DNA from: an uncultured Bifidobacteriaceae bacterium
Lineage (GTDB): Bacteria > Verrucomicrobiota > Verrucomicrobiia > Limisphaerales > UBA11358
Assembly (NCBI GenBank): GCA_964413505.1
Contig: CAYPTV010000001.1
Coordinates: forward strand, 1 to 32,089
DNA: 32,089 nucleotides
Direction of reading: 5' to 3'
Part shown: piece after piece, positions 1 through 32,089 of the stretch
Layout of the letters: each line of letters opens with the position of its first letter
How positions within the stretch are numbered: the stretch's first letter is position 1
The notes under the pieces: generated by a model
Told to the model about the DNA's origin: nothing
Seen by the model: the letters and a program-made list of their open reading frames with translations, nothing else
Database searches by the model: none
Made by a program: the position numbers and the translations under genes

Positions 1-752
1 TCACCGAAGGATTCAAGGCCACCAAACTTTATCCGGCAAGCAGCGCCCTAGCGACAGAATGCCATTCGCTGCTCGGCGTGGTTCCTCCGCAATTTAACCT
101 GGATCATCGCGGCCATTTGATCCGCATCGCCGCCACCATCCTGTCCACGGAATTCAAGGAAGGACAATCCCAGCGGAGCGGCTACGCGCGGACGGAGGAC
201 CACATGGTTCAGGTCTTCGAAAAACTTTCGGCATCCGAGCTGATCAATCTTTCCGTGGGCGAGCTTGCCGAGAGGTTCAACTGCAGCCGCCGCCATCTCA
301 ACCGGCTTTTTCACCAGCATTTTGGCGTTTCCGTGGCCGCCTTGAGAATGGAGATGCGGATGCTCAAGGCGATTTCTTTGTTGCGCGACGCGGACGTAAA
401 AATCATCAACGTGGCCGACCAGTGCGGATTCAATCATCTCGGACTTTTTAACACCTGCTTCAAGCGGCGGTTCGGCACCAGCCCCGGCCAGTGGCGCAAG
501 TCATCCGCTCCGTCCGCAAAAGCGCCTGCGCGCAAGCTTGGGAACAATCCGGTCTGCCCGCTGCAAGCCAGCGGCTCGTGCCCGATGGGTGCCAGGCTCG
601 ACGCCTCCCAGCCGGCGGTCGTGACAACCATTGCCGACAAAATCAAGGACGGCGCAAACATCCTGGCGGATTTGAAGCGCCGGGATTTGATGTTCGGGGC
701 GCAATCGCTTTCAAACATGCAGCGCAATTCATCTGAAACCAGGGCGGAATAA
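1..752 (+). CDS. AraC/XylS-family transcriptional regulator, 5'-truncated by the window edge
   Basis: The reading frame is open from the window start to TAA 750-752. FNCSRRHLNRLFHQHFGVSVAALRMEMRMLKAISLL...VADQCGFNHLGLFNTCFKRRFGTSPGQWRK is a textbook AraC double helix-turn-helix. The N-terminal sensor domain must lie upstream of the window. An ~85-aa low-complexity tail follows the HTH. Confidence 0.8.
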   Translation, partial: TEGFKATKLYPASSALATECHSLLGVVPPQFNLDHRGHLIRIAATILSTEFKEGQSQRSGYARTEDHMVQVFEKLSASELINLSVGELAERFNCSRRHLNRLFHQHFGVSVAALRMEMRMLKAISLLRDADVKIINVADQCGFNHLGLFNTCFKRRFGTSPGQWRKSSAPSAKAPARKLGNNPVCPLQASGSCPMGARLDASQPAVVTTIADKIKDGANILADLKRRDLMFGAQSLSNMQRNSSETRAE

Positions 753-763
753 AATTTGAACTT

Positions 764-2068
764 ATGATTTTTTTAACGCCATTGTTTTTCTGTAGCCGCT
801 TTTGCAAAAAAAATTTCCACTGCTGCGCGCTGCTCCTGCTTTTGGCGGCACTGCCGGCGTCGGCGCAGCAGGCATTGCAAAATTCGATTGCGGGCGACGC
901 GGCTGCGGCGGATCGAAACCAGCAGATGCAATCCCCGGATTACACTTTCAAAAAAGGCGACTTTCAAATGCTGGTCATTCCATCGCTTGGATTTGACTGG
1001 AACGACAATGTGAACCTCACCCAGACGAACATCTGGCAGGATTACATCATCAAGCCGGCTGTCGGCATCACGGCCAGTTATCCGTTCACCCAGCGCAATC
1101 TTTTGTATCTGAATTTTTCAATCGGTTACGACCGTTACATTCTTCATCCGCAATTGAGCACATTGGACATCAATTCCACCTCAAAGACCGGGCTTTCATT
1201 CGACGTGGGAATCAAGGATGTGACGACAAGCTTTCACGACTGGATCAGCTATTCGCAAGACGCCTCCCAAGATGCGACCGTGGTCAACACACCCAGCTAC
1301 GGCACCTTGCAAAACACCGCCGGGTTTGCCAGCACCTGGGACTTGAATCAAATCACGTTGTCCGCCGGCTATGATCACCAAAATGTCATCGCCACCAGTA
1401 GTGCATTTGATGACATCAATAACGCCTCGGAAATGTTGTTCGCGCGCGCCACGCTTCAGGTGCATCCCAAAGTGACCGTCGGCATTGAGTCTTCGGCCTC
1501 ATTCACCACCTATGAACAGCAAGCCTTGAACAATAATAACGCCTACTCTGTCGGACCATATGTGGAGTTTCGGCCCGGCTCATATTTCACCTTGACCGTC
1601 CGCGGCGGCTATTCCATCAACCAGTTTGCAAACACCAGCACCAACATCCAGACCGCAAGCCAAGATTCGTGGTATGCCAGCGTCAACATCTCGCATCAAC
1701 CGAGGGAATCCATCAGCTACTCTCTCGGCATCGGGCGTGAAGTGCAGGCCGGTGCCCAGTCGGATCTGGTTGAAGACTGGTATGTCCGCCCGGCCATCAC
1801 ATGGAAAATCATCAACGGCCTGGATTTCGTAACGTCCATGTCTTACGAACACGGCGACCAAGGCGTGGGAAGCGTGGGAAATTTGCCGGGAAATCCCAAC
1901 GGCAATTTTGACTGGTATACCGGCGAGGTGAGCCTTCAGCATCCGCTCACCAGCCGCCTCGCAATGAGCCTGGATTACCGGCTGACCGTGCGCTCATCCG
2001 GCACGCCCAATGACGGCTACACTCAAAACATGGTCGGCTTTGAACTGACCTATCACCTGCCCGAATGA
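764..2068 (+). CDS. Putative outer-membrane beta-barrel protein of the polysaccharide export module
   Basis: Signal peptide ALLLLLAALPASAQQ. The rest of the protein is a long series of alternating amphipathic strands (TLTVRGGYSINQF, YASVNISHQP, ISYSLGIGREVQ, YVRPAITWKI, LAMSLDYRLTV, MVGFELTYHL). Its stop overlaps the next gene's start (ATGA at 2065-2068). Confidence 0.55.
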   Translation: MIFLTPLFFCSRFCKKNFHCCALLLLLAALPASAQQALQNSIAGDAAAADRNQQMQSPDYTFKKGDFQMLVIPSLGFDWNDNVNLTQTNIWQDYIIKPAVGITASYPFTQRNLLYLNFSIGYDRYILHPQLSTLDINSTSKTGLSFDVGIKDVTTSFHDWISYSQDASQDATVVNTPSYGTLQNTAGFASTWDLNQITLSAGYDHQNVIATSSAFDDINNASEMLFARATLQVHPKVTVGIESSASFTTYEQQALNNNNAYSVGPYVEFRPGSYFTLTVRGGYSINQFANTSTNIQTASQDSWYASVNISHQPRESISYSLGIGREVQAGAQSDLVEDWYVRPAITWKIINGLDFVTSMSYEHGDQGVGSVGNLPGNPNGNFDWYTGEVSLQHPLTSRLAMSLDYRLTVRSSGTPNDGYTQNMVGFELTYHLPE

Positions 2069-2838
2069 ATTATTTCCTGAAACCATCAGCAACCAGTGAA
2101 TTGCCGGAGACCGAAAATTCCGTCCCGCGACGAAGGCACCTGCGCAATTTGAATTTAAACAATTTTGTCAAAGCGATTCTGTTTGCCGCCGGAATTTTTT
2201 GTTGCAGTGTTCTTAAAGCGGCGGACACCGGGCTTGCGACAAATACAATTTCAAGCAATTTGACAGCGACAGCGGCCGGAAGTTCCGGCATCAACGCGGC
2301 CAATGTGCTGGACGACAAATACCGGCTTGTAATTGGGGATCAATTAAGTTTTCAGATCATTGAAGATGAGGATGATCCCGTGCATCTCGTTGTCACTGAT
2401 TCGGGAGATTTGCAGGTTCCCTACATCGGCCGTTATCCGGCGGTAGGCAAGACCTGCAAGGAACTGGCGTCGGCGCTGAAGGTCGAGTTGGAAAAAGAAT
2501 ATTACAAGCAGGCCACCGTGATCATCGCCGTGGATGCAAAACCCGAAAGTCGCGGCAAGATTTATCTCGTCGGCGCCATCCGCGCTCCCGGGCCGGAGGA
2601 CATTTCCAGCGACGAAGTGCTGACGGTGAGCAAGGCCATCCTGCGGGCGGGCGGTTTTACGGATTACGCGGATGAAAAAAACGTCAAGGTGACGCGCAGC
2701 GCCGGAGGCGGCAACAGCGGCGACAAGACGTTCGTCGTGAACGTGTCCCGGATTCTTGAAGATGGCAAAACGGCGGACGACCTGCCGTTGCAGCCGGGCG
2801 ACCTTATATTTGTTCCCGAACGGATGGTCCGGTTTTAG
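2065..2838 (+). CDS. Polysaccharide export protein (OPX family, Wza/GumB-like; Poly_export + SLBB)
   Basis: YRLVIGDQLSFQI...DSGDLQVPYIGRYPAVGKTCKELASALKVELEKEYY...GKIYLVGAIRAPG...VSKAILRAGGFTDYAD...LQPGDLIFVPER matches the Poly_export and soluble-ligand-binding beta-grasp pattern. An N-terminal hydrophobic anchor or signal is present. Confidence 0.8.
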   Translation: MNYFLKPSATSELPETENSVPRRRHLRNLNLNNFVKAILFAAGIFCCSVLKAADTGLATNTISSNLTATAAGSSGINAANVLDDKYRLVIGDQLSFQIIEDEDDPVHLVVTDSGDLQVPYIGRYPAVGKTCKELASALKVELEKEYYKQATVIIAVDAKPESRGKIYLVGAIRAPGPEDISSDEVLTVSKAILRAGGFTDYADEKNVKVTRSAGGGNSGDKTFVVNVSRILEDGKTADDLPLQPGDLIFVPERMVRF

Positions 2839-2844
2839 GCAAAC

Positions 2845-5010
2845 ATGAAAAATCTAACACCAGTTCCGCCGTCGGATCCGGGCTTCCAGTTGATGGAGCC
2901 GATGACGAACAGCCACGCCGCGCCGCCTCCGAAATTTCGGCCGCAGAAGCTCTTGTTCTTCCTGCGGAAATTTTGGTGGATACCGCTCGTTGCGATGGTG
3001 TTGAGTTTCGGAATAGCCGTCTATAAATTTTTTCGGACCCCGCCGATATTTGTTTCATATGGACGTTTGGTGGAGACTGAAAAGCTGCAATTACCGGGTG
3101 GCGCCGGCTTTTCCGGTGACCAGGCCAACGGTTCTGAAAGGGACACTTATCTCGGCACGTTGTCTGAATTGCTCCGCGATGAAACAATGAGGGATATGAC
3201 GACGAACAGGCTGGCAACATTCTCCACAAGCAAGTATGTCCTGGAAAATCTCGATCTCCCCGTGGACATTCAAGTCTACACCTCGGCGAAAAGTTCCATT
3301 TATACGATTGAAACACGCAGCAAGAACCCGGCATTCACCTCGGCTTTCCTCGACGCTCTCATGGAGTCGTATCTGGATTATCGCAAAACCACCCGGCGCG
3401 AAGTTTCCGAAGGAACGCTGGCTTCCATCTCCGAACAAGTTCAGCGGCTGGAGCGCGACATGAAGGACGGACAGAAGGCGCTGAACGACTATGAACAGAG
3501 CAACAATTTTGCGGTCTTGCAGGAAGAAAGCACCATCGAAGCGTCCTATCTGGTCAAGTTGAAAACGGAATTGTCCGACTATCAGCTGGAAGTGCAGTTG
3601 CTTGCCGCCAAGGAACTCGAGGCGGATTCGGGCCAGGCGGGAGCAACGAACGACAGTGACACGATTTTTGATTCGCTGCGCACTTCCGGCTCCGCCGTGT
3701 CTTCCGCCTCCGGCCGGATGGATGCCGAACAGCAAATTGATCTGCTCAAGGCGGATCGCGAAAGACTGTCCAAATATCTTCTTCCCAAGCATCCAAAAAT
3801 GGTCAAGCTGGACGAACAAATCGCCCGCGCCCAAAAATTGATTGACGTCTACAGCCAGCAAAACCACGAGCAAATTGCCGCCGCGCGCGAGGCACTGCAG
3901 ATTAAAATTGACAGCGTCGAACAATTTATCACGGAGTGGGAGGCCAAGGTGGCGGACGCCAACCAACGCATCGCCACTGCGGACGGTCTCAAGCAGGACG
4001 TTCTTCGCAATCAAGGGTTGTATGACCGGCTCACGGCTCTTTTGCAAAATGTTGACATCAGCCGGAACATTGACCAGGACACGCTTTCCATTTTGGATCA
4101 CGCCACGCCGTCCTCGCGTTCCTATTCAGAAGGAAAAACCGCGATCATTCATTCCATCTTCATCGGGCTTGGCCTGGGTCTGGGAATTGTCCTGCTGATC
4201 GCCATCCGCGACGACCGGTTTATTTCAATTGGCGAAGTGACCGAAAGGTTTGGCGACAACGTCGTCGGCCAGGTGCCGGAAATTCCAGAATTTTCAAGTT
4301 CAGCGTCGCTGTCCCTTTTGGAGGACAACGATGACCGTCATATGTATGCCGAGTCCTATCGCAACCTTCGTTCGGCGCTCCTCTATCTTGGCGTCGAAGG
4401 CCGGCGGCCCAAGGTCGTGCTTGTCACCAGCTCGGTGCCGAATGAAGGCAAGTCCACCATTGCCACCAATCTAGCCCGCGCGCTGGCGTTGGGCGGCGCC
4501 AAGGTGCTGCTGATGGATGGAGACATGCGCAAAGGGCGCATCCATGACATGTTGAAGCTGCAATCCAAGCCCGGCTTGAGCGATTTGCTGCGCCAGCCGG
4601 ATGATCCAGAAAAATTCATCCAAACCACCGACCTGCCAAATTTCAATTTCCTGTCCAGAGGCAGCATCACCCGCAATCCCGGCGATCTGCTTCTAAGCCC
4701 GGCGCTGGACCAGATTCTCGCCCGTCTTCGTGATCAATACGATCACATCCTGATTGACAGTTGCCCGGTGTTTGCGGCGGACGACACGTCCAACATCGCC
4801 CCCAAGGTGGACGGCACGTTGTTTGTGGTGCGCAGCCGTTTTTCCCATGCCCGCATGGTCCGTGAGGCGCTGGAACTGCTCTTTCAGCGTCAGGCCAAGG
4901 TGCTTGGATTGATTTTGAACCGTTCGGATTCCAACGCCCGCTCCAATTACTATTACAAGTATGGCGAGTATTACTCGACCAATGTCCCGGACGAGGCTGA
5001 AGCTTCGTGA
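2845..5010 (+). CDS. Polysaccharide co-polymerase with C-terminal BY-tyrosine kinase (Wzc/GumC-like, PCP-2a)
   Basis: Two TM segments (WWIPLVAMVLSFGIAVY and IFIGLGLGLGIVLLIAI) bracket a long coiled-coil periplasmic region. The kinase has Walker A VTSSVPNEGKST, A' LLMDGDMRKG and B HILIDSCP. The C-terminal Tyr cluster is SNYYYKYGEYYS. Confidence 0.88.
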   Translation: MKNLTPVPPSDPGFQLMEPMTNSHAAPPPKFRPQKLLFFLRKFWWIPLVAMVLSFGIAVYKFFRTPPIFVSYGRLVETEKLQLPGGAGFSGDQANGSERDTYLGTLSELLRDETMRDMTTNRLATFSTSKYVLENLDLPVDIQVYTSAKSSIYTIETRSKNPAFTSAFLDALMESYLDYRKTTRREVSEGTLASISEQVQRLERDMKDGQKALNDYEQSNNFAVLQEESTIEASYLVKLKTELSDYQLEVQLLAAKELEADSGQAGATNDSDTIFDSLRTSGSAVSSASGRMDAEQQIDLLKADRERLSKYLLPKHPKMVKLDEQIARAQKLIDVYSQQNHEQIAAAREALQIKIDSVEQFITEWEAKVADANQRIATADGLKQDVLRNQGLYDRLTALLQNVDISRNIDQDTLSILDHATPSSRSYSEGKTAIIHSIFIGLGLGLGIVLLIAIRDDRFISIGEVTERFGDNVVGQVPEIPEFSSSASLSLLEDNDDRHMYAESYRNLRSALLYLGVEGRRPKVVLVTSSVPNEGKSTIATNLARALALGGAKVLLMDGDMRKGRIHDMLKLQSKPGLSDLLRQPDDPEKFIQTTDLPNFNFLSRGSITRNPGDLLLSPALDQILARLRDQYDHILIDSCPVFAADDTSNIAPKVDGTLFVVRSRFSHARMVREALELLFQRQAKVLGLILNRSDSNARSNYYYKYGEYYSTNVPDEAEAS

Positions 5011-5047
5011 AGCGCGGATATAAATCCGCGCTCCTTTTGATTTTTTA
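5011..5047 (+). terminator. Rho-independent terminator after the wzc-like gene
   Basis: Perfect 9-bp stem AGCGCGGAT (5011-5019) / ATCCGCGCT (5024-5032) with a 4-nt loop, followed by CCTTTTGATTTTTT. A second, weaker hairpin GGAAGACC..GGTCTTCC sits at 5102-5119. Confidence 0.7.
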
Positions 5048-5215
5048 CAGGCGGCGATGGCGGCTTGGGATGAAGTGAATAAATGACTGTCATTCGCAGG
5101 CGGAAGACCGGGGTCTTCCTTTCGGAATAATGGAACATGGCGATCAAAAGACCCGTAGATTCGCGGAATCAAAAAGCATCTGCGAATTGACCGGCACGAA
5201 GTGTCTTTAAAAAAA

Positions 5216-5318
5216 TCTGAAATGCTGAAATGAGAAATTGGGAAATAGGAAATGAAATTATTTTTGATTTGTTTTGATTCCGCTTTCATAATTTTAGGGT
5301 TTAAGCTTTTGATGATTT
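5216..5318 (+). repeat. Junction element A: GAAA-rich arm followed by a TTTC/TTTG-rich arm, ending at the wzm ATG
   Basis: tctgaaatgctgaaatgagaaattgggaaataggaaatgaaatt | atttttgatttgttttgattccgctttcat...aagcttttgatgatttATG. It shares the modules GAAATGAAaTT, TTCCGCTTT and AGCTTTTGAT with the elements at 19355, 22566 and 27652. Confidence 0.6.
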
Positions 5319-6206
5319 ATGCCTGATCTGCGTCTTCCACCTTCCGACCTCCGGCCTCCAGCCTCCGACGAGGGCTGGACCACCATCATCTCGCCCCATC
5401 GGGGCTGGCTTGACTGGCGGCTGAAGCAGCTCTGGCGCTATCGCGACCTGATTTCCCTGTTCGTGTGGCGCGATTTCGTCTCCGCCTACAAACAAACCAT
5501 CCTAGGACCGCTCTGGCACATCATCCAGCCGCTGCTCACCACCATCACGTTCACCATCATCTTCGGCAAGATCGCCAGGCTGTCAACCGACGGCGTGCCG
5601 CCGTTCCTTTTTTATCTGGCGGGAAACGTCTGCTGGAGTTATTTCGCTAACAACATCAACAAGACCTCCAGCACCTTCGTGGGCAACTCCGCGCTGCTGG
5701 GCAAGGTCTATTTTCACCGGCTTGTCATCCCGATCTCCATCGCCATCTCCAACCTCGTTTCCTTTGCCATCCAGCTCGGAATTTTTCTGGTGTTTCTTGC
5801 CATCAATTACCGCGCCGGGAACAACGTGCATTTCACCGGCTGGGTTTTTTGCACGCCGCTGTTCCTGTTGATGCTCGCTGGCTATGGCCTCGGCGGCGGC
5901 ATCATCGTCTCGGCGCTGACGACGCGCTATCGCGACCTCACCAACCTCGTCGCCTTCGGCGTGCAACTGCTGATGTTTGCCACGCCGGTGATCCTTCCCT
6001 TGTCGCAGATGCCGCCGAAATACCGCTGGGTGATGGAGTTCAATCCGCTGACGCCTGTCGTCGAGGGCTTCCGGCGCGGATTTCTCGGCGCGGGCAGCGT
6101 GGACGCGGTGCAACTGGGAACCAGCTTCGGCGTCATGCTCGTGGTGCTCGCCGTCGGCCTGATGCTCTTCACGCATGTAGAGAGAACGTTTATGGACACG
6201 GTCTAG
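5319..6206 (+). CDS. wzm: ABC-2 type polysaccharide/O-antigen export permease
   Basis: The N-terminal signature LKQLWRYRDLISLFVWRDFVSAYKQTILGPLWHIIQPLLTTITFTIIFG is followed by about 6 hydrophobic helices, as is typical of Wzm/TagG/KpsM permeases. Confidence 0.85.
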   Translation: MPDLRLPPSDLRPPASDEGWTTIISPHRGWLDWRLKQLWRYRDLISLFVWRDFVSAYKQTILGPLWHIIQPLLTTITFTIIFGKIARLSTDGVPPFLFYLAGNVCWSYFANNINKTSSTFVGNSALLGKVYFHRLVIPISIAISNLVSFAIQLGIFLVFLAINYRAGNNVHFTGWVFCTPLFLLMLAGYGLGGGIIVSALTTRYRDLTNLVAFGVQLLMFATPVILPLSQMPPKYRWVMEFNPLTPVVEGFRRGFLGAGSVDAVQLGTSFGVMLVVLAVGLMLFTHVERTFMDTV

Positions 6207-6224
6207 CGCCGAAGGCGCGACGAC

Positions 6225-6291
6225 GGACTACGAGACCGCAAGACAACAGACCATGCGGATACGAGACCACTGACCACAGGACAACAAGACC
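6225..6291 (+). repeat. Left flank of the four-helix-bundle cassette (T-poor ACG-rich tract with internal direct repeats)
   Basis: ggactacgagaccgcaagacaacagaccatgcggatacgagaccactgaccacaggacaacaagacc. ACGAGACC occurs twice (6230, 6261). GAGACCACTGAC (6263-6274) is the exact reverse complement of 6679-6690. Confidence 0.65.
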
Positions 6292-6678
6292 ATGAGAGAT
6301 TACACGAAGATTGAAGCGTGGAAACTGGCGGACGATTTGACGGTGGCCGTCTATGAACAAACACGGCTATTTCCAAGAGAGGAAATTTATGGGCTGACCA
6401 GCCAGTTGCGCCGCGCTTCGTATTCCGTGCCTGCAAATATTGTGGAAGGTTCCTCGCGCGAGAGCAAAAAGGACTACTTGCACTTCCTTTACATTTCGCG
6501 TGGCTCGTTATCGGAAACCCAGTATTTCATTCACTTGTCACGGCGGCTTGGCTATCTGTCTGTCGCGGATGCAGAGCGATTGATTGGACAGACCCGACAG
6601 ACGTTTGCGTGTTTGCACGGCTTGATTAAGGCAGTCGAAAAAGAGGCGGGGAAGTTTGGAAAGTCAGTAGTCCCGTAG
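6292..6678 (+). CDS. Four-helix-bundle protein (23S rRNA intervening-sequence protein / Avd-like family)
   Basis: YTKIEAWKLADDLTVAVYEQTRLFPREEIYGLTSQLRRASYSVPANIVEGSSRESKKDYLHFLYISRGSLSETQYFIHLSRRLGYL is the canonical motif set of this family. Confidence 0.88.
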   Translation: MRDYTKIEAWKLADDLTVAVYEQTRLFPREEIYGLTSQLRRASYSVPANIVEGSSRESKKDYLHFLYISRGSLSETQYFIHLSRRLGYLSVADAERLIGQTRQTFACLHGLIKAVEKEAGKFGKSVVP

Positions 6679-6690
6679 TCAGTGGTCTCA
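6661..6690 (+). repeat. Right flank of the four-helix-bundle cassette (inverted copy of the left flank)
   Basis: aagtcagtagtcccgtagtcagtggtctca. GTCAGTGGTCTC (6679-6690) pairs perfectly (12 bp) with 6263-6274. Pairing extends inward imperfectly for about 11 more positions and covers the stop codon. Confidence 0.65.
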
Positions 6691-6697
6691 TTTTCTT

Positions 6698-7969
6698 ATG
6701 TCTACCGTCATTTCCGTTGAAAATGTCTCCAAGGCCTACCGCCTGGGGCAGATTGGCGGTGGCACGCTCAAGGAAGACGTTGCCCGCTGGTGGGCGAAGC
6801 TGCGCGGCAGGCCGGACCCGTTCCTGAAGATCGGCGAGGAACATCATGCGCGCCACATGGGCGAGCAGTTCTGGGCGCTGGACAATGTCAGCTTCGAGGT
6901 CAAGCAGGGCGAGGTGCTGGGCATCATCGGACGCAACGGCGCGGGCAAGAGCACGCTGTTGAAAATTCTTTCACAAGTCACCACGCCGACGAGTGGACAG
7001 ATCAAGATCAAGGGACGCATTGCGTCCCTGCTGGAGGTGGGCACCGGGTTTAACCCGGAAATGACCGGGCGCGAAAACATTTTCCTCAACGGCGCCATCC
7101 TGGGCATGACCAAGGCCGAAATACGGAAAAATTTTGACGAAATCGTGGCGTTTTCCGGGGTTGAAGAATTCATAGATACTCCGGTGAAACGTTATTCCAG
7201 CGGCATGTATGTGCGGCTGGCGTTTGCGGTGGCCGCGCATTTGGAACCGGAGATTCTGATCGTGGACGAAGTGCTGGCGGTGGGTGATGCCGAGTTCCAA
7301 AAAAAATGCATTGGAAAAATGCAGGATGTAGCTGGGCATGGACGCACAATACTTTTTGTGAGCCACAACATTGGTGCCGTGCGCACCCTTTGCAGCACAG
7401 GCATATTGCTTAAGAATGGTAAGCTTGAAATATCAGGCCCCATCGATGACATAATTGGAGCTTATATGGACTCTGGAGTGCAGCAGGCTAACAGCCATAC
7501 AGTAATAATTCCAAAGCCACCGAAGCGCTGCACGGTGTGGATGGAATCCGTCTCCATACTCTGCAATGGCAACCGAAAATCGACACTGGAAATCGGTGAC
7601 AAATTGTGTCTTGAAGTTAAATTTAGATCGTATGATCCTATTCAAAGACCAATTATTGGTTATCTCATCCGTTCGTCTCGTGGAGAAGACTTGGTGAATG
7701 CCAACAATTATTTTCTTCCGTCGCCTGATTACCCAACACCAGTCACGGATGGCACAATCGTCTGCGACTTGGGAGATTTGCCTCTTATGTCTGGATCATA
7801 TTCAGTTTCATTTTGGTTGTGCCGCAATCCTCACGAGCAACATCATGTAGAGGATGTATTGCATTTTACCGTCGAAGAAAAAAATATTTGGGGCACTGAT
7901 GCGCTGCCAAATAAATCGTTAGGTGGTCTCTGGTGGCCTACACAATTCAGATTTTCAGCGAACGATTAA
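6698..7969 (+). CDS. wzt: Polysaccharide/O-antigen ABC exporter ATPase with a C-terminal carbohydrate-binding-type extension
   Basis: Walker A GRNGAGKST, signature YSSGMYVRLAFA, Walker B ILIVDEVLAVGD and H-loop FVSHN. A ~170-aa C-terminal extension follows (from about 7440), as in Wzt/TagH proteins that recognise the glycan terminus. Confidence 0.88.
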   Translation: MSTVISVENVSKAYRLGQIGGGTLKEDVARWWAKLRGRPDPFLKIGEEHHARHMGEQFWALDNVSFEVKQGEVLGIIGRNGAGKSTLLKILSQVTTPTSGQIKIKGRIASLLEVGTGFNPEMTGRENIFLNGAILGMTKAEIRKNFDEIVAFSGVEEFIDTPVKRYSSGMYVRLAFAVAAHLEPEILIVDEVLAVGDAEFQKKCIGKMQDVAGHGRTILFVSHNIGAVRTLCSTGILLKNGKLEISGPIDDIIGAYMDSGVQQANSHTVIIPKPPKRCTVWMESVSILCNGNRKSTLEIGDKLCLEVKFRSYDPIQRPIIGYLIRSSRGEDLVNANNYFLPSPDYPTPVTDGTIVCDLGDLPLMSGSYSVSFWLCRNPHEQHHVEDVLHFTVEEKNIWGTDALPNKSLGGLWWPTQFRFSAND

Positions 7970-8024
7970 GCGCGAGTTACAGCAACTGAAACATGAGATT
8001 CGGAACCGGTTAATAACCAGCAGT

Positions 8025-8600
8025 ATGAAATTTCCGTTCGGAAATCGTTTGGTCTCGGCGATGCGCACCCGCAACAGGTTTAGCCCGTTCCAAATCTGGT
8101 TGCATCAGCAAAAATCCTCGGGCTGCTTCATTGACCAACGGATTGACTTTACTGGCCGGTCTGATGGATATACATGGGTGCGAATTCATCCGGGTGCGGC
8201 TCTTGAGCGCGATATTACAATTTGGATTTCGCCTGACACAGGCGCACAGCCAGAACTCATATTGGGTGAAAAGGTTTTTATCGGCCGCAATACTTACCTT
8301 GGTGTCTATAAACCCGTCCACATTGGGAATTGTGTGCTTATCGGCGCTTATTGTTATCTGATTTCAGCAAACCACAACATTGAGCGGAGGGACATTCCAA
8401 TCCGTGATCAGGGTTTTACGGGAGCACCGATAGTAATCGAAGATGATGCATGGCTGGGCATCCATGTGGTGGTGTTGCCCGGAGTAACCATTGGACGAGG
8501 CGCGGTCATCGGCGCAGGCAGCGTGGTGACTTGCGATATTCCAGCGTGGGAGATATGGGGTGGCATTCCCGCACGTTTCATCAAGTCGCGTCCACAATGA
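8025..8600 (+). CDS. Left-handed beta-helix (hexapeptide-repeat) O-acetyltransferase
   Basis: IGRNTYLGVYKPVHIGNCVLIGAYCYL...IVIEDDAWLGIHVVVLPGVTIGRGAVIGAGSVVTCDIPAWEIWGGIPARFIK. The start is placed at ATG 8025 because the track's 7923 start overlaps wzt. Confidence 0.8.
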   Translation: MKFPFGNRLVSAMRTRNRFSPFQIWLHQQKSSGCFIDQRIDFTGRSDGYTWVRIHPGAALERDITIWISPDTGAQPELILGEKVFIGRNTYLGVYKPVHIGNCVLIGAYCYLISANHNIERRDIPIRDQGFTGAPIVIEDDAWLGIHVVVLPGVTIGRGAVIGAGSVVTCDIPAWEIWGGIPARFIKSRPQ

Positions 8601-9700
8601 AAGCAAACCGGGCAATTTTTACAATCGTCACCAAATCCTATCTGGCTTATGCCAGGGTGATGGCAAAGGAACTGCGCGCGCGTCATCCTGAAATTCTTTT
8701 TTATGTCTTTCTGGCCGATCGTCCTGATGGTTGTTTCCAGCCCGAACAAGAACCGTTCACCATCATCCCGCTGGCGGATTTTTTCCCTGCAGAATTGCTG
8801 CCGACGATGCCGGGCTACTATACGGCCTATGAGTTTTGCAATGCACTCAAACCGTTTGCCCATATTCATCTTGCCACCAAAACCGGAGCGGAACGATGGC
8901 TATATCTCGATTCGGACATATTTGCGTGCGGTAGTTTTGATTCCCTTTTTGAGGAACTTGACGACTGTTCGATTTTGCTGACCAGCCATATTCTTAAACC
9001 AGTTAAGATCGGGATTTCGGAACGAACGGAGTTGAATATTTTGAGTGCTGGCATTTATAACGGGGGGTTTGTCGGTCTAAAAAGAACGGAAGTGACGATG
9101 AGTTTTTTACTTTGGTGGAGGGAGCGGCTGATCTGGCATTGTCTGCATGATGTGCGTGGTTTGGAAGTTGATCAAACCTGGCTGAATTTCGTGCCGTCGC
9201 TTTTCCCTGAGGTAAAAGTTCTAAAAAATCCGGAGGTCAATGTGGCCTATTGGAACTTCCATGATCGCGAACTGGAACTGGATGCCAATGGAGACGTGAG
9301 GGTGGCTGGAAGGAGAATTCCCTTTTTTCATTTCAGCGGCTGGGATTGGAACGCGCCAGATAAGATTTCAAAGCATGCCTCGCCAGACTTGGGAAATTCC
9401 GCCCAAGCGTGGAATCATCTCCGTGACGCGTATTTGCGACGTTTGATTGAGGAATCAGTGCAAATCAGCAGCGCATGGCCGTATTCCTTTGGCAAAACAA
9501 CTGGCGGCCAGGACATTTCTTCCTCCGCGCGCCGCAATTTTTTAAGTTATTGCCGAAAACACAGTGGGCAGCCACTCGAGGTTAATATTTTTTCCAATCC
9601 CGAGTTCTTTCGCGACCCGCCACCGAAGCCCATATCGTTGAAAGATGCCTCAACGATTTTTATTGGGGCGCTGCTTCGAGCATCAGGCTTAAGAAAGTGA
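8597..9700 (+). CDS. Putative GT-A fold glycosyltransferase (GT8-like, DxD = DSD)
   Basis: IFTIVTKSYLAYARVMAKEL...WLYLDSDIFACGSF...YNGGFVGLKR...VDQTWLNFVP...VAYWNFHDR...IPFFHFSGW. The ATG at 8597 overlaps the upstream stop (ATGA). The track's 8450 start lies inside the previous gene. Confidence 0.6.
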   Translation: MKANRAIFTIVTKSYLAYARVMAKELRARHPEILFYVFLADRPDGCFQPEQEPFTIIPLADFFPAELLPTMPGYYTAYEFCNALKPFAHIHLATKTGAERWLYLDSDIFACGSFDSLFEELDDCSILLTSHILKPVKIGISERTELNILSAGIYNGGFVGLKRTEVTMSFLLWWRERLIWHCLHDVRGLEVDQTWLNFVPSLFPEVKVLKNPEVNVAYWNFHDRELELDANGDVRVAGRRIPFFHFSGWDWNAPDKISKHASPDLGNSAQAWNHLRDAYLRRLIEESVQISSAWPYSFGKTTGGQDISSSARRNFLSYCRKHSGQPLEVNIFSNPEFFRDPPPKPISLKDASTIFIGALLRASGLRK

Positions 9701-9766
9701 AATTGTGCTGGCAAACCAGATTAAGTTTCTGAAAACAATCGTTGAAGTCTGTTCGTTGTCTAGAGC

Positions 9767-11038
9767 ATGAAAAAGCTACGCATTGCCTTATGGAACAATC
9801 TGCCCAGCGGCGGTGGCAAGCGCGCATTCTTTGAGATGGCATCCGGGTTGGTGGGAAAAGGCCATCATCTGGAATCGTGGTGTCCGCCCACGGCGCACCG
9901 GAGTTATCTTCCGCTTGAAGGCATGATGCGGGAGAATGTGGTCGCTTATGACATCCCGAGTTTTAAGCAGAATCGCTTTTTGGCAAGGATTGGGGTTGCC
10001 GACCGCAGTATCCAGAATAAGTTTGCGGCCATGGACCGGCATTGCCGTGAATGTGCCGGGGGCATCAATGCAGGGGGGTTCGACGTTTTGCTGGCCACCA
10101 ACTGCTGGGACTTTGCGGTGCCACCCATCGGCAGGCATGTCCGCATTCCCAAGGTCATTTATCATGGGGAGCCAAGGAGGCATCTCTATGAAGCGCGACC
10201 AAAACTTCCGTGGGTGGCACGCCCCGCAGCAGAGAATGGTTTCTGGCCGCTTCCAAAATTGCGCCGACAGATCGTGGATCATAGCTCGATCGTCCTCAAA
10301 CGGATTGAACTTCGGGAAGAGCTGGACAGCGTCAGCGCCTTTGACCTGATTTTGGTGAACTCCGCCTTTAGCCGCGAAACCATGCTTCGCAGTTATGGAT
10401 TGGACTCGCGCGTCTGCTATCTGGGAATCAACACGCAACTTTTCAAGTCCACCGGAACTGCCCGGGAAGGTTACGTTGTCGGTCTGGGCGGATTTCAACG
10501 GCATAAAGGCATTGATACTGCGATTGCCGCGCTGGCAACCATCCCGTCGCCGGAACGACCCAAACTGCTCTGGATCGGCAATCTCTTGGATGACAGCTAC
10601 CGCAACGAGATGATTGCTCTTTCGAAGAATCTCGAAGTGAATCTTGAATGCCGCCAATTAGTTTCCGATGAAGAATTGGTAGATTGCCTCAACCGGGCAG
10701 CACTGATGATTTACACTTCACGGCTGGAACCGTTTGGTTTTGCGCCGCTGGAAGCGAACGCTTGCGGAACGCCTGTCGTGGCCGTTGCCGAAGGGGGCGT
10801 TCGCGAAACCGTGCAACACGAAGTCAATGGACTGCTTGTTCCCGATCGTGATGCCAAAGCACTGGGTGCAGCCGTGCAGCGACTGCTGAAAGATTGTTCA
10901 TTGGCACGCCAACTCGGAGAAACGGGATTAAAACTGGTTCGCGAGGTCTGGAATTGGGAATCGTCCATGGAGCGACTTGAGGAATCGTTGTTCGAGGTCA
11001 TAGCAGTTAAAAACCAAGTTTCGCCAACGAAGTCCTAG
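9767..11038 (+). CDS. Glycosyltransferase family 4 (GT-B)
   Basis: C-terminal EX7E region YTSRLEPFGFAPLEANACGTPVVAVAEGGVRETVQHEVNGLLV. Confidence 0.85.
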   Translation: MKKLRIALWNNLPSGGGKRAFFEMASGLVGKGHHLESWCPPTAHRSYLPLEGMMRENVVAYDIPSFKQNRFLARIGVADRSIQNKFAAMDRHCRECAGGINAGGFDVLLATNCWDFAVPPIGRHVRIPKVIYHGEPRRHLYEARPKLPWVARPAAENGFWPLPKLRRQIVDHSSIVLKRIELREELDSVSAFDLILVNSAFSRETMLRSYGLDSRVCYLGINTQLFKSTGTAREGYVVGLGGFQRHKGIDTAIAALATIPSPERPKLLWIGNLLDDSYRNEMIALSKNLEVNLECRQLVSDEELVDCLNRAALMIYTSRLEPFGFAPLEANACGTPVVAVAEGGVRETVQHEVNGLLVPDRDAKALGAAVQRLLKDCSLARQLGETGLKLVREVWNWESSMERLEESLFEVIAVKNQVSPTKS

Positions 11039-11062
11039 CTTTCATTTTTTAGTTTTTGTCAT

Positions 11063-12016
11063 GTGATTTCAGATACACTCATCCCGCCGGTTCCAGAGGA
11101 CGGAAAACTGCGCCAGTTCTGGTCAGTGATGATTCCGGCCTACAATCCAAACAGGGATTATCTGGAGCAGACATTAAGGAGTGTTCTTGTCCAGGATTCC
11201 GGTTCGGCGCAAATGCAGATCGAGGTGGTGGATGATTGTTCGCCCAAGGTGGACGTGGCGGCGATGGTGCGGGAAATCGCCGGGGATCGAATCAAAGTTT
11301 CGCAAACGTCCAAGAACCTTGGCCTGGCCGGTTGCTGGAACACCTGCATAGAGCGTTCTCGTGGCGAATGGGTGCATATCCTGCATCAGGATGATTATGT
11401 CTTGCCCGAATTTTATCAAACACTGGCAAAGACGGCAGGGCGTCATCCGGAGATTGGCCTGCTCGCGACGCGTTCATTTTTTATAGATCATGAAAATACA
11501 ATTCTAGGGGTCACGCCCCGGTTATGCGGAATGGAAAATGGCTCGCGTAAAGCAGACGATTTCTTTTACGGCACACCGATTCAATGTCCCGGGGTGGTTG
11601 TGAAACGATCTGTCTATCAAGCGCATGGAGGGTTCAGGTCGGATTTGATATTTACCCTGGACTGCGAAATGTGGGCGCGGGTTATCAGCAACGCGGGCGG
11701 ATTGGTTACATCAGCAGTGTTAGCCTGTTATCGTTCTTCGGATGGCAATGAAACCAGCCGATTAAAACGATATGGCAAAGATCTGCACGACTACGAACGG
11801 TTGAACCAGCTTTTTGCATCCCGCTACCCGAGTTTTTCAGCAAGGCGTGCTCGAGAACGGATGTGCGACATGGCGTTGGGGCAAGCGTTGCAATTTTCAT
11901 TGGCAGGTGACCACGCCTCCTCCAAGGCTAATTCAGCCTATTGGAGGCAAAATGCAACGGCCAAGTTGTGGTTTCGCCGGCTGACGCAAAAGCTGGAGCG
12001 AACTTTGTTCAAATAA
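11063..12016 (+). CDS. Glycosyltransferase family 2
   Basis: WSVMIPAYNPNRDYLEQTLRSVLVQ...QIEVVDDCS...ILHQDDY. The start is a GTG at 11063; ATG 11129 is the alternative. Confidence 0.8.
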   Translation: MISDTLIPPVPEDGKLRQFWSVMIPAYNPNRDYLEQTLRSVLVQDSGSAQMQIEVVDDCSPKVDVAAMVREIAGDRIKVSQTSKNLGLAGCWNTCIERSRGEWVHILHQDDYVLPEFYQTLAKTAGRHPEIGLLATRSFFIDHENTILGVTPRLCGMENGSRKADDFFYGTPIQCPGVVVKRSVYQAHGGFRSDLIFTLDCEMWARVISNAGGLVTSAVLACYRSSDGNETSRLKRYGKDLHDYERLNQLFASRYPSFSARRARERMCDMALGQALQFSLAGDHASSKANSAYWRQNATAKLWFRRLTQKLERTLFK

Positions 12017-12105
12017 TCATTCCGGATGACGCAGACGAAGCGGATAAATATCAAGAAAATCCGCGTTCATCAGTGAAATCTGTGGATTCAAAAGGGTATC
12101 GCCCG

Positions 12106-12437
12106 CAAAACACTTCGTAAAACTGTCAAAACGATTTGTGATTGGAGCATAACGATTCATGTCGCGGACAAATCCCTTCGTATTTGCCTCAAAACACTGT
12201 TATGCGCTGGCTAAAATCTTTTGTTCGGGAACAAAACACTGTTGTTATGTGCAAAACACTTTTGTATGGAGCCGGATACGATTTGTTTGCGGCAGAACAC
12301 TTTTACTTTGGGACAAAACACTGTTGTTCCGGCCCAAAATGAAAGTGTTTCAGTCAAAACACTGTTGTTCCGGTGTAAAACACATCGTCTTTGAAGCCAT
12401 TCAATTCATGTTTGCGCAAAAACTGGGATTATCTTGT
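12106..12437 (+). repeat. Degenerate tandem array of about 16 units of 20-21 bp (core CAAAACACTGTTGTT)
   Basis: Units start at 12106, 12127, 12148, 12169, 12190, 12211, 12232, 12252, 12273, 12293, 12314, 12335, 12355, 12376, 12397 and 12417. caaaacactgttgttccgg is identical at 12314-12332 and 12355-12373. Confidence 0.85.
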
Positions 12438-12550
12438 TCACAAACAATGCTGGTAGGGCGCGTCACTTGTATCTTGTATTTTATCTTCCTTGTTTGGCGA
12501 CAGCCAAACGGGAAGTTATGTGCATAATCTCACATCAGTGCCAAAAATGC

Positions 12551-12578
12551 TTGAAAATTTCCTCATTTTGTGTATTTT
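12551..12578 (+). promoter_or_regulatory. Candidate sigma70-like promoter for the giant gene
   Basis: TTGAAA (12551-12556), a 16-nt spacer, then TATTTT (12573-12578) with TG immediately upstream. If used, it excludes the GTG 12570 start and gives a very short leader to ATG 12594. This is a pattern match only. Confidence 0.25.
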
Positions 12579-12593
12579 ACAAGGCATAATTTC

Positions 12594-15500
12594 ATGCAAC
12601 AATTGACAAAGCCAAGGCTGTTTTGCTGCATAAAACGTTTTCTGACGGTTGCTGCGGTTATCCTCGCATTTCAAGCGGTGCTGACACGCGGTGGGCTTCC
12701 CAATCCTGTTGTGCCCATCACATGGAATGGTGCCGCAAGCGGTTTGCCCAACGGGAACTGGGATATTCTTAACACCGCAAACTGGGTCACCACCTCGGGA
12801 GGCGCGCCTTACGAATATCAGGACACGAGCGCGGTGACGTTCGATGATTCGCTGGCCGGCACCACCAATGTCATCCTGACTACGACGCTTTCACCCGGCA
12901 GCATCACGGTGAACAACACGCTTTCAAATTATGTGTTCAGCGGCTCGGGCAAAATCAGCGGGACAACCGGCTTGACAAAAACCGGCAGCGGCACATTGGT
13001 TGTGGACAACAGCGGCTCGAATGCTTTCAGCGGCAGTGTCACCATCAGTGCCGGGACAATCCAGATTGGCAACGGCGACGCCAGCGGAAACCTGCCGGGT
13101 GCGGTGATTGACAACGGTTCATTGATCTTCAACCGTGGCGATACCAGCCTCACCCATGCGGGCGTCATTTCTGGAACCGGCACGGTGTTCAATAACGGCA
13201 GTGGCACGGTGACTTTGAGCGTTGCCAACACCTTTACTGGCGGGCTCACCCTTAACAACGGCACGTTGATGGTCAACAGCACCGGCAATGGCAGCACTTC
13301 GTTGGGTGGCGTGGCCAACAACACCAGTTCAACCGCTGCCGCCAATGTGACCGTCAACGCCGGTGCCACCCTGGTGGGACTTGGTGCCGATGCATTTGGT
13401 TACTATCCGCATACAGCACCCGGAACCATCTTCATCAACGGTGGAACCGTTACGGACGTTGGAACCTCCAGTTATCGTATCACGCTGCCAAATCTGACCT
13501 TCACCGGCGGCACACTGGCCAGCGCCGCAGGGAATGCCGGCGACGCCAATGGGAATTACTCACTGTATGGCACCGGAGCGCCGTGCACCATAACCACCTT
13601 GAGCAACAACACAACGGCGGTCATCAGTGCTGGAATAATAACTTTGCAGCAGAACAATCAACCCACCGGAACGACCGCCTTCAATGTCGCTGCTGGCAAT
13701 GTCACCGGTGGAATGACTCCCGGAGTGGATTTACTCGTGTCTTCAGTCATTGCAAATTTCGGCGCTGAAGTGGGCAGCGTTCTAAAAACCGGTTCGGGCG
13801 TCATGGCTTTGGATTCAACCAACCTCTACACCGGCACGACGACTGTCAGCGGCGGGACGCTACAGTTGGGCACGACCAATGACACGGCTGTGTTGGCCGA
13901 GCCCGTGGGCACAGGAGCGGTAACCAACAATGCCATCCTGAATTTTGCCAGCGGCCAGGGGGTCGCCGTCCACAACATCATCAGCGGCACTGGCGCGGTG
14001 GTGGTGAGCAGCGGAACCAACATCCTTACGGCCACGAACACCTATGCTGGGAATACGATGGTGAAAGCGGGCATACTGTTGTTGACTGGCAGCAGCTCGA
14101 TAGCCAACAGTCCGACCATCACGTTAGCGAGTGGCGCAACATTTGATGTGTCCCAGCTGGCCAGTCCGTTCACCGTGGGCGCGGGCCAGACTTTGGGCGG
14201 CAGCGGAATCATTTCAGGGAACGTGATTGTCAATGGAAAGCTCCAGACCGGCGTGACCAATACAATTAACGGGAATCTCACTTACAATACCGGAACCGAG
14301 GCGGATTTTAATTTAAACACCAGCGCCACGGGCGGAGGCAATGATCAGACAGTCTTGAATGGCGCTGGCAGCATCCTGTCTTGCGGCGGAGCGAGCATCG
14401 GCATCAATTGCGGCGCAATCCTGGATCAGGCAAATGATTACACGCTCTTCAACCTGACCGGCGGCTCGGCCAGCATCGTGAGCAATTTCAATGTCATGCC
14501 AGTCTGGACTGGAACGACTCCGGCCAATGCCAGTTCCTATGGTATTGTGATCTTGCGAAACAAAGTCCTGCTTCACTTTAATTCCACTGGCACGACAAAT
14601 CTACCGGTGGTTACGAACCTTCCGGCCTCAAACATTGCTGCAACGACTGCGACTTTGAACGGCCAGGTGCTTTCGACGGGCGGCCAGTATCCGGCGGTCA
14701 ACATTTATTACGGCACAACCGATGGCGGGACAAATCCGGCGGCGTGGGCAACGAATGTTTCTTTGGGGTTGCAAACCGGATCCTTTGCCGCGGCGGCTTT
14801 CAACCTGACTACAAACACCACCTACTACTTCACCACTTCAGCCTCAAACTCGGCGGGCATGGCCTGGGCTACGCCTTCACAGTCATTCACCACGACGGTG
14901 GCGAGCGTGGCCGTGGCAACAAACCTGCCGGCTTCAAATGTGCAGGGCAGCTCGGCAATCCTGAACGGCCAGATTCTCTCCATCGGCAGTCAAGTCCCAA
15001 CAGTGACCTTGTATTATGGCCCGACCGATGGCGGAACCAATGCCTCAAACTGGGCGAACAATGTTTATCTCGGCCAGCAGGGCGGAAACTTTATCGTCAC
15101 AGTCACCGGCCTGTCCACCAACACGACTTATTATTATGCTGCAGCCGCCACAAACATCGCCGGCACGGCCTGGGCCAGCCCTTCAGCCAACTTCACCACA
15201 CTGCCGACGGCTCTCGTAGTTTCGGTGCTGACCTATCATTATGACAATGCGCGAACCGGGGCCAACACCAACGAGACATTGCTGACACCTTCGATTGTCA
15301 ACACGAACAGCTTCGGTCTATTGATCAAGTATGTGGTGGACGGGTTTGTTGTCGCTCAGCCATTGTATGTGCCAAGCGTGGCCATTCCCGGGCAAGGCAC
15401 TCATAACGTCGTGTTTGTGGCGACCGAGAATGCCAGTATTTATGCCTTTGACGCGGACGGCAACACGGCGGTAAATGGCGGATTATTATGGCACACCAAC

Positions 15501-18500
15501 CTGGGGATAGTGCCTTTACTCAGCAATGGTGAATTTGGCTATCGTTATGGAATCGGTAATGGCCTCAACATAGGTTATTATGAACAGGGCATCACCGACA
15601 CGCCTGTCATCGACCCTGTTTCTGGAACGATTTATGTGGATGTTCTTACGCGTGAAGTCACGACAACAACGAATTATTACCATCGTATCCACGCCTTGAG
15701 CATCACCAACGGCATGGAACAATCCTACAGCCCGGTGGTGGTCACTGCTTCGGTTCCTGGAACCGGCATGGACAGCTCGAACGGAGTGGTGACATTTAAT
15801 GCCAAGCAACAAAACCAACGCCCCGGACTGACGCTTGCCGGCGGAATTTTATACGTCGCCTATGGCAGTTTTAACGACACCGATCCGTTTCATGGCTGGG
15901 TCATGGGTTTCAACGCCACCAATCTCGTTCAATTGACCAACTGCATTTTCAACACCACGCCCAACGCGACGACAAATGTATTTGGCCCAAATGCCGGTGA
16001 AGGTGCGCTGTGGATGGGCGGTGATGGATTATGCGTGGACGCCAACAACAACCTCTTTTTTCAAACGGGCAATGGCAGCTTCAGCGCAAATACCAACGGC
16101 GGGGATTACGCTGACAGCATGATCAAGCTCTCCACGTCCAATTCACTGGCGGTGGCCGACTATTTCACCCCCTACAATCAGCTCACGCTGGCCAACTTCG
16201 ACATTGATCTTGGCTCGTGCGGCGCTGTCTTGTTGCCAGACTCGGTCGGGAGCACGAACCATCCGCATCTGATCGTGTCAACCGGCAAAAGCGGAACGAT
16301 TTATCTCGTGGACCGGGATAACATGGGACATTACCACGGCACTGATGGCATCAACGGAAATGACAGCCAGATTGTGCAATCCGTGATTGGTGCGACCGCA
16401 AGCACATGGAGTTCCCCCGCCTATTTCAACAACCAGATTTATCTGCAGCCCAGCAGCGCCGCAATGAAGGCATTCATTATCACCAATGGCGTCATTGTCC
16501 CATCGATCACCTCCGTGGCTGCGGCGGGCGTTGGCCTGGTTAACGGCGGGCCGATCATTTCCGCCAACGGCGCAAGCAATGGGATTGTCTGGGTGCTGAA
16601 TAACAACTCTGGTGGCGGCACGGAGACATTGTATGCCTGCACCGCCAACAATATCGCACAGCAGCTCTACAACAGCAGCCAGCTTTCGCGGGACAATCCA
16701 GGCTTCGGGATAAAGATGACCACACCCATGGTGGCCAACGGGAAGGTGTATGTCGGGGCGCAGTATGCGTTGTCGGTGTATGGATTGACGACATTTGTGG
16801 CGACGCCCACCATCTCGCCCAACGGCATCGCATTCACCAATTCAGTGACGGTGACATTGAGCGACGCGACGGCGGGCACGGCGATCTATTACACCCTGAA
16901 CGGCACTATCCCGACGACGAATTCGCTGCTATACACAGGGCCCTTTGCCATCACCACCACGTTGAACTTGCAGGCCATCGCGGTAAAATCCGGTGCGGTG
17001 AACAGCGGGGTGGCGTCTGCCTCTTTTGTCAACACGGCCGCCTTGGGCAGCGGCATCGGATTGCTGGGCCAATACTGGACGAACACGAGTGCGCTGGCGT
17101 TCACGAATATTTCATTCAACACTGCGGCGACATTGACGCGGACGGACGCGGTGGTGAACTACAATTGGAGCACGAACGGGCCTGATCCCAGCATTGGGCA
17201 GACGAACTTCATCGCCAGCTGGACCGGGTCGGTGCAGCCGCAATACAGCGAGACCTACACCTTCACCACCGTTGCGGATGACGGGGTGCGTCTGTGGGTC
17301 AACGGGCAGTTGTTGATTGACGACTGGAACACTCATTCATCTACGACGACCAACAGCGGGAGCATCTCGCTCAATGCGCAGGAGCTTTACAACATCCAGA
17401 TGGATTATTTCCAGGGCGGCAGCAACGCCGTGGCACAACTGATGTGGAGCAGTCTCTCCGCGGCACAAAACATCATTCCGCAGACACAACTTTATCCCTA
17501 CACGAACTCGCCGCCGGCGGTCGTGCTTTCAAGCCCGGCGAACAACTCAAGTTACACCGCGACGGCGAGCGTGACGATCGGCGCGAATGCGGATGCGGCC
17601 TATAATCCAATCAGCGCGGTGAGTTTCTACGCCAACGGCGTTTTGCTGGGCACGGTGAGCAACAGCCCCTACGCACCGCTTTACGAACTGACGGCAACGG
17701 GGCTTGGCGCGGGCAGTTATGCGTTGACGGCGGTGGCCACGGACGGGAGCGGATTGTGCAGCACGTCGGCGTCGGTGAACATCACGGTCAACGCTGGGAG
17801 CGGAGCGCCCTACGGACTGACAAACACCGTTCCGGTCTCCGCGTTCCTGAACATGCCGACGACCTTCAACGGGGCATTGCCGGCATTGCTCTCAGGAACG
17901 GGAGCATTCAGCGACACCACCAACCGCATACCAGCTGGCGGATTGATTCCCTACCAGCCCAACACGCCGCTGTGGTCGGACGGCGCGGTCAAGAGCCGGT
18001 ATATGGTGGTGCCCAATCCCGCTCCGAGCGGGAGCGGGACGATCACGCCTGATCAGCAAATCGCCTTTGCACCGACCAACAACTGGACGTTCCCTGCGGG
18101 GACTGTGTTTGTGAAGAACTTCGACCTTGTGGTGGACCAGACCAGCACGAACACGCCCCTGCGCCGGCTGGAGACTCGTTTGCTGGTGCGGAACATCAAC
18201 GGAGCGGTGTATGGCGTGACCTACAAGTGGCGTCCGGACAACAGCGATGCCGATCTGCTCTCAAGCAGCCTGACGGAGAACATCTTGATCACCAATGCTA
18301 CAGGTGTGAGCACTCAGGCTTGGTATTACCCCAGCCCTGCGGACTGCCTGACCTGCCACACGCCCGTGGCCAATTATGTGCTGGGCGTCAACACACGGCA
18401 GTTGAACGGCAGCCTGACCTATCCCGCCACCGGTGTCACGGACAACCAGCTGAGGACATTGAACCATCTGGGCCTGTTCAACCCGGCGTTCGACGAATCA

Positions 18501-19334
18501 ACCATCACGAACTTTGAAAGCCTCTCGGCGCTGACCAATCTCACCGCATCACTGGAGGAACGGGCTCGCTCTTACCTTGATGCCAACTGCGCGCAGTGCC
18601 ATCAGCCCGGCGGATCGGGCATCACCTTCGACGCGCGCTACGACACGCCGCTCTCCCGGCAGAACATCACCAACTATCCGGCAGCATTCTCGCTGGGGGT
18701 GGACAGCGCCTGCATCATCAAGGCGGACGATGTCTGGCGTTCGGTGCTGCTGGCGCGCATCAACACCAATGCCGCGGCTATCAAGATGCCGCCGCTGGCG
18801 CGCAGCATCATTGACACCAACGCCGTGCAGGTGATTGCCGGCTGGATCAACAGCCTGTCGGGCATGCCCACCCTGGCACCGCCGGTCATCACGCCAAACG
18901 GCGGCAGCTACTACGCCTCGGTGGGTGTCACCCTCACGCCGCCCGACACCAATGCGGCCATCTACTACACGCTGGACGGCTCTCTGCCCACGACCGGTTC
19001 GCTGCAGTATTCGGGCGCGTTCAACCTGACGGGCAACGCGACCGTCACGGCCAGCGCGTTCGAGACTAACTTCAACAACAGCATCGGGGCCGGCGCGCAG
19101 TTCCTGGTGCAGCCGCTCAACTTCACGTCGCTGGGCTACAACACGGCCGGCGGCCAGTTCCAGATGGGCTTCGAGGGCGTCATGGGCGAAACCTATGTGC
19201 TCCAGGCCACCACCAATTTCACCGACTGGACCCCCATCAGCACCAACAACGCCACAACCAATTTCTTAAACCTCACAGACCCAGACTCCACCAACTTTCA
19301 GAACAGATTCTACAGGGTTCTGTTAATACAGTAA
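12594..19334 (+). CDS. Giant secreted multidomain surface protein (PATR beta-helix repeats, FN3-like x2, beta-propeller, PA14, Ig-like, dihaem-type module)
   Basis: A single uninterrupted ORF of 2254 aa from GTG 12570, or 2246 aa from ATG 12594. It has an N-terminal hydrophobic signal/anchor [22 protein letters not shown]. Domain evidence is listed in the sub-features below. Confidence 0.9.
   Translation: [2246 protein letters not shown]
12930..14580 (+). other. Domain: autotransporter-associated beta-strand (PATR) repeats / beta-helix region
   Basis: At least four PATR-type units: [109 protein letters not shown] and [35 protein letters not shown]. Confidence 0.75.
14598..15209 (+). repeat. 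Two tandem 102-aa (306-nt) FN3-like modules inside the giant gene
   Basis: TNLPASN starts at 14613 and again at 14919. Both copies share LNGQ(V/I)LS.G...P.V..YYG.TDGGTN...W.N.V.LG.Q.G.F......L..NTTYY......N.AG.AWA.PS..FTT at roughly 50 percent identity. Confidence 0.7.
15228..16790 (+). other. Domain: beta-propeller-like region (PQQ-like repeat type)
   Basis: [21 protein letters not shown]...AQPLYV...[19 protein letters not shown]...GTIYVDV...GILYVAYGS...[10 protein letters not shown]...[12 protein letters not shown]...[17 protein letters not shown] shows recurrent strand motifs typical of this propeller class. The assignment is from memory of the family and is not HMM-verified. Confidence 0.5.
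17050..17460 (+). other. Domain: PA14 (carbohydrate-binding/adhesin-type)
   Basis: GLLGQYWTN...[11 protein letters not shown]...[43 protein letters not shown]...[24 protein letters not shown] is the classic PA14 pattern. Confidence 0.8.
17805..18865 (+). other. Domain: two-CXXCH putative dihaem c-type cytochrome-like module
   Basis: CLTCH at 18345-18359 and CAQCH at 18588-18602. The context [18 protein letters not shown]...ETRLLVR...YKWR...[15 protein letters not shown]...IKMPPLAR resembles, from memory, the TIGR03806 / SO2930-type dihaem family. Confidence 0.5.
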
Positions 19335-19354
19335 TCAGGGGGAAGGCTGACATT

Positions 19355-19449
19355 CTGAAAATTGAAAATGACACAACAGAGGTCGGAAGTCAGAGGTCAG
19401 AGGTCCATTTCAGCTTTTTAGCTTTTCAAATTTTCAGTTTTTGATTTTT
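19355..19449 (+). repeat. Junction element B: 14-bp stem enclosing CAGAGGTC repeats, with a T-rich 3' side ending at the next ATG
   Basis: CTGAAAATTGAAAA (19355-19368) pairs with TTTTCAAATTTTCAG (19423-19437), leaving one bulged T. CAGAGGTC occurs at 19377, 19391 and 19398. ATTTCAGCTTTTT is at 19408. The element ends tttttgatttttATG. Confidence 0.65.
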
Positions 19450-20427
19450 ATGGAACTGTCCGTCATTATCTGCACGCATAATCCGCGAAAGGATTATCTG
19501 GAGCGCACGTTAAATGCATTGCGTGCGCAGACGCTGCCCAAGGAACAATGGGAGTTGCTGCTGATTGATAATGCCTCCAAAGAACCACTGGCCAAGAGTT
19601 GGGATTTGTCCTGGCATTCGCAAGCCCGACATATCCGGGAGGAACAACTTGGACTTACGCCCGCCCGCCTGCGTGGCATCAAGGAATCAAAAGGCGAACT
19701 GCTGTTATTTGTGGATGATGATAATATGTTGCAACCTGATTATCTTGCAGTTTTATTAAATTTAGCCGAAGAACATTCAAAGCTGGGTTGTTTTGGTGCC
19801 GGAATATTGGAGCCGGAATTTGAACAGGAACCGTCACCCGAATTGCGGCCATACACATTCAACCTGGCATTGCGCTCAATTGAGAAACCAGAGTGGTCCA
19901 ATTCCATGAACGAAGCAAGGAAGCCGTTGGGAGCGGGTTTGGCCGTCCGGCGGATGGTGGCTGAAAAATCCGCTGCCGTGGTGCAGAGTTGCCCCATTCG
20001 AATCCAATTGGATCGATGTGGTTCAACACTCAATTCAGGTGGAGACGATGAGTTTTCCTGGGCGGCCTGTGAGATGGGGCTTGGCAAAGGATTGTTTCCC
20101 GCCCTTAAGATCAAACATCTGATTGGTCAGAAACGCGTAGAAAAACAATATCTGTTATCCATTGTAAAAGGGAATGGATTTTCACTTGCAATGCTTGCTC
20201 ATCTTCATGGCCAGACAATTTATTTACCGCCCACATCTTCGACATTTGCCGACATACTATGCAGTTTGTTCCGCGCGAAGTTGTCTATGACCCTTTATCA
20301 CGCAAACGCATGGTGGCTAGGCCTGCATAAGCCGCCAATAGAAAAGGACTTTGAAGATGCGTGGCGATCTGGTGTTGACGAGGCCCGGAAAAAACTGGCG
20401 GAATTGAAACCTGCCAAAAATAATTAA
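19450..20427 (+). CDS. Glycosyltransferase family 2 (paralogue 1 of a tandem pair)
   Basis: MELSVIICTHNPRKDYLERTLNALRAQTLPKEQWELLLIDNAS...LLFVDDDN. ATG 19450 is preferred over the track's TTG 19441. Confidence 0.8.
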   Translation: MELSVIICTHNPRKDYLERTLNALRAQTLPKEQWELLLIDNASKEPLAKSWDLSWHSQARHIREEQLGLTPARLRGIKESKGELLLFVDDDNMLQPDYLAVLLNLAEEHSKLGCFGAGILEPEFEQEPSPELRPYTFNLALRSIEKPEWSNSMNEARKPLGAGLAVRRMVAEKSAAVVQSCPIRIQLDRCGSTLNSGGDDEFSWAACEMGLGKGLFPALKIKHLIGQKRVEKQYLLSIVKGNGFSLAMLAHLHGQTIYLPPTSSTFADILCSLFRAKLSMTLYHANAWWLGLHKPPIEKDFEDAWRSGVDEARKKLAELKPAKNN

Positions 20428-21342
20428 ATGGATCTTTCAGTCATCATTCGCACGCATAACCCACGCGTTGATTACCTGACGCGGACTTTGGACGCGCTCA
20501 AGACTCAAACGCTGCCCAAGGACCAATGGGAATTGTTGCTCATTGACAATGCCTCCAAGAATCTTTTGGCCGGAAAGTGGGATCTGTCCTGGCATCCCCA
20601 CGCCAGTCATGTTCGCGAGGAACAACTTGGTTCCACATATGCCCAATTGCGGGGGATACGGGAATCGGCGTCGGACCTGATTGTTTTCGTAGACGATGAC
20701 AATGTGCTTTTTCCTGACTATCTGATGGAATGTATTCAGATCGCCAAAATGTGGACTGTTCTTGGGGCCTGGGGTGGTCAGCAGTTTCCGGAATTTGAAG
20801 ACGGCGAACCAATTGAAACCTGGAAGCGAGAATTTTGGACCGGCACTTTAAGACGTGATGCTTGGTCGAACAATTATGACCGGGCCACCGTTCCGATTGG
20901 CGCAGGAGTCTGTATCCGCCGTCAGGTGGCATTAAAATATGCCGGACTGGCGGGCAGCGATCCGTTGCGGCAAAGATTAGGCAGGACGGGTGCCGGGATT
21001 TTGAACTGCGCTGAAGATTATGACATGGCATTCGTTGCCTGCGACCTGGGCCTGGGTGTGGGGCGTTTTGTCAGCCTGAAACTATATCATCTTATGCCAA
21101 AGAGTCGGACAAGTGATGAATACCTTCTAAAGCTTAGTGAAGGGTTTGGATATTCCCTGGTCATATTGGACGCCTTGCGCGGAACCAAAACCCACCAGCT
21201 TTCGCATATAGACCGGATTGTGAACTTCTACAAACGGCTTCGAATTCCACCAATGAGACGGCGGATGGATGCGGCCTACGAAGCTGGAAGGACGCGGGCG
21301 ATCAATGAATTGAACATGATTTCCAGTCCGACATCGAAATGA
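20428..21342 (+). CDS. Glycosyltransferase family 2 (paralogue 2 of a tandem pair)
   Basis: MDLSVIIRTHNPRVDYLTRTLDALKTQTLPKDQWELLLIDNAS...IVFVDDDN. It starts on the nucleotide after the previous TAA. Confidence 0.8.
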   Translation: MDLSVIIRTHNPRVDYLTRTLDALKTQTLPKDQWELLLIDNASKNLLAGKWDLSWHPHASHVREEQLGSTYAQLRGIRESASDLIVFVDDDNVLFPDYLMECIQIAKMWTVLGAWGGQQFPEFEDGEPIETWKREFWTGTLRRDAWSNNYDRATVPIGAGVCIRRQVALKYAGLAGSDPLRQRLGRTGAGILNCAEDYDMAFVACDLGLGVGRFVSLKLYHLMPKSRTSDEYLLKLSEGFGYSLVILDALRGTKTHQLSHIDRIVNFYKRLRIPPMRRRMDAAYEAGRTRAINELNMISSPTSK

Positions 21343-22565
21343 ATTATTACGAGGAACTATACAATGGATGCCCTCCGCCGACGGGGAACATGTTCGGCAG
21401 CAAAAGCGATGGCCAAGCCGAACGGCTGGCGGAAGCCCGGAAACTTACCGGAATGATGCAGTCTCAACGCCCGTTCTGTTTCCTGCGCATGGGTGATGTC
21501 GAACTGAAATTTCTTTTGACCTATCAGGACAATCAACTGGATCAACTGGATCGTTCGGAATATGGCGACGGCCCCCTGTCCGGCACGCAAGGGTGCGGGA
21601 ATCCCGGCCTGGGACCAAAATATGCCAAACGCCTTTGGAACGTTTATGAGCAGGCCGACTATGTGGATTTCCATGAAAGGAACTGGCCGAACGAGCATCT
21701 GGTCAAAAAGTTGAAGATGGTCAGGAACTCCGGCACGCACCGGAACCCGGACAAAAATACCTCCGTCATTTTCCTGACCTGGGTCGAGAAGGAATTCAAA
21801 GAATACTGCAAGGGCCGACGCGTTGGCATTGCCGGTGCGGAATCACGATTACTGGAGATTCTTTGCAAGTCACAGGAGTTCAAGGCGGCGGCGGCAGATT
21901 ATTGGCCGGAGGATGCCGGGATATTTTTCCACCAAGCCCGGAATGACGGGCGAAACCTCGACGTCAATCTGGATCTGGTAAAAGAGGACTTGCGAAAATT
22001 TGTCGCCGACAACCGTCTGGACACACTTTTCCTCTCGTTGGGCGGCGGCGCAAAAATCCTTGGCTTTGAACTGTCCCGCGAACTTGGAATCTGCTGCTTT
22101 GATTTCGGAGCCATGACTCGGGCGTTGACTTATAGCGGCTGCGACGGAAACCGCGTGGCGCGTTCTCCTCATTCTCCATTTCTCTTTCGCATCCCGTTCG
22201 CGACTTACATGGACGCGCTCGAGAAAGCCATGCCGAAACTGACTCCGGCGGAACTTTTGGCCAAGGCCCACGGCCAGATTATTCTGGAGGTGGTGAAAAA
22301 GGAAGTCGGGTGGACTTTTGCCTCATGGGAACATGACTTCAGCGGGGAAAATCGCGCCGCCTTCAAAAAGGCATATCAGATTTATTGCAAACGCTACCGG
22401 CATCTGTTCAAGGCCGGCCCGGAGGCGCAAAGGGAAAGGACAGGTTTTCTGCATTTCTGCGGAACGAATGGGCTGACGCTGGAAGGGCGCTTTTTTATGG
22501 CAATCTTCCGGGCCAAAGGGATTGCTAGACGGTGTCTCGTGCTTAAGCAGAAAGTAGAAATTTAG
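21339..22565 (+). CDS. Hypothetical protein, possibly a GT-D/DUF1792-like glycosyltransferase
   Basis: A 408-aa ORF whose start overlaps the upstream stop (ATGA). CFLRMGDVELKFLL resembles the RFGDGE motif, and LSLGGGAKILGFELSRELGICCFDFGAM resembles the nucleotide-binding strand-loop of DUF1792 enzymes. The similarity is weak and recalled from memory. Confidence 0.35.
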   Translation: MNYYEELYNGCPPPTGNMFGSKSDGQAERLAEARKLTGMMQSQRPFCFLRMGDVELKFLLTYQDNQLDQLDRSEYGDGPLSGTQGCGNPGLGPKYAKRLWNVYEQADYVDFHERNWPNEHLVKKLKMVRNSGTHRNPDKNTSVIFLTWVEKEFKEYCKGRRVGIAGAESRLLEILCKSQEFKAAAADYWPEDAGIFFHQARNDGRNLDVNLDLVKEDLRKFVADNRLDTLFLSLGGGAKILGFELSRELGICCFDFGAMTRALTYSGCDGNRVARSPHSPFLFRIPFATYMDALEKAMPKLTPAELLAKAHGQIILEVVKKEVGWTFASWEHDFSGENRAAFKKAYQIYCKRYRHLFKAGPEAQRERTGFLHFCGTNGLTLEGRFFMAIFRAKGIARRCLVLKQKVEI

Positions 22566-22665
22566 GCGAAAAATTAGAAGTTGAGAAAGTAGAAATGAAT
22601 TTCAGCTTTCAGTTTTCCAAATTTCCGCTTTTTACTTTGGTTTGCCTTCTAGTTTTGGTTTGTTT
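22566..22665 (+). repeat. Junction element C: imperfect purine-arm/pyrimidine-arm palindrome ending at the next ATG
   Basis: gcgaaaaattagaagttgagaaagtagaaatgaa | tttcagctttcagttttccaaatttccgcttttt...ggtttgtttATG. The arms are roughly reverse-complementary. It shares the GAAATGAATTT, TTTCAGCTTT, TTTTCCAAATTT and TTCCGCTTTTT modules with A, B and D. Confidence 0.6.
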
Positions 22666-23766
22666 ATGAACGCTGACAAGCACAACCCCCGATCAGATTC
22701 GACGCGGATCGCATCCCTCGATGGGTTTCGCGCCCTCTCCATCGTCATGGTTCTTTGGGATCATGCCCAGTTGACAAACCATTTTCCGAAACTGCCCTTT
22801 CCCTGGATCAACTATATTTTAGACGGTGAGATGGGGGTGAGGATTTTTTTTGTCATCAGCGGTTTTCTTATCACGACACTGCTGCTGCAGGAGGAGAAAA
22901 AATGCGGTTATATTTCCCTTCCATTGTTCTACAAGCGCAGGGCCTTGCGGATTTTGCCTGTCTATTGGGCTTACATTCTGACAGTTGTCCTTTACGCCGC
23001 GATCACCGGTCTGGTGATACCATTCTGGGATTATTTTGAGACCCTCACTTTCACCACCTCCTGGTTTATGCGGCACCAATGGATTTTGGGCCACAGCTGG
23101 TCTCTCAGCATTGAAGAAATATTTTACTTGGTCTGGCCGTTTGCCCTGACAAGGCTTGGCCCCAAAAAAAGGCTTTGGTTCGCATTTGCGGGTATTCTGC
23201 TGGGTCCGATATTACGGGCTTTGAATTATCAATATGGATGGCGTAGCGTGACACACACCGTTTGGGTAGTTCCGGATGTGATCATGTGGGGATGCCTCCT
23301 TGCGTTGCTCCACAATCAATTCTCCGTCAGGCTGGTTGCCATATTCAGGAGAAACGCATGGATTTATCATTCCTTGATTGTTTTGGTGTTTTCGGGGCTT
23401 GATTGGGCGTTTAATCACCGGGTGTTCGGCCTTATCACGGTTCCATTCGCAATTTCATTCCATTCTTTGGCAATCTGCTATTTGCTGTATTACTACTCAT
23501 TCATTTCGAAGGGGCTTGTGTTCAAAATGCTGAATAATACATGGGTTGTTGCTCTCGGCGGAATCTCTTACAGCCTGTATTTGTGGCAGGAGATATTTCT
23601 GTTCCCAAAAATCCAACATTTCTTCTTCTGGCAATCATTTCCCATAAACGTCCTGGGAGCCGTGGTCGCCGCCGCCGCTTCATATTATCTATTGGAAAAG
23701 CCACTGCTCAAGTTGCGTGTAAAATTGCGCCACCCGGCCTTGAAGAGCAAGGCAGCGCCTAATTAA
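22666..23766 (+). CDS. Acyltransferase family 3 (OafA/YrhL-like membrane O-acyltransferase)
   Basis: LDGFRALSIVMVLWDH...GVRIFFVISGFLIT...HSWSLSIEEIFYLVWP...GGISYSLYLWQ. ATG 22666 is preferred over TTG 22642. Confidence 0.85.
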   Translation: MNADKHNPRSDSTRIASLDGFRALSIVMVLWDHAQLTNHFPKLPFPWINYILDGEMGVRIFFVISGFLITTLLLQEEKKCGYISLPLFYKRRALRILPVYWAYILTVVLYAAITGLVIPFWDYFETLTFTTSWFMRHQWILGHSWSLSIEEIFYLVWPFALTRLGPKKRLWFAFAGILLGPILRALNYQYGWRSVTHTVWVVPDVIMWGCLLALLHNQFSVRLVAIFRRNAWIYHSLIVLVFSGLDWAFNHRVFGLITVPFAISFHSLAICYLLYYYSFISKGLVFKMLNNTWVVALGGISYSLYLWQEIFLFPKIQHFFFWQSFPINVLGAVVAAAASYYLLEKPLLKLRVKLRHPALKSKAAPN

Positions 23767-23812
23767 AGTCAGAGTCGGCTTCAAAGCCTTATTTTGCATC
23801 CGCCAGTCTATT

Positions 23813-25357
23813 ATGGTATTTAGCTCCTGGAAATTCATCATCCTGTTTTTGCCGTTTACCCTGGGAGTTTTTTTTACCATCCCGGAACGATTTCAGACGG
23901 CGCGCAAGCTTTGGCTGGTTGCGGTATCACTCTTCTTTTACAGTTGCTGGAAACTGGAGTTTTTACCCCTCGTCATACTTTCCATTGGATTCAACTACAT
24001 GACCGCGGAGTGGTTATGCAGGAGTCAGAATCAGGCGAGAAGGCGAGGCATACTTTCTGCGGGGGTGATCGCAAACCTGGCGCTACTTGGCTATTTTAAA
24101 TATACCAATTTTTTCGCCCAATTATTTGGCTTCGCAGTGGGGGTCAAATTCGCGCATTTCGATATCCTTCTTCCGCTCGCAATCTCCTTCTTTACTTTCA
24201 CCCAAATCAGCTATGTGGTGGACGTTTTTCGGAATCGTTCGGTTCATTATGGGTTTCTTGATTATACCCTCTTTGTTTCATTCTTCCCGCACTTGATTGC
24301 GGGCCCGATTGTCCGTCACTGGGAAATCATCCCGCAATTTGCCGGTCGTGACATACGCCCCAATCTCCGTGACATCAAAGTCGGATTGACGCTGTTTATG
24401 ATAGGCCTTTTCAAAAAAGTCCTGCTGGCCGATCCCATCGGCCGGGTTGCGGATACGATTTTCAATGGTGTTGCCGGCGGTGCAACCTTGACCTGGTTTG
24501 ACGCCTGGTTTGGTGCGCTTGCATTTACGGTCCAGCTATATTTCGACTTCTCGGGTTATTCTGACATGGCCATTGGCCTGGCCCGCTTTTTTTCGATAAA
24601 ATTTCCACATAACTTCGCCTCCCCTTACAAAGCTGATTCTCCATCCGAATTCTGGCGACGGTGGCATGTCACCCTGACACGCTTCCTGCGCGAGTATGTA
24701 TATTTTCCCCTTGGCGGCAACCGTTGCGGCAACTTCCGTCAAGCGCTCAACATCATGGGAACAATGTTGGTGAGCGGCCTATGGCATGGAGCCGGCTTGA
24801 CTTTTGTCGCCTGGGGTTGTTTGCACGGAGCTTATCTTGTCATCGAACAGCGATGGCGCAAATGGAAAGAAGGCCGGGGTTGGAAGTTTGAGCATTGGTT
24901 CTACCGAATAGCCGCTACCGGCGGGACATTTCTTGCCGTTCTGTGCGGTTGGGTTCTTTTTCGAGCGGATTCCTTCAAGTCGGCGGGCAAAGTCTTCGAG
25001 AGCATGGTCGGGCTCAACGGCTTTACTCTCCCGGATAATATCGGTCAGGCCAGGCTTTTTCTGGGGACATTGGCACCCAAACTTGGTGCCACCCTGGTTC
25101 CACCATCCATCGAAGGGCTGTCCTATTCATGGTCTGTGCATGGTTTGTTTTGCCTTCTTGCGATAATCTGGTTGTTGCCGAATTCCCAACAGATGCTGGC
25201 AGCGTATGAACCGGTTCTTGAGAAGGTTCCTATGAGAAACTTTTCTGGAATCAAACTCAAATTTGCCACCGGCTTCGCCTTGGGAGCAGGGTTCTTCTGG
25301 GTTGTCAGAACTTTTTTTAGTTCTCAAACAACACCTTTTCTTTACTTCAACTTTTAA
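23813..25357 (+). CDS. MBOAT-family membrane O-acyltransferase (AlgI/DltB/PatA-like)
   Basis: YFDFSGYSDMAIGLARFFSIKFPHNFASPYKADSPSEFWRRWHVTLTRFLREYVYFPLGGNR...SGLWHGAG includes the catalytic His context. Confidence 0.9.
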   Translation: MVFSSWKFIILFLPFTLGVFFTIPERFQTARKLWLVAVSLFFYSCWKLEFLPLVILSIGFNYMTAEWLCRSQNQARRRGILSAGVIANLALLGYFKYTNFFAQLFGFAVGVKFAHFDILLPLAISFFTFTQISYVVDVFRNRSVHYGFLDYTLFVSFFPHLIAGPIVRHWEIIPQFAGRDIRPNLRDIKVGLTLFMIGLFKKVLLADPIGRVADTIFNGVAGGATLTWFDAWFGALAFTVQLYFDFSGYSDMAIGLARFFSIKFPHNFASPYKADSPSEFWRRWHVTLTRFLREYVYFPLGGNRCGNFRQALNIMGTMLVSGLWHGAGLTFVAWGCLHGAYLVIEQRWRKWKEGRGWKFEHWFYRIAATGGTFLAVLCGWVLFRADSFKSAGKVFESMVGLNGFTLPDNIGQARLFLGTLAPKLGATLVPPSIEGLSYSWSVHGLFCLLAIIWLLPNSQQMLAAYEPVLEKVPMRNFSGIKLKFATGFALGAGFFWVVRTFFSSQTTPFLYFNF

Positions 25358-25359
25358 AG

Positions 25360-26394
25360 ATGACTAAAATTCAGCCACGATTTTTTGCGGGTTGTCTTAT
25401 AGGTTTCCTTTTTGCCGGCGCGGCCTATTGGATTCTTGTCTGGTCCAGTATTGGGCGACCCATACAAAGCCTTGAGCAGAACGCTCGTTTCGTGGAATCG
25501 CGTCCACTAATGATTTCGGATGCGCTTGGTTCCAGACTGTTCCTCGTGGGGGGATCGTCTGTCGGCTATGGAATTTCTGCCAGCACCATCCAGGAGAAGA
25601 CAGGGATCCCTACCTATAACTATTCATTCTGGGCACCTTTGGGGCCTGTCTTTATACTAGATCAGGTAAAAAAAGTGGCACGTCCGGGTGATGTAATCCT
25701 TTTGAGCTTGGAATATGAATTGTTCGACTGGGAGGGTGATACACCCTATTGGCTGGATGAGTCATATATTGTCTTCACCGCTTCACATGAGCCCGAATTC
25801 CTACGGAGTCGTCCATTTGGAGAGAAGGTTCAATTCATGCTCCGGCTCAAAGATCGTTCGCTGATGGATCTTTGGTTTCGGCCACCCCATGCTGCACCGG
25901 GAAAAACTAGCAAGCCATCCATGGAAAATTGGAATTCCAACGGAGATGAGATTGCCAACACAGCCGCCACCAAACCAACATCATCCGGCGTAATAACGCG
26001 CATCCATCTTCCGATAGGCTGCCTTGTCAGTGGGTTTTCATATTCGCCCAAAGGATTTCCAATCATCAAATCATTTGTTGATTGGGCTGCAACAAACCAC
26101 ATCACTGTCCTGGCCACATACCCAAACCTGGCCAGAAACCCCTCTTATACAAATGAGCCCGCCCAAGAGTCGTTTGGAAAGATCCGCACGTTCTACGAGT
26201 CTTTGGGAATTCCGCTTTTGGGGACGGCGGAAGAAGCCATGGTTCCTCCGGAAGGATGTTATAATACCCAATATCATCCAACTTATGAATATACTTTGCA
26301 AAGAACCCAACGGTTGCTCAAATATTTGAAACCCCAACTAAAGGGCGTGGTTGGTTTTTCCCCGGCCAAAGAAACTGGATTTTCCAACCGCTAA
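25360..26394 (+). CDS. Membrane-anchored hypothetical protein, probable partner of the MBOAT enzyme (DltD/AlgJ/SGNH-like?)
   Basis: It starts 3 nt after the MBOAT stop. It has an N-terminal TM segment (FFAGCLIGFLFAGAAYWILVW). LFLVGGSSVGYG resembles a block-I Ser motif. The functional call rests on synteny with AlgI-AlgJ and DltB-DltD pairs. Confidence 0.4.
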   Translation: MTKIQPRFFAGCLIGFLFAGAAYWILVWSSIGRPIQSLEQNARFVESRPLMISDALGSRLFLVGGSSVGYGISASTIQEKTGIPTYNYSFWAPLGPVFILDQVKKVARPGDVILLSLEYELFDWEGDTPYWLDESYIVFTASHEPEFLRSRPFGEKVQFMLRLKDRSLMDLWFRPPHAAPGKTSKPSMENWNSNGDEIANTAATKPTSSGVITRIHLPIGCLVSGFSYSPKGFPIIKSFVDWAATNHITVLATYPNLARNPSYTNEPAQESFGKIRTFYESLGIPLLGTAEEAMVPPEGCYNTQYHPTYEYTLQRTQRLLKYLKPQLKGVVGFSPAKETGFSNR

Positions 26395-26395
26395 T

Positions 26396-27775
26396 ATGAA
26401 AATCCTCCACCTTTCCACATGCGATAACTTTGGCGGCGCCGCGCGCGCGGCCTACCGGCAGCATCTGGCTTTGCGCGGCGCTGGGATTGATTCCCGGATG
26501 CTGGTCCGGCACAAGCACACGGACGATCCGCATGTCCGGGTTTTCACCGGCAATCACAATTTACCTTCACGCGTTGAACGCACTCTCCGGCGCGCGTGGA
26601 TTCATCGTTTAGAAAAACAGTCGCGCGCAAAAGGCATCGGAGGCTTGACCGATCCCCGGGCGGACCTGCTGCGGTTTGCCGTGCAGGAAATGGCGGATGC
26701 GGATATCATCAACATCCACAAGACCGAACACTTTGCCGACATTCCGGCATTGCTGGCATCTTTGACTGCTGACAAACCGGTGGTGATCACCCTGCACGAT
26801 TTAAGCCCCATCACCGGCGGCTGCGATTATCCCGGCGGTTGCGAACGGTTCACAAATGCGTGCGGTGCCTGTCCGATGTTGGATTCCAAGGAGGAAAATG
26901 ATTATTCCCGAAAAATTTTCAGGATGCGACAGGCGGCCTACGGCACGCGATTGCCGGAAAATTTTGCCTTCGTGGTGAACAGCCGATGGACATTGGACAA
27001 TATCAAGCGCAGCTGGCTGGCAAAGGGCGTGCGGGCCGAACTGGTCCATCTCGCCCTGGATCAAAATGTTTATCAACCGGGGAACCGGGCCGTTGCGCGC
27101 GAGGCCTTGGGAATCGGCGCGGATGAAGCCGTGATTTGCTTCGGCGCCCATGACATGGGTTACAAGCACAAGGGCGGCGCGCAACTGGCCGAAGCGCTTG
27201 CCGGATTAAAATCCAACGCTTCCATCCACCTGTTGACGATGGGTTCCGGGCGAATTTCAGCGCCCCCGCAATTCAAGCATACGCATTTCGGGCGAATTGA
27301 AAGTGATTCACTGCAAAGTCTAATTTATCGCGCCGCCGACGTATTTGTGATTCCCTCCTTGGAAGAGGCCTTCGGCCAGACCGCGCTTGAAGCTGTCGCC
27401 TGCGGCACGGTGGTTGCGGGTTTTGCCGTGGGCGGAATCGTGGACATCGTCCAGAATGACTTGAACGGACTGCTCGTCGTGCGCGGCGATTCAAACGCGC
27501 TGGGACATGCGATAATTCGGCTGCTGAAGGATGAGATTTTAAGAGTCCGCTGGCGTGAATCCTGCGAGATCTGGGTGAAAGAACGCTTTTCTTTTGACAG
27601 GAACGCAACCGCCTACCGCGCGCTTTATGAGTCGTTGCTGGCAACTTCAACAAAAGCTGAAAGTCAGACCAGAGGTCAGAAGCCGGGAAGCAAATCGGGG
27701 AGATGGAAAATGAATTTTTATTTCTGCTTTTTGTTTTCCATATTTCAGCTTTTGATTACTGCCTCTGACTGTTAG
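26396..27775 (+). CDS. Glycosyltransferase family 4, WcaC-like with a 4-Cys motif; the C-terminal tail is encoded by a repeat element
   Basis: MKILHLSTCDNFGGAARAAYRQH..., HDLSPITGGCDYPGGCERFTNACGACPML, and EEAFGQTALEAVACGTVVAGFAVGGIVDIVQNDLNGLLV. GT4-like sequence stops near YRALYESLL (about 27650). The last ~42 codons run through element D. Confidence 0.8.
   Translation: MKILHLSTCDNFGGAARAAYRQHLALRGAGIDSRMLVRHKHTDDPHVRVFTGNHNLPSRVERTLRRAWIHRLEKQSRAKGIGGLTDPRADLLRFAVQEMADADIINIHKTEHFADIPALLASLTADKPVVITLHDLSPITGGCDYPGGCERFTNACGACPMLDSKEENDYSRKIFRMRQAAYGTRLPENFAFVVNSRWTLDNIKRSWLAKGVRAELVHLALDQNVYQPGNRAVAREALGIGADEAVICFGAHDMGYKHKGGAQLAEALAGLKSNASIHLLTMGSGRISAPPQFKHTHFGRIESDSLQSLIYRAADVFVIPSLEEAFGQTALEAVACGTVVAGFAVGGIVDIVQNDLNGLLVVRGDSNALGHAIIRLLKDEILRVRWRESCEIWVKERFSFDRNATAYRALYESLLATSTKAESQTRGQKPGSKSGRWKMNFYFCFLFSIFQLLITASDC
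27652..27775 (+). repeat. Junction element D, overlapping the 3' end of the GT4 CDS
   Basis: AAAAGCTGAAA (27652-27662) is the perfect reverse complement of TTTCAGCTTTT (27743-27753). CAGAGGTC is at 27670 and its complement GCCTCTGAC at 27761. GGAAAATGAATTT, TTCTGCTTTTT and GTTTTCCATATTTCAGCTTTTGAT match modules in A, B and C. Confidence 0.65.
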
Positions 27776-27797
27776 AAAAGCGCCCACACAGTTCACG

Positions 27798-29063
27798 ATG
27801 GATTTGGCACAATCAGGATGGGAGTCGCGCCCGGTGACTGCCCCCCGCAAGCTGAAGATCGGAATCAGCATCTGGAGTTTCACGCCCAATGCGGGAGGAT
27901 TGCAGTTACATGCAGAACAACTTTGCCGGAATCTCATGAAGCGGGGACATGAAGTAGTCGTTGTCACGCGTGCCGCAAGGCATAGATTGGAAGGAAATGA
28001 TTATCTGTTTTTCAATGAGCCGGAATCCAGCCTGACAGTCAACGATGTGCCTGTCAAACCGCTTAAATTTTCAAAATCCTGCATGCCAGTTCTCTGGTTC
28101 CTTGGGAAATGCGTCGTAAGACCCCACCTCGAAGGAGTGGGCGTGAATTTATACACTGCTGTAGCCAGAAAATCTGCATACAATGCCTTCGCCGGAGTCG
28201 ATATTATTCACCATATTGGTGAAGCCGCGCCATTAAATGGTTTTGCCGCCGCCGCCGCCGCTCAATACTGGCGTATTCCTTTTGTGGTTCAACCGACCTG
28301 CCACCCGCATCATTACGGGGATTCGCCTCTGGACTTGCGTCTGTTTAGAAAAGCGGACCGCCTGCTGGTGCATACCGAATATGAGGCCGAACACTTCCAC
28401 CAAAAGTCATTTCACTGTCCCATTGATGTGGTTGGCAACGGTGTTGAAGAGCGCAACAACGGGATTCCATCGCGGTTCCGGGACAAGTTTGGCATTATCG
28501 GACCTTTCATTTTGTATGTCGGGCGAAAGGACAATCAAAAAGGCTATTTTCTGCTCATAGAAGCGTTCAAGGCCATTCGCAGGGCGCGGCCAGACTTGAG
28601 TTTGGTCTGCATGGGGCCGCCAGTATCGCCGACCACGAGGCCGCAGATGGATGGTCTTATTGATTTGGACTTTGTTTCCGAGGATGAAAAACACGATGCC
28701 CTGGCGGCCTGCACTTGCCTTTGTGTGCCGTCGGAAGGAGAATCTTTCGGACTTATATTTATGGAGGCCGGTTGTTACGCGAAGCCGGTCATCGGACGGA
28801 ATGTGCCTGTGTTGCGCGAACTATGGGAAGATGGGGTGGCGGGTTTGCTGGTGGGCCATCCCGATGAGGAGCGTAACATCGCCCAGCTTGATCCGGATCA
28901 GCTTGTATCGGCCTTGCTCAAGCTGCTTTCAGATCCCGCCGAATGCCGGCGCCTTGGTGAAAATTTACGCAAGGTCTCGGAGCAATTTGTCTGGCAACGG
29001 ATCGTGGAACGCTTTGAGGCGAGTTACTACGAAACTTTGAATCACGCTCAACAAACATCATAG
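27798..29063 (+). CDS. Glycosyltransferase family 4 (GT-B)
   Basis: KIGISIWSFTPNAGGLQLHAEQLCRNLMKRGHEVVVVT and VPSEGESFGLIFMEAGCYAKPVIGRNVPVLRELWEDGVAGLLV. Confidence 0.85.
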   Translation: MDLAQSGWESRPVTAPRKLKIGISIWSFTPNAGGLQLHAEQLCRNLMKRGHEVVVVTRAARHRLEGNDYLFFNEPESSLTVNDVPVKPLKFSKSCMPVLWFLGKCVVRPHLEGVGVNLYTAVARKSAYNAFAGVDIIHHIGEAAPLNGFAAAAAAQYWRIPFVVQPTCHPHHYGDSPLDLRLFRKADRLLVHTEYEAEHFHQKSFHCPIDVVGNGVEERNNGIPSRFRDKFGIIGPFILYVGRKDNQKGYFLLIEAFKAIRRARPDLSLVCMGPPVSPTTRPQMDGLIDLDFVSEDEKHDALAACTCLCVPSEGESFGLIFMEAGCYAKPVIGRNVPVLRELWEDGVAGLLVGHPDEERNIAQLDPDQLVSALLKLLSDPAECRRLGENLRKVSEQFVWQRIVERFEASYYETLNHAQQTS

Positions 29064-29092
29064 GTCAATGGCAAATACAAAAAGCGATATCA

Positions 29093-29785
29093 ATGAAACA
29101 ATATAAAGAACCTGACGAACTGCGGAAAATGCCATTCGTTATCCGGCAGTTCCGATGGCGTTTACCACTGGAACTTACCCAATTGGTGGCAAAAGTCACT
29201 TACAAGAAGTTTGGCGATCGTATTGATACGGCGACCATAAAATGCTTTGTTCCAGATCGCGGCTCGGAGATTGAGGATACTGCGGTCACCACCGGCCAAA
29301 AGGACGTTCTGCTGGCGGCGCTAAAGGAAACAGAGCGGATAAATCTGCCAGTTGTCGAATTGGGAGCGTGGCGCGGCGCGACAACCACCGCTTTGGCCGC
29401 CGCCACAAGCCGGATGATTTATGCGGTTGATCCGTTCAACGACTATCCCGGGGCAGCTTCCGACATGGAAATCATGCTAAACCGGACACGCTTGATGAGC
29501 CATGTAAAACATATTCGATCGCGATCGGCTGGAGCGGCAGACGCATTGGCCGATGAGCGATTCAGCTTGGTTTTCATTGATGCCATTCACGATTATATGA
29601 ATACATGGTTCGACTTTCTCATTTGGGAACAACTGCTGGCTCCGGGAGGCATCGTCGTTTTCCATGATGTGGATGATCACGTCGGAACCAATCTGGCGTG
29701 CCGACGTGTTCTACATCAGAAAAACTACACTGTTTGGGGTTACTGCCCAAACATCGTAGCCTTTATAAAATCGCCGGGCGTCTGA
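29093..29785 (+). CDS. Class I SAM-dependent methyltransferase (Methyltransf_24-like)
   Basis: VVELGAWRGATTTALAAA...IYAVDPF...FSLVFIDAIHDYMNTWFDFLIWEQLLAPGGIVVFHDV. Confidence 0.7.
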   Translation: MKQYKEPDELRKMPFVIRQFRWRLPLELTQLVAKVTYKKFGDRIDTATIKCFVPDRGSEIEDTAVTTGQKDVLLAALKETERINLPVVELGAWRGATTTALAAATSRMIYAVDPFNDYPGAASDMEIMLNRTRLMSHVKHIRSRSAGAADALADERFSLVFIDAIHDYMNTWFDFLIWEQLLAPGGIVVFHDVDDHVGTNLACRRVLHQKNYTVWGYCPNIVAFIKSPGV

Positions 29786-29835
29786 TTTTATGGCGCGCTA
29801 TTAATCACGGATTAGTGCTGCCGAGATTTCAAGCC

Positions 29836-31083
29836 ATGATTGCACATTTCACATCCCATCTTTCCGGCGGATCCCACATCGCCGCCCGGCGGCTGCATAA
29901 CGCCCTCGTCCGGGGCGGAGTGAGCAGCAACCTGTATTATGGGACAGGCGAATCAGTTGATCCCCGCATCATTAAATTCTTTCCACACCGGACTTTCTTC
30001 TGGCGCAACTATGCCGCCATGGCCACGAGCTGGCGCAACCGTCAGGATACGCCGGACGGATTCATCACTAGCCCGGGTTGGATACGAAAAACACCCATTC
30101 AAGCGACGGGCGTCACTCCCAAAGTGGTTCACCTGCACACGGCGATGCGGTGGTTGGACCTGCCGAGTTTCTTCAATTCCCTGCCACACGGATTACCTGT
30201 CGTATGGACCATCCATGAATTTGTTCCCATAACGGGCGGCTGCATCTACCCGTGGGAGTGCGATGGCTTCACGCGCCAGTGTGGGGACTGTCCGCAACTG
30301 AAGCGCCCGGGCGGACGGGATGCCAGCCGGCGTTTTTTTCGCACCAAGGCGCACTGGTATGAAAAGCTCAATCTGCACTTTGTAGGCAACAGCGAATGGA
30401 CGGCGGCCCAGGCCAAGCGTTCGACACTGGGCAATCTGGCCCGTTCCGTGCGCATGATCCATCTCGGTCTCAATGTGGAGGAATACAAGCCGGTGGACAA
30501 AGCCGTCGCGCGGAAAGCCCTCGGAATCGCCGAAAACAAATTTGTCATCGGCTTTGCCTGCTCTGATTTTAGCGAACGCCGTAAAGGCGCTGATATTTTA
30601 ATGGAGGCGTTGAAAACATTTCCTGCAAAGGAGATCGTCCTGTTGGTGCTGGGAGCGGGTCAATGGCCGGCCAGCGGAATTGAAACGATTCCGATGGGTA
30701 GCTTGGGTTCGCCACGTTTGCAATCCGTTTTTTATTCGGCTTCGGATGTGTTGGCAATGCCCAGTCTGGTTGAGACATTTGGCCTCGTGGGCTTGGAGGC
30801 GATGGCGTGCGAAACGCCGGTGGTAGCGTATCCCGCCGGGGGACTGGCGGACGTGGTGGCCGACGGTGTGACCGGCCTGATAGAGCCGGAGGTCGGAAGC
30901 GTGTCCGGGTTGGTTCGAATGCTGCAATGGATGTGGAAACATCCGGCCGAACGTGCAGCCATGGGAATTGCAGCCCGGCAGCGTGTAATCGAAAAGTTTT
31001 CGGACACATTGATGGCCCGCCGCTATGCCGATTTATATCATGAACTGGCACCCGAAGAGAAAAGTTTCGGGCCTGCATCCTAG
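29836..31083 (+). CDS. Glycosyltransferase family 4, WcaC-like with a 4-Cys motif
   Basis: MIAHFTSHLSGGSHIAARRLHNAL, HEFVPITGGCIYPWECDGFTRQCGDCPQL, and VETFGLVGLEAMACETPVVAYPAGGLADVVADGVTGLI. ATG 29836 is preferred because the track's 29698 start overlaps the methyltransferase. Confidence 0.82.
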   Translation: MIAHFTSHLSGGSHIAARRLHNALVRGGVSSNLYYGTGESVDPRIIKFFPHRTFFWRNYAAMATSWRNRQDTPDGFITSPGWIRKTPIQATGVTPKVVHLHTAMRWLDLPSFFNSLPHGLPVVWTIHEFVPITGGCIYPWECDGFTRQCGDCPQLKRPGGRDASRRFFRTKAHWYEKLNLHFVGNSEWTAAQAKRSTLGNLARSVRMIHLGLNVEEYKPVDKAVARKALGIAENKFVIGFACSDFSERRKGADILMEALKTFPAKEIVLLVLGAGQWPASGIETIPMGSLGSPRLQSVFYSASDVLAMPSLVETFGLVGLEAMACETPVVAYPAGGLADVVADGVTGLIEPEVGSVSGLVRMLQWMWKHPAERAAMGIAARQRVIEKFSDTLMARRYADLYHELAPEEKSFGPAS

Positions 31084-31109
31084 ACGCGTCCGGCGGAATC
31101 AAGTCATTC

Positions 31110-32089
31110 ATGCTAATCTCCGACCCAAATGCGGCTCCAGCGCGCGGCAAAATCGCCATTGTCGAAACTCTGCGGGGGGCAGCCTCGTTGTTTGTGCTTT
31201 TTCATCATTGGGGATCCACCGATGCGCCAGGATGGATTCAATCCCCGTTGATTGGGTCTTTTCTCGATTGGCTAAAAGTAGGCGTATTCATTTTTTTTGC
31301 GATTTCAGGGTTCATCATGCCTTATGCTCTTTACCGTGGAAATTATGGCCTGCAAAACATCGGGCGGTTTGTTTTGAAACGCATGGTGCGGCTGGATCCA
31401 CCCTATCTGCTGGCGATTGTGTTTTGTCTCCTGGTTTCATATCTGGCATCATTGCATCCTTTGTCCAAGGTTCCATTTTATTTTAGCTGGCAAAATCTGG
31501 CCCTGCACTTGTTTTATCTGTGTCCTTTTTTCGGTCAGGATTGGGTGGTCGGCGGAGGCGGAGTTTTCTGGACGCTTGGAATCGAGTTTCAATATTACCT
31601 GATGTTAGCCTTGATTTTTCCTTTTCTCAACCATTCAAAACGATGGGTCATGTGGGGCAGTTTGTGTTTATTTGTATGCGCCTGCATTATTTGGGATGAT
31701 GGATATCGCTGGCGATTTATCCTGCCCTACACCCCTTTCTTCGCGATGGGAATGATAACTTTCTGGCATTACATCGGACGGATCCAAATCCGGACTTATC
31801 TTGTCACATTGGGTTTGCTGGCGATCCTGGCAACCTGGAAATTTGGATGGGGTCAGGCCATCGGACCCGTCATCGCCGCCATGCTCATGGCCTTCTACCA
31901 CCGTCCATACGCACCGCTGCAATTCTTTGGAAAGATTTCATATTCGCTCTATCTGTTTCATATGGCAATCACCCTGCGCGTGGTGAATTACTGCGACCGG
32001 TTTGAATGGGGCCACCGCTGGACATGGCTGATCATCTTGGGCGGTTCTGCCGCCTGTATTGCCCTGGCGAGTCTGGTCTACTTTTTTAT
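31110..32089 (+). CDS. Acyltransferase family 3 membrane O-acyltransferase, 3'-truncated by the window edge (absent from the ORF track)
   Basis: My own translation from ATG 31110 stays open to the window end: MLISDPNAAPARGKIAIVETLRGAASLFVLFHH...KVGVFIFFAISGFIMPY...VFWTLGIEFQYYL...FGKISYSLYLFHMAI. These are AT3 hallmarks. The track's ORF 31025-31486 is in a different frame. Confidence 0.8.
   Translation, partial: MLISDPNAAPARGKIAIVETLRGAASLFVLFHHWGSTDAPGWIQSPLIGSFLDWLKVGVFIFFAISGFIMPYALYRGNYGLQNIGRFVLKRMVRLDPPYLLAIVFCLLVSYLASLHPLSKVPFYFSWQNLALHLFYLCPFFGQDWVVGGGGVFWTLGIEFQYYLMLALIFPFLNHSKRWVMWGSLCLFVCACIIWDDGYRWRFILPYTPFFAMGMITFWHYIGRIQIRTYLVTLGLLAILATWKFGWGQAIGPVIAAMLMAFYHRPYAPLQFFGKISYSLYLFHMAITLRVVNYCDRFEWGHRWTWLIILGGSAACIALASLVYFF

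Follow-up and report, generated by a model that had tools for sequence, protein, structure and literature searches.

A four-helix-bundle gene within inverted heptamer arrays at the wzm-wzt junction of a polysaccharide export operon

The 491 bp that separate wzm from wzt in the window (the whole 32,089-nt stretch of DNA analyzed here) are probably an inserted cassette of the intervening sequence (IVS) type, consisting of a promoterless PF05635 gene that runs in the direction of the operon within a stem built of GAC-core repeat arrays. The IVS design of a gene held in a heptamer-built stem is seen here within an ordinary mRNA operon of protein-coding genes. The four-helix-bundle (4HB) proteins of the S23p/IVS family and the bacterial heptamer repeats have each stayed unexplained for about 30 years and have been described apart; the wzm-wzt locus connects them. 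The locus also provides a natural experiment, as the same junction is seen in about 80 relatives as empty, as occupied by four unrelated cassettes, or with decayed copies and scars.

Architecture of the locus and its stem

Coordinates of the features are given in Table 1. Among NCBIfam models, the upstream host gene matched best Wzm/RfbD and KpsM permeases (ABC2_membrane, Wzm-like), and the product of the downstream host gene contains the PF00005 (ABC_tran, E = 8.7e-25) and PF14524 (Wzt_C, E = 5.1e-17) domains. The wzm stop codon TAG occupies 6204-6206 and the wzt ATG begins at 6698; the gap between them (6207-6697, 491 nt) contains a single 128-aa ORF. The ORF product matched PF05635 (E = 2.6e-33, 114.8 bits at a cut-off of 33.8, profile positions 2-104 of 106) and TIGR02436 (E = 3.6e-33, 114.1 bits, cut-off 24); by sequence match, its nearest solved structure is 2GSC_A (XCC0516 of Xanthomonas, E = 2.4e-24, residues 2-118), with a further match to 2RLD (E = 5e-5). 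Judging from these matches, the protein is assigned to the PF05635/TIGR02436 family and is predicted to be related to the solved four-helix-bundle toroid structure.

Table 1. Features at and around the wzm-wzt junction (positions in the window).
Feature	Position	Strand	Description
Cargo-less heptamer-array hairpin	5204..5300	+	just upstream of wzm; different unit type, CTGAAAT/GCTGAAA ... TTTCA/TTTTAG
wzm	5319..6206	+	ABC-2 type polysaccharide-export permease, upstream host gene; PF01061 E = 1.1e-23
Leader CGCCGAAGGCGCG	6207..6219	+	13 nt; small GCGCC-GAA-GGCGC hairpin together with the wzm stop codon
Upstream arm	6219..6291	+	~10 degenerate 7-8-nt GAC-core units, up to the start codon
Left core GAGACCACTGAC	6263..6274	+	half of a perfect 12-nt inverted repeat
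4HB gene	6292..6678	+	128 aa; 23S rRNA IVS protein / S23p family
Downstream arm	6662..6700	+	GTC-core units at 6663, 6670, 6678, 6685
Right core GTCAGTGGTCTC	6679-6690	+	exact complement of GAGACCACTGAC, within the downstream arm
wzt	6698..7969	+	downstream host gene; ABC transporter ATPase with Wzt C-terminal carbohydrate-binding domain

Each arm is built of 7-8-nt units repeated in tandem. The upstream units form a direct-repeat family (GACTACG, AGACCGC, AGACAAC, AGACCAC, TGACCAC, GGACAAC, AAGACC), with GAC starting at 6226, 6234, 6242, 6249, 6265, 6272, 6280, and 6288. A repeat search lengthened the arms to 34 nt with 76% complementarity (6252-6285 and 6667-6700), RNAduplex predicted 30 pairs between 6251-6291 and 6662-6700 (-38.3 kcal/mol), and in the fold of 6190-6720 the long-range stem was closed in the MFE and centroid structures alike. 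The base of the predicted stem includes the wzt start codon, UAUG at 6697-6700 pairing with CAUG at 6252-6255. The sequence-only reading had noted the 491-bp separation by a 128-aa 4HB gene, with which the coordinates and family matches agree; the 12-nt exact complement pair, which is read directly in the sequence; imperfect pairing continuing inward over the stop codon, which is borne out by about 30 pairs and by the position of the 4HB stop codon TAG (6676-6678) inside the downstream arm; and CGTAGTC/GACTACG submotifs in both flanks, which are present at 6674-6680 and 6226-6232, respectively. The array structure of the arms was absent from it.

To assess the arms, ungapped complementarity of the flanks was scored against that of 3000 control ORFs of similar size from the same genome. 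The flanks of the 4HB gene scored 14, while the controls had a mean of 7.0 and a 99th percentile of 11, only 5 of the 3000 scoring at least 14. RNAduplex energies of 100-nt flanks were also tried and discarded as an arm test, as they did not separate real from shuffled flanks (z = -0.6 to -5.7).

The same gene-plus-arms design occurs at unrelated junctions: between DUF47 and Pit genes, behind an integrase gene, and behind a gene similar to GmhA. A census of 4HB genes for flanking inverted repeats, proposed in the sequence-only reading, found complementary arrays at all six complete paralogs, with scores of 11-20 (the control 99th percentile being 11). The arm units of the six PF05635 paralogs of the genome (G000) differ copy by copy.

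Relatives of the cassette and turnover of the junction

The cassette subfamily is patchily distributed across Verrucomicrobiota and other phyla. Relatives with 62-94% protein identity, found mostly at other junctions, come from metagenome-assembled genomes (MAGs) of Limisphaerales, Chthoniobacterales, Opitutales, Pyrinomonadaceae, Abditibacteriales, and Sedimentisphaerales. They often reside in polysaccharide clusters; the 91 ORFs neighboring cassettes of type C, that of the window, include 13 GT1/GT4 glycosyltransferases, six ABC-2 permeases, and several sugar dehydratases, epimerases and dehydrogenases. At three loci (L140, L165, and L208) such a relative lies exactly between wzm and wzt, the 4HB proteins being 84, 75, and 56% identical to that of the window and the Wzm proteins only 34-38% identical. 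One genome (L110) contains a pair of copies with 98.9% identity over a stretch that takes in about 25 nt of the upstream arm and about 75 nt of the downstream one. The cassette is a member of a multi-copy class whose genes move along with their arms.

The 4HB protein is under purifying selection (median pS 0.81, pN 0.20, dN/dS about 0.06-0.11). The relatives are saturated at synonymous sites, yet the GAC-N-AC units are retained: units of the form GAC-N-A-C-R-R with a spacing of 7-8 nt were found in relatives sharing 62% identity or more (logo built from 38 loci), and the GAC and GTC core counts of the arms are seven at the median versus 1-2 in relatives below 62% identity (counts from 48 loci; p = 3e-11 and 6e-9). 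Other repeat-unit types beside GACCACT are GCTGAAA and GAGAGAAG. The type of unit follows the 4HB subfamily across saturating divergence, a link that could in part be explained by co-descent. As the unit persists over such divergence and differs between protein subfamilies, it may be read sequence-specifically, the simplest candidate reader being the 4HB protein that the cassette itself encodes. Conservation far beyond the neutral expectation, together with the switch between subfamilies, makes hypotheses of binding and RNase III cleavage testable at the bench.

At the wzm-wzt junction, the 491 bp have been inserted where stop and start codons are otherwise closely spaced. No close wzm ortholog was found in genomes of the same genus and order (best identity 52%); a strict empty site was found through a metagenome scan, in a locus with 88% identical Wzm whose junction reads TAG-AAAAT-ATG (L027). 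About 26 related junctions are empty, with spacings from -4 to 45 nt versus 491 nt in the window, ATGA overlaps in outgroups being further examples. Of the 74 labelled junctions, about 45 are occupied: by one of at least four unrelated types of 4HB cassettes (A, B, C, and D, all PF05635), by a toxin-antitoxin pair (ParE/antitoxin), by an NTase-like gene next to a hairpin without cargo, by decayed cassettes that are frameshifted or truncated, or by array scars. All cargo is co-oriented with the operon. The Wzm tree requires at least 25 changes in the state of junction content, and cassettes C, A, and B are all present within one clade (SH-aLRT 98) with Wzm at least 96% identical. The junction has been repeatedly colonized by unrelated cassettes of the same design, which decay in place to repeat scars. 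The comparison of orthologous loci suggested by the sequence-only reading yielded empty sites, L027 among them, and relatives that are not all carriers; with the armed paralogs and the likeness to Coxiella burnetii discussed below, this upholds its idea of a self-contained insertion cassette with IVS-like stem-plus-ORF geometry.

No filled/empty polymorphism was seen at the strain level, the high-identity DNA runs X1, X2, and X4 holding the filled form only. A variant DNA contig of run X1 that at first resembled an unfilled junction proved to be a relative of the type-B cassette, and the filled/empty joints listed in the DNA runs, having short sides at a 90% similarity threshold, probably belong to other organisms. 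Comparison of filled and empty junctions revealed no target-site duplication, and no transposase was found.

The turnover could partly result from homologous recombination of the polysaccharide locus. In its full form, this explanation holds that the O-antigen/EPS locus is swapped with wzm as a conserved flank and that the cassette is merely carried along. Indeed, Wzt identity is 60-85% among loci with 96% identical Wzm, implying a breakpoint at the junction, and the type-C relatives are enriched in polysaccharide clusters. However, the cassette type is independent of the wzt type too, as Wzt proteins of 80-85% identity accompany type A, one type B (L031, 80%), a scar or an empty junction. Moreover, the 13-nt leader CGCCGAAGGCGCG is the same, letter for letter, in a locus (L037) with 96% identical Wzm and an unrelated type-B cassette, which places the replacement breakpoint directly after the leader, i.e., inside the site. 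Finally, related cassettes (4HB identity 56-84%) occupy wzm-wzt junctions whose Wzm is only 34-38% identical, and at least four unrelated cassettes would still have to enter the junction at least once each. We consider a mere passenger role very unlikely.

It is even harder to believe that the element is a non-selfish module selected by the host, in which an attenuator or mRNA-stability element and an RNA-binding protein set the Wzm:Wzt ratio. The predicted pairing of the stem base with the wzt start codon, the recurrence of wzm-wzt occupancy in distant taxa, and purifying selection on the 4HB protein speak for such a role, but an empty, overlapping junction works in many close relatives, cassettes at this site are often frameshifted, truncated or reduced to scars, and the same design is found at the unrelated DUF47-Pit, integrase and GmhA-like junctions.

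Likeness to rRNA intervening sequences and fate of the transcript

The closest parallel to the inserted cassette is provided by ORF-bearing IVSs of 23S rRNA (Coxiella; Leptospira, Brucella, and Xanthomonas-type S23p), which encode proteins of the same PF05635/S23p family and likewise have terminal inverted repeats whose pairing encloses the ORF in a stem of about 28-30 bp. In C. burnetii, the IVS has a 28-bp stem with tandem GACAGAT heptamers before the S23p start codon, and RNase III cuts it at the first repeat (PMC4990558). In the window, too, GAC-core heptamers (GACCACT/GACTACG) precede the start codon. In both cases the ORF is prone to decay, and both elements are regarded as selfish or mobile (PMC4990558). 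The differences are as follows. First, the window element is located between protein-coding genes of an mRNA operon and not in helix 45. Second, excision by RNase III has been demonstrated for the Coxiella IVS, whereas for the window cassette it is proposed by analogy. Third, the 4HB protein of the window is under purifying selection (dN/dS about 0.1), while the Coxiella ORF is degenerating. A strict definition of rRNA IVSs demands insertion into helix 9, 25 or 45 of 23S rRNA; since the wzm and wzt flanks code for protein, the window cassette is not an rRNA IVS in this sense, although it has the long stem around an S23p ORF and the heptamers immediately before the start codon.

Transcription was assessed from assembled metatranscriptome contigs of about 3x depth. 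A fragment covering 6197-6338 (run X9) spans the upstream arm, and a contig covering 6542-6930 (run X3) spans the downstream arm and joins the 4HB gene to wzt. Since both arms are traversed by RNA contigs, the cassette is transcribed together with the operon; sites resembling promoters or terminators were not found within it. At least part of the RNA is uncut at the arms, or else these contigs are contaminating DNA; the read-through is compatible with cleavage of other molecules as well as with its absence. One contig begins at 6269, inside the upstream arm, a start that carries no weight as a sign of processing. The genome encodes RNase III (rnc), and processing of the stem by this enzyme, as in the Coxiella 23S IVS, is plausible by analogy. 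In the polycistronic RNA, the stem would serve as an RNase III substrate; cutting would release the cassette RNA and leave wzm and wzt on separate messages. The sequence-only reading had likewise suggested that the stem could be a processing or stability site by which permease and ATPase expression are uncoupled. The insertion would thereby become tolerable, with the wzt start codon freed from pairing at the stem base. Spread may proceed through repeat hairpins and junctions that are already present, into which the cassette would insert or at which it would recombine.

Other classes of elements were considered. MITEs, insertion sequences (IS), REP/BIME elements and integron cassettes share with the window cassette small size, flanking inverted repeats, intergenic location, multiple copies, and the leaving of scars. 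Unlike MITEs and IS, it has no common terminal-repeat sequence, since the arms differ between copies of one genome; with neither target-site duplication nor transposase found, a classical transposable element was rejected. Integron attC sites are located only 3' of the ORF and require IntI; here the arms enclose the ORF, and an integron cassette was rejected on architecture. None of the PADLOC families matched the cassette at E-values of 0.01 or below, and a role in anti-phage defence was dropped. The sequence-only reading had also named Avd, the accessory protein of diversity-generating retroelements (DGRs), a pentameric, positively charged protein that binds nucleic acid and reverse transcriptase and belongs to the same four-helix-bundle superfamily. 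This association is not relevant at the locus: none of the 36 RVT_1 matches of the assembly lies on the contig of the window, and the DGR/Avd interpretation was rejected. The RVT_1 matches of the bin are on short contigs, and the four that were read resemble eukaryotic LINE-type APE+RT fragments.

Cargo-less hairpins and the driver of mobility

Heptamer arrays without an enclosed gene have been described in several bacteria. The Xanthomonas GGGAATC, Nostoc GGGGAYT, cyanobacterial STRR and Geobacter metallireducens elements consist of about four tandem 7-nt units, mostly between co-directional ORFs and at most about 50 bp from stop or start codons; they often form convergent inverted pairs, are transcribed, vary in copy number, and have been interpreted as G-quadruplex or regulatory sites (PMC4692102, PMC2700814). 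These reports make no link to PF05635, and the Xanthomonas paper uses neither the term S23 nor the word "intervening".

The genome of the window shows a similar excess of period-7 arrays and cargo-less hairpins. TRF at a score of at least 52 detected 91 period-7 arrays versus 3-11 for other periods; the threshold was raised from 28, at which periods 6 and 9 reflect coding periodicity. A complementary partner within 120 nt was found for 85 of 327 arrays, compared with 3 of 327 controls, and only 14 had a partner at cassette distance. Intergenic heptamer-array hairpins, arranged as convergent pairs between co-directional ORFs, thus constitute a genome-wide class of features, and the cargo-less ones (about 40) far outnumber the loaded ones. 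Other cargo between arrays includes a GxxExxY gene (C160, TIGR04256, E = 4e-44), a lipoprotein gene (C733), and ParE/antitoxin pairs (L066 and L020). Given the excess of cargo-less hairpins and the existence of other cargo, the 4HB gene need not be the driver.

These observations are the basis for an explanation in which the heptamer-array hairpin is primary, as in REP/BIME, STRR or GGGAATC elements, and small genes are secondary cargo of its loop, which would leave the 4HB gene without a part in mobility or in reading the repeats. It agrees with the period-7 excess, the frequent nearby partners, the diversity of cargo, and the published gene-free arrays between aligned ORFs (PMC4692102, PMC2700814); furthermore, at two loci (L150 and L178) a GAC cassette stands directly behind GCTGAAA-type units, and the arm unit AATGAAG of one 4HB cassette (C705) is common to at least seven cargo-less hairpins. 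On the other hand, unit types and 4HB subfamilies go together even where divergence is saturating, and GAC-type cargo-less hairpins are not above chance in the genome (22 loci found, about 21 expected). Decayed cassettes and scars (L033-35, L073, L044, and L077) indicate that cargo-less forms can derive from loaded ones, and the two 98.9% identical copies at L110 include the gene together with its arms. Overall, we regard the primacy of the hairpin as unlikely, and the inserted gene-plus-stem cassette as the better account of the window.

A broader proposal, which we put forward tentatively and with some doubt, is that PF05635 proteins and flanking inverted heptamer arrays jointly form a self-propagating system that lacks a canonical transposase. 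Each protein would read its own unit, GAC-N-AC here and other units in other subfamilies, and the module would colonize transcribed stop/start junctions and pre-existing hairpins across bacterial phyla, the wzm-wzt junctions of polysaccharide exporters being a preferred landing site. Classical 23S rRNA intervening sequences would then be copies that landed in rRNA, and cargo-less heptamer hairpins (STRR-like) would be decayed footprints. If true, small mobile cassettes are widespread and shape operon architecture and the mosaicism of polysaccharide loci, and the origin of rRNA intervening sequences is explained. For annotation, such cassettes account for many "four helix bundle protein" genes wedged in operons and for many assembly breaks in MAGs.

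Heptamer-array hairpins occur in the window too, for example the cargo-less one upstream of wzm (Table 1) and those at 19345-19442 and 22550-22640. In the SPRUCE 6 genome, a closely related cassette (L178) precedes the wzm position, and a close wzm ortholog is missing from the assembly. At L178, a type-C cassette begins directly after the first GCTGAAA unit of a region homologous to 5204-5300; it is 94% identical to that of the window at the amino acid level over the best segment and 78% identical at the nucleotide level over the ORF.

The cassette in the polysaccharide operon

The window is a single long co-directional polysaccharide operon of the EPS/O-antigen type (see table). Between wzm and wzt, the exact inverted repeat claimed around the four-helix-bundle (4HB) gene in the sequence-only reading, GAGACCACTGAC (6263-6274) and GTCAGTGGTCTC (6679-6690), was confirmed by reading the sequence. 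It extends to 30 pairs (6251-6291 x 6662-6700, predicted -38.3 kcal/mol) and is the closing stem of both the MFE and the centroid structure predicted for 6190-6720. On its inner side the upstream arm ends at the 4HB start codon; the downstream arm contains the stop codon, and weak outer pairs of the predicted stem extend as far as the start codon of wzt. Each arm consists of 7-8-nt units in tandem, a feature missing from the earlier reading: a GAC core recurs each 7-8 nt from 6226 to 6288 upstream, and GTC at the same spacing from 6663 to 6685 downstream.

The cassette sequence was found without mismatches in two wetland metatranscriptomes, where a fragment of 142 nt (6197-6338) begins in the last part of wzm, crosses the upstream arm and ends inside the 4HB gene, and a 389-nt contig (6542-6930) begins inside that gene, crosses the downstream arm and ends in wzt. 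As no promoter-like or terminator-like sites were found in 6207-6697, the cassette is transcribed by operon read-through. Its protein is related by sequence to the Xanthomonas S23p pentamer 2GSC (E = 2.4e-24), and the cassette would work like an rRNA intervening sequence (IVS). An experimentally characterized precedent for the gene-in-stem design is the Coxiella IVS, with a 28-bp terminal stem, three tandem GACAGAT heptamers before the S23p start, an RNase III cut at the first repeat and a decaying ORF (PMC4990558). By analogy, RNase III, which is encoded in the assembly holding the window (G000), would cleave the stem in the operon RNA.

Several known classes were considered. A strict rRNA intervening sequence is ruled out, since the cassette lies outside the rRNA location that defines that class, and DGR Avd is ruled out by the lack of an RT on the window's contig, C1. 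All 36 RVT_1 matches in G000 are on short contigs (C446 to C767, 1.5-3 kb each); four of these, when translated, resemble fragments of eukaryotic non-LTR (APE + RT, LINE-type) retrotransposons, so the bin seems to hold eukaryotic contamination. A classical transposon was likewise rejected; the cassettes would spread by inserting into hairpins and junctions already present, or by recombining there.

Elsewhere in the operon, a terminator-like hairpin 3' of the Wzc-like gene and two promoter-like matches overlapping a cargo-less hairpin (paired arrays with no enclosed gene) 5' of wzm suggest that wzm may begin a transcription unit. A CAAAACACTGTTGTT-like motif, repeated about nine times at intervals of 30-45 nt directly 5' of a giant ORF, may form a regulatory or binding-site array; the 122-aa 'ORF' of this region probably does not represent a real gene.

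Features of the window, of assembly G000 and of related loci
Feature	Location	Details
Wzc-like tyrosine autokinase	window 2845-5010	TIGR01007
Terminator-like hairpin	window 5011-5032	
Sigma-70-like promoter matches	window 5187-5292	two
Cargo-less GCTGAAA/TTTCAGC hairpin	window 5204-5300	before wzm
Wzm, ABC-2 permease	window 5319-6206	
4HB ORF, 128 aa	window 6292-6678	PF05635/TIGR02436, full-length member, E about 3e-33 for both
Wzt ATPase	window 6698-7969	Wzt_C domain
CAAAACACTGTTGTT-like motif array	window 12159-12527	
Giant ORF	window 12570-19334	2254 aa
Cargo-less GCTGAAA/TTTCAGC hairpin	window 19345-19442	after 2254-aa ORF; second array, CAGAGGT x3, in loop
Cargo-less GCTGAAA/TTTCAGC hairpin	window 22550-22640	after gene ending 22565
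Type A 4HB, 'MSRLSEELRQRTK...'	wzm-wzt junction	PF05635; arms GCTGAAA/TTTCAGC
Type B 4HB, 'MTFEDLESWQQAR...'	wzm-wzt junction	PF05635; arms GAGAGAAGAGCG
Type C 4HB (window)	wzm-wzt junction	PF05635; GAC arms
Type D 4HB	wzm-wzt junction	PF05635; GGGGAGC arms
L140, Lacunisphaera	between wzm and wzt	4HB 84% identical
L165, Opitutaceae	between wzm and wzt	4HB 75% identical
L208, Methylomarinum	between wzm and wzt	4HB 56% identical, different arm units
L110, two type-C cassettes	G350:C34, 250-2050	
GxxExxY gene between inverted CACCAAGA arms	G000 C160:6204-6694	TIGR04256, E = 4e-44
260-aa lipoprotein gene, AT-rich	G000 C733:640-1540	between GCAGAGA/TCTGCGC arrays
In-ORF heptamer arrays	G000 C119:5687-6384, C23:7065-8372, C55:1342-3193, C72:6491-6523, C474:1880-1930	
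Recombinase gene and 4HB cassette	G000 C593:216-2144	CATTCAA arms
Open 4HB frame	G000 C717:480-1658	393 codons without stop

Turnover at the wzm-wzt junction

A metagenome scan with Wzm gave 80 loci (54-97% identity), in each of which the interval from wzm stop to wzt start was read. The search for empty sites, proposed as a check in the earlier reading, found about 26 (-4 to 45 nt), among them TAG AAAAT ATG in L027, a locus with 88% identical Wzm; in outgroup clades the two genes overlap by ATGA, as coupled genes typically do. Of the 74 labelled junctions about 45 are occupied, and all cargo lies in operon orientation. All four 4HB types belong to one family, types A, B and D being only 25-29% identical to the window protein. 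Other contents are a ParE/antitoxin pair between arrays (L066), an NTase-like gene adjoining a cargo-less hairpin (L032), frameshifted or truncated 4HB remnants (L033-35, L047, L073, L080, L082, L090, L097) and bare array scars (L044, L077, L084-94).

On the Wzm tree, junction states need at least 25 changes, 13 of them filled/empty. One clade of seven loci with Wzm at least 96% identical (SH-aLRT 98) holds type C once (the window), type A five times and type B once, and its sister has an empty junction. The 13-nt leader after the window wzm stop (CGCCGAAGGCGCG) is identical to that of the type-B locus L037, which indicates that one cassette replaced the other inside the site. Wzt identity falls between 60 and 85% among loci with near-identical wzm, so locus recombination also breaks at the junction; cassette type assorts independently of both flanks. 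The junction is an insertion hot spot, and its empty states and multiple cassette types support the earlier claim that the window interval is a self-contained insertion cassette.

In two genomes of the same order, toxin-antitoxin modules bracketed by 7-8-nt arrays lie downstream of wzm. The module of L015 (G028:C83) is a DUF433 plus PIN-like gene, with a 14-codon wzt start remnant and then another array pair; that of L020 (G021:C216) is an antitoxin plus RelE/ParE, and its two arrays of about 200 nt are direct rather than inverted repeats of each other.

Spread of type C and conservation of its repeat unit

Among 401 genomes of the order, copies 64-90% identical to the window protein occur in other families, with few in the genus, and none of these matches lies between wzm and wzt. 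In a species-representative scan, copies with 62-94% identity turned up in Limisphaerales, 'subdivision 3', Pedosphaera, Chthoniobacterales/Udaeobacter and Opitutales, and beyond these in Pyrinomonadaceae, Abditibacteriales and Sedimentisphaerales MAGs, a patchy distribution that extends across phyla. Neighbours of the order-level matches are enriched in polysaccharide genes: 91 ORFs include 13 GT1/GT4 glycosyltransferases and six ABC-2 permeases, besides GDP-mannose dehydratases, epimerases, UDP-glucose dehydrogenases, carbamoyltransferases and AsnB-like genes. In a genome-representative scan, three genomes carry a related cassette exactly between wzm and wzt (L140, L165 and L208), with Wzm only 34-38% identical to that of the window.

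The type-C cassette of locus L178 (94% aa identity over the best segment, 78% nt over the ORF) comes after the Wzc-like ortholog and a stretch of conserved intergenic sequence (window 5149-5225), and starts directly behind a GCTGAAA unit; the window has only the cargo-less hairpin before wzm at this place. In locus L150, the wzm stop is followed by a GCTGAAA array, a short GAC array and a type-C gene. These neighbouring units suggest that cassettes may land in or beside pre-existing hairpins. Locus L110 carries two cassettes 1 kb apart, 98.9% identical (353/357 nt), flanking a HicB/HicA-like toxin-antitoxin pair; the first has a premature TGA at codon 10. Since the identity extends into the arms, over about 25 nt upstream and about 75 nt downstream, the copied unit is the gene plus its arms. 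Behind the second copy lies a long CACCTTC array.

Across 38 intact type-C ORFs, median pS is 0.81 (synonymous saturation), pN is 0.20 and dN/dS, where dS is finite, is 0.06-0.11; the 4HB protein is therefore maintained by selection. Despite this divergence both arms retain units of the form GAC-N-A-C-R-R, spaced 7-8 nt. In the 120 nt upstream, the median GAC count is 7 in relatives at least 62% identical versus 1 in more distant ones (p = 3e-11), the downstream GTC counts being 7 and 2 (p = 6e-9), and relatives below about 60% have other units (GGCTGAA, CTGTGAG, GGGGTAT, GAGAGGC). Selection on pairing alone would permit the unit to drift by compensatory change, so its conservation, and its switch with the subfamily, argue for sequence-specific recognition, the cassette's own 4HB protein being the simplest candidate reader. 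There is some residual chance that co-descent of unit and protein subfamily explains their correlation.

Paralogs and heptamer hairpins in the assembly

Assembly G000 is a MAG of 768 contigs (74% complete) with eight PF05635 matches. The earlier reading had proposed comparing their flanks, and all copies with assembled flanks indeed have short tandem repeats upstream and the reverse complement downstream, in varying units (TTGATGG, GGAATGC/GGAGTGC, GAATGAAGA, CATTCAA, AAATCTC). When the 100 nt preceding the start codon are scored for ungapped Watson-Crick complementarity with the region -30 to +80 around the stop, the six complete copies reach 11-20 (window copy, 14); in 3000 control ORFs (90-220 aa) the score averages 7.0, with 11 as the 99th percentile. 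The structure of the flanks is conserved and their sequence is not. Paralogs are found at further tight junctions: between DUF47 and Pit genes, behind a GmhA-like gene, behind an integrase-like gene and beside TatD-like genes. All are co-oriented with the gene upstream, and copy number within the genus ranges from 0 to 14 per genome.

A serious rival holds that the heptamer hairpin is primary and the 4HB gene merely a frequent cargo. Period-7 tandem arrays are in strong excess in G000 (91 at TRF score >= 52 versus 3-11 for other periods), and 85 of 327 arrays, versus 3 of 327 controls, have a complementary partner within 120 nt, that is, form cargo-less hairpins; 14 have a partner at 250-1100 nt only. 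Loaded hairpins with non-4HB cargo (the GxxExxY and lipoprotein genes) also favour this rival. Comparable gene-less arrays between aligned ORFs were published for Xanthomonas/Nostoc and Geobacter, in reports that make no link to S23p genes. Against the primacy of the hairpin stand the correlation of repeat unit with 4HB subfamily, the stages of in-place decay that link loaded cassettes to scars, and the duplication of gene plus arms in L110.

In the literature searched, there are separate accounts of IVS with S23p, of heptamer arrays and of 4HB genes near cas loci, and none was found of gene-plus-heptamer-arm cassettes at operon junctions, of hot-spot turnover or of unit conservation. The window contributes a series of states at one junction (empty, filled by one of four cassette types, decayed or reduced to scars), together with the saturating-divergence argument for a conserved unit and evidence of co-transcription.

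Hairpins with CACCAAGA recur on contigs C136, C159 and C160. The three cargo-less hairpins of the window lie at junctions of the polysaccharide operon, and their unit also flanks type-A cassettes in the closest wzm relatives. Some G000 arrays lie inside long ORFs (BioF/BioA-like, glycosyltransferase, membrane protein, SDR, methyltransferase), in frame without stops, and yield short repetitive peptide inserts. On contig C717, the open 4HB frame between DUF47 and Pit genes runs to the contig end and overlaps the Pit gene in a different frame; its stop codon may have been lost, or the frame may be open by chance in GC-rich DNA. On contig C593, an integron-integrase-like tyrosine recombinase gene (C-terminus ...GVRSPLDG) is directly followed by a 4HB cassette and then by two partial, degenerate copies of the 3' end of the recombinase gene with another array between them, which looks like repeated insertion at one target.

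What the first reader, a model, noticed from the sequence alone, without database searches (positions are those of the whole stretch)
12106..12437. About 16 phased 21-bp repeats (CAAAACACTGTTGTT core) fill the spacer upstream of the giant gene
Units start every 20-21 nt without interruption (12106, 12127, 12148, 12169, 12190, 12211, 12232, 12252, 12273, 12293, 12314, 12335, 12355, 12376, 12397, 12417). The 19-mer caaaacactgttgttccgg is identical at 12314 and 12355. The unit at 12232 shares 15 nt with it and the unit at 12190 shares 12 nt. A second subtype (caaaacgatttgtg, cataacgattcatg, cggatacgatttgt) alternates with the first. The core holds the palindrome AACA-c-TGTT, which resembles a dimeric-protein site, and an A4 tract. 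A-tracts repeated at 21 bp (two helical turns) stay on one face of the helix, which predicts intrinsic curvature or a one-sided protein filament. The block is clearly AT-rich relative to its flanks and sits exactly between a GT2 stop (12016) and the start of the 2250-aa gene. I do not know of a described regulatory array of this form. Candidate roles are an iteron-like operator array, a nucleoid-protein silencing/nucleation site, a curved upstream activating region, or a transcribed protein-sponge RNA.
Basis: partly seen in the sequence, partly recalled or inferred. Interest (0 to 1): 0.78.

Follow-up and report, generated by a model that had tools for sequence, protein, structure and literature searches.

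The report
Portable phased 21-bp repeat array
Sixteen phased 21-base repeats really do sit upstream of the giant surface-protein gene, but they form a portable, dispensable DNA module that also occurs at other loci in related soil and peat bacteria. The module belongs to a described but unexplained class of 20-21-base bacterial repeats and most likely acts as a curved, one-sided protein-binding platform.

Summary
There are sixteen 20/21-bp units (mean 20.7 bp) at 12106-12437. Lag-21 autocorrelation is 0.46, against a maximum of 0.37 in shuffles.

The link to the giant gene is not supported.
- The closest relative (GT2 84% aa) keeps the same GT2 stop, the same promoter-like region and the same gene start, but lacks the array.
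- The array plus an 80-nt REP-like leader (12025-12422) is 81.5% identical, unit by unit, to an element beside an unrelated small FN3-protein gene in peat metagenomes.
- More diverged sister arrays (13-16 units) lie at further loci.

Evolution of the family:
- Between collinear arrays, the blocks CAAAACA (positions 1-7) and TTTG (15-18) change more slowly than the rest of the unit.
- Unit length stays 20-21 bp.
- Arrays vary by 42-bp steps, exchange units, and one strain has lost its array entirely.

No RNA family, covariation, conserved promoter, conserved ORF, Rep gene or terminal inverted repeat was found. A wedge model predicts the strongest curvature in the window.

It fits the published "constant-size 20-21 nt, variable-sequence" bacterial repeats, whose function is unknown.

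Best reading (about 0.45): a phased, curved protein-binding platform that modulates neighbouring promoters. A neutral satellite or a transcribed RNA remain possible.

The parts
12025..12105 (+). Leader shared with sister elements. Its 5' two-thirds (about 12025-12091) is a REP-like sequence that also occurs alone and inverted elsewhere. The last part (...GGATTCAAAAGGGTATCGCCCG) directly abuts unit 1.
   Evidence: BLAST: leader 82% identical to L255, 86-89% to L280/L328. Extra inverted copies at L328:741-804 and L349:1478-1543. Alignment. No second copy in the window.
12106..12437 (+). Array of 16 units of 20/21 bp. Family consensus is CAAAACA-N7-T(T)TG-N3. Homology with sister arrays runs to about 12422.
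   Evidence: periodicity; unit-by-unit collinearity with L255/L380 and L372; logo from 56 units: positions 1-7 at 1.1-1.7 bits, position 15 at 1.2 bits, positions 19-20 about 0.2 bits.
12296..12349 (.). Longest imperfect inverted repeat inside the array (25-nt arms, 80% complementary, 4-nt gap). It arises because unit 12 (12335) is an inverted copy of the unit 10 type.
   Evidence: Conserved in L255/L380. No compensatory support for an RNA helix.
12438..12538 (+). Window-specific spacer between the array and the promoter-proximal region. No homology to sister elements or to L004.
   Evidence: 'tail' query hits only the identical contigs L001-L003.
12539..12593 (+). Promoter-proximal region conserved with the array-less relative L004. 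It contains a sigma-70-like TTGAAA-16-TATTTT at 12551-12578.
   Evidence: window 12539-12690 = L004 1019-1171, about 84% nt identity.
12594..19334 (+). Giant secreted repeat protein (PATR, CHB_HEX_C, PA14, Big_7 domains). It is a neighbour of the element, not a conserved partner.
11063..12016 (+). GT2 glycosyltransferase. Its stop lies 8 nt before the element. In more distant relatives it is followed directly by the orthologue of the GT2 at 19441.

Best explanation
The array works at the DNA level as a phased protein-binding platform. Each 20.7-bp unit (two helical turns) carries a bipartite site, CAAAACA plus T(T)TG at a fixed offset. All sites therefore face the same side of an intrinsically curved, AT-rich segment of about 330 bp.

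A sequence-specific DNA-binding protein is inferred to occupy the units side by side. The resulting bent nucleoprotein structure would raise or lower the activity of whichever promoter lies next to it. Here that is the promoter-like element about 115 bp downstream, in front of the giant gene. A MarA-sized AraC-family protein is one candidate.

The array is a self-contained, portable and dispensable module, not a built-in operator of this gene.

Shown: the repeat, its phasing, family membership, site-specific conservation, portability and dispensability. Inferred: protein binding, the identity of the binder, and any effect on transcription.
For: 1. Phasing. Unit length is held at 20-21 bp in every family member (means 20.67-20.93). 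AA/AAA Fourier power peaks at 10.35 and 20.7 bp.

2. Site-specific constraint. Between collinear arrays, positions 1-7 and 15-18 are more conserved than the other positions: 0.84 vs 0.73 (p=0.014), 0.64 vs 0.51 (p=0.018), 0.66 vs 0.49 (p=0.0025). Positions 19-21 are near saturation. The TTTG block keeps a fixed register relative to CAAAACA. That fits recognition of duplex DNA better than hairpins with variable loops.

3. Predicted curvature. End-to-end/contour ratio is 0.52, against a window mean of 0.889 (sd 0.076). Eight of the ten most curved 332-bp windows overlap the array. Dephasing with 5-bp inserts restores 0.886. Sister arrays give 0.06-0.37.

4. Position. In the window the array ends 113 nt before a -35-like hexamer. 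In the FN3 loci it starts about 100-130 bp upstream of a conserved TGGCAY-N5-ATGC (sigma-54-like) element that points towards the divergent FN3 gene.

5. Persistence. The array is kept at the FN3 locus in lineages whose FN3 proteins are 80-100% identical. It is invariant across four samples each for two loci.

6. Candidate binder. Small stand-alone AraC-family DNA-binding proteins (108 and 121 aa, 80% identical to each other) are encoded about 0.8 kb downstream of two sister arrays. From established knowledge (my recollection, not tested here), MarA/SoxS-type monomers cover about 20 bp through two helix-turn-helix motifs one helical turn apart.

7. Published class. The constant 20-21-nt size with a short conserved core matches the published class, for which protein polymerisation on DNA was proposed (PMC8161180). 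Among 120 genome hits carrying CAAAACAC three times, spacing 21 accounts for 44 of 240 spacings, against 10.4 expected.
Against: - No binding protein has been identified.
- The small AraC-type gene is absent near the array in the window and in the L380-type locus.
- The array is dispensable. It is missing at the orthologous site in L004 and deleted in strain L383, which has an identical FN3 protein.
- Copy number differs between L280 and L328 (15 vs 13 units).
- Arrays evolve faster than their flanks (about 70% vs about 90% identity).
- The array's orientation and side relative to the neighbouring gene are not constant.
- Any tandem repeat with a period near 21 bp is predicted to be curved, so curvature is not independent of the periodicity. 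The wedge parameters were recalled from memory.
- The conserved-block test used positions chosen from within-array conservation, and alignments of repeats lean towards the motif.
Confidence: 0.45

Rival explanations
1. Neutral or selfish minisatellite. The array is a by-product of slippage, unequal exchange and gene conversion. It is tolerated in intergenic DNA and has no function for the cell.
For: - Absent at the orthologous site in L004 and deleted in L383.
- 42-bp copy-number difference between L280 and L328.
- Units 11-14 of L381/L382 are replaced by L328-type units, which indicates conversion.
- Arrays diverge faster than their flanks.
Against: - Conversion homogenises whole units. Here the core blocks are conserved while the intervening positions differ between units and between collinear arrays.
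- Unit length stays 20-21 bp, and changes come in 42-bp steps.
- The array has persisted collinearly through about 35-40% divergence.
- There is no length polymorphism among four samples for each of two loci.
- The same preferred period occurs in unrelated sequence families across phyla (PMC8161180).
Confidence: 0.22
2. Transcribed repeat RNA. The array would be a protein- or RNA-sponge sRNA, or a structured intercistronic leader of the giant-gene mRNA.
For: - No terminator lies between GT2 and the array, so read-through from the operon is likely in the window.
- The sequence folds better than shuffles (z = -3.2).
- Terminator-like hairpins with T runs lie 110-200 nt after the arrays in L372, L255 and L328 (read by eye, not flagged by the scan).
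- 52-nt bacterial satellites have been reported as transcribed (PMC8625621).
Against: - The reverse strand folds equally well (z = -3.0), as expected from DNA-level dyads.
- RNAalifold gives a positive (penalising) covariation term of +4.24 kcal/mol.
- There is no Rfam match even at E <= 1.
- The sequence directly upstream of unit 1 differs between L372, L380, L376 and L289, so there is no conserved promoter.
- In the FN3 loci the upstream gene is divergent, so there is no read-through.
- GGA motifs are not enriched (7 vs 3.8 +/- 1.7, p = 0.06) and A(N)GGA is absent.
- An RNA has no reason to keep a two-helical-turn period.
Confidence: 0.12
3. Recombination or insertion hotspot, or a silencing-nucleation site at the edge of horizontally acquired DNA. 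The curved, AT-rich array would mark boundaries of variable regions, attract insertions, or nucleate a nucleoid-associated silencer over acquired genes.
For: - In the window the array sits inside a segment (array plus giant gene) that is inserted between two GT2 genes relative to L005, L006 and L008.
- In L380/L255 a SIR2/HsdR_N defence island follows the array. In L372 the same position holds other genes.
- In L383 the breakpoint lies exactly at the leader/array junction, and an integrase gene is nearby.
- In L289 an IS3 element abuts an array.
Against: - The sample of loci is small and was selected by the motif search.
- No recombinase is consistently linked.
- The conserved bipartite core is not needed for a merely curved, AT-rich target.
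- No H-NS-like protein was examined.
Confidence: 0.1
4. Iterons or a centromere-like site of a replicon (plasmid or phage origin, or partition site).
For: Direct repeats of about 21 bp at two-turn spacing and an AT-rich context resemble iteron arrays (general knowledge). The leader has a 7/9 DnaA-box-like TGTGGAT.
Against: - No Rep, ParA/ParB-type partition or phage gene lies next to any family member.
- There are no matches in the plasmid or phage collections.
- The DnaA-like heptamer is not conserved (TGCGGAT, CCTGGAT in sister leaders).
- The contexts are chromosomal housekeeping neighbourhoods (rnpA-yidC near L372).
Confidence: 0.03

Closest known systems
Constant-size (20-21 nt) non-coding tandem repeats of bacteria (Subirana & Messeguer, J Bacteriol 2020, as summarised in PMC8161180)
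   Same: - Unit of 20-21 nt, with related 40-42-nt higher-order steps.
- Non-coding.
- A short characteristic sequence is conserved in every unit while the rest varies.
- Lineage-specific families at several loci.
- Function unknown.
   Different: - This family comes from probable Verrucomicrobiota in soil and peat metagenomes, a group not named in the text I could read.
- Units here are far more degenerate (about 60-70% identity) than typical catalogue entries.
- The array travels with a REP-like leader.
- Here there is added evidence for collinear conservation, site-specific constraint, and presence/absence polymorphism.
Plasmid and phage iterons (RK2, pSC101, P1, lambda ori)
   Same: 17-22-bp direct repeats spaced at two helical turns, bound side by side by one protein, and often bent DNA.
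   Different: - No initiator gene, DNA-unwinding element or conserved DnaA box.
- 13-16 copies rather than 3-9.
- Chromosomal intergenic contexts.
AraC/XylS-family operators (araI1-I2, XylS Pm sites, 20-bp marbox of MarA/SoxS/Rob)
   Same: Asymmetric sites of about 20 bp with two recognition blocks roughly one helical turn apart. Direct repeats at 21-bp centre-to-centre spacing. MarA-sized AraC-type genes lie near two sister arrays.
   Different: - Known operators have 1-2 sites, not 16.
- The sequence does not match the E. coli marbox.
- No such gene lies next to the window's array.
- Binding is untested.
Upstream curved DNA (phased A-tracts) and nucleoid-protein nucleation sites
   Same: A-tracts in helical phase, AT-rich relative to the flanks, promoter-proximal, and predicted to be the most curved DNA in the region.
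   Different: Here there is a sequence-specific conserved core, not just A-tracts. There is one A4 tract per two turns. No nucleoid-associated protein is known for this lineage.
Protein-sponge sRNAs (CsrB/RsmZ, CrcZ)
   Same: About 350-400 nt with many copies of a short motif.
   Different: No own conserved promoter or terminator, no GGA or CA-motif enrichment, no covariation, and equal folding on both strands.
REP/BIME-type interspersed elements
   Same: The leader is a short interspersed palindromic-type sequence found in both orientations at other sites. The whole module occurs at unrelated loci without terminal inverted repeats.
   Different: BIMEs are mosaics of REP hairpins, not phased 21-bp direct-repeat arrays. 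No RAYT transposase was seen.

Membership tests
Constant-size 20-21-nt non-coding bacterial tandem repeats (PMC8161180) | Repeat unit constant at 20-21 nt (occasionally 40-41) | tested here: met
   Units are 20 or 21 nt in all six arrays, with means of 20.67-20.93. The L280/L328 difference is one 42-bp block.
Constant-size 20-21-nt non-coding bacterial tandem repeats (PMC8161180) | Does not encode amino-acid repeats | tested here: met
   20-nt units shift the frame. The 122-aa ORF 12159-12527 has no Pfam hit and no counterpart in the 81.5%-identical L255 array.
Constant-size 20-21-nt non-coding bacterial tandem repeats (PMC8161180) | Short characteristic sequence conserved in all units while the rest varies | tested here: met
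   CAAAACA at positions 1-7 (1.1-1.7 bits) and T at position 15 plus TTG at 16-18. Positions 19-20 carry about 0.2 bits.
Constant-size 20-21-nt non-coding bacterial tandem repeats (PMC8161180) | Several arrays or families per genome, lineage-specific | tested here: inconclusive
   At least three locus types carry related arrays in metagenomes. Only 32 kb of the source genome is available, and it holds one array.
Iterons of a replication origin | Adjacent initiator (Rep) gene, AT-rich unwinding element and DnaA box | tested here: not met
   No Rep-like domain in the window or in sister loci. The DnaA-like heptamer is not conserved. No plasmid or phage similarity.
CRISPR array | Repeats of 23-50 nt separated by unique spacers of similar length; cas genes or a leader | tested here: not met
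   The period is 21 nt with only 3-7 variable nt between the conserved blocks. No cas genes are present.
Sponge-type sRNA (CsrB/RsmZ/CrcZ) or any Rfam family | Match to a curated RNA family, or conserved structure with covariation | tested here: not met
   Rfam gives 0 hits at the gathering threshold and 0 at E <= 1. The covariation term is +4.24. Both strands fold equally well.
Sponge-type sRNA (CsrB/RsmZ/CrcZ) or any Rfam family | Own promoter and terminator; enriched protein-binding motif (GGA) | tested here: not met
   No conserved sequence lies upstream of unit 1 among sister arrays. No terminator is predicted. GGA count is 7 vs 3.8 +/- 1.7, and AGGA is 0.
MITE / TIR-bounded mobile element | Terminal inverted repeats and target-site duplication | tested here: not met
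   No inverted repeat bounds 12025-12422. The best end-spanning pair is 19 nt at 74%. No duplication appears at the homology borders.
AraC/XylS (MarA-type) operator array | Asymmetric site of about 20 bp with two recognition blocks about one helical turn apart | tested here: inconclusive
   The blocks at positions 1-7 and 15-18 are 10.5-12.5 bp apart centre to centre. There is no sequence match to the known marbox (comparison from memory).
AraC/XylS (MarA-type) operator array | Cognate AraC-family protein binds the units | not testable with these tools
   There is adjacency only. Genes of 108 and 121 aa with HTH_18 domains lie 0.8 kb downstream of the L328 and L372 arrays. The window's AraC-type gene is unrelated to them.
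Intrinsically curved upstream DNA | A-tracts in phase with the helical repeat and a curved predicted path | tested here: met
   AA power peaks at 10.35 and 20.7 bp. The wedge-model ratio is 0.52 against 0.889 +/- 0.076, and the effect is lost on dephasing. Parameters were recalled from memory, so the values are approximate.
Intrinsically curved upstream DNA | Alters activity of the adjacent promoter | not testable with these tools
   This needs reporter assays or transcript data.

The most novel reading that the evidence does not exclude
The 21-bp arrays are portable 'enhancer/decoy cassettes'. On this reading, 13-16 one-sided docking sites on intrinsically curved DNA are bound cooperatively by a MarA-like mini-AraC protein (or another dedicated binder). 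The array would then act as a movable transcription-factor reservoir or architectural switch that can be pasted in front of different surface-protein, polysaccharide or defence genes. This would give the first mechanism for the enigmatic 20-21-nt (two-turn) and 52-nt (five-turn) constant-size repeats seen across bacterial phyla.
Probability: 0.15. Interest if true: 0.75.

Novelty: new member of a known kind. Interest (0 to 1): 0.5.

Why it matters
Constant-size 20-21-nt repeats have been catalogued in many bacterial phyla without any functional evidence. This family offers a tractable case for four reasons.
- Collinear arrays at different loci and divergence levels show which positions are constrained: CAAAACA-N7-TTTG, with the period fixed at two helical turns.
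- Natural alleles exist with the array present, partly exchanged, length-shifted by 42 bp, or deleted.
- There is a candidate binder, a MarA-sized AraC-family protein.
- A concrete target promoter lies next to the array: a giant adhesin-like gene inside a polysaccharide locus.

If the arrays prove to be protein-binding platforms, they would define a new kind of modular bacterial cis-element. If they prove neutral, the strict two-turn period still needs a mechanistic explanation.

Tried and rejected
**Searches that returned nothing or only noise**
- Rfam at the gathering threshold and at E <= 1: nothing.
- BLAST of the spacer or element against plasmids and phages: nothing.
- Viral-contig scan for CAAAACACTGTTGTT: only single chance matches.
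It returned unrelated repeats and no recognisable relative of the source organism, so I could not survey the source genome for further copies.
- Two literature searches found no experimental work on such arrays.

**Hypotheses tested and rejected**
- Coding heptad repeat: the frame is broken by 20-nt units and the ORF is not conserved.
- CsrA-type sponge: GGA is not significantly enriched.
- Sigma-54 promoter next to the window's array: none found. One is plausible at the FN3 loci.
- MITE or TIR element: no terminal inverted repeats.
- CRISPR-like array: the geometry is wrong.

**Questions left unresolved**
- Insertion versus deletion at the L004 site. L004's 62-nt spacer has a unit-junction-like stretch (CTTTTAATTTTGGAACAACA), but the match is not significant (7% of shuffles).
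- Giant-gene N-terminus homologues were fetched to look for arrays upstream of other PATR genes. Among the three top N-terminus homologues fetched, L249 has no upstream DNA, and L250 and L251 showed no array in the PWM cluster scan.

Full report
**1.
Window 12106-12437 reads as sixteen consecutive units. Nucleotide identity at lag 21 is 0.463 and at lag 42 is 0.448. The best lag of 2000 shuffles averages 0.315 (sd 0.012, max 0.368), and no other 332-nt window of the 32 kb exceeds 0.401. The 8-mer CAAAACAC occurs six times in the array and once elsewhere on that strand. A position-weight matrix (PWM) built from the units scores at least 12.8 bits only inside the array, with one exception. GC falls to 0.38-0.43, against 0.49-0.58 in the flanks.

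First, the array occupies 332 of the 577 nt between the GT2 stop (12016) and the ATG at 12594, so it does not fill the spacer. Second, four units match the consensus only weakly. Tandem Repeats Finder reports only 12314-12373.

**2. Surroundings.**
The window is a one-strand polysaccharide locus. It encodes a Wza-like exporter, a Wzc-like kinase, ABC-2/Wzt transporter components, GT4 and GT2 glycosyltransferases, acyltransferases and MBOAT (membrane-bound O-acyltransferase) proteins. A 2,246-2,254-aa secreted protein with PATR, CHB_HEX_C, PA14 and Big_7 domains lies in the middle. The names attached to the best homologues point to Verrucomicrobiota. Three metagenome contigs carry the identical spacer.

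**3. The array is not a conserved part of the giant-gene locus.**
In more distant relatives (L005, L006, L008) the GT2 orthologue is followed directly by the orthologue of the GT2 at 19441. The giant gene plus its upstream spacer is therefore an insertion into the operon.

The closest relative, L004 (GT2 84% aa), also has a PATR-type gene after GT2. It shares the GT2 end (window to 12027, 90% nt) and the promoter-proximal region plus signal peptide (window 12539-12690, about 84% nt). That shared region includes a TTGAAA-16-TATTTT element. However, 62 unrelated nt stand in place of window 12028-12538. A unit-like remnant in those 62 nt is not significant, so I could not decide between insertion and deletion.

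**4. The array belongs to a family of portable elements.**
One metagenome scan with a two-core pattern mostly returned unrelated repeats, but it also found true relatives. BLAST and alignments show that window 12025-12422 is 81.5% identical over 400 nt to L255/L380, 79% to L381/L382, and about 70% to L280/L328/L349, L340/L372 and L376. This segment comprises an 80-nt leader plus the 16 units.

The window, L380 and L372 arrays are collinear unit by unit, with 16, 16 and 14 units. The first two-thirds of the leader is a REP-like sequence that also occurs alone and inverted elsewhere.

The genomic contexts differ.
- In L255/L380, L340/L372 and L376 the array lies divergently upstream of a conserved 207-aa FN3-type protein gene.
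- In L280 it lies divergently upstream of an SGNH-like gene.
- In L289 it lies next to an IS3 element.
- None of these arrays is next to a PATR gene.

No terminal inverted repeats bound the element. There is no similarity to plasmids or phages.

**5. How the family evolves.**
Pooling 56 units gives the consensus CAAAACA-N7-T(T)TG-N3. Positions 1-7 carry 1.1-1.7 bits and position 15 carries 1.2 bits, whereas positions 19-20 carry only about 0.2 bits. Unit length is 20-21 nt in every array.

Between collinear arrays the two conserved blocks change less than the other positions: 0.84 vs 0.73 (p=0.014), 0.64 vs 0.51 (p=0.018), and 0.66 vs 0.49 (p=0.0025). There are two caveats. The blocks were chosen from within-array conservation, and repeat alignments lean towards the motif.

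At the FN3 locus the arrays are about 70% identical where the flanks are about 90%.

Population samples show both stability and turnover.
- The window equals three other contigs.
- L372-L375 carry the same 289-nt array, with 0-1 SNP.
- L280 and L328 differ by one 42-bp block.
- Among contigs encoding an identical FN3 protein, L380 has 16 units, L381/L382 have 16 units but with units 11-14 replaced by L328-type units, and L383 has lost the array exactly at the leader/array junction.

**6. DNA-level or RNA-level function?**
The + strand folds with z = -3.2 and the - strand with z = -3.0, so there is no strand asymmetry. RNAalifold on three collinear arrays gives a positive (penalising) covariation term of +4.24 kcal/mol. 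Rfam finds nothing. The sequence directly upstream of unit 1 is not conserved among sister arrays. No terminator is predicted. GGA motifs are not significantly enriched. The 122-aa ORF is not conserved.

In contrast, A-tract power peaks at 10.35 and 20.7 bp. I ran a dinucleotide wedge model using the Bolshoy/Trifonov-type parameters as I recall them, so the values are approximate. It predicts an end-to-end/contour ratio of 0.52 for the array, against 0.889 +/- 0.076 for all windows. Eight of the ten most curved windows overlap the array. Curvature disappears when alternate units are dephased by 5 bp (0.886). Sister arrays give 0.06-0.37, and unrelated 21-bp arrays from other phyla give 0.14-0.62. 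Curvature is a consequence of the two-turn period and is not independent evidence.

**7. Candidate partners.**
Two sister arrays (L328 and L372) are followed about 0.8 kb downstream by small genes encoding only an AraC-family DNA-binding domain (108 and 121 aa, 80% identical to each other). MarA/SoxS-type monomers cover about 20 bp through two helix-turn-helix motifs (established knowledge, recalled and not tested here). The bipartite unit would fit that footprint. The link is weak, however. The L380-type locus has a defence island in that position, and the window's AraC-type gene at 78-752 is unrelated (22% identity).

At the FN3 loci the array starts about 100-130 bp upstream of a conserved TGGCAY-N5-ATGC element and a TGT-N10-ACA palindrome. 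An NtrC-type activator gene follows the FN3 gene. No such promoter lies near the window's array.

**8. Comparison with what is known.**
Subirana and Messeguer described non-coding bacterial tandem repeats with a constant unit of 20-21 nt (plus 40-41 and 52 nt) but variable sequence. Each has a short conserved core and is lineage-specific. Their function is unknown, and the authors proposed either protein polymerisation on DNA or small RNAs (PMC8161180; PMC8625621). The original J Bacteriol paper is not held in the library.

My genome scan agrees with the size preference. Among 120 loci with three CAAAACAC copies spaced 20-42 nt apart, spacing 21 accounts for 44 of 240 spacings, against 10.4 expected. 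At least two of these loci are coding heptad repeats.

The array meets three of the four defining features of this class. The fourth, several arrays per genome, could not be tested. It fails the tests for iterons, CRISPR arrays, sponge sRNAs and MITEs (see the membership table).

**9. Verdict.**
The repeat is real and non-random, and its phasing is under constraint. It is not a dedicated operator of the giant gene. It is a portable, dispensable module of a lineage-specific family within an already described but unexplained class.

The best-supported mechanism, at about 0.45, is a curved, one-sided protein-binding platform that modulates adjacent promoters. The alternatives are:
- a neutral satellite (0.22);
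- a transcribed RNA (0.12);
- a recombination or silencing boundary (0.10);
- a replicon site (0.03).

Noticed in passing
window 19377-19442: Directly after the giant-gene stop there are two short tandem repeats: CAGAGGT x4 and TTTCAGCT x4.4. Similar ATTTCAGC motifs occur in L004's 62-nt spacer and downstream of the L380 array. This is probably another lineage-specific interspersed repeat.
   Followed up: partly
window 12017-19440 versus L005, L006:8001-10885, L008:3232-6031: The giant PATR/PA14 gene with its upstream spacer is an insertion of about 7.4 kb between two GT2 genes. Those two genes are adjacent (0-3 nt apart) in more distant relatives.
   Followed up: yes
L372:5780-6000 (also L380, L376): The FN3-protein gene is preceded by a conserved TGGCAY-N5-ATGC (sigma-54-like) element. 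A perfect palindrome, TTGTGAAACGTTTCACAA (TGT-N10-ACA), lies immediately upstream. An NtrC-type sigma-54 activator gene follows the FN3 gene.
   Followed up: partly
L379:4498-5000: In a more distant FN3 locus (70% aa) the upstream region holds five copies of a repeat of about 36 nt (AATACCAGATTGCTCCGGGGGGAGCGAGATCAAAAC), separated by unique spacers of about 32 nt. It looks like a small CRISPR array.
   Followed up: no
L100:3800-4100 (minus strand), L038, L081: Unrelated genomes (a Bacteroidetes MAG, Hymenobacter, Abditibacteriaceae) carry degenerate 21-bp phased intergenic arrays. The array in L100 has the same bipartite pattern, CAAAAC-N8-GTTTG. All are predicted to be strongly curved.
   Followed up: partly
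L022:524-590, L025:7832-7900, L069:1770-1835, L124:4548-4610: Four Acidobacteriaceae loci from three genomes share a triple 21-bp repeat, CAAAACACCACAnCTTCACCA, preceded by CAAAAATAAAT. One copy lies upstream of a FolD-like gene. This may be a conserved regulatory or RNA element.
   Followed up: no
L383:6608-7000 and L289:1-270: Structural variation occurs at array borders. In L383 the array is deleted exactly after the leader, and an integrase (rve) gene is nearby. In L289 the end of an IS3-family element lies a few nt from the first unit.
   Followed up: partly
window 6292-6678: A gene for a '23S rRNA-intervening sequence protein' (PF05635) lies between the ABC-2 permease and Wzt ATPase genes of the polysaccharide exporter.
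   Followed up: no
L252-L371 (about 60 contigs from Ga0182xxx samples): The metagenome scan was dominated by an unrelated element with two AAAACACTGTT copies exactly 33 nt apart, found on many short contigs from one sample series. It is probably a eukaryotic or plant-associated repeat.
   Followed up: no

What the first reader, a model, noticed from the sequence alone, without database searches (positions are those of the whole stretch)
12594..19334. Giant chimeric surface protein embedded in the middle of a glycan-assembly locus
One 6.7-kb ORF joins an N-terminal signal/anchor to PATR beta-helix repeats without any autotransporter barrel. These are followed by two FN3-like modules, a beta-propeller, two chitobiase/hexosaminidase-C-like Ig modules ([39 protein letters not shown] and APPVITPNGGSYYASVGVTLTPPDTNAAIYYTLDGSLPT), a PA14 domain, another Ig-like domain, a two-CXXCH module and a small C-terminal beta-sandwich. 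Glycosyltransferase genes flank it on both sides, all on the same strand. A lectin-type domain (PA14), a propeller and a redox cofactor module in one exported polypeptide is not an architecture I can assign to a known function. Its position suggests it binds, processes or anchors the polymer made by the locus, or is itself the glycosylation substrate.
Basis: partly seen in the sequence, partly recalled or inferred. Interest (0 to 1): 0.7.

Follow-up and report, generated by a model that had tools for sequence, protein, structure and literature searches.

The report
Giant sugar-binding haem propeller protein
The 6.7-kb gene is real and encodes an exported Verrucomicrobial protein that most likely works as a sugar-targeted PQQ-type oxidising enzyme with its own haem electron outlet, and its place inside a glycan-building locus is a quirk of this lineage, not a rule of the family.

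Summary
One correction: the second CHB_HEX_C module lies after the dihaem module, not before PA14.

Among 11 distinct full-length relatives (51-70% identical, Verrucomicrobiae MAGs), only one sits in a glycan-assembly locus. The others lie next to glycoside hydrolases, PA14-sensor two-component systems, ACIII/cbb3 oxidase genes, or a recurring cassette. That cassette holds a stand-alone SO2930 dihaem cytochrome, a TIGR03866-like "PQQ-dependent catabolism-associated" propeller, a small protein and, once, pqqBCDE.

The propeller matches no Pfam or NCBIfam model. It folds as an 8-bladed PQQ-dehydrogenase/BamB-type propeller. A collinear profile alignment places the catalytic Asp, the Lys and the Ca-ligand Asn of PQQ alcohol/glucose dehydrogenases on residues that are invariant or nearly so (94-100%) in 95 family members.

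In a Pseudoalteromonas protein, the same dihaem module directly follows a true PQQ sugar dehydrogenase domain and three starch-binding modules.

Best reading (confidence about 0.5): a carbohydrate-docking, quinohaemoprotein-like oxidoreductase on a beta-helix stalk. The link to the locus's own polymer stays open: the one related genome with a different glycosyltransferase set also has a swapped propeller.

The parts
12594..19334 (+). Whole coding sequence, 2246 aa plus stop (an alternative GTG start lies at 12570)
   Evidence: an identical protein is in the database (P0001)
12017..12593 (+). AT-rich spacer upstream. The 122-aa ORF inside it (12159-12527) has no homologue in any related locus and is probably not a gene
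12594..12689 (+). N-terminal signal peptide or signal anchor (aa 1-32): basic n-region and hydrophobic FLTVAAVILAF
   Evidence: read from the sequence; no predictor was run
12699..14597 (+). PATR (autotransporter-associated beta-strand repeat) beta-helix stalk, aa 36-668. Built from ~270-aa super-repeats; the near-identical P0511 carries one more
14598..15209 (+). Two FN3-like modules (Pur_ac_phosph_N-like), aa 669-872
   Evidence: 29.8 bits, two stretches
15210..16799 (+). 8-bladed PQQ-dehydrogenase/BamB-type beta-propeller, aa 873-1402. It matches no Pfam or NCBIfam model. Candidate active-site residues are W1140, D1149, N1160, D1203, D1205 and K1232
16800..17045 (+). CHB_HEX_C / Fn3_assoc Ig-like module 1, aa 1403-1484
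17046..17507 (+). PA14 domain, aa 1485-1638. The closest solved relative is the pectin-sensing RsgI3 PA14 dyad. The DD calcium motif is kept and the CBL2-equivalent loop reads QGGSN
17508..17798 (+). Big_7 bacterial Ig domain, aa 1639-1735
17799..18872 (+). SO2930-type (TIGR03806) dihaem c module, aa 1736-2093: a beta-rich N-terminal half followed by a helical half
18345..18359 (+). First haem-binding motif, CLTCH (aa 1918-1922)
   Evidence: C and H are invariant or nearly invariant in alignment A2
18588..18602 (+). Second haem-binding motif, CAQCH (aa 1999-2003). The likely Met ligand is in IKMPP (aa 2063-2067)
18873..19103 (+). CHB_HEX_C / Fn3_assoc Ig-like module 2, aa 2094-2170
19104..19331 (+). 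C-terminal ~76-aa beta-sandwich ending RFYRV. It is a widespread domain with no model, often tandem and often terminal
764..12016 (+). Upstream half of the glycan locus: putative outer-membrane protein, Wza-like, Wzc-like, Wzm, 23S-IVP protein, Wzt with Wzt_C, hexapeptide acyltransferase, one unknown, GT4, GT2
19441..31083 (+). Downstream half of the glycan locus: GT2, GT2, GT-D-like, Acyl_transf_3, MBOAT, one unknown, GT4, GT4, methyltransferase, GT4

Best explanation
The gene encodes a Sec-exported, c-haem-bearing protein of a Verrucomicrobiota family. The conserved core of the family is an 8-bladed PQQ-dehydrogenase-like propeller, an Ig module, PA14, an Ig module, an SO2930-type dihaem module, an Ig module and a terminal sandwich. 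In this protein the core is mounted on a variable stalk made of a PATR beta-helix and two FN3 modules.

Proposed mechanism:
1. PA14 docks the protein on a polysaccharide. PA14 is a calcium-dependent lectin fold, and its closest solved relative is a plant-polysaccharide sensor. (Binding is inferred.)
2. The propeller oxidises a sugar hydroxyl or anomeric carbon with a PQQ-type active site: Asp1205 as base, Lys1232, Asn1160 and a nearby acidic residue for the metal. (Inferred.)
3. Electrons leave through the two built-in c-haems to a soluble dihaem cytochrome, and from there to the aerobic respiratory chain. (Inferred.)

Shown here: the domains, the fold, the conserved residues, the gene neighbourhoods and the mosaic structure.

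Its place in the variable region of a Wzm/Wzt plus Wza/Wzc glycan locus is specific to this lineage. Whether its substrate here is a foreign glycan or the locus's own product is not resolved.
For: 1. Fold. The AlphaFold2 model has pLDDT 84.7 and pTM 0.90. Its best Foldseek matches are BamB (E 2.7e-13) and the quinohaemoprotein alcohol dehydrogenases 1kv9, 1yiq, 8gy2 and 1kb0 (E ~1e-12), followed by PedH, XoxF and methanol dehydrogenase.

2. Active-site equivalents.
- hhalign of the family profile against six real PQQ enzymes gives one collinear alignment of 293 columns with score 29.5. Forty column-shuffled controls give 16.4 +/- 2.7, maximum 23.8.
- In that alignment D1205 falls on the WD Asp (E. 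coli Gcd D466), K1232 on Gcd K493, and N1160 on the GNGS Asn. The Asp-to-Lys spacing is 27 residues in both this protein and the PQQ enzymes.
- Across 95 propeller domains from Verrucomicrobiota, Acidobacteriota and other phyla, D1205, K1232, W1140 and D1149 are 100% conserved and N1160 is 94% conserved.

3. Gene neighbourhood of relatives.
- pqqB-C-D-E lies beside P0018.
- A TIGR03866-like 'PQQ-dependent catabolism-associated beta-propeller protein' (E 3e-70) lies next to the gene in L009 and L091, with homologues in L013, L014 and L020.
- A stand-alone SO2930 dihaem gene is adjacent in L009, L014, L020 and L091.
- ACIII and cbb3 oxidase genes lie directly upstream in L002 and L004.

4. Independent analogue. 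In a 2157-aa Pseudoalteromonas protein the SO2930 module (aa 798-1097) directly follows a GSDH/TIGR03606 PQQ sugar dehydrogenase domain (aa 428-741) and three CBM26 starch-binding modules.

5. Carbohydrate link.
- PA14 matches the pectin-sensing RsgI3 PA14 at E 2e-65 and keeps the DD motif (PMC6852018).
- Glycoside hydrolase genes (GH2, 5, 9, 27, 28, 38, 92, 97) and PA14-sensor kinases flank most relatives.
Against: - No PQQ family HMM detects the propeller. A profile search of PDB sequences finds nothing.
- The hhalign probability is only 5.9%, with P = 0.006.
- The vicinal Cys-Cys and the CCDxVNRG motif of alcohol and methanol dehydrogenases are absent.
- The Ca-ligand Glu aligns with Thr, although it is flanked by acidic residues.
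- The same fold is shared by proteins without a cofactor: BamB, YxaL and tetrathionate hydrolase.
- More than 60 Acidobacterial homologues have no dihaem gene within 10 kb, and c-type cytochrome genes are not clearly enriched beside them (7 of 403 ORFs near against 5 of 736 far).
- A pqq operon was seen in 1 of about 95 loci.
- Three domains (about 330 residues) separate the propeller from the haems.
- The window holds no pqq gene, no YVTN propeller gene and no cytochrome partner gene.
- Nothing here has been tested experimentally.
Confidence: 0.5

Rival explanations
1. The propeller is a cofactor-less hydrolase or lyase that acts on a glycan, as tetrathionate hydrolase uses the same fold without PQQ. 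The haem module is a lineage-specific add-on with another role, for example sensing, peroxide handling or anchoring to a redox partner.
For: - Tetrathionate hydrolase is among the top Foldseek matches.
- No PQQ HMM hits the propeller.
- Most family members (Acidobacteriota) have no cytochrome partner nearby.
- The partner domains (CHB_HEX_C, PA14, LamG, Calx-beta, PKD) are those of secreted glycan-degrading enzymes.
- Glycoside hydrolase genes surround many relatives.
Against: - The collinear match to PQQ dehydrogenases includes the Asp, Lys and Asn equivalents.
- pqq genes and TIGR03866-like genes lie beside relatives.
- The same dihaem module is fused to a true PQQ sugar dehydrogenase in Pseudoalteromonas.
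Confidence: 0.2
2. The protein is a dedicated component of the surrounding locus: it binds, modifies (for example oxidises) or anchors the polymer that the flanking glycosyltransferases make.
For: - The gene is on the same strand as its neighbours and inside the variable region of the locus.
- The position is kept in L093/L094 (same population) and in L006. In L006 the export genes are 88-96% identical (OMP, Wzc, Wzm) but the glycosyltransferases are unrelated.
- In L006 the propeller has been swapped or has diverged strongly (51% identity), while the C-terminal half is 85-89% identical. A substrate-specific domain that tracks the glycan would look like this.
Against: - Ten of 11 distinct relatives lie elsewhere.
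- No family-wide link to glycan-assembly genes exists.
- A 577-nt spacer suggests the gene has its own promoter.
- The closest relatives of its PA14 sense plant polysaccharides.
- The covariation rests on two loci.
Confidence: 0.15
3. It is a non-catalytic surface adhesin or matrix protein. The propeller and PA14 act as lectins on a beta-helix stalk, and the haems serve extracellular electron transfer or have no catalytic link to the propeller.
For: - PATR stalks, FN3/Ig spacers and PA14 are typical adhesin parts.
- The number of stalk repeats varies between near-identical strains.
- BamB, a scaffold protein, is the top structural match.
- The composition is very poor in charged residues and rich in T/N/S/G.
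Against: - Forty-two positions are at least 97% conserved across phyla, many of them Asp, Lys, Arg, His, Glu or Trp. That looks like an active site, not a scaffold.
- The stalk is the variable part and is replaced by LamG/Ig in relatives, while the propeller-to-haem core is constant.
Confidence: 0.1
4. The protein is itself the substrate that the locus glycosylates.
For: The protein is very rich in Asn, Thr and Ser and carries 55 N-X-S/T sequons. Glycosyltransferase genes lie next to it.
Against: - The sequon count is only 1.7 SD above shuffles of the same composition.
- There are no D/E-X-N-X-S/T sequons.
- No oligosaccharyltransferase or HMW1C-like gene was found in the window.
- Relatives with the same composition sit outside glycan loci.
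Confidence: 0.03

Closest known systems
Type II quinohaemoprotein alcohol dehydrogenases (ADH IIB 1kv9, ADH IIG 1yiq, qhEDH 1kb0) and E. coli PQQ glucose dehydrogenase Gcd
   Same: They share the 8-bladed propeller fold. The profile alignment is collinear, and the equivalents of the catalytic Asp (Gcd D466), of Lys (Gcd K493) and of the GNGS Asn are invariant or nearly invariant (94-100%) in the query family. In both, a c-type haem sits in the same polypeptide as the propeller.
   Different: No HMM-level similarity. No Cys-Cys ring. The cytochrome is a different, dihaem, roughly 350-aa module placed three domains downstream, not a class-I domain directly after the propeller. This protein adds PA14, Ig modules and a beta-helix stalk. 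PQQ binding is unproven.
Fungal PQQ-dependent pyranose dehydrogenase CcPDH (AA8 cytochrome b, AA12 PQQ domain, CBM1; PMC4332668, PMC5960967, PMC6881789)
   Same: The three-part logic is the same: a sugar-oxidising PQQ propeller, a built-in cytochrome and a carbohydrate-binding module in one secreted protein. This is a model for how the protein may work, including possible electron supply to other enzymes.
   Different: AA12 is a 6-bladed propeller, the cytochrome is b-type, and the binding module is CBM1. There is no homology of the parts. The similarity is an analogy only.
Pseudoalteromonas sp. Bsw20308 pPBSW1 'starch-binding protein' WP_237113707.1 (uncharacterised)
   Same: A giant exported protein in which the SO2930-type dihaem module follows a PQQ-family propeller and carbohydrate-binding modules.
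   Different: Its propeller is the 6-bladed GSDH family, its binding modules are CBM26, and it carries further Planctomycete-type cytochrome/PSD domains. The dihaem module is only 29% identical.
SO2930 / HNE_0200 family dihaem cytochrome c (TIGR03806), normally a ~400-aa protein encoded next to a parallel beta-helix protein
   Same: The profile is covered from end to end, with two CXXCH motifs. The classical pair was seen in Novosphingobium.
   Different: Here it is an internal module of a 2246-aa protein. The score is below NCBI's cut-off (201.8 against 313.3). The beta-helix in the same chain is of the PATR type, not the NosD/pectate-lyase type. The family has no known function and no solved structure.
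Autotransporter passenger domains / Verrucomicrobial 'autotransporter-associated beta strand repeat' proteins
   Same: PATR repeats form the N-terminal ~630 aa. Hundreds of barrel-less PATR proteins exist in related genomes.
   Different: There is no beta-barrel translocator, so this is not a type V secretion substrate in the classical sense.
RsgI3/RsgI4 PA14 biomass sensors of cellulolytic clostridia (6qe7, 6qdi; PMC6852018)
   Same: The PA14 match is strong (E 2e-65) and the DD calcium motif is conserved.
   Different: This protein has a single PA14, not a dyad. The specificity loop reads QGGSN, against QHVRA (pectin) or NNTGN (xylan), so the ligand cannot be read off.

Membership tests
PQQ-dependent 8-bladed dehydrogenases (quinoprotein/quinohaemoprotein ADH, MDH, mGDH) | 8-bladed 'PQQ-like' beta-propeller fold | tested here: met
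   AlphaFold2 model with pLDDT 84.7. Foldseek E ~1e-12 to 1kv9, 1yiq, 8gy2 and 1kb0, TM 0.53-0.59. The fold is shared with the non-enzymes BamB and YxaL.
PQQ-dependent 8-bladed dehydrogenases (quinoprotein/quinohaemoprotein ADH, MDH, mGDH) | Recognition by the family's sequence models (Pfam PQQ/PQQ_2/PQQ_3, NCBIfam PQQ dehydrogenase models) | tested here: not met
   No Pfam hit at E<=10 and no NCBIfam hit at E<=0.01 for aa 870-1402. No PDB sequence relative was found with the family profile.
PQQ-dependent 8-bladed dehydrogenases (quinoprotein/quinohaemoprotein ADH, MDH, mGDH) | Catalytic Asp, Lys/Arg and metal-ligand Asn at the conserved positions | tested here: inconclusive
   hhalign score 29.5 against 16.4 +/- 2.7 for shuffled controls, P = 0.006, probability 5.9%. 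D1205 and K1232 are 100% conserved and N1160 is 94% conserved in 95 sequences. The Asp-Lys spacing of 27 residues is as in 1kv9 and Gcd. The Ca-ligand Glu aligns with Thr.
PQQ-dependent 8-bladed dehydrogenases (quinoprotein/quinohaemoprotein ADH, MDH, mGDH) | Vicinal Cys-Cys disulfide (ADH/MDH subgroup) | tested here: not met
   The Cys residues in the propeller are at 1117, 1147, 1209 and 1349. None are adjacent. This feature is also absent from Gcd, so it is not universal.
PQQ-dependent 8-bladed dehydrogenases (quinoprotein/quinohaemoprotein ADH, MDH, mGDH) | Bound PQQ, or a PQQ supply in the organism | not testable with these tools
   The window is a 32-kb contig without pqq genes. A relative (L009) has pqqBCDE next to the gene.
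SO2930 family dihaem c-type cytochrome (TIGR03806) | End-to-end match to the family profile above NCBI's cut-off | tested here: inconclusive
   Profile positions 2-314 of 314 are matched with E 1.4e-59, but the score is 201.8 bits against a cut-off of 313.3.
SO2930 family dihaem c-type cytochrome (TIGR03806) | Two CXXCH haem-binding motifs | tested here: met
   CLTCH at 1918 and CAQCH at 1999, conserved in 46 homologues.
Classical (type Va) autotransporters | C-terminal beta-barrel translocator (PF03797) | tested here: not met
   No barrel domain in Pfam or NCBIfam. The C-terminus is a 76-aa sandwich.
PA14 carbohydrate-binding domains | PA14 profile match above cut-off, and the DD calcium-loop motif | tested here: met
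   88.6 bits against a cut-off of 24. VADDGVRLWV aligns with TVTDDGVRLWV of RsgI3. Ligand binding itself was not tested.
Dedicated component of ABC-transporter-dependent (Wzm/Wzt) glycan loci | Orthologues consistently encoded inside such loci | tested here: not met
   One of 11 distinct relatives lies in such a locus. Only L006, L093 and L094, out of 92 loci, share locus genes with the window.

The most novel reading that the evidence does not exclude
The propeller founds a very large, unmodelled family of PQQ-type carbohydrate oxidoreductases in soil Verrucomicrobiota and Acidobacteriota (more than 7,700 homologues in the search). In Verrucomicrobiota it is wired through a structurally new dihaem module to the respiratory chain. 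That would make it a bacterial counterpart of the fungal AA12-AA8-CBM1 system. In this lineage it has been recruited into the variable region of a surface-glycan locus, where exchangeable propeller alleles track the glycosyltransferase set and oxidise the cell's own polymer.
Probability: 0.25. Interest if true: 0.75.

Novelty: new variant of a known kind. Interest (0 to 1): 0.55.

Why it matters
If the reading holds, three things follow.

- A family of thousands of 'hypothetical' secreted propellers from peat and soil bacteria gets a testable chemistry: PQQ-type sugar oxidation.
- The SO2930 dihaem family, which has no known function and no solved structure, gets a role as the electron outlet of carbohydrate-oxidising propellers.
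- Bacteria would have their own version of the fungal design that joins a catalytic domain, a cytochrome and a binding module. That design feeds electrons into oxidative polysaccharide breakdown, which is relevant to soil carbon turnover and to enzyme and biosensor design.

For this locus, it also cautions against reading function from a single neighbourhood.

Tried and rejected
- hhalign of the family profile against the single E. coli Gcd sequence aligned only one blade. I replaced it with a six-enzyme alignment.
- A profile search of PDB sequences found nothing for the propeller or for the dihaem module beyond the flanking Ig domains.
- Foldseek of the dihaem model gave no hit at E<=1e-3. 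The weak cytochrome P460 and beta-sheet cytochrome c' matches (probability about 0.4), together with a 12-residue Pfam P460 hit, are too weak to call the first haem catalytic.
- Lanthanide signature (Asp two residues after the catalytic Asp): with the spacing-consistent alignment that position is Gly, so it is not supported.
- The PA14 of the neighbouring sensor kinases is not detectably similar to the protein's own PA14.
- Sequons are not enriched.
- Promoter and terminator scans around the gene were uninformative.
- The 122-aa upstream ORF has no homologue.
- Cytochrome genes are not clearly enriched beside Acidobacterial propellers.
- Literature searches for SO2930/TIGR03806, and for PQQ with PA14 with Verrucomicrobia, returned nothing useful.
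- The C-terminal sandwich as a unique sorting signal: rejected, because it also occurs in tandem arrays of up to 24 copies and at internal positions.
Full report
**1. The observation**

The window holds one long ORF on the + strand, from 12570 (GTG) or 12594 (ATG) to 19334. From the ATG it encodes 2246 aa.

- four PATR repeats (50.6 bits);
- two CHB_HEX_C/Fn3_assoc modules (97.9 bits);
- PA14 (88.6 bits);
- Big_7 (45.5 bits);
- an end-to-end match to TIGR03806, 'SO2930 family diheme c-type cytochrome' (201.8 bits, below NCBI's cut-off of 313.3);
- a borderline FN3-like pair (Pur_ac_phosph_N, 29.8 bits on the excised segment).

The two CXXCH motifs are at aa 1918 and 1999. No autotransporter barrel is present.

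The true order is signal peptide, PATR, FN3 x2, propeller, CHB_HEX_C, PA14, Big_7, dihaem, CHB_HEX_C, C-terminal sandwich.

The neighbours, all on the same strand, are an AraC regulator, a putative outer-membrane protein, Wza-like, Wzc-like, Wzm, a 23S-IVP protein, Wzt with its carbohydrate-binding C-domain, acyltransferases, GT2/GT4/GT-D glycosyltransferases, an MBOAT and a methyltransferase. The 122-aa ORF just upstream has no homologue anywhere, so a 577-nt AT-rich spacer precedes the gene.

**2. Relatives and their contexts**

The database holds 18 full-length relatives, 51-70% identical, from Verrucomicrobiae metagenome bins. I read the neighbourhoods of eleven distinct ones.

| Relative | Neighbourhood |
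|---|---|
| P0004 (L006) | Glycan-assembly locus |
| P0006, P0003, P0019 | Directly after a PA14-sensor histidine kinase and a LuxR-type regulator, among GH2, GH9, GH27, GH28, GH92 and GH97 genes |
| P0002 | Between two GH5 cellulases and a GFO/IDH/MocA oxidoreductase |
| P0005 | Near GH2 and GFO/IDH/MocA genes |
| P0007, P0008 | After alternative complex III and a cbb3 oxidase |
| P0009 | Mixed context |
| P0018, P0012 | Cassette described in section 5 |

A protein more than 90% identical (P0511) lies in the very same locus as the window, with flanks 100% identical. Using the window's locus genes as queries, only L006, L093 and L094 of 92 loci carrying the propeller family have related export or glycosyltransferase genes.

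**3. What remains of the locus idea**

L006 is the same kind of locus in a close relative. Identities to the window are: outer-membrane protein 88%, Wzc 91%, Wzm 96%, Wza 69%, Wzt 59%. None of the glycosyltransferase genes is similar. This is the classic pattern of conserved export genes around a variable, glycan-specific centre.

The giant gene sits in that centre in both genomes, and it is a mosaic:
- Big_7, dihaem, the second CHB_HEX_C and the C-terminal domain are 85-89% identical.
- PATR, FN3, CHB_HEX_C-1 and PA14 are 61-69% identical.
- The propeller is only 51% identical. That is lower than to relatives from unrelated contexts (63-68%). P0004's propeller is 51-55% identical to all the others.

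A propeller that changes together with the glycosyltransferase set would be expected if it recognised the locus's product. With two loci this is only a lead.

**4. The propeller**

Residues 870-1402 hit nothing in Pfam at E<=10, nothing in NCBIfam, and nothing in PDB sequences even with a 61-sequence profile. Yet the search returned more than 7,700 homologues at E<=1e-5. Many are stand-alone 'hypothetical' proteins of about 600 aa. Others are joined to CHB_HEX_C, PA14, Calx-beta, LamG or PKD. A scan of species genomes found them in Verrucomicrobiota and, abundantly, in Acidobacteriota.

The AlphaFold2 model is confident (pLDDT 84.7, pTM 0.90). Foldseek places it in the 8-bladed PQQ-like superfamily:
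- BamB, E 2.7e-13;
- quinohaemoprotein alcohol dehydrogenases 1kv9, 1yiq, 8gy2 and 1kb0, E about 1e-12;
- tetrathionate hydrolase, PedH, XoxF and methanol dehydrogenases.

I recovered real sequences of five solved PQQ enzymes from phmmer alignments, added E. coli Gcd, and compared the two profiles. This gave one collinear alignment of 293 columns with score 29.5, P = 0.006. Forty column-shuffled controls gave 16.4 +/- 2.7, maximum 23.8.

In that alignment:
- 'VDANNNLFFQTGNGS' pairs with 'YDPELDLLYVGTGNGS'.
- 'FDIDLGS' pairs with 'DSWDFTA'.
- 'STGKSGTIYLVDRDNMG' pairs with 'QAPKNGFFYVLDRTNGK'.

This puts D1205 on Gcd Asp466, K1232 on Gcd Lys493 and N1160 on the GNGS Asn. From my knowledge of the PQQ-enzyme literature, these are the catalytic base, an essential Lys/Arg and a calcium ligand. 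The Asp-to-Lys spacing of 27 residues is identical in this protein, 1kv9 and Gcd. Across 95 propeller domains from several phyla, D1205, K1232, W1140 and D1149 are 100% conserved, D1095 is 99%, D1203 is 95% and N1160 is 94%.

Against membership: there is no Cys-Cys ring, the Ca-ligand Glu aligns with Thr, and the fold also houses proteins without a cofactor.

**5. The PQQ-flavoured cassette in relatives**

- In L009, pqqB-C-D-E lies two genes from the orthologue.
- Next to the orthologue in L009 and L091 is a YVTN propeller whose best NCBIfam match is TIGR03866, 'PQQ-dependent catabolism-associated beta-propeller protein' (E 3e-70, 237-240 bits, below the 287-bit cut-off). Homologues 65-70% identical sit beside the gene in L013, L014 and L020.
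- A stand-alone SO2930 dihaem protein with a CHB_HEX_C tail is adjacent in L009, L014, L020 and L091.
- A conserved small protein of about 185 aa is present in eight loci, and a prepilin-like gene follows the giant gene in three.
- The window, L093 and L006 contain none of these partners.

**6. The dihaem module**

It has more than 3,900 homologues and no solved relative by sequence. The model is confident (pLDDT 83.9), but Foldseek finds no PDB match at E<=1e-3. Only weak resemblances of the beta-rich first half to cytochrome P460 and beta-sheet cytochrome c' appear.

The second CXXCH lies in a class-I-like helical half (Cytochrome_CBB3 and PSCyt1 hits), with a conserved 'KMPP' that is a likely Met ligand.

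In annotated plasmids:
- The classical arrangement is present in Novosphingobium: a NosD-like parallel beta-helix protein followed by an SO2930 cytochrome, between TonB-dependent receptors.
- Sandaracinus follows it with a 'diheme cytochrome c-553'.
- A 2157-aa Pseudoalteromonas 'starch-binding protein' reads PKD, three CBM26, GSDH/TIGR03606 PQQ sugar dehydrogenase (aa 428-741), SO2930 module (aa 798-1097), Big_2, cytochrome c, PSD domains.

This last protein independently pairs the same dihaem module with a bona fide PQQ propeller and carbohydrate-binding modules. It is the strongest hint to the module's role.

**7. PA14 and the other parts**

The PA14 domain matches the pectin-sensing PA14 dyad of Clostridium thermocellum RsgI3 at E 2e-65 and keeps the DD calcium motif. 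The five-residue loop that sets specificity reads QGGSN, unlike the pectin type (QHVRA) or the xylan type (NNTGN) (PMC6852018).

The stalk is the variable part. Relatives replace PATR with LamG/Ig. The near-identical P0511 has one extra ~270-aa PATR super-repeat.

The last ~76 aa form a sandwich ending RFYRV. An 82-aa query covering it has 3,180 representative homologues and no Pfam model. The domain is often terminal, but it also occurs in arrays of up to 24 copies, so it is not a simple sorting signal.

**8. Mechanism and verdict**

Best reading, confidence about 0.5: a Sec-exported protein matured in the periplasm, since c-haem attachment requires that. Its PA14 docks it on a polysaccharide. 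Its propeller oxidises a sugar with a PQQ-type site. Its two haems pass the electrons to a soluble dihaem cytochrome and on to the aerobic chain. The beta-helix/FN3 stalk acts as a spacer.

This works like type II quinohaemoprotein dehydrogenases and, by analogy, like the fungal AA12-AA8-CBM1 pyranose dehydrogenase (PMC4332668, PMC5960967). It is not a member of either family by sequence models.

Rival readings:
- a cofactor-less glycan hydrolase or lyase with an accessory haem module (0.2);
- a dedicated processor or anchor of the locus's own polymer (0.15);
- a non-catalytic adhesin (0.1);
- a glycosylation substrate (0.03).

Cellular location, cofactor and substrate are all untested.

Novelty: a new variant of a known kind, built around two modules (propeller and dihaem) that lack any functional or structural characterisation.

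Noticed in passing
window 19086-19331 (aa 2165-2246): The C-terminal ~76-aa sandwich ending RFYRV is part of a large family with no Pfam or NCBIfam model. An 82-aa query gave 3,180 representative proteins at E<=1e-3. The domain often sits at the extreme C-terminus of big secreted proteins, and also occurs in tandem arrays of up to 24 copies.
   Followed up: partly
window ~12980-14600 (PATR region) versus P0511 in L093/L094: A protein from the same locus (flanking genes 100% identical) is 2516 aa instead of 2246 aa, because it has one extra ~270-aa PATR super-repeat. This is either a stalk-length polymorphism or a repeat collapsed during assembly of one of the contigs.
   Followed up: partly
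window 12594-19331 versus L006 10001-16630: The gene is a mosaic relative to its positional orthologue. The N-terminal two-thirds are 51-69% identical and the last third is 85-89% identical, with the switch near the PA14/Big_7 border (about window 17500). This suggests recombination inside the gene.
   Followed up: partly
L009, L013, L014, L020, L091 (relatives): A recurring cassette surrounds relatives of the gene: a small ~185-aa protein, a stand-alone SO2930 dihaem cytochrome with a CHB_HEX_C tail, a TIGR03866-like YVTN propeller, the giant gene, and a prepilin-like (N_methyl) gene that overlaps its stop codon. In L009 the cassette also includes pqqBCDE. None of these genes is in the window.
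   Followed up: partly
L095 4613-11086 (Pseudoalteromonas plasmid pPBSW1): A 2157-aa protein annotated 'starch-binding protein' combines three CBM26 modules, a GSDH PQQ sugar dehydrogenase domain, an SO2930 dihaem module, another cytochrome c and Planctomycete-type PSD/PSCyt domains. It is followed by a DUF1552 gene. It looks like an uncharacterised starch-directed quinohaemoprotein.
   Followed up: partly
window 6292-6678: A '23S rRNA-intervening sequence protein' gene sits between wzm and wzt. It is kept at that spot in L006 (which has a second copy further downstream) and in L093. Its role in a glycan export operon is unexplained.
   Followed up: no
window 2065-7969: The locus carries both a Wza/Wzc-type pair and a Wzm/Wzt ABC transporter (with a Wzt_C glycan-binding domain). 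These are components of what are usually treated as two different export routes.
   Followed up: no
window 12594-19331: The protein is extremely poor in charged residues (K 0.9%, R 1.5%, E 1.1%) and rich in T, G, A, N and S. Several modules (FN3 pair, Big_7, second CHB_HEX_C) have no Lys or Arg at all.
   Followed up: no
L001, L008, L014, L015, L029, L090 (relatives): A ~1,100-aa histidine kinase with a weak PA14 signal, plus a LuxR-type response regulator, lies directly upstream of several relatives. The kinase's PA14 is not detectably similar to the PA14 of the giant protein.
   Followed up: partly
L028 1-9811: Three propeller-family genes lie in tandem in one Limisphaerales contig, followed by a 445-aa ORF with one CXXCH motif. 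This points to local expansion of the family.
   Followed up: no

Follow-up and report, generated by a model that had tools for sequence, protein, structure and literature searches.

A giant bacterial protein joins a TIGR03806-like dihaem cytochrome c module to a PQQ-like β-propeller

The locus raises the question of what two c-type haem-attachment motifs are doing in a very large protein that was at first taken for an adhesin. The window, the whole stretch of 32,089 nucleotides that was analyzed, contains on its forward strand an open reading frame of 2254 residues, and a 100% identical copy in the public protein collection (P0153) has 2246 residues and starts at ATG 12594. The first-pass annotation had placed motifs CLTCH and CAQCH about 80 residues apart in a module downstream of PA14/Ig modules of an adhesin-like protein of about 2250 residues. 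The features that we assigned are as follows.

12570..19334, + strand: whole ORF, 2254 aa from GTG 12570 or 2246 aa from ATG 12594
12594..12689, + strand: probable Sec signal peptide, with a basic n-region and then a hydrophobic stretch (read by eye from the translation)
12690..14609, + strand: PATR / autotransporter-associated β-strand repeats (four Pfam PF12951 matches; TIGR02601)
14607..15221, + strand: two Fn3-like modules (weak Pur_ac_phosph_N match; homologous segments in 5 relatives)
15222..16814, + strand: eight-bladed PQQ-like β-propeller, residues 885-1415 (alignment A2, profile matches, model, Foldseek)
16815..17039, + strand: CHB_HEX_C / Fn3_assoc Ig-like module 1 (Pfam PF13290, PF13287)
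17040..17504, + strand: PA14 domain of the carbohydrate-binding type (Pfam PF07691, E 4.5e-25; match at residues 1513-1639)
17505..17804, + strand: Big_7 bacterial Ig domain (Pfam PF17957, E 1.2e-11; match at residues 1649-1721)
17805..18863, + strand: dihaem cytochrome c module, TIGR03806-like, residues 1746-2098 (HMM, conservation, model)
17862..18500, + strand: N-terminal β-sheet haem domain of the module, P460/c'-β-like (VIA-align, hhalign, BLASTP E 0.018)
18501..18863, + strand: C-terminal class-I-type cytochrome c domain of the module (Pfam models, VIA-align, invariant M328-P329)
18864..19079, + strand: CHB_HEX_C / Fn3_assoc Ig-like module 2 (Pfam, second stretch)
19080..19331, + strand: C-terminal domain of ~85 aa ending in ...RFYRV... 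(tblastn and ORF ends), a possible sorting domain

The haem module indeed follows the PA14 and Big_7 domains of this 2254-residue frame. The RFYRV-type C-terminal domain, which might serve in sorting, is common to the C-termini of at least eight proteins of the same genome and occurs in 25 of 150 relatives. Crossing of the inner membrane is the only export step that is implied for the protein.

The 353-residue module is open throughout, and its translation contains all the strings quoted earlier (PLWSDGAVKSRY, ETRLLVR, YKWR and IKMPPLAR), with CLTCH at module residues 181-185 (nt 18345-18359) and CAQCH at residues 262-266 (nt 18588-18602), in the same frame and 81 residues apart. The protein has 15 Cys residues in total, four of which lie in the two CXXCH motifs; the composition predicts 0.0008 such motifs per protein, so that two of them are far beyond chance expectation. 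The suggested kinship to the TIGR03806/SO2930-type dihaem family was borne out by HMM search, which covers profile positions 2-314 of 314 with an E-value of 1.4e-59 for the whole protein and 2.2e-61 for the module, though the scores of 201.8 and 207.7 bits, respectively, lie below the curated NCBIfam cut-off of 313.3 bits. None of the five module copies in the genome reaches this cut-off, the best one scoring 248 bits, and the canonical stand-alone gammaproteobacterial member (L103) scores 402.5 bits. Residues C181, C184, H185, C262, C265, H266, M328 and P329 are invariant both in an alignment of 117 homologous modules sharing 43-72% identity (A1) and in a further alignment that includes L103 (A3). 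The candidate axial ligands are therefore conserved in relatives including the canonical stand-alone member, over a range of 27-72% overall identity.

The predicted model of the module has a pLDDT of 95.8 and a pTM of 0.93. Searches of PDB chains with the single sequence and with the 117-sequence profile gave no match at E≤1, and Foldseek of the model against PDB and AFDB-SwissProt gave no significant match; the structural likenesses described below came only from an exhaustive VIA-align search. Judged by its sequence, the module belongs to the TIGR03806 (SO2930) superfamily as a genuine c-type cytochrome domain with two haem sites, both of which are presumably occupied. It is a new member of a catalogued but uncharacterized family, for which our literature search on TIGR03806, SO2930, HNE_0200 and P460-like domains found no functional study. 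The second half of the module is assigned to the class-I His/Met cytochromes c, with the His of CAQCH (nt 18600) and Met328 of the invariant Met-Pro pair (M328-P329, nt 18786-18791) as the predicted ligands of haem 2. The Pfam models Cytochrome_CBB3, Cytochrom_C and PSCyt1 match this domain in 117, 109 and 76 of the 117 members, respectively, and VIA-align superimposes FoxE (PDB 5mab) on model residues 249-352 with a Z-score of 6.5.

The family had been described as normally stand-alone. This holds for the members that pass the cut-off, which are about 380 residues long, but not for the wider family, where fusion is the rule rather than the exception. The module has 6872 representatives at E≤1e-3 (50% identity clusters); among the 150 nearest cluster representatives 137 exceed 500 residues, and giant proteins with the module make up more than 2100 clusters, some of them labeled "uncharacterized repeat protein (TIGR03806 family)". 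A PQQ-type propeller is fused to the module in 73% of near relatives: among the best 150 representatives, 86 carry the N-terminal propeller of GSDH (PQQ sugar dehydrogenase) and 24 the eight-bladed PQQ-like propeller of the present protein. All nine proteins that were sampled combine GSDH and the module with CBM-like or T9SS tails, and in Cellvibrio sp. 79 the module is flanked by GSDH on one side and by ThuA and four F5/8-type-C modules on the other. The cassette of propeller, CHB_HEX_C, PA14, Big_7 and dihaem module recurs in Verrucomicrobiota and three times in the same genome, and was seen in at least 20 representatives. Three of the five module copies of that genome are joined to an eight-bladed propeller and one to GSDH, and a propeller paralogue on another contig (C244) has no haem module. 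One Haloferula genome holds about 20 copies of the module. The module is also found with no dehydrogenase-like partner, beside FG-GAP/UnbV_ASPIC, MBG repeats, DUF4214 or a β-helix neighbor. The informative neighbor is the PQQ-type β-propeller of the same protein, not the PA14/Ig part, and its presence shifts the reading from an adhesin towards a redox enzyme.

In the propeller family (alignment A2), W1148, N1168 and D1213 are invariant, and D1103, D1211 and K1240 nearly so. Searching PDB with the propeller profile gave significant matches to quinohaemoprotein alcohol dehydrogenases (ADHs) only, namely 1kb0 with an E-value of 1.5e-5 and 1yiq with 7.8e-4. The HMMER alignment places W264, N284, D329 and K356 (propeller numbering) opposite W245, N263, D308 and K335 of 1kb0, with spacings of 20/45/27 residues in the propeller against 18/45/27 in 1kb0, whereas D219 falls one residue off E185. 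We take W245, N263 and D308 of 1kb0 to be the PQQ-floor Trp, the metal-ligand Asn and the catalytic Asp, respectively; K335 is a Lys. The propeller model (pLDDT 84, pTM 0.90) is closest by Foldseek to 8gy2_A, with an E-value of 1e-15 and a TM-score of 0.60 by query, followed by 7wmk, 6zcv, 1w6s and 4mae at 1e-10 to 1e-12, with MDH, XoxF and PedH next among the matches; BamB and tetrathionate hydrolase fit the fold as well as the PQQ dehydrogenases do. TIGR03075 matches no gene of the genome at E≤1e-3, the propeller gene included, the Pfam PQQ_2 match is limited to an E-value of 0.008 in one paralogue, and the protein has no vicinal Cys-Cys pair. Against a bona fide XoxF (L101; 670 bits to TIGR03075), the propeller profile gave an hhalign probability of 4% with the blades shifted in register, and hmmsearch aligned nothing usable, so that the active-site mapping draws only on the alignments to three quinohaemoprotein ADHs. 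The genome encodes pqqC and pqqE on one contig (C176), with scores of 353.3 bits against a cut-off of 240 and 502.6 bits against 381, respectively, which indicates that PQQ is available to the organism. The propeller may bind PQQ.

Since the dihaem domain stands beside dehydrogenase-type propellers in thousands of proteins, it is probably the redox part of a sugar-directed enzyme and not an oddity of an adhesin. We consider it fairly likely that the protein is an exported, quinohaemoprotein-like carbohydrate oxidoreductase with the module as its built-in redox part. The genome encodes System II maturation genes, with a CcsA-type protein (PF01578, 78 bits) and ResB (PF05140, 41 bits) both over their cut-offs. 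Sec would export the protein, and System II would attach the haems outside the cytoplasm. Haem 1 would have the His of CLTCH as its proximal ligand, a Lys at the P460 cross-link position and no conserved distal His or Met, and haem 2 would be held by the His of CAQCH and Met328. The module is a fixed part of a conserved cassette of the eight-bladed propeller, CHB_HEX_C, PA14, Big_7, the dihaem module, a second CHB_HEX_C and the C-terminal tail, to which the present protein adds an N-terminal PATR/Fn3 stalk. The PA14/Ig modules would bind a substrate of carbohydrate type for oxidation by the propeller. The electrons would go to the His/Met haem and from there to an external acceptor, with haem 1 as either a relay or the site of delivery. 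The protein would thus be a self-wired oxidoreductase, encoded in the present lineage within an exopolysaccharide locus. Three wetland metatranscriptome runs contain contigs that match the gene exactly, haem module included, although DNA can be present in RNA libraries. Several points count against this reading. The propeller and the haem module are set apart by three domains, or about 330 residues; moreover, P460-type haems have low potentials of -200 to -430 mV (PMC11928373), so that haem 1 would poorly accept electrons from PQQH2. The negative TIGR03075 and XoxF comparisons, the missing vicinal Cys pair, the equally good fits of BamB and tetrathionate hydrolase, the modules with no dehydrogenase-like partner and the propeller paralogue with no haem module also speak against it.

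The nature of haem 1 bears on the strongest alternative. Its site is the CLTCH motif, with the candidate proximal His at nt 18357, and the predicted N-terminal domain is a twisted antiparallel β-sheet with CXXCH near its C-terminal end. VIA-align of the module model revealed resemblance to P460/c'-β chains, with Z-scores of 7.2 for 8brk_A (118 of 135 residues aligned), 6.8 for 6hiu_B, 6.7 for 7s5o_A, 5.3 for 2je3_A and 5.1 for 6amg_A; among the 48,161 chains searched, only six reach Z≥5, all haem proteins and five of them P460 or c'-β. Alignment of the N-domain against a P460-family profile by hhalign gave a probability of 83.9% and an E-value of 7.7e-6 over 76 columns, collinear from FPxG to CXXCH. 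Omitting CXXCH preserved the register and left 55 columns with an E-value of 5.4e-4, compared to 0.0096-0.96 for the controls (one reversed and ten column-shuffled). The match needs profiles on both sides, as the probability was 1% when the complete module was aligned to one P460 sequence, and the N-domain alone against PDB sequences gave CXXCH-level noise only. The Pfam P460 model PF16694 scores 16.3 bits (E 0.013) against a gathering score of 27, at positions 107-118 around CXXCH, with weak matches in 67 of the 117 members (best E 0.0019). Profile kinship that extends past CXXCH is moderately indicated, and with moderate confidence the modeled haem 1 domain is related to cytochrome P460/c'-β.

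A conserved Lys, K104 (nt 18114-18116), lies in the motif FPxG-x4-K, here FPAG99-TVFV-K104; it is Lys in 113 of the 117 sequences of A1 (97%) and invariant in A3. The P460-family proteins that we retrieved show FP[DEN]G-x4-[K/M/A/R], and the corresponding residues of McP460, Gly73 and Lys78, are conserved across 144 P460s (PMC6427953). K104 falls at this cross-link position, Gly+5, an equivalence drawn by remote alignment and not from coordinates. The N-domain alignment has no invariant His or Met, and hence no conserved candidate for a distal ligand. Since 80% of the family, including 62 of 64 GSDH-type proteins, has His at module position 105, this residue was considered as the distal ligand of haem 1; it was rejected as a universal ligand, as the position is Asn here, Thr in the canonical member and any of N, T, H and E among propeller-type proteins. 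Proteins of ~300 residues named "cytochrome P460" were likewise discarded as intermediates, since they hold tandem P460 domains and lack the Met-Pro class-I half.

These features allow a reading in which the module itself is catalytic: haem 1, five-coordinate or cross-linked to Lys, would react with H2O2, O2, NO or hydroxylamine, haem 2 would only feed or drain electrons, much like the electron-transfer haem of bacterial dihaem peroxidases, and the propeller and sugar-binding modules would supply electrons or position the enzyme. It overlaps with the carbohydrate oxidoreductase reading and differs in the site of the chemistry of interest. We regard it as rather unlikely, although the six haem-protein chains, the profile match above controls, the placement of K104, the variable position 105 and the many module proteins with no dehydrogenase partner all speak for it. 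The Pfam match is sub-threshold and confined to the surroundings of CXXCH, Foldseek against PDB gave nothing significant, and the residue equivalences come from remote alignments. Moreover, the conserved acidic residues near K104 (D/E107, D111 and the invariant E123 at nt 18171) could not be mapped to Glu96/Asp102, and the N-domain yielded no assignable counterpart of the proton-relay carboxylate found in active P460s. The PQQ-type propellers in 73% of near relatives would also be needless for a stand-alone enzyme. More speculatively, the first half of TIGR03806 could be a third, very large and unrecognized P460/c'-β branch that retains the cross-linking Lys, with a catalytic, P460-type haem 1 (Lys-cross-linked or at least five-coordinate), and the giant PQQ-propeller proteins self-contained machines, which we think doubtful. 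If true, thousands of giant proteins with PQQ propellers, from Verrucomicrobiota, Planctomycetota, Bacteroidota and Proteobacteria and including the present one, would use a sugar dehydrogenase to drive small-molecule chemistry at an extracytoplasmic P460-like haem, with O2, H2O2 or nitrogen oxides as examples of reactants.

A second alternative keeps the protein as a surface adhesin or electron conduit, with haems for redox or ligand sensing or for extracellular electron transfer in peat, where the acceptors would be insoluble or humic, and a propeller devoid of dehydrogenase chemistry. The PATR repeats, Ig-like modules, PA14 and shared C-terminal tail look adhesin-like, the source habitat is wetland or peat, and non-catalytic propellers of the BamB type fit the fold equally well. 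The gene sits in an exopolysaccharide locus, a setting kept in an orthologue with an 89% identical haem module but not in one with an 85% identical module, whose gene context is unrelated; the setting is thus lineage-specific and not a trait of the family. For a conduit, two haems would be few in a protein of 2254 residues, the invariant polar residues of the propeller align with active-site residues of PQQ-ADHs, and the same module is joined to bona fide GSDH in most relatives. In addition, the Pfam and NCBIfam matches of the ORF include PATR repeats only and no autotransporter barrel family. Taken together, we find this alternative improbable, and the original description of the protein as adhesin-like probably gives way to that of a redox enzyme.

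The suggestion of a repurposed, haem-less fold, with the CXXCH motifs serving as disulfides or metal sites, is hardly credible: CcmE was not found, in a genome that is 74% complete and uses System II, whereas each motif keeps its two Cys and its His invariant in the 117 modules and the canonical member, as does the Met-Pro pair. Moreover, System II is encoded, cytochrome c models of Pfam match all members, and structure prediction gives haem-protein folds.

As an annotation, the gene is ordinary, being one more member of a catalogued and wholly uncharacterized family. In that family, proteins exported by soil and wetland bacteria combine propellers of the PQQ type with sugar-binding modules and c-type haems. 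Should they prove to be self-wired carbohydrate oxidoreductases, bacteria would have their own equivalent of the fungal dehydrogenase-cytochrome enzymes of oxidative polysaccharide breakdown, and carbon in peat would be oxidized by a route so far left out of account. The P460 likeness of the haem 1 domain bears on a field that holds this fold unique to two small families, as a 2025 review still does (PMC11928373). The module is small and confidently predicted, and is suited to standard tools of cytochrome c expression.

Compared to known systems, the module resembles TIGR03806 (chp_HNE_0200, "SO2930 family diheme c-type cytochrome") along the entire HMM, with two CXXCH motifs 81 residues apart and with Met-Pro, K104, E123-T124 and Y140 in common with L103, but it is embedded at residues 1746-2098 of 2254, whereas canonical members are ~380-residue stand-alone proteins. 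TIGR03806 is usually paired with the parallel β-helix protein TIGR03805, and the gene of L103 adjoins such a gene; the best match to TIGR03805 in the present genome, which is 74% complete, scores 22.5 bits against a cut-off of 141.5 bits. The dihaem peroxidases CcpA / MauG combine a His/Met electron-transfer haem with a haem that has an open or labile distal site. The module would share this two-haem logic, and 17 of the 117 members weakly match the Pfam model CCP_MauG, but its first domain is a P460-like β-sheet, whereas that of the peroxidases is helical; no significant match to dihaem peroxidases in sequence or structure extends beyond the class-I half (YhjA 9qdt, VIA-align Z 3.4). With P460/c'-β proteins (PF16694; PDB 2je3, 6hiu, 6amg, 6hih, 7ead/8brk, 7s5o) it shares the predicted β-sheet, the C-terminal CXXCH, the Lys at G+5 and the lack of a conserved distal ligand, but the N-domain is about 60 residues longer with an extra hairpin and is fused to a class-I haem domain in giant proteins, whereas the P460/c'-β proteins known so far are small homodimers reported from proteobacteria (PMC11928373).

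The type II quinohaemoprotein ADHs of Comamonas testosteroni (qhEDH, 1kb0) and Pseudomonas putida (ADH IIB, 1kv9; 1yiq), together with the membrane ADH 8gy2, likewise unite an eight-bladed PQQ-type propeller and c-type haem in one polypeptide. However, the present protein has neither a TIGR03075 match nor the vicinal Cys-Cys pair, and XoxF could not be aligned with it. It carries a dihaem P460-like plus class-I module instead of one class-I cytochrome domain, has three sugar-binding/Ig domains between propeller and cytochrome, and is four times larger. The fungal CcPDH (AA12-AA8-CBM1) and cellobiose dehydrogenase are similar in being secreted and in combining a cofactor-dependent sugar dehydrogenase, a built-in cytochrome and CBMs (PMC4133262, PMC12055684), although their b-type cytochrome domain is an analogue, not a homologue, of the present module. 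The propeller here is eight-bladed, compared to the six-bladed GSDH type of the CBM-dehydrogenase-cytochrome enzymes. Most relatives of the module consist of GSDH, the module and CBM-like domains, and by domain make-up they can be likened to TERTU_2567 and TERTU_3803 of Teredinibacter turnerae, whose secretome holds GSDH-Cyt c-CBM proteins that have themselves been likened to the fungal AA12 CcPDH (PMC12055684).

The two CXXCH haem-attachment motifs reported by the first-pass annotation were confirmed by translation to lie in frame within a single open reading frame (ORF), and all the flanking strings that it quoted were found:

12570-19334, forward strand: ORF of the giant protein, 2254 residues
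17805-18865, forward strand: uninterrupted 353-residue stretch, the dihaem module
18345-18359, forward strand: CLTCH (haem 1), module residues 181-185
18588-18602, forward strand: CAQCH (haem 2), module residues 262-266

An identical protein of 2246 residues, starting from the ATG at 12594, is present in the public protein collection. The giant protein has 15 cysteines in all, four of which belong to the two CXXCH motifs, and its composition predicts only 0.0008 CXXCH per protein. Residues 1771-2096 match positions 2-314 of the 314-position NCBIfam profile TIGR03806 (‘SO2930 family diheme c-type cytochrome’, kind subfamily_domain) with an E-value of 1.4e-59; the suggested kinship to this family was thus borne out by a significant, nearly full-length match, but the score of 202 bits lies under the curated cut-off of 313 bits. 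Pfam gave only weak cytochrome c matches on the module, around the second motif, and identified PATR repeats, two CHB_HEX_C/Fn3_assoc modules, PA14 and Big_7 elsewhere in the protein.

HMMER, run against 1.84 billion representatives, revealed 6872 relatives of the module at E<=1e-3, of which 2232 reached E<=1e-30. The alignment of 117 full modules, with identities of 43-72%, showed that both Cys-x-x-Cys-His motifs and Met328-Pro329 (module numbering) are among the invariant residues. They are also kept in a canonical stand-alone TIGR03806 member from a gammaproteobacterial genome (382 residues, 402.5 bits), the gene of which immediately follows a TIGR03805 beta-helix gene. Its identity to the module is 27% overall; besides both motifs and Met-Pro, the two have K104, E123-T124 and Y140 in common, a positive outcome for the conservation check proposed at first pass. 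The giant protein is a fresh member of a catalogued yet uncharacterised family.

The predicted structure of the module (pLDDT 95.8, pTM 0.93) has no significant match in the PDB by Foldseek. Alignment against 48,161 chains using VIA-align gave six matches at Z>=5, all of them haem proteins. The closest is Thermus cytochrome c'-beta, with a Z-score of 7.2 and 118 of 135 residues aligned to model residues 24-201, followed by Methylococcus P460 (Z 6.8), Nitrosomonas c'-beta (Z 6.7) and two further P460s (Z 5.3 and 5.1), in addition to the dihaem iron oxidase FoxE (Z 6.5), which covers model residues 249-352. These matches indicate that the modelled module is composed of a P460/c'-beta-like beta-sheet domain for haem 1 and a class-I cytochrome c domain for haem 2. 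The invariant Met-Pro is expected to supply the sixth ligand of haem 2.

The P460 likeness of the N-terminal domain was further compared with bona fide PF16694 proteins from verrucomicrobial and proteobacterial genomes. BLASTP aligned the domain with one PF16694 protein collinearly from FPxG to CXXCH, at an E-value of 0.018. Comparison of its profile with a diverse P460-family profile, sampling a few P460 clades, by hhalign gave a probability of 83.9% and an E-value of 7.7e-6 over 76 columns, against 0.0096-0.96 for the reversed and ten column-shuffled controls; with CXXCH omitted from both profiles, the match kept its register at an E-value of 5.4e-4. The domain and the P460 family have in common a motif FP[x]G-x4-X, where X in the P460-family sequences retrieved is Lys, Met, Ala or Arg. 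Full conservation is described for Gly73 of McP460 and for its cross-linking residue, Lys78 (PMC6427953); in NeCP-beta the cross-link position is occupied by Met79 (PMC11928373). K104 is the corresponding residue of the present module; Lys stands there in 113 of 117 sequences, and in every sequence of the alignment that includes the canonical member. No His or Met of the N-terminal domain is invariant. At position 105, 62 of 64 GSDH-type proteins have His, whereas the propeller-type class varies and the giant protein has Asn. Haem 1 therefore lacks a conserved distal ligand from the protein, a feature shared with P460/c'-beta.

The first-pass annotation took the family to be normally stand-alone, which does not hold among the 150 nearest representatives: fusion is the norm, only 13 are shorter than 500 residues and the median length is 1310 residues. 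The largest class (86 of 150, the pattern fitting all nine sampled proteins) has an N-terminal GSDH (PQQ glucose/sorbosone dehydrogenase) propeller, followed by the module and LamG, F5/8-type-C, PA14 or T9SS tails. Another 24 share the cassette of the giant protein, in which an eight-bladed propeller is followed by CHB_HEX_C, PA14, Big_7, the module, a second CHB_HEX_C and a C-terminal tail. The remainder are either fragments or combinations of the module with FG-GAP/UnbV_ASPIC propellers, MBG repeats or DUF4214. Fold clusters in AlphaFold DB and the ESM Atlas agree with these architectures. A search restricted to giant proteins found the module in more than 2100 clusters from Verrucomicrobiae, Limisphaerales and Pedosphaera, some labelled ‘uncharacterized repeat protein (TIGR03806 family)’, ‘autotransporter-associated beta strand protein’ or ‘PA14 domain-containing protein’, and Haloferula sp. 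BvORR071 alone has about 20 copies.

The source genome (wetland sample, 74% complete, 768 contigs) encodes five full copies of the module, in addition to a propeller paralogue:

C1 (the window's contig), C79 and C110: module fused to an eight-bladed propeller
C396: module fused to GSDH
C245: module nearly alone, with a CHB_HEX_C module
C244, 925-4719, forward strand: fourth eight-bladed propeller paralogue, complete ORF of 1265 residues, zero CXXCH

The paralogue on C244 shows that the propeller can do without a fused haem module, or work with a partner that is separate. The giant protein ends with an 85-residue domain (window 19080-19331) that finishes in RFYR[VLAIT] and zero to six further residues. 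This domain closes at least eight otherwise unlike large proteins of the genome, the others being encoded on contigs C79, C158, C105, C264, C26, C20 and C190, and it is also found in 25 of the 150 module relatives. It matches no Pfam or NCBIfam family and looks like a common sorting or anchoring signal.

The propeller of the giant protein (residues 885-1415) matches no Pfam or NCBIfam family. Its profile, built from 25 homologues, retrieved no PDB sequences other than those of quinohaemoprotein alcohol dehydrogenases (1kb0, E 1.5e-5; 1yiq, 7.8e-4; 1kv9, 0.017). The predicted structure is eight-bladed (pLDDT 84, pTM 0.90), and most resembles the Gluconobacter membrane alcohol dehydrogenase (ADH) by Foldseek (E 1e-15), with further matches to methanol, XoxF and PedH dehydrogenases, but also to BamB and tetrathionate hydrolase. 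In the HMMER alignment to 1kb0, the invariant W264, N284 and D329 and the near-invariant K356 lie opposite W245, N263, D308 and K335, whereas the near-invariant D219 is one residue off E185; the spacings are almost identical. We take these 1kb0 residues to be the PQQ floor, the metal ligands and the catalytic base. At the putative catalytic Asp, D327-I-D329 (protein residues 1211-1213, window 16200-16208) forms a near-invariant/invariant Asp-x-Asp. A D-x-D signature sets lanthanide-dependent PQQ dehydrogenases apart from calcium-dependent ones; the resemblance is only a lead, as the register of so remote an alignment is uncertain by two residues.

Against membership of the PQQ-ADH family, a TIGR03075 profile search of the source genome gave no match, a true XoxF did not align with the propeller, and the giant protein has no vicinal Cys pair. 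The genome encodes pqqC and pqqE, both above cut-offs and together on the small contig C176; at 74% completeness, its recognisable PQQ-type clients are only two GSDH-type genes (C85 and C396) and the four unclassified eight-bladed propellers, with no classical PQQ-ADH found. The propeller may work like, and may itself be, a very remote PQQ-type dehydrogenase with putative PQQ binding.

The giant gene resides in an exopolysaccharide locus encoding a Wza-like exporter, a Wzc-like protein, an ABC-2/Wzt transporter and many glycosyltransferases and acyltransferases, in addition to the following genes:

6292-6678: small gene for a ‘23S rRNA-intervening sequence protein’ (PF05635, E 2.6e-33), flanked by those of the ABC-2 permease and Wzt
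8450-9700, forward strand: ORF of 416 residues, upstream beyond two glycosyltransferase genes, no Pfam match
12159-12527, forward strand: ORF of 122 residues just upstream of the giant gene, no Pfam match

The PF05635 gene occupies the same place in a relative's orthologous locus, with a second occurrence there (6489-6854 and 25047-25424). An orthologue with an 89%-identical haem module lies in the same exopolysaccharide locus, and one at 85% in a different context. For maturation, the genome has System II genes (a CcsA-type gene and a ResB gene), in accord with the pathway check proposed at first pass; CcmE was not found in the incomplete (74%) genome. Contigs from three wetland metatranscriptome runs match exactly along the giant gene, the haem module being among the parts matched, which fits transcription in situ, although DNA carry-over may contribute. 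Exact-match contigs also cover 11990-12770, reaching from the 122-residue ORF to the beginning of the giant gene.

Altogether, we lean towards an exported oxidoreductase that is quinohaemoprotein-like and directed at carbohydrates, with the module built in as redox partner of the propeller. However, the propeller and the haems lie about 330 residues apart, PQQ binding is putative, and the module is also found without any dehydrogenase partner. The main rival, which overlaps this reading and seems rather unlikely, is that haem 1 itself is a catalytic P460-like centre with haem 2 as the wire, a split favoured by the fact that the P460/c'-beta haems known so far have low potentials (PMC11928373). 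The first-pass interpretation is partly supported overall; adhesin/sensor and haem-less readings are weak. Beyond the exopolysaccharide setting, little is unique to the present instance, whereas the hypotheses at family level are of interest and open to direct testing. The 1854-residue protein of Cellvibrio sp. 79 (locus L089, 4255-9819) provides a cultured-genus example and a possible experimental model; it comprises GSDH, the dihaem module, four F5/8-type-C modules and ThuA (trehalose-utilisation type), and its gene adjoins that of a TonB-dependent receptor.

Our literature searches found no paper connecting the P460/c'-beta fold with TIGR03806; a 2025 review describes the fold as unique to P460 and c'-beta, from proteobacterial sequences (PMC11928373). 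In other organisms, a ‘cytochrome P460 family’ clade (P0480-P0500, 278-305 residues) has two tandem P460 domains with CXXCH in each, a dihaem P460 form distinct from TIGR03806. Secreted GSDH-Cyt c-CBM proteins have been reported from Teredinibacter turnerae, and likened in that work to the fungal AA12 enzyme CcPDH (PMC12055684, PMC4133262).

Follow-up and report, generated by a model that had tools for sequence, protein, structure and literature searches.

The locus and its genome

The window analysed here is a stretch of 32,089 nucleotides, contig C1 of a metagenome-assembled genome (768 contigs, 3.76 Mb, 55.5% GC, 74% complete). The closest named relatives of this genome are MAGs of the Limisphaerales (Verrucomicrobia subdivision 3) recovered from bogs, peat and sediments, and window DNA is also present in wetland metagenomes. 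Looking up exact protein matches yielded a single public sequence, an identical 58-kb contig. All large ORFs of the window lie on the + strand and together form a surface-glycan locus. It comprises a wzc-like gene (2845-5010), wzm (5319-6206), a PF05635 four-helix-bundle ORF (6292-6678), wzt (6698-7969), a giant gene (12570-19334), two GT2 genes (19450-21342, the first at 19450-20427), a GT-D-like gene (21339-22565), an acyltransferase gene (22666-23766) and GT4 genes, one of which is the ORF 26351-27775. Contigs C1, C23 and C256 may be pieces of one fragmented locus. After the wzc-like gene lies a classical GC-rich terminator hairpin with a T-tail (5011-5032, + strand), separate from the junction element described below. 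Rfam gave zero matches in the window at gathering thresholds, and at E ≤ 1 the sole match in 4990-5330 was a ciliate telomerase RNA (E 0.53), which is due to chance.

Two further features of the locus were recorded. Phased 21-bp repeats with a CAAAACACTGTTGTT core occupy 12106-12437, upstream of the giant gene. A contig from another wetland sample (X2) joins 11249 to 19651, taking GT2 gene 11063-12016 into GT2 gene 19450-20427 and omitting 8.4 kb that hold the 21-bp repeat array, the giant gene and element 19355. This joint, whose shorter side is only 30 nt, may be a strain variant.

Junction elements are built of degenerate heptamer arrays

The gap between the giant gene and the first GT2 gene holds an element (19355-19449) that a sequence-only reading had put forward as the best example of a family of junction elements. 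Every motif listed for it is present at its position. CAGAGGTC occurs at 19377, 19391 and 19398, and the T-run TTTTTGATTTTT runs up to the ATG at 19450, a GT2 start that matches the public gene call. TRF resolves the element into three degenerate arrays in a row on the + strand: TGAAAAT x2 (19356-19369), CAGAGGT x4.1 (19377-19405), which corresponds to the three CAGAGGTC repeats, and TTTCAGCT x4.4 (19408-19442). The A-arm contains GGCTGACATTCTGAAAATTGAAAATG words (19342-19376), and its stretch 19346-19359 is complementary to the CAGAGGT array. The T-arm (19407-19449) is a degenerate (TTTCAGC) x4 plus TTTTGATTTTT, contains about 9% G and stops at the GT2 ATG; R1, our model of this arm, matches 19404-19447 with 29.4 bits. 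Four of the modules originally listed, TTTCAGCTTT, TTCYGCTTTTT, TTTTCCAAATTT and MAGYTTTTGAT, proved to be phases of one degenerate (TTTCAGC)x4+TTTT array, namely the T-arm, and GAAA(A)TGAATTT closes the A-rich arm at its junction with the T-arm. What lies behind the modules is a set of degenerate heptamer arrays: GAAATGA/CTGAAAA-type words in the A-arm, (CAGAGGT)n, and the T-arm array. The CAGAGGT word array is also found in the copy at 27652, on C23 and in the relative G053. A search for orthologues of the giant-gene/GT2 junction found none, the best GT2 relative being 55% identical and in another context.

The modules recur, as had been proposed, at 5216-5318, 22566-22665 and 27652-27775, and the window copies are 95-124 nt long. 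TRF also reports GAAATGA x4 and TTTCAGC x2.6 in the window. Element A, the copy at 5216 (5205-5318, + strand), has an A-arm of GAAATGM words (5213-5255) followed by a degenerate T-arm (5256-5318); it ends at the wzm ATG (5319), and R1 matches it at 5271-5314 with 20.5 bits. The copy at 22566 occupies the entire gap from the GT-D-like stop (22565) to the acyltransferase ATG (22666), with an A-arm at 22566-22599, a T-arm at 22600-22640 and then a T/G-rich tail, and scores 32.7 bits with R1. The copy at 27652 (27652-27775, + strand) has an outer stem of AAAGCTGAAAG and CAGAGGTCAG words and an inner stem of GAAA/TTTC words. The elements are thus modular: 19355 is an A-arm, (CAGAGGT)n and a T-arm; 5216 an A-arm with a degenerate T-arm; 22566 a T-arm preceded by different A-words; and 27652 a complete hairpin whose outer stem contains CAGAGG words. 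A-arms start directly after stop codons. That all copies share one orientation is uninformative, since the window genes are all on the + strand, and dyads read A-arm then T-arm on either strand.

The GT4 ORF 26351-27775 crosses the whole hairpin at 27652 to its stop at 27773-27775, and its last ~40 residues and stop codon come from the element. The GT1 domain of this ORF ends near residue 403 of 474.

The copies belong to one dispersed family

The recurrence of the modules could be a chance likeness of AT-rich, low-complexity intergenic DNA with no family behind it. Three results point that way: whole-copy pairwise nhmmer comparisons are weak (E 0.08-3 genome-wide), a leave-one-out HMM search does not recover copy 5216, and the single word CAGAGGTC is no commoner in the genome than expected (24+17 occurrences vs ~68 expected per strand). 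Against this, leave-one-out HMMs run on the 3.76-Mb genome placed both copy 27652 (E 1e-6) and copy 22566 (E 0.01) at rank 1 and copy 19355 (E 0.09) at rank 3, in a genome with 971 AT-rich intergenic segments. In addition, 19342-19405 and 5213-5245 both align to a single composite element of a relative (L032 = G053). The alignment of 19342-19405 includes a run of 20/21 identical bases, GGAARGCTGACATTCTGAAA, then GAAATTGGGAAA and a CAGAGG array, common to the window copy and this element of another species. Copy 5216 is linked to the family by its A-arm, which aligns to the composite element.

More copies exist, both here and in relatives. R1, which models sequence only, has 16 sites in this genome. 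Matches also occur in 53 of 60 same-genus genomes (E ≤ 0.01 per genome; 0-57 copies each) and, mostly as single weak ones, in 17/40 other families of the order. In the T-arm alignments the word number is rather constant, at ~4 units, and word order is common to different species. The likeness among the copies thus exceeds chance. Judged by their sequences, the four are real relatives within one intergenic element family, and chance resemblance is scarcely credible as an account of them. The original description as a REP/MITE-like intergenic family holds in so far as the family is dispersed, genome-wide, genus-wide and patchily across the order; its membership of the REP or MITE classes does not (see below).

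Word-repeat dyads form a genome-wide class

Tandem arrays of period 6-8 abound in the intergenic DNA of the genome. For periods 5, 7, 8 and 10, none of them a multiple of three, array density is 5.4x higher between genes than within them (793 vs 147 per Mb), and 70 of the 210 array-bearing gaps hold at least two arrays. Neighbouring array pairs are reverse-complement in 112 cases vs 50 direct, with a gap mode of 10-50 nt. By a strict count there are at least 81 hairpin-type dyads built of tandem words, which cover a median of 75% of their gap and lie a median of 10-11 nt from the ORFs on either side. TRF overlap took the place of a demand for strict arm periodicity (≥0.7 self-match), which had yielded only 7 hairpins. 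Dyads favour co-directional gaps (39/1076 vs 13/683, p 0.04).

The word families include TCATCC..GGATGA, TCGTCC..GGACGA, AATGAAG..CTTCATT, CACCAAGA..TCTTGGTG and ATTTACG..CGTAAAT. Arm order is fixed within each word family (23:0, 13:1, 9:0, 4:0), and some members have flanks and loops in common. Polarity that is fixed per word family, together with common flanks and loops, suggests that the arrays spread by copying and did not arise through slippage independently. In the TTTCAGC dialect, 6/6 closely adjacent opposite-strand R1 pairs in relatives read A-arm then T-arm.

Two simpler definitions of the family were tried and rejected. Pairing of purine and pyrimidine tracts (17 of 20 threshold) missed 4/4 copies and showed no bias from purine to pyrimidine (30 vs 41). 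Composition alone gave no bias genome-wide either, the skew of AT-rich segments being 22 A->T vs 27 T->A.

Arrays also occur in other settings. The largest dyad families are the hexamers TCATCC..GGATGA and TCGTCC..GGACGA (for example C6:12701-12780 and C143:296-365), in which the pyrimidine arm always comes first; some copies have both flanks and loops in common, in either orientation, and the 3' arm would give poly-Asp/Glu codons. Heptamer arrays, (AGAAGTC)n among them, lie in frame within GT4 ORFs, between the N- and C-terminal domains (C23:8482-8515 and C23:11206-11237 in L029; L021:1501-1575 and 1984-2068), and seem to be translated as linkers. The 12/12 sense orientation of (AGAAGTC)n was discarded as a signal, since these arrays lie in ORFs and their complement has TGA in every frame. 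Genome-wide, 185 arrays of period 7 or 8 fall inside confident ORF calls, some of which may be over-extended. In co-directional gaps, arrays of 7-8 nt have neither a purine bias nor a stop bias. One region of ~1.2 kb without a confident gene (C2:24196-25404, L009/L030) consists of successive short arrays of TTTCAGC, CACAGAGA, CACAGATG, CCATCTGCCAACTC and other words.

Arms of the same build enclose the genes of small cassettes

The PF05635 ORF of the window lies in a cassette (6207-6697, + strand) whose arms are complementary 7-8-nt words, so that the design is that of a dyad with a gene inside. Each of the eight PF05635 genes of the genome (8/8) lies between complementary arms of heptamer words, and every cassette has a word of its own; the AATGAAG word is common to one cassette (C705) and 9-12 gene-less hairpins. 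By comparison, the loops of the four junction elements are 3-54 nt long with no ORF inside. The resemblance noted between GTCAG(A/T)GGTC and the right flank of the window cassette is real: GTCAGAGGTC resembles the cassette flank GTCAGTGGTC, and an array on C23 grades between the two words, from GTCAGAGGTC into GTCAGTGGTCC. The proposed link to the cassette system is supported by the common build of the arms in 8/8 cassettes and by a cassette at the junction of L035 that is equivalent to 5216. The genes of the cassettes (PF05635, HepT) are not known to be transposases.

In a relative, at L016 (G046:C2:330415-333456), a HepT-like ORF and an addiction-module antitoxin-like ORF flank a wzm-like gene, and the adjoining gaps are heptamer-word arrays. 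This arrangement resembles that of the window, where the four-helix-bundle cassette adjoins wzm.

One orthologous site holds different elements

Directly upstream of element A lies a conserved leader box of 77 nt (5128-5204, + strand), formed by a 10-bp hairpin and the invariant TGCGAATTGACCG..ACGAAGT. Its hairpin has four compensated pairs, and it has no Rfam match. It is found downstream of a wzc-like gene in 7 Limisphaerales genomes and occurs once per genome in 8/40 same-genus genomes searched. The box may be a cis-regulatory element of the glycan-export operon; it stands outside the repeat family and marks an orthologous position.

The interval between the box and the next start differs among genomes. 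It holds an A-arm then T-arm dyad in the window and L034, a ~290-nt composite with the window's modules in L032, and a solo T-arm in L037 and L038. In L035 it holds a four-helix-bundle cassette whose arms are GACTACG-type words like those of the window cassette, and in L033, L042, L044 and L047 an ordinary spacer. Such differing content behind a fixed leader box indicates turnover at one position. Since it lies downstream of the box, element 5216 is probably within a 5' leader. A promoter at 5216 was considered and rejected, two 9-of-12 hexamer matches being no better than shuffles.

Folding does not support a terminator

The 14-bp stem described for 19355 exists as complementarity, 19355-19368 with 19423-19437 giving 13 pairs and one bulge, but it is not the favoured fold. 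Its duplex energy is -10.2 kcal/mol and its ensemble pair probability ~0.02, and the MFE structure uses other pairs, between 19346-19359 and the CAGAGGT array (19391-19405). Compared with shuffles, the z-score of 19355 is -0.02, that of 5216 -1.3 and that of 22566 -0.9. A stable stem-loop in this 'best example' was thus not borne out, with a probability of ~2% and z of ~0. The only strong hairpin of the four is 27652 (-47.1 kcal/mol, z -4.2, 60-nt arms).

The elements had also been suggested to be terminators or attenuators. A Rho-independent terminator, a stem-loop and T-run just ahead of the next gene, would fit the 13-pair stem at 19355 followed by TTTTTGATTTTT. It would also fit the depletion of structured gaps in divergent regions: 19% of gaps in the genome fold far better than shuffles, but only 12% of divergent gaps vs 20-22% elsewhere. 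A terminator consensus scan, however, called none of the four copies (0/4) and did call the classical terminator at 5011-5032. The 19355 stem is A-U-rich, closes a 54-nt loop and is as improbable in the ensemble as stated above. Among the genome's strongly structured intergenic gaps of any kind, only 12% have a T-run after the main hairpin, and dyads are not enriched in convergent gaps (6/314). Finally, a metatranscriptome-library contig (27471-27825) crosses 27652 unchanged, although this is one contig of low depth and may reflect DNA carry-over. We therefore regard a terminator or attenuator role as very unlikely.

The elements might instead be functional RNA hairpins between cistrons, formed when A-arm and T-arm pair in the polycistronic mRNA. 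Such hairpins might be cut by RNase III, like the intervening-sequence stems of 23S rRNA, or act as 3' stabilisers that give the operon segments unequal stabilities. The 60-nt-arm hairpin at 27652 (z -4.2) would suit this role, as would the 19% of gaps that beat shuffles and their deficit in divergent gaps, the preference of dyads for co-directional gaps, the presence of an RNase III gene in the genome, and the identical arm design around PF05635 genes, which are named after RNase III-excised intervening sequences (PMC4990558). Three of the four window copies, however, are no stabler than shuffles, partnerless solo arms are common, and the RNA-library contig is intact across the strongest hairpin. 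On balance we think it unlikely that the elements act in this way.

T-arms, start codons and glycan loci

The copies had been said always to sit just ahead of a start codon. In the window the T-arms, with ~9% G, end at the next start codon or no more than ~22 nt from it, and T-arms abut starts in L017, L022, L034, L037 and L038 as well. Shine-Dalgarno sites are not used in this genome: SD-like motifs reach 7.2% vs 5.6% in a control window, and G drops to 16-20% before starts. The average leaders of the genome are A-rich, not T-rich. Immediately before a start, some solo arrays on C23 and C256 carry the A-words in sense. A T-rich leader as a general rule was rejected: strict TTTC-spaced regex arrays are rare (62), and, if they show any preference, the A-version stands in sense before starts in 12 cases vs 4.

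Seven of the nine significant T-arm matches in the genome have a GT1 or GT2 gene within 2.5 kb, vs a background of 4.9%, with the window copies themselves being circular evidence. C23 and C256 are likewise GT-rich. T-arm matches within 5 kb of GT1 genes number 9/22 in G053, 8/57 in G042 and 2/50 in G072, and the best loci of G044, G018, G051 and G046 adjoin GT4, deacetylase or wzm genes. The association with glycan loci is thus clear in G000, G053 and G042 and absent in G072. As matches within a locus are not independent, it is a tendency only.

This tendency could reflect a role at the DNA level, the elements serving as arrayed sites to which a regulator or a nucleoid protein binds, or as recombination patches of common sequence for swapping glycosyltransferase modules among loci and strains. 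The clustering of T-arm matches in GT-rich loci of this genome, G053 and G042 would be expected, and so would the genes beside the best matches in the four genomes just named. The gene blocks of the window are also bracketed, with a T-arm upstream and an A-arm downstream, and the near-constant number of ~4 words would suit a binding site. On the other side, no candidate binding protein was found, the association fails in G072 and is non-independent within loci, and the 7-nt period differs from the helical repeat. No recombinant junctions were seen; X2 contigs diverging at 22632 conflict and probably come from other copies or organisms. We consider a binding or recombination site improbable, to the same degree as the RNA hairpin.

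Comparison with known repeat systems

The closest parallels are the heptamer SSRs of Xanthomonas (GGGAATC) and Nostoc (GGGGAYT/STRR), which are tandem 7-nt repeats, mostly of ~4 or more copies and ~90% intergenic (Rehm et al. 2015, PMC4692102). In Xanthomonas, 70-75 sites consist of two convergent arrays able to form stem-loops (PMC4692102). The present elements resemble these SSRs in their head-to-tail units of 6-9 nt and in being dispersed, intergenic and near ORF ends (PMC4692102), and the convergent inverted pairs of Xanthomonas have a counterpart in the 81 hairpin-type dyads. They differ in that Xanthomonas and Nostoc each use a single G-rich, quadruplex-forming word per genome, whereas here there are many words (TCATCC, AATGAAG, CACCAAGA, ATTTACG, TTTCAGC and others). 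TTTCAGC, GAAATGA and CAGAGGT have no GGG runs, the G-tract/quadruplex feature being specific to the Xanthomonas and Nostoc words. Unlike those SSRs, the dyad layout is frequent here, polarity is fixed per word family, and the arms also enclose small genes.

TAACTGA direct repeats of Beggiatoaceae, cyanobacteria and Bacteroidetes precede start codons in genomes with few Shine-Dalgarno sites (MacGregor 2015, PMC4679880), and a role in translation has been proposed for them (PMC4679880). They are one word, nearly all direct (one indirect) and without a complementary arm (PMC4679880), whereas here arrays occur with their complement, and solo A-word arrays precede starts as well.

The 23S rRNA IVS of Coxiella bears an S23p ORF (PMC4990558). 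ORF-bearing IVSs and PF05635 cassettes, like the present elements, have complementary arms around an insert. Unlike an IVS, the junction elements have no ORF and lie between protein-coding genes and not in rRNA.

REP/REPIN sequences, which RAYT (Y1) transposases mobilise, are short palindromic repeats between genes, with proposed effects on mRNA stability or termination (PMC3733652). The junction elements are unlike them, having neither a conserved GTAG or CGTC head nor a fixed 20-40-bp palindrome (PMC3733652); the alignments show only (TTTCAGN)4. Membership of the REP class also fails on the Y1-transposase genes, which are flanked by different, GC-rich palindromes without word arrays. PF01797 (Y1_Tnp) has 4 matches in the genome; the Y1 genes at C9:10039-10731, C321:3223-3726 and C6:399-1217 with their GC-rich REP-like palindromes are a separate, conventional REP/RAYT-type system. 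Like MITEs, the elements are non-coding, dispersed and inverted-repeat-bearing, and they may be gene-less derivatives of a larger element. Unlike MITEs, they vary in content per copy and have repeats within their arms, and no transposase was found to partner them. Membership of the MITE class is contradicted by lengths from 55 to ~290 nt and by the lack of a consistent target duplication, the only flanking direct repeat among the window copies being AAAAG beside 27652.

Interpretation and significance

We favour, with moderate confidence, the view that the elements are word-repeat dyads in an AT-rich dialect of hairpin-forming heptamer repeats, copied, transcribed through, and tolerated or used as leaders, not terminators. 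Each would consist of an A-rich arm of GCTGAAA/GAAATGA words, to which a (CAGAGGT)n block is sometimes added, and after it the complementary T-rich arm, (TTTCAGC)x4+TTTT. The same genome-wide class of repeats would make the arms of the small-gene cassettes (four-helix-bundle, HepT). The elements would spread by copying, with polarity and word order inherited, and would then alter through slippage and decay. They may settle in, and fill, the gaps between genes, above all in one-directional glycan clusters, where they would be transcribed through. The G-poor, weakly structured T-arm at the next start could be tolerated as a leader, or serve as one, because the organism makes no use of Shine-Dalgarno sites. 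Weak pairing with the A-arm just past the upstream stop could couple the translation of both genes. We thus favour, by inference, tolerated or co-opted spacer-leaders, with weak coupling between A-arm and T-arm as a possibility. Against this view, no mobility mechanism, transposase or target duplication was found, and the elements are identical in two other wetland samples, contig-level evidence that copy number does not change rapidly at population scale.

A bolder reading is that the dyads are the gene-less, non-autonomous form of an undescribed insertion system that also places cassettes between genes. Such a system would target junctions and build the arms by templated repeat synthesis, which would account for the fixed polarity per word family. 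In Limisphaerales glycan loci its products would be a portable SD-free leader and a joint for swapping modules. We think this doubtful, if somewhat less so than the RNA-hairpin and DNA-site readings.

Whether as spacer-leaders or otherwise, the junction elements are a real family of a known, unexplained repeat kind, and neither a terminator nor, in the 'best example', a stable stem-loop. What is new is the modular AT-rich dialect across species, the fixed polarity of word families, the tendency towards glycan loci and the series of elements at an orthologous site behind the leader box. Intergenic heptamer repeats of bacteria have been reported for years, with no accepted account of their origin and function. 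Here one dialect recurs at surface-sugar gene junctions across a whole genus, and the same repeat design wraps small, mobile-looking genes. The elements also matter for annotation, since they account for over-extended ORFs, for low-complexity linkers and for odd C-terminal tails, of which the last ~40 residues of the GT4 protein are an example. The leader-box site, with a different element in almost every genome, is a natural series in which selfish insertions, SD-free leaders and RNA-processing sites can be set against one another.
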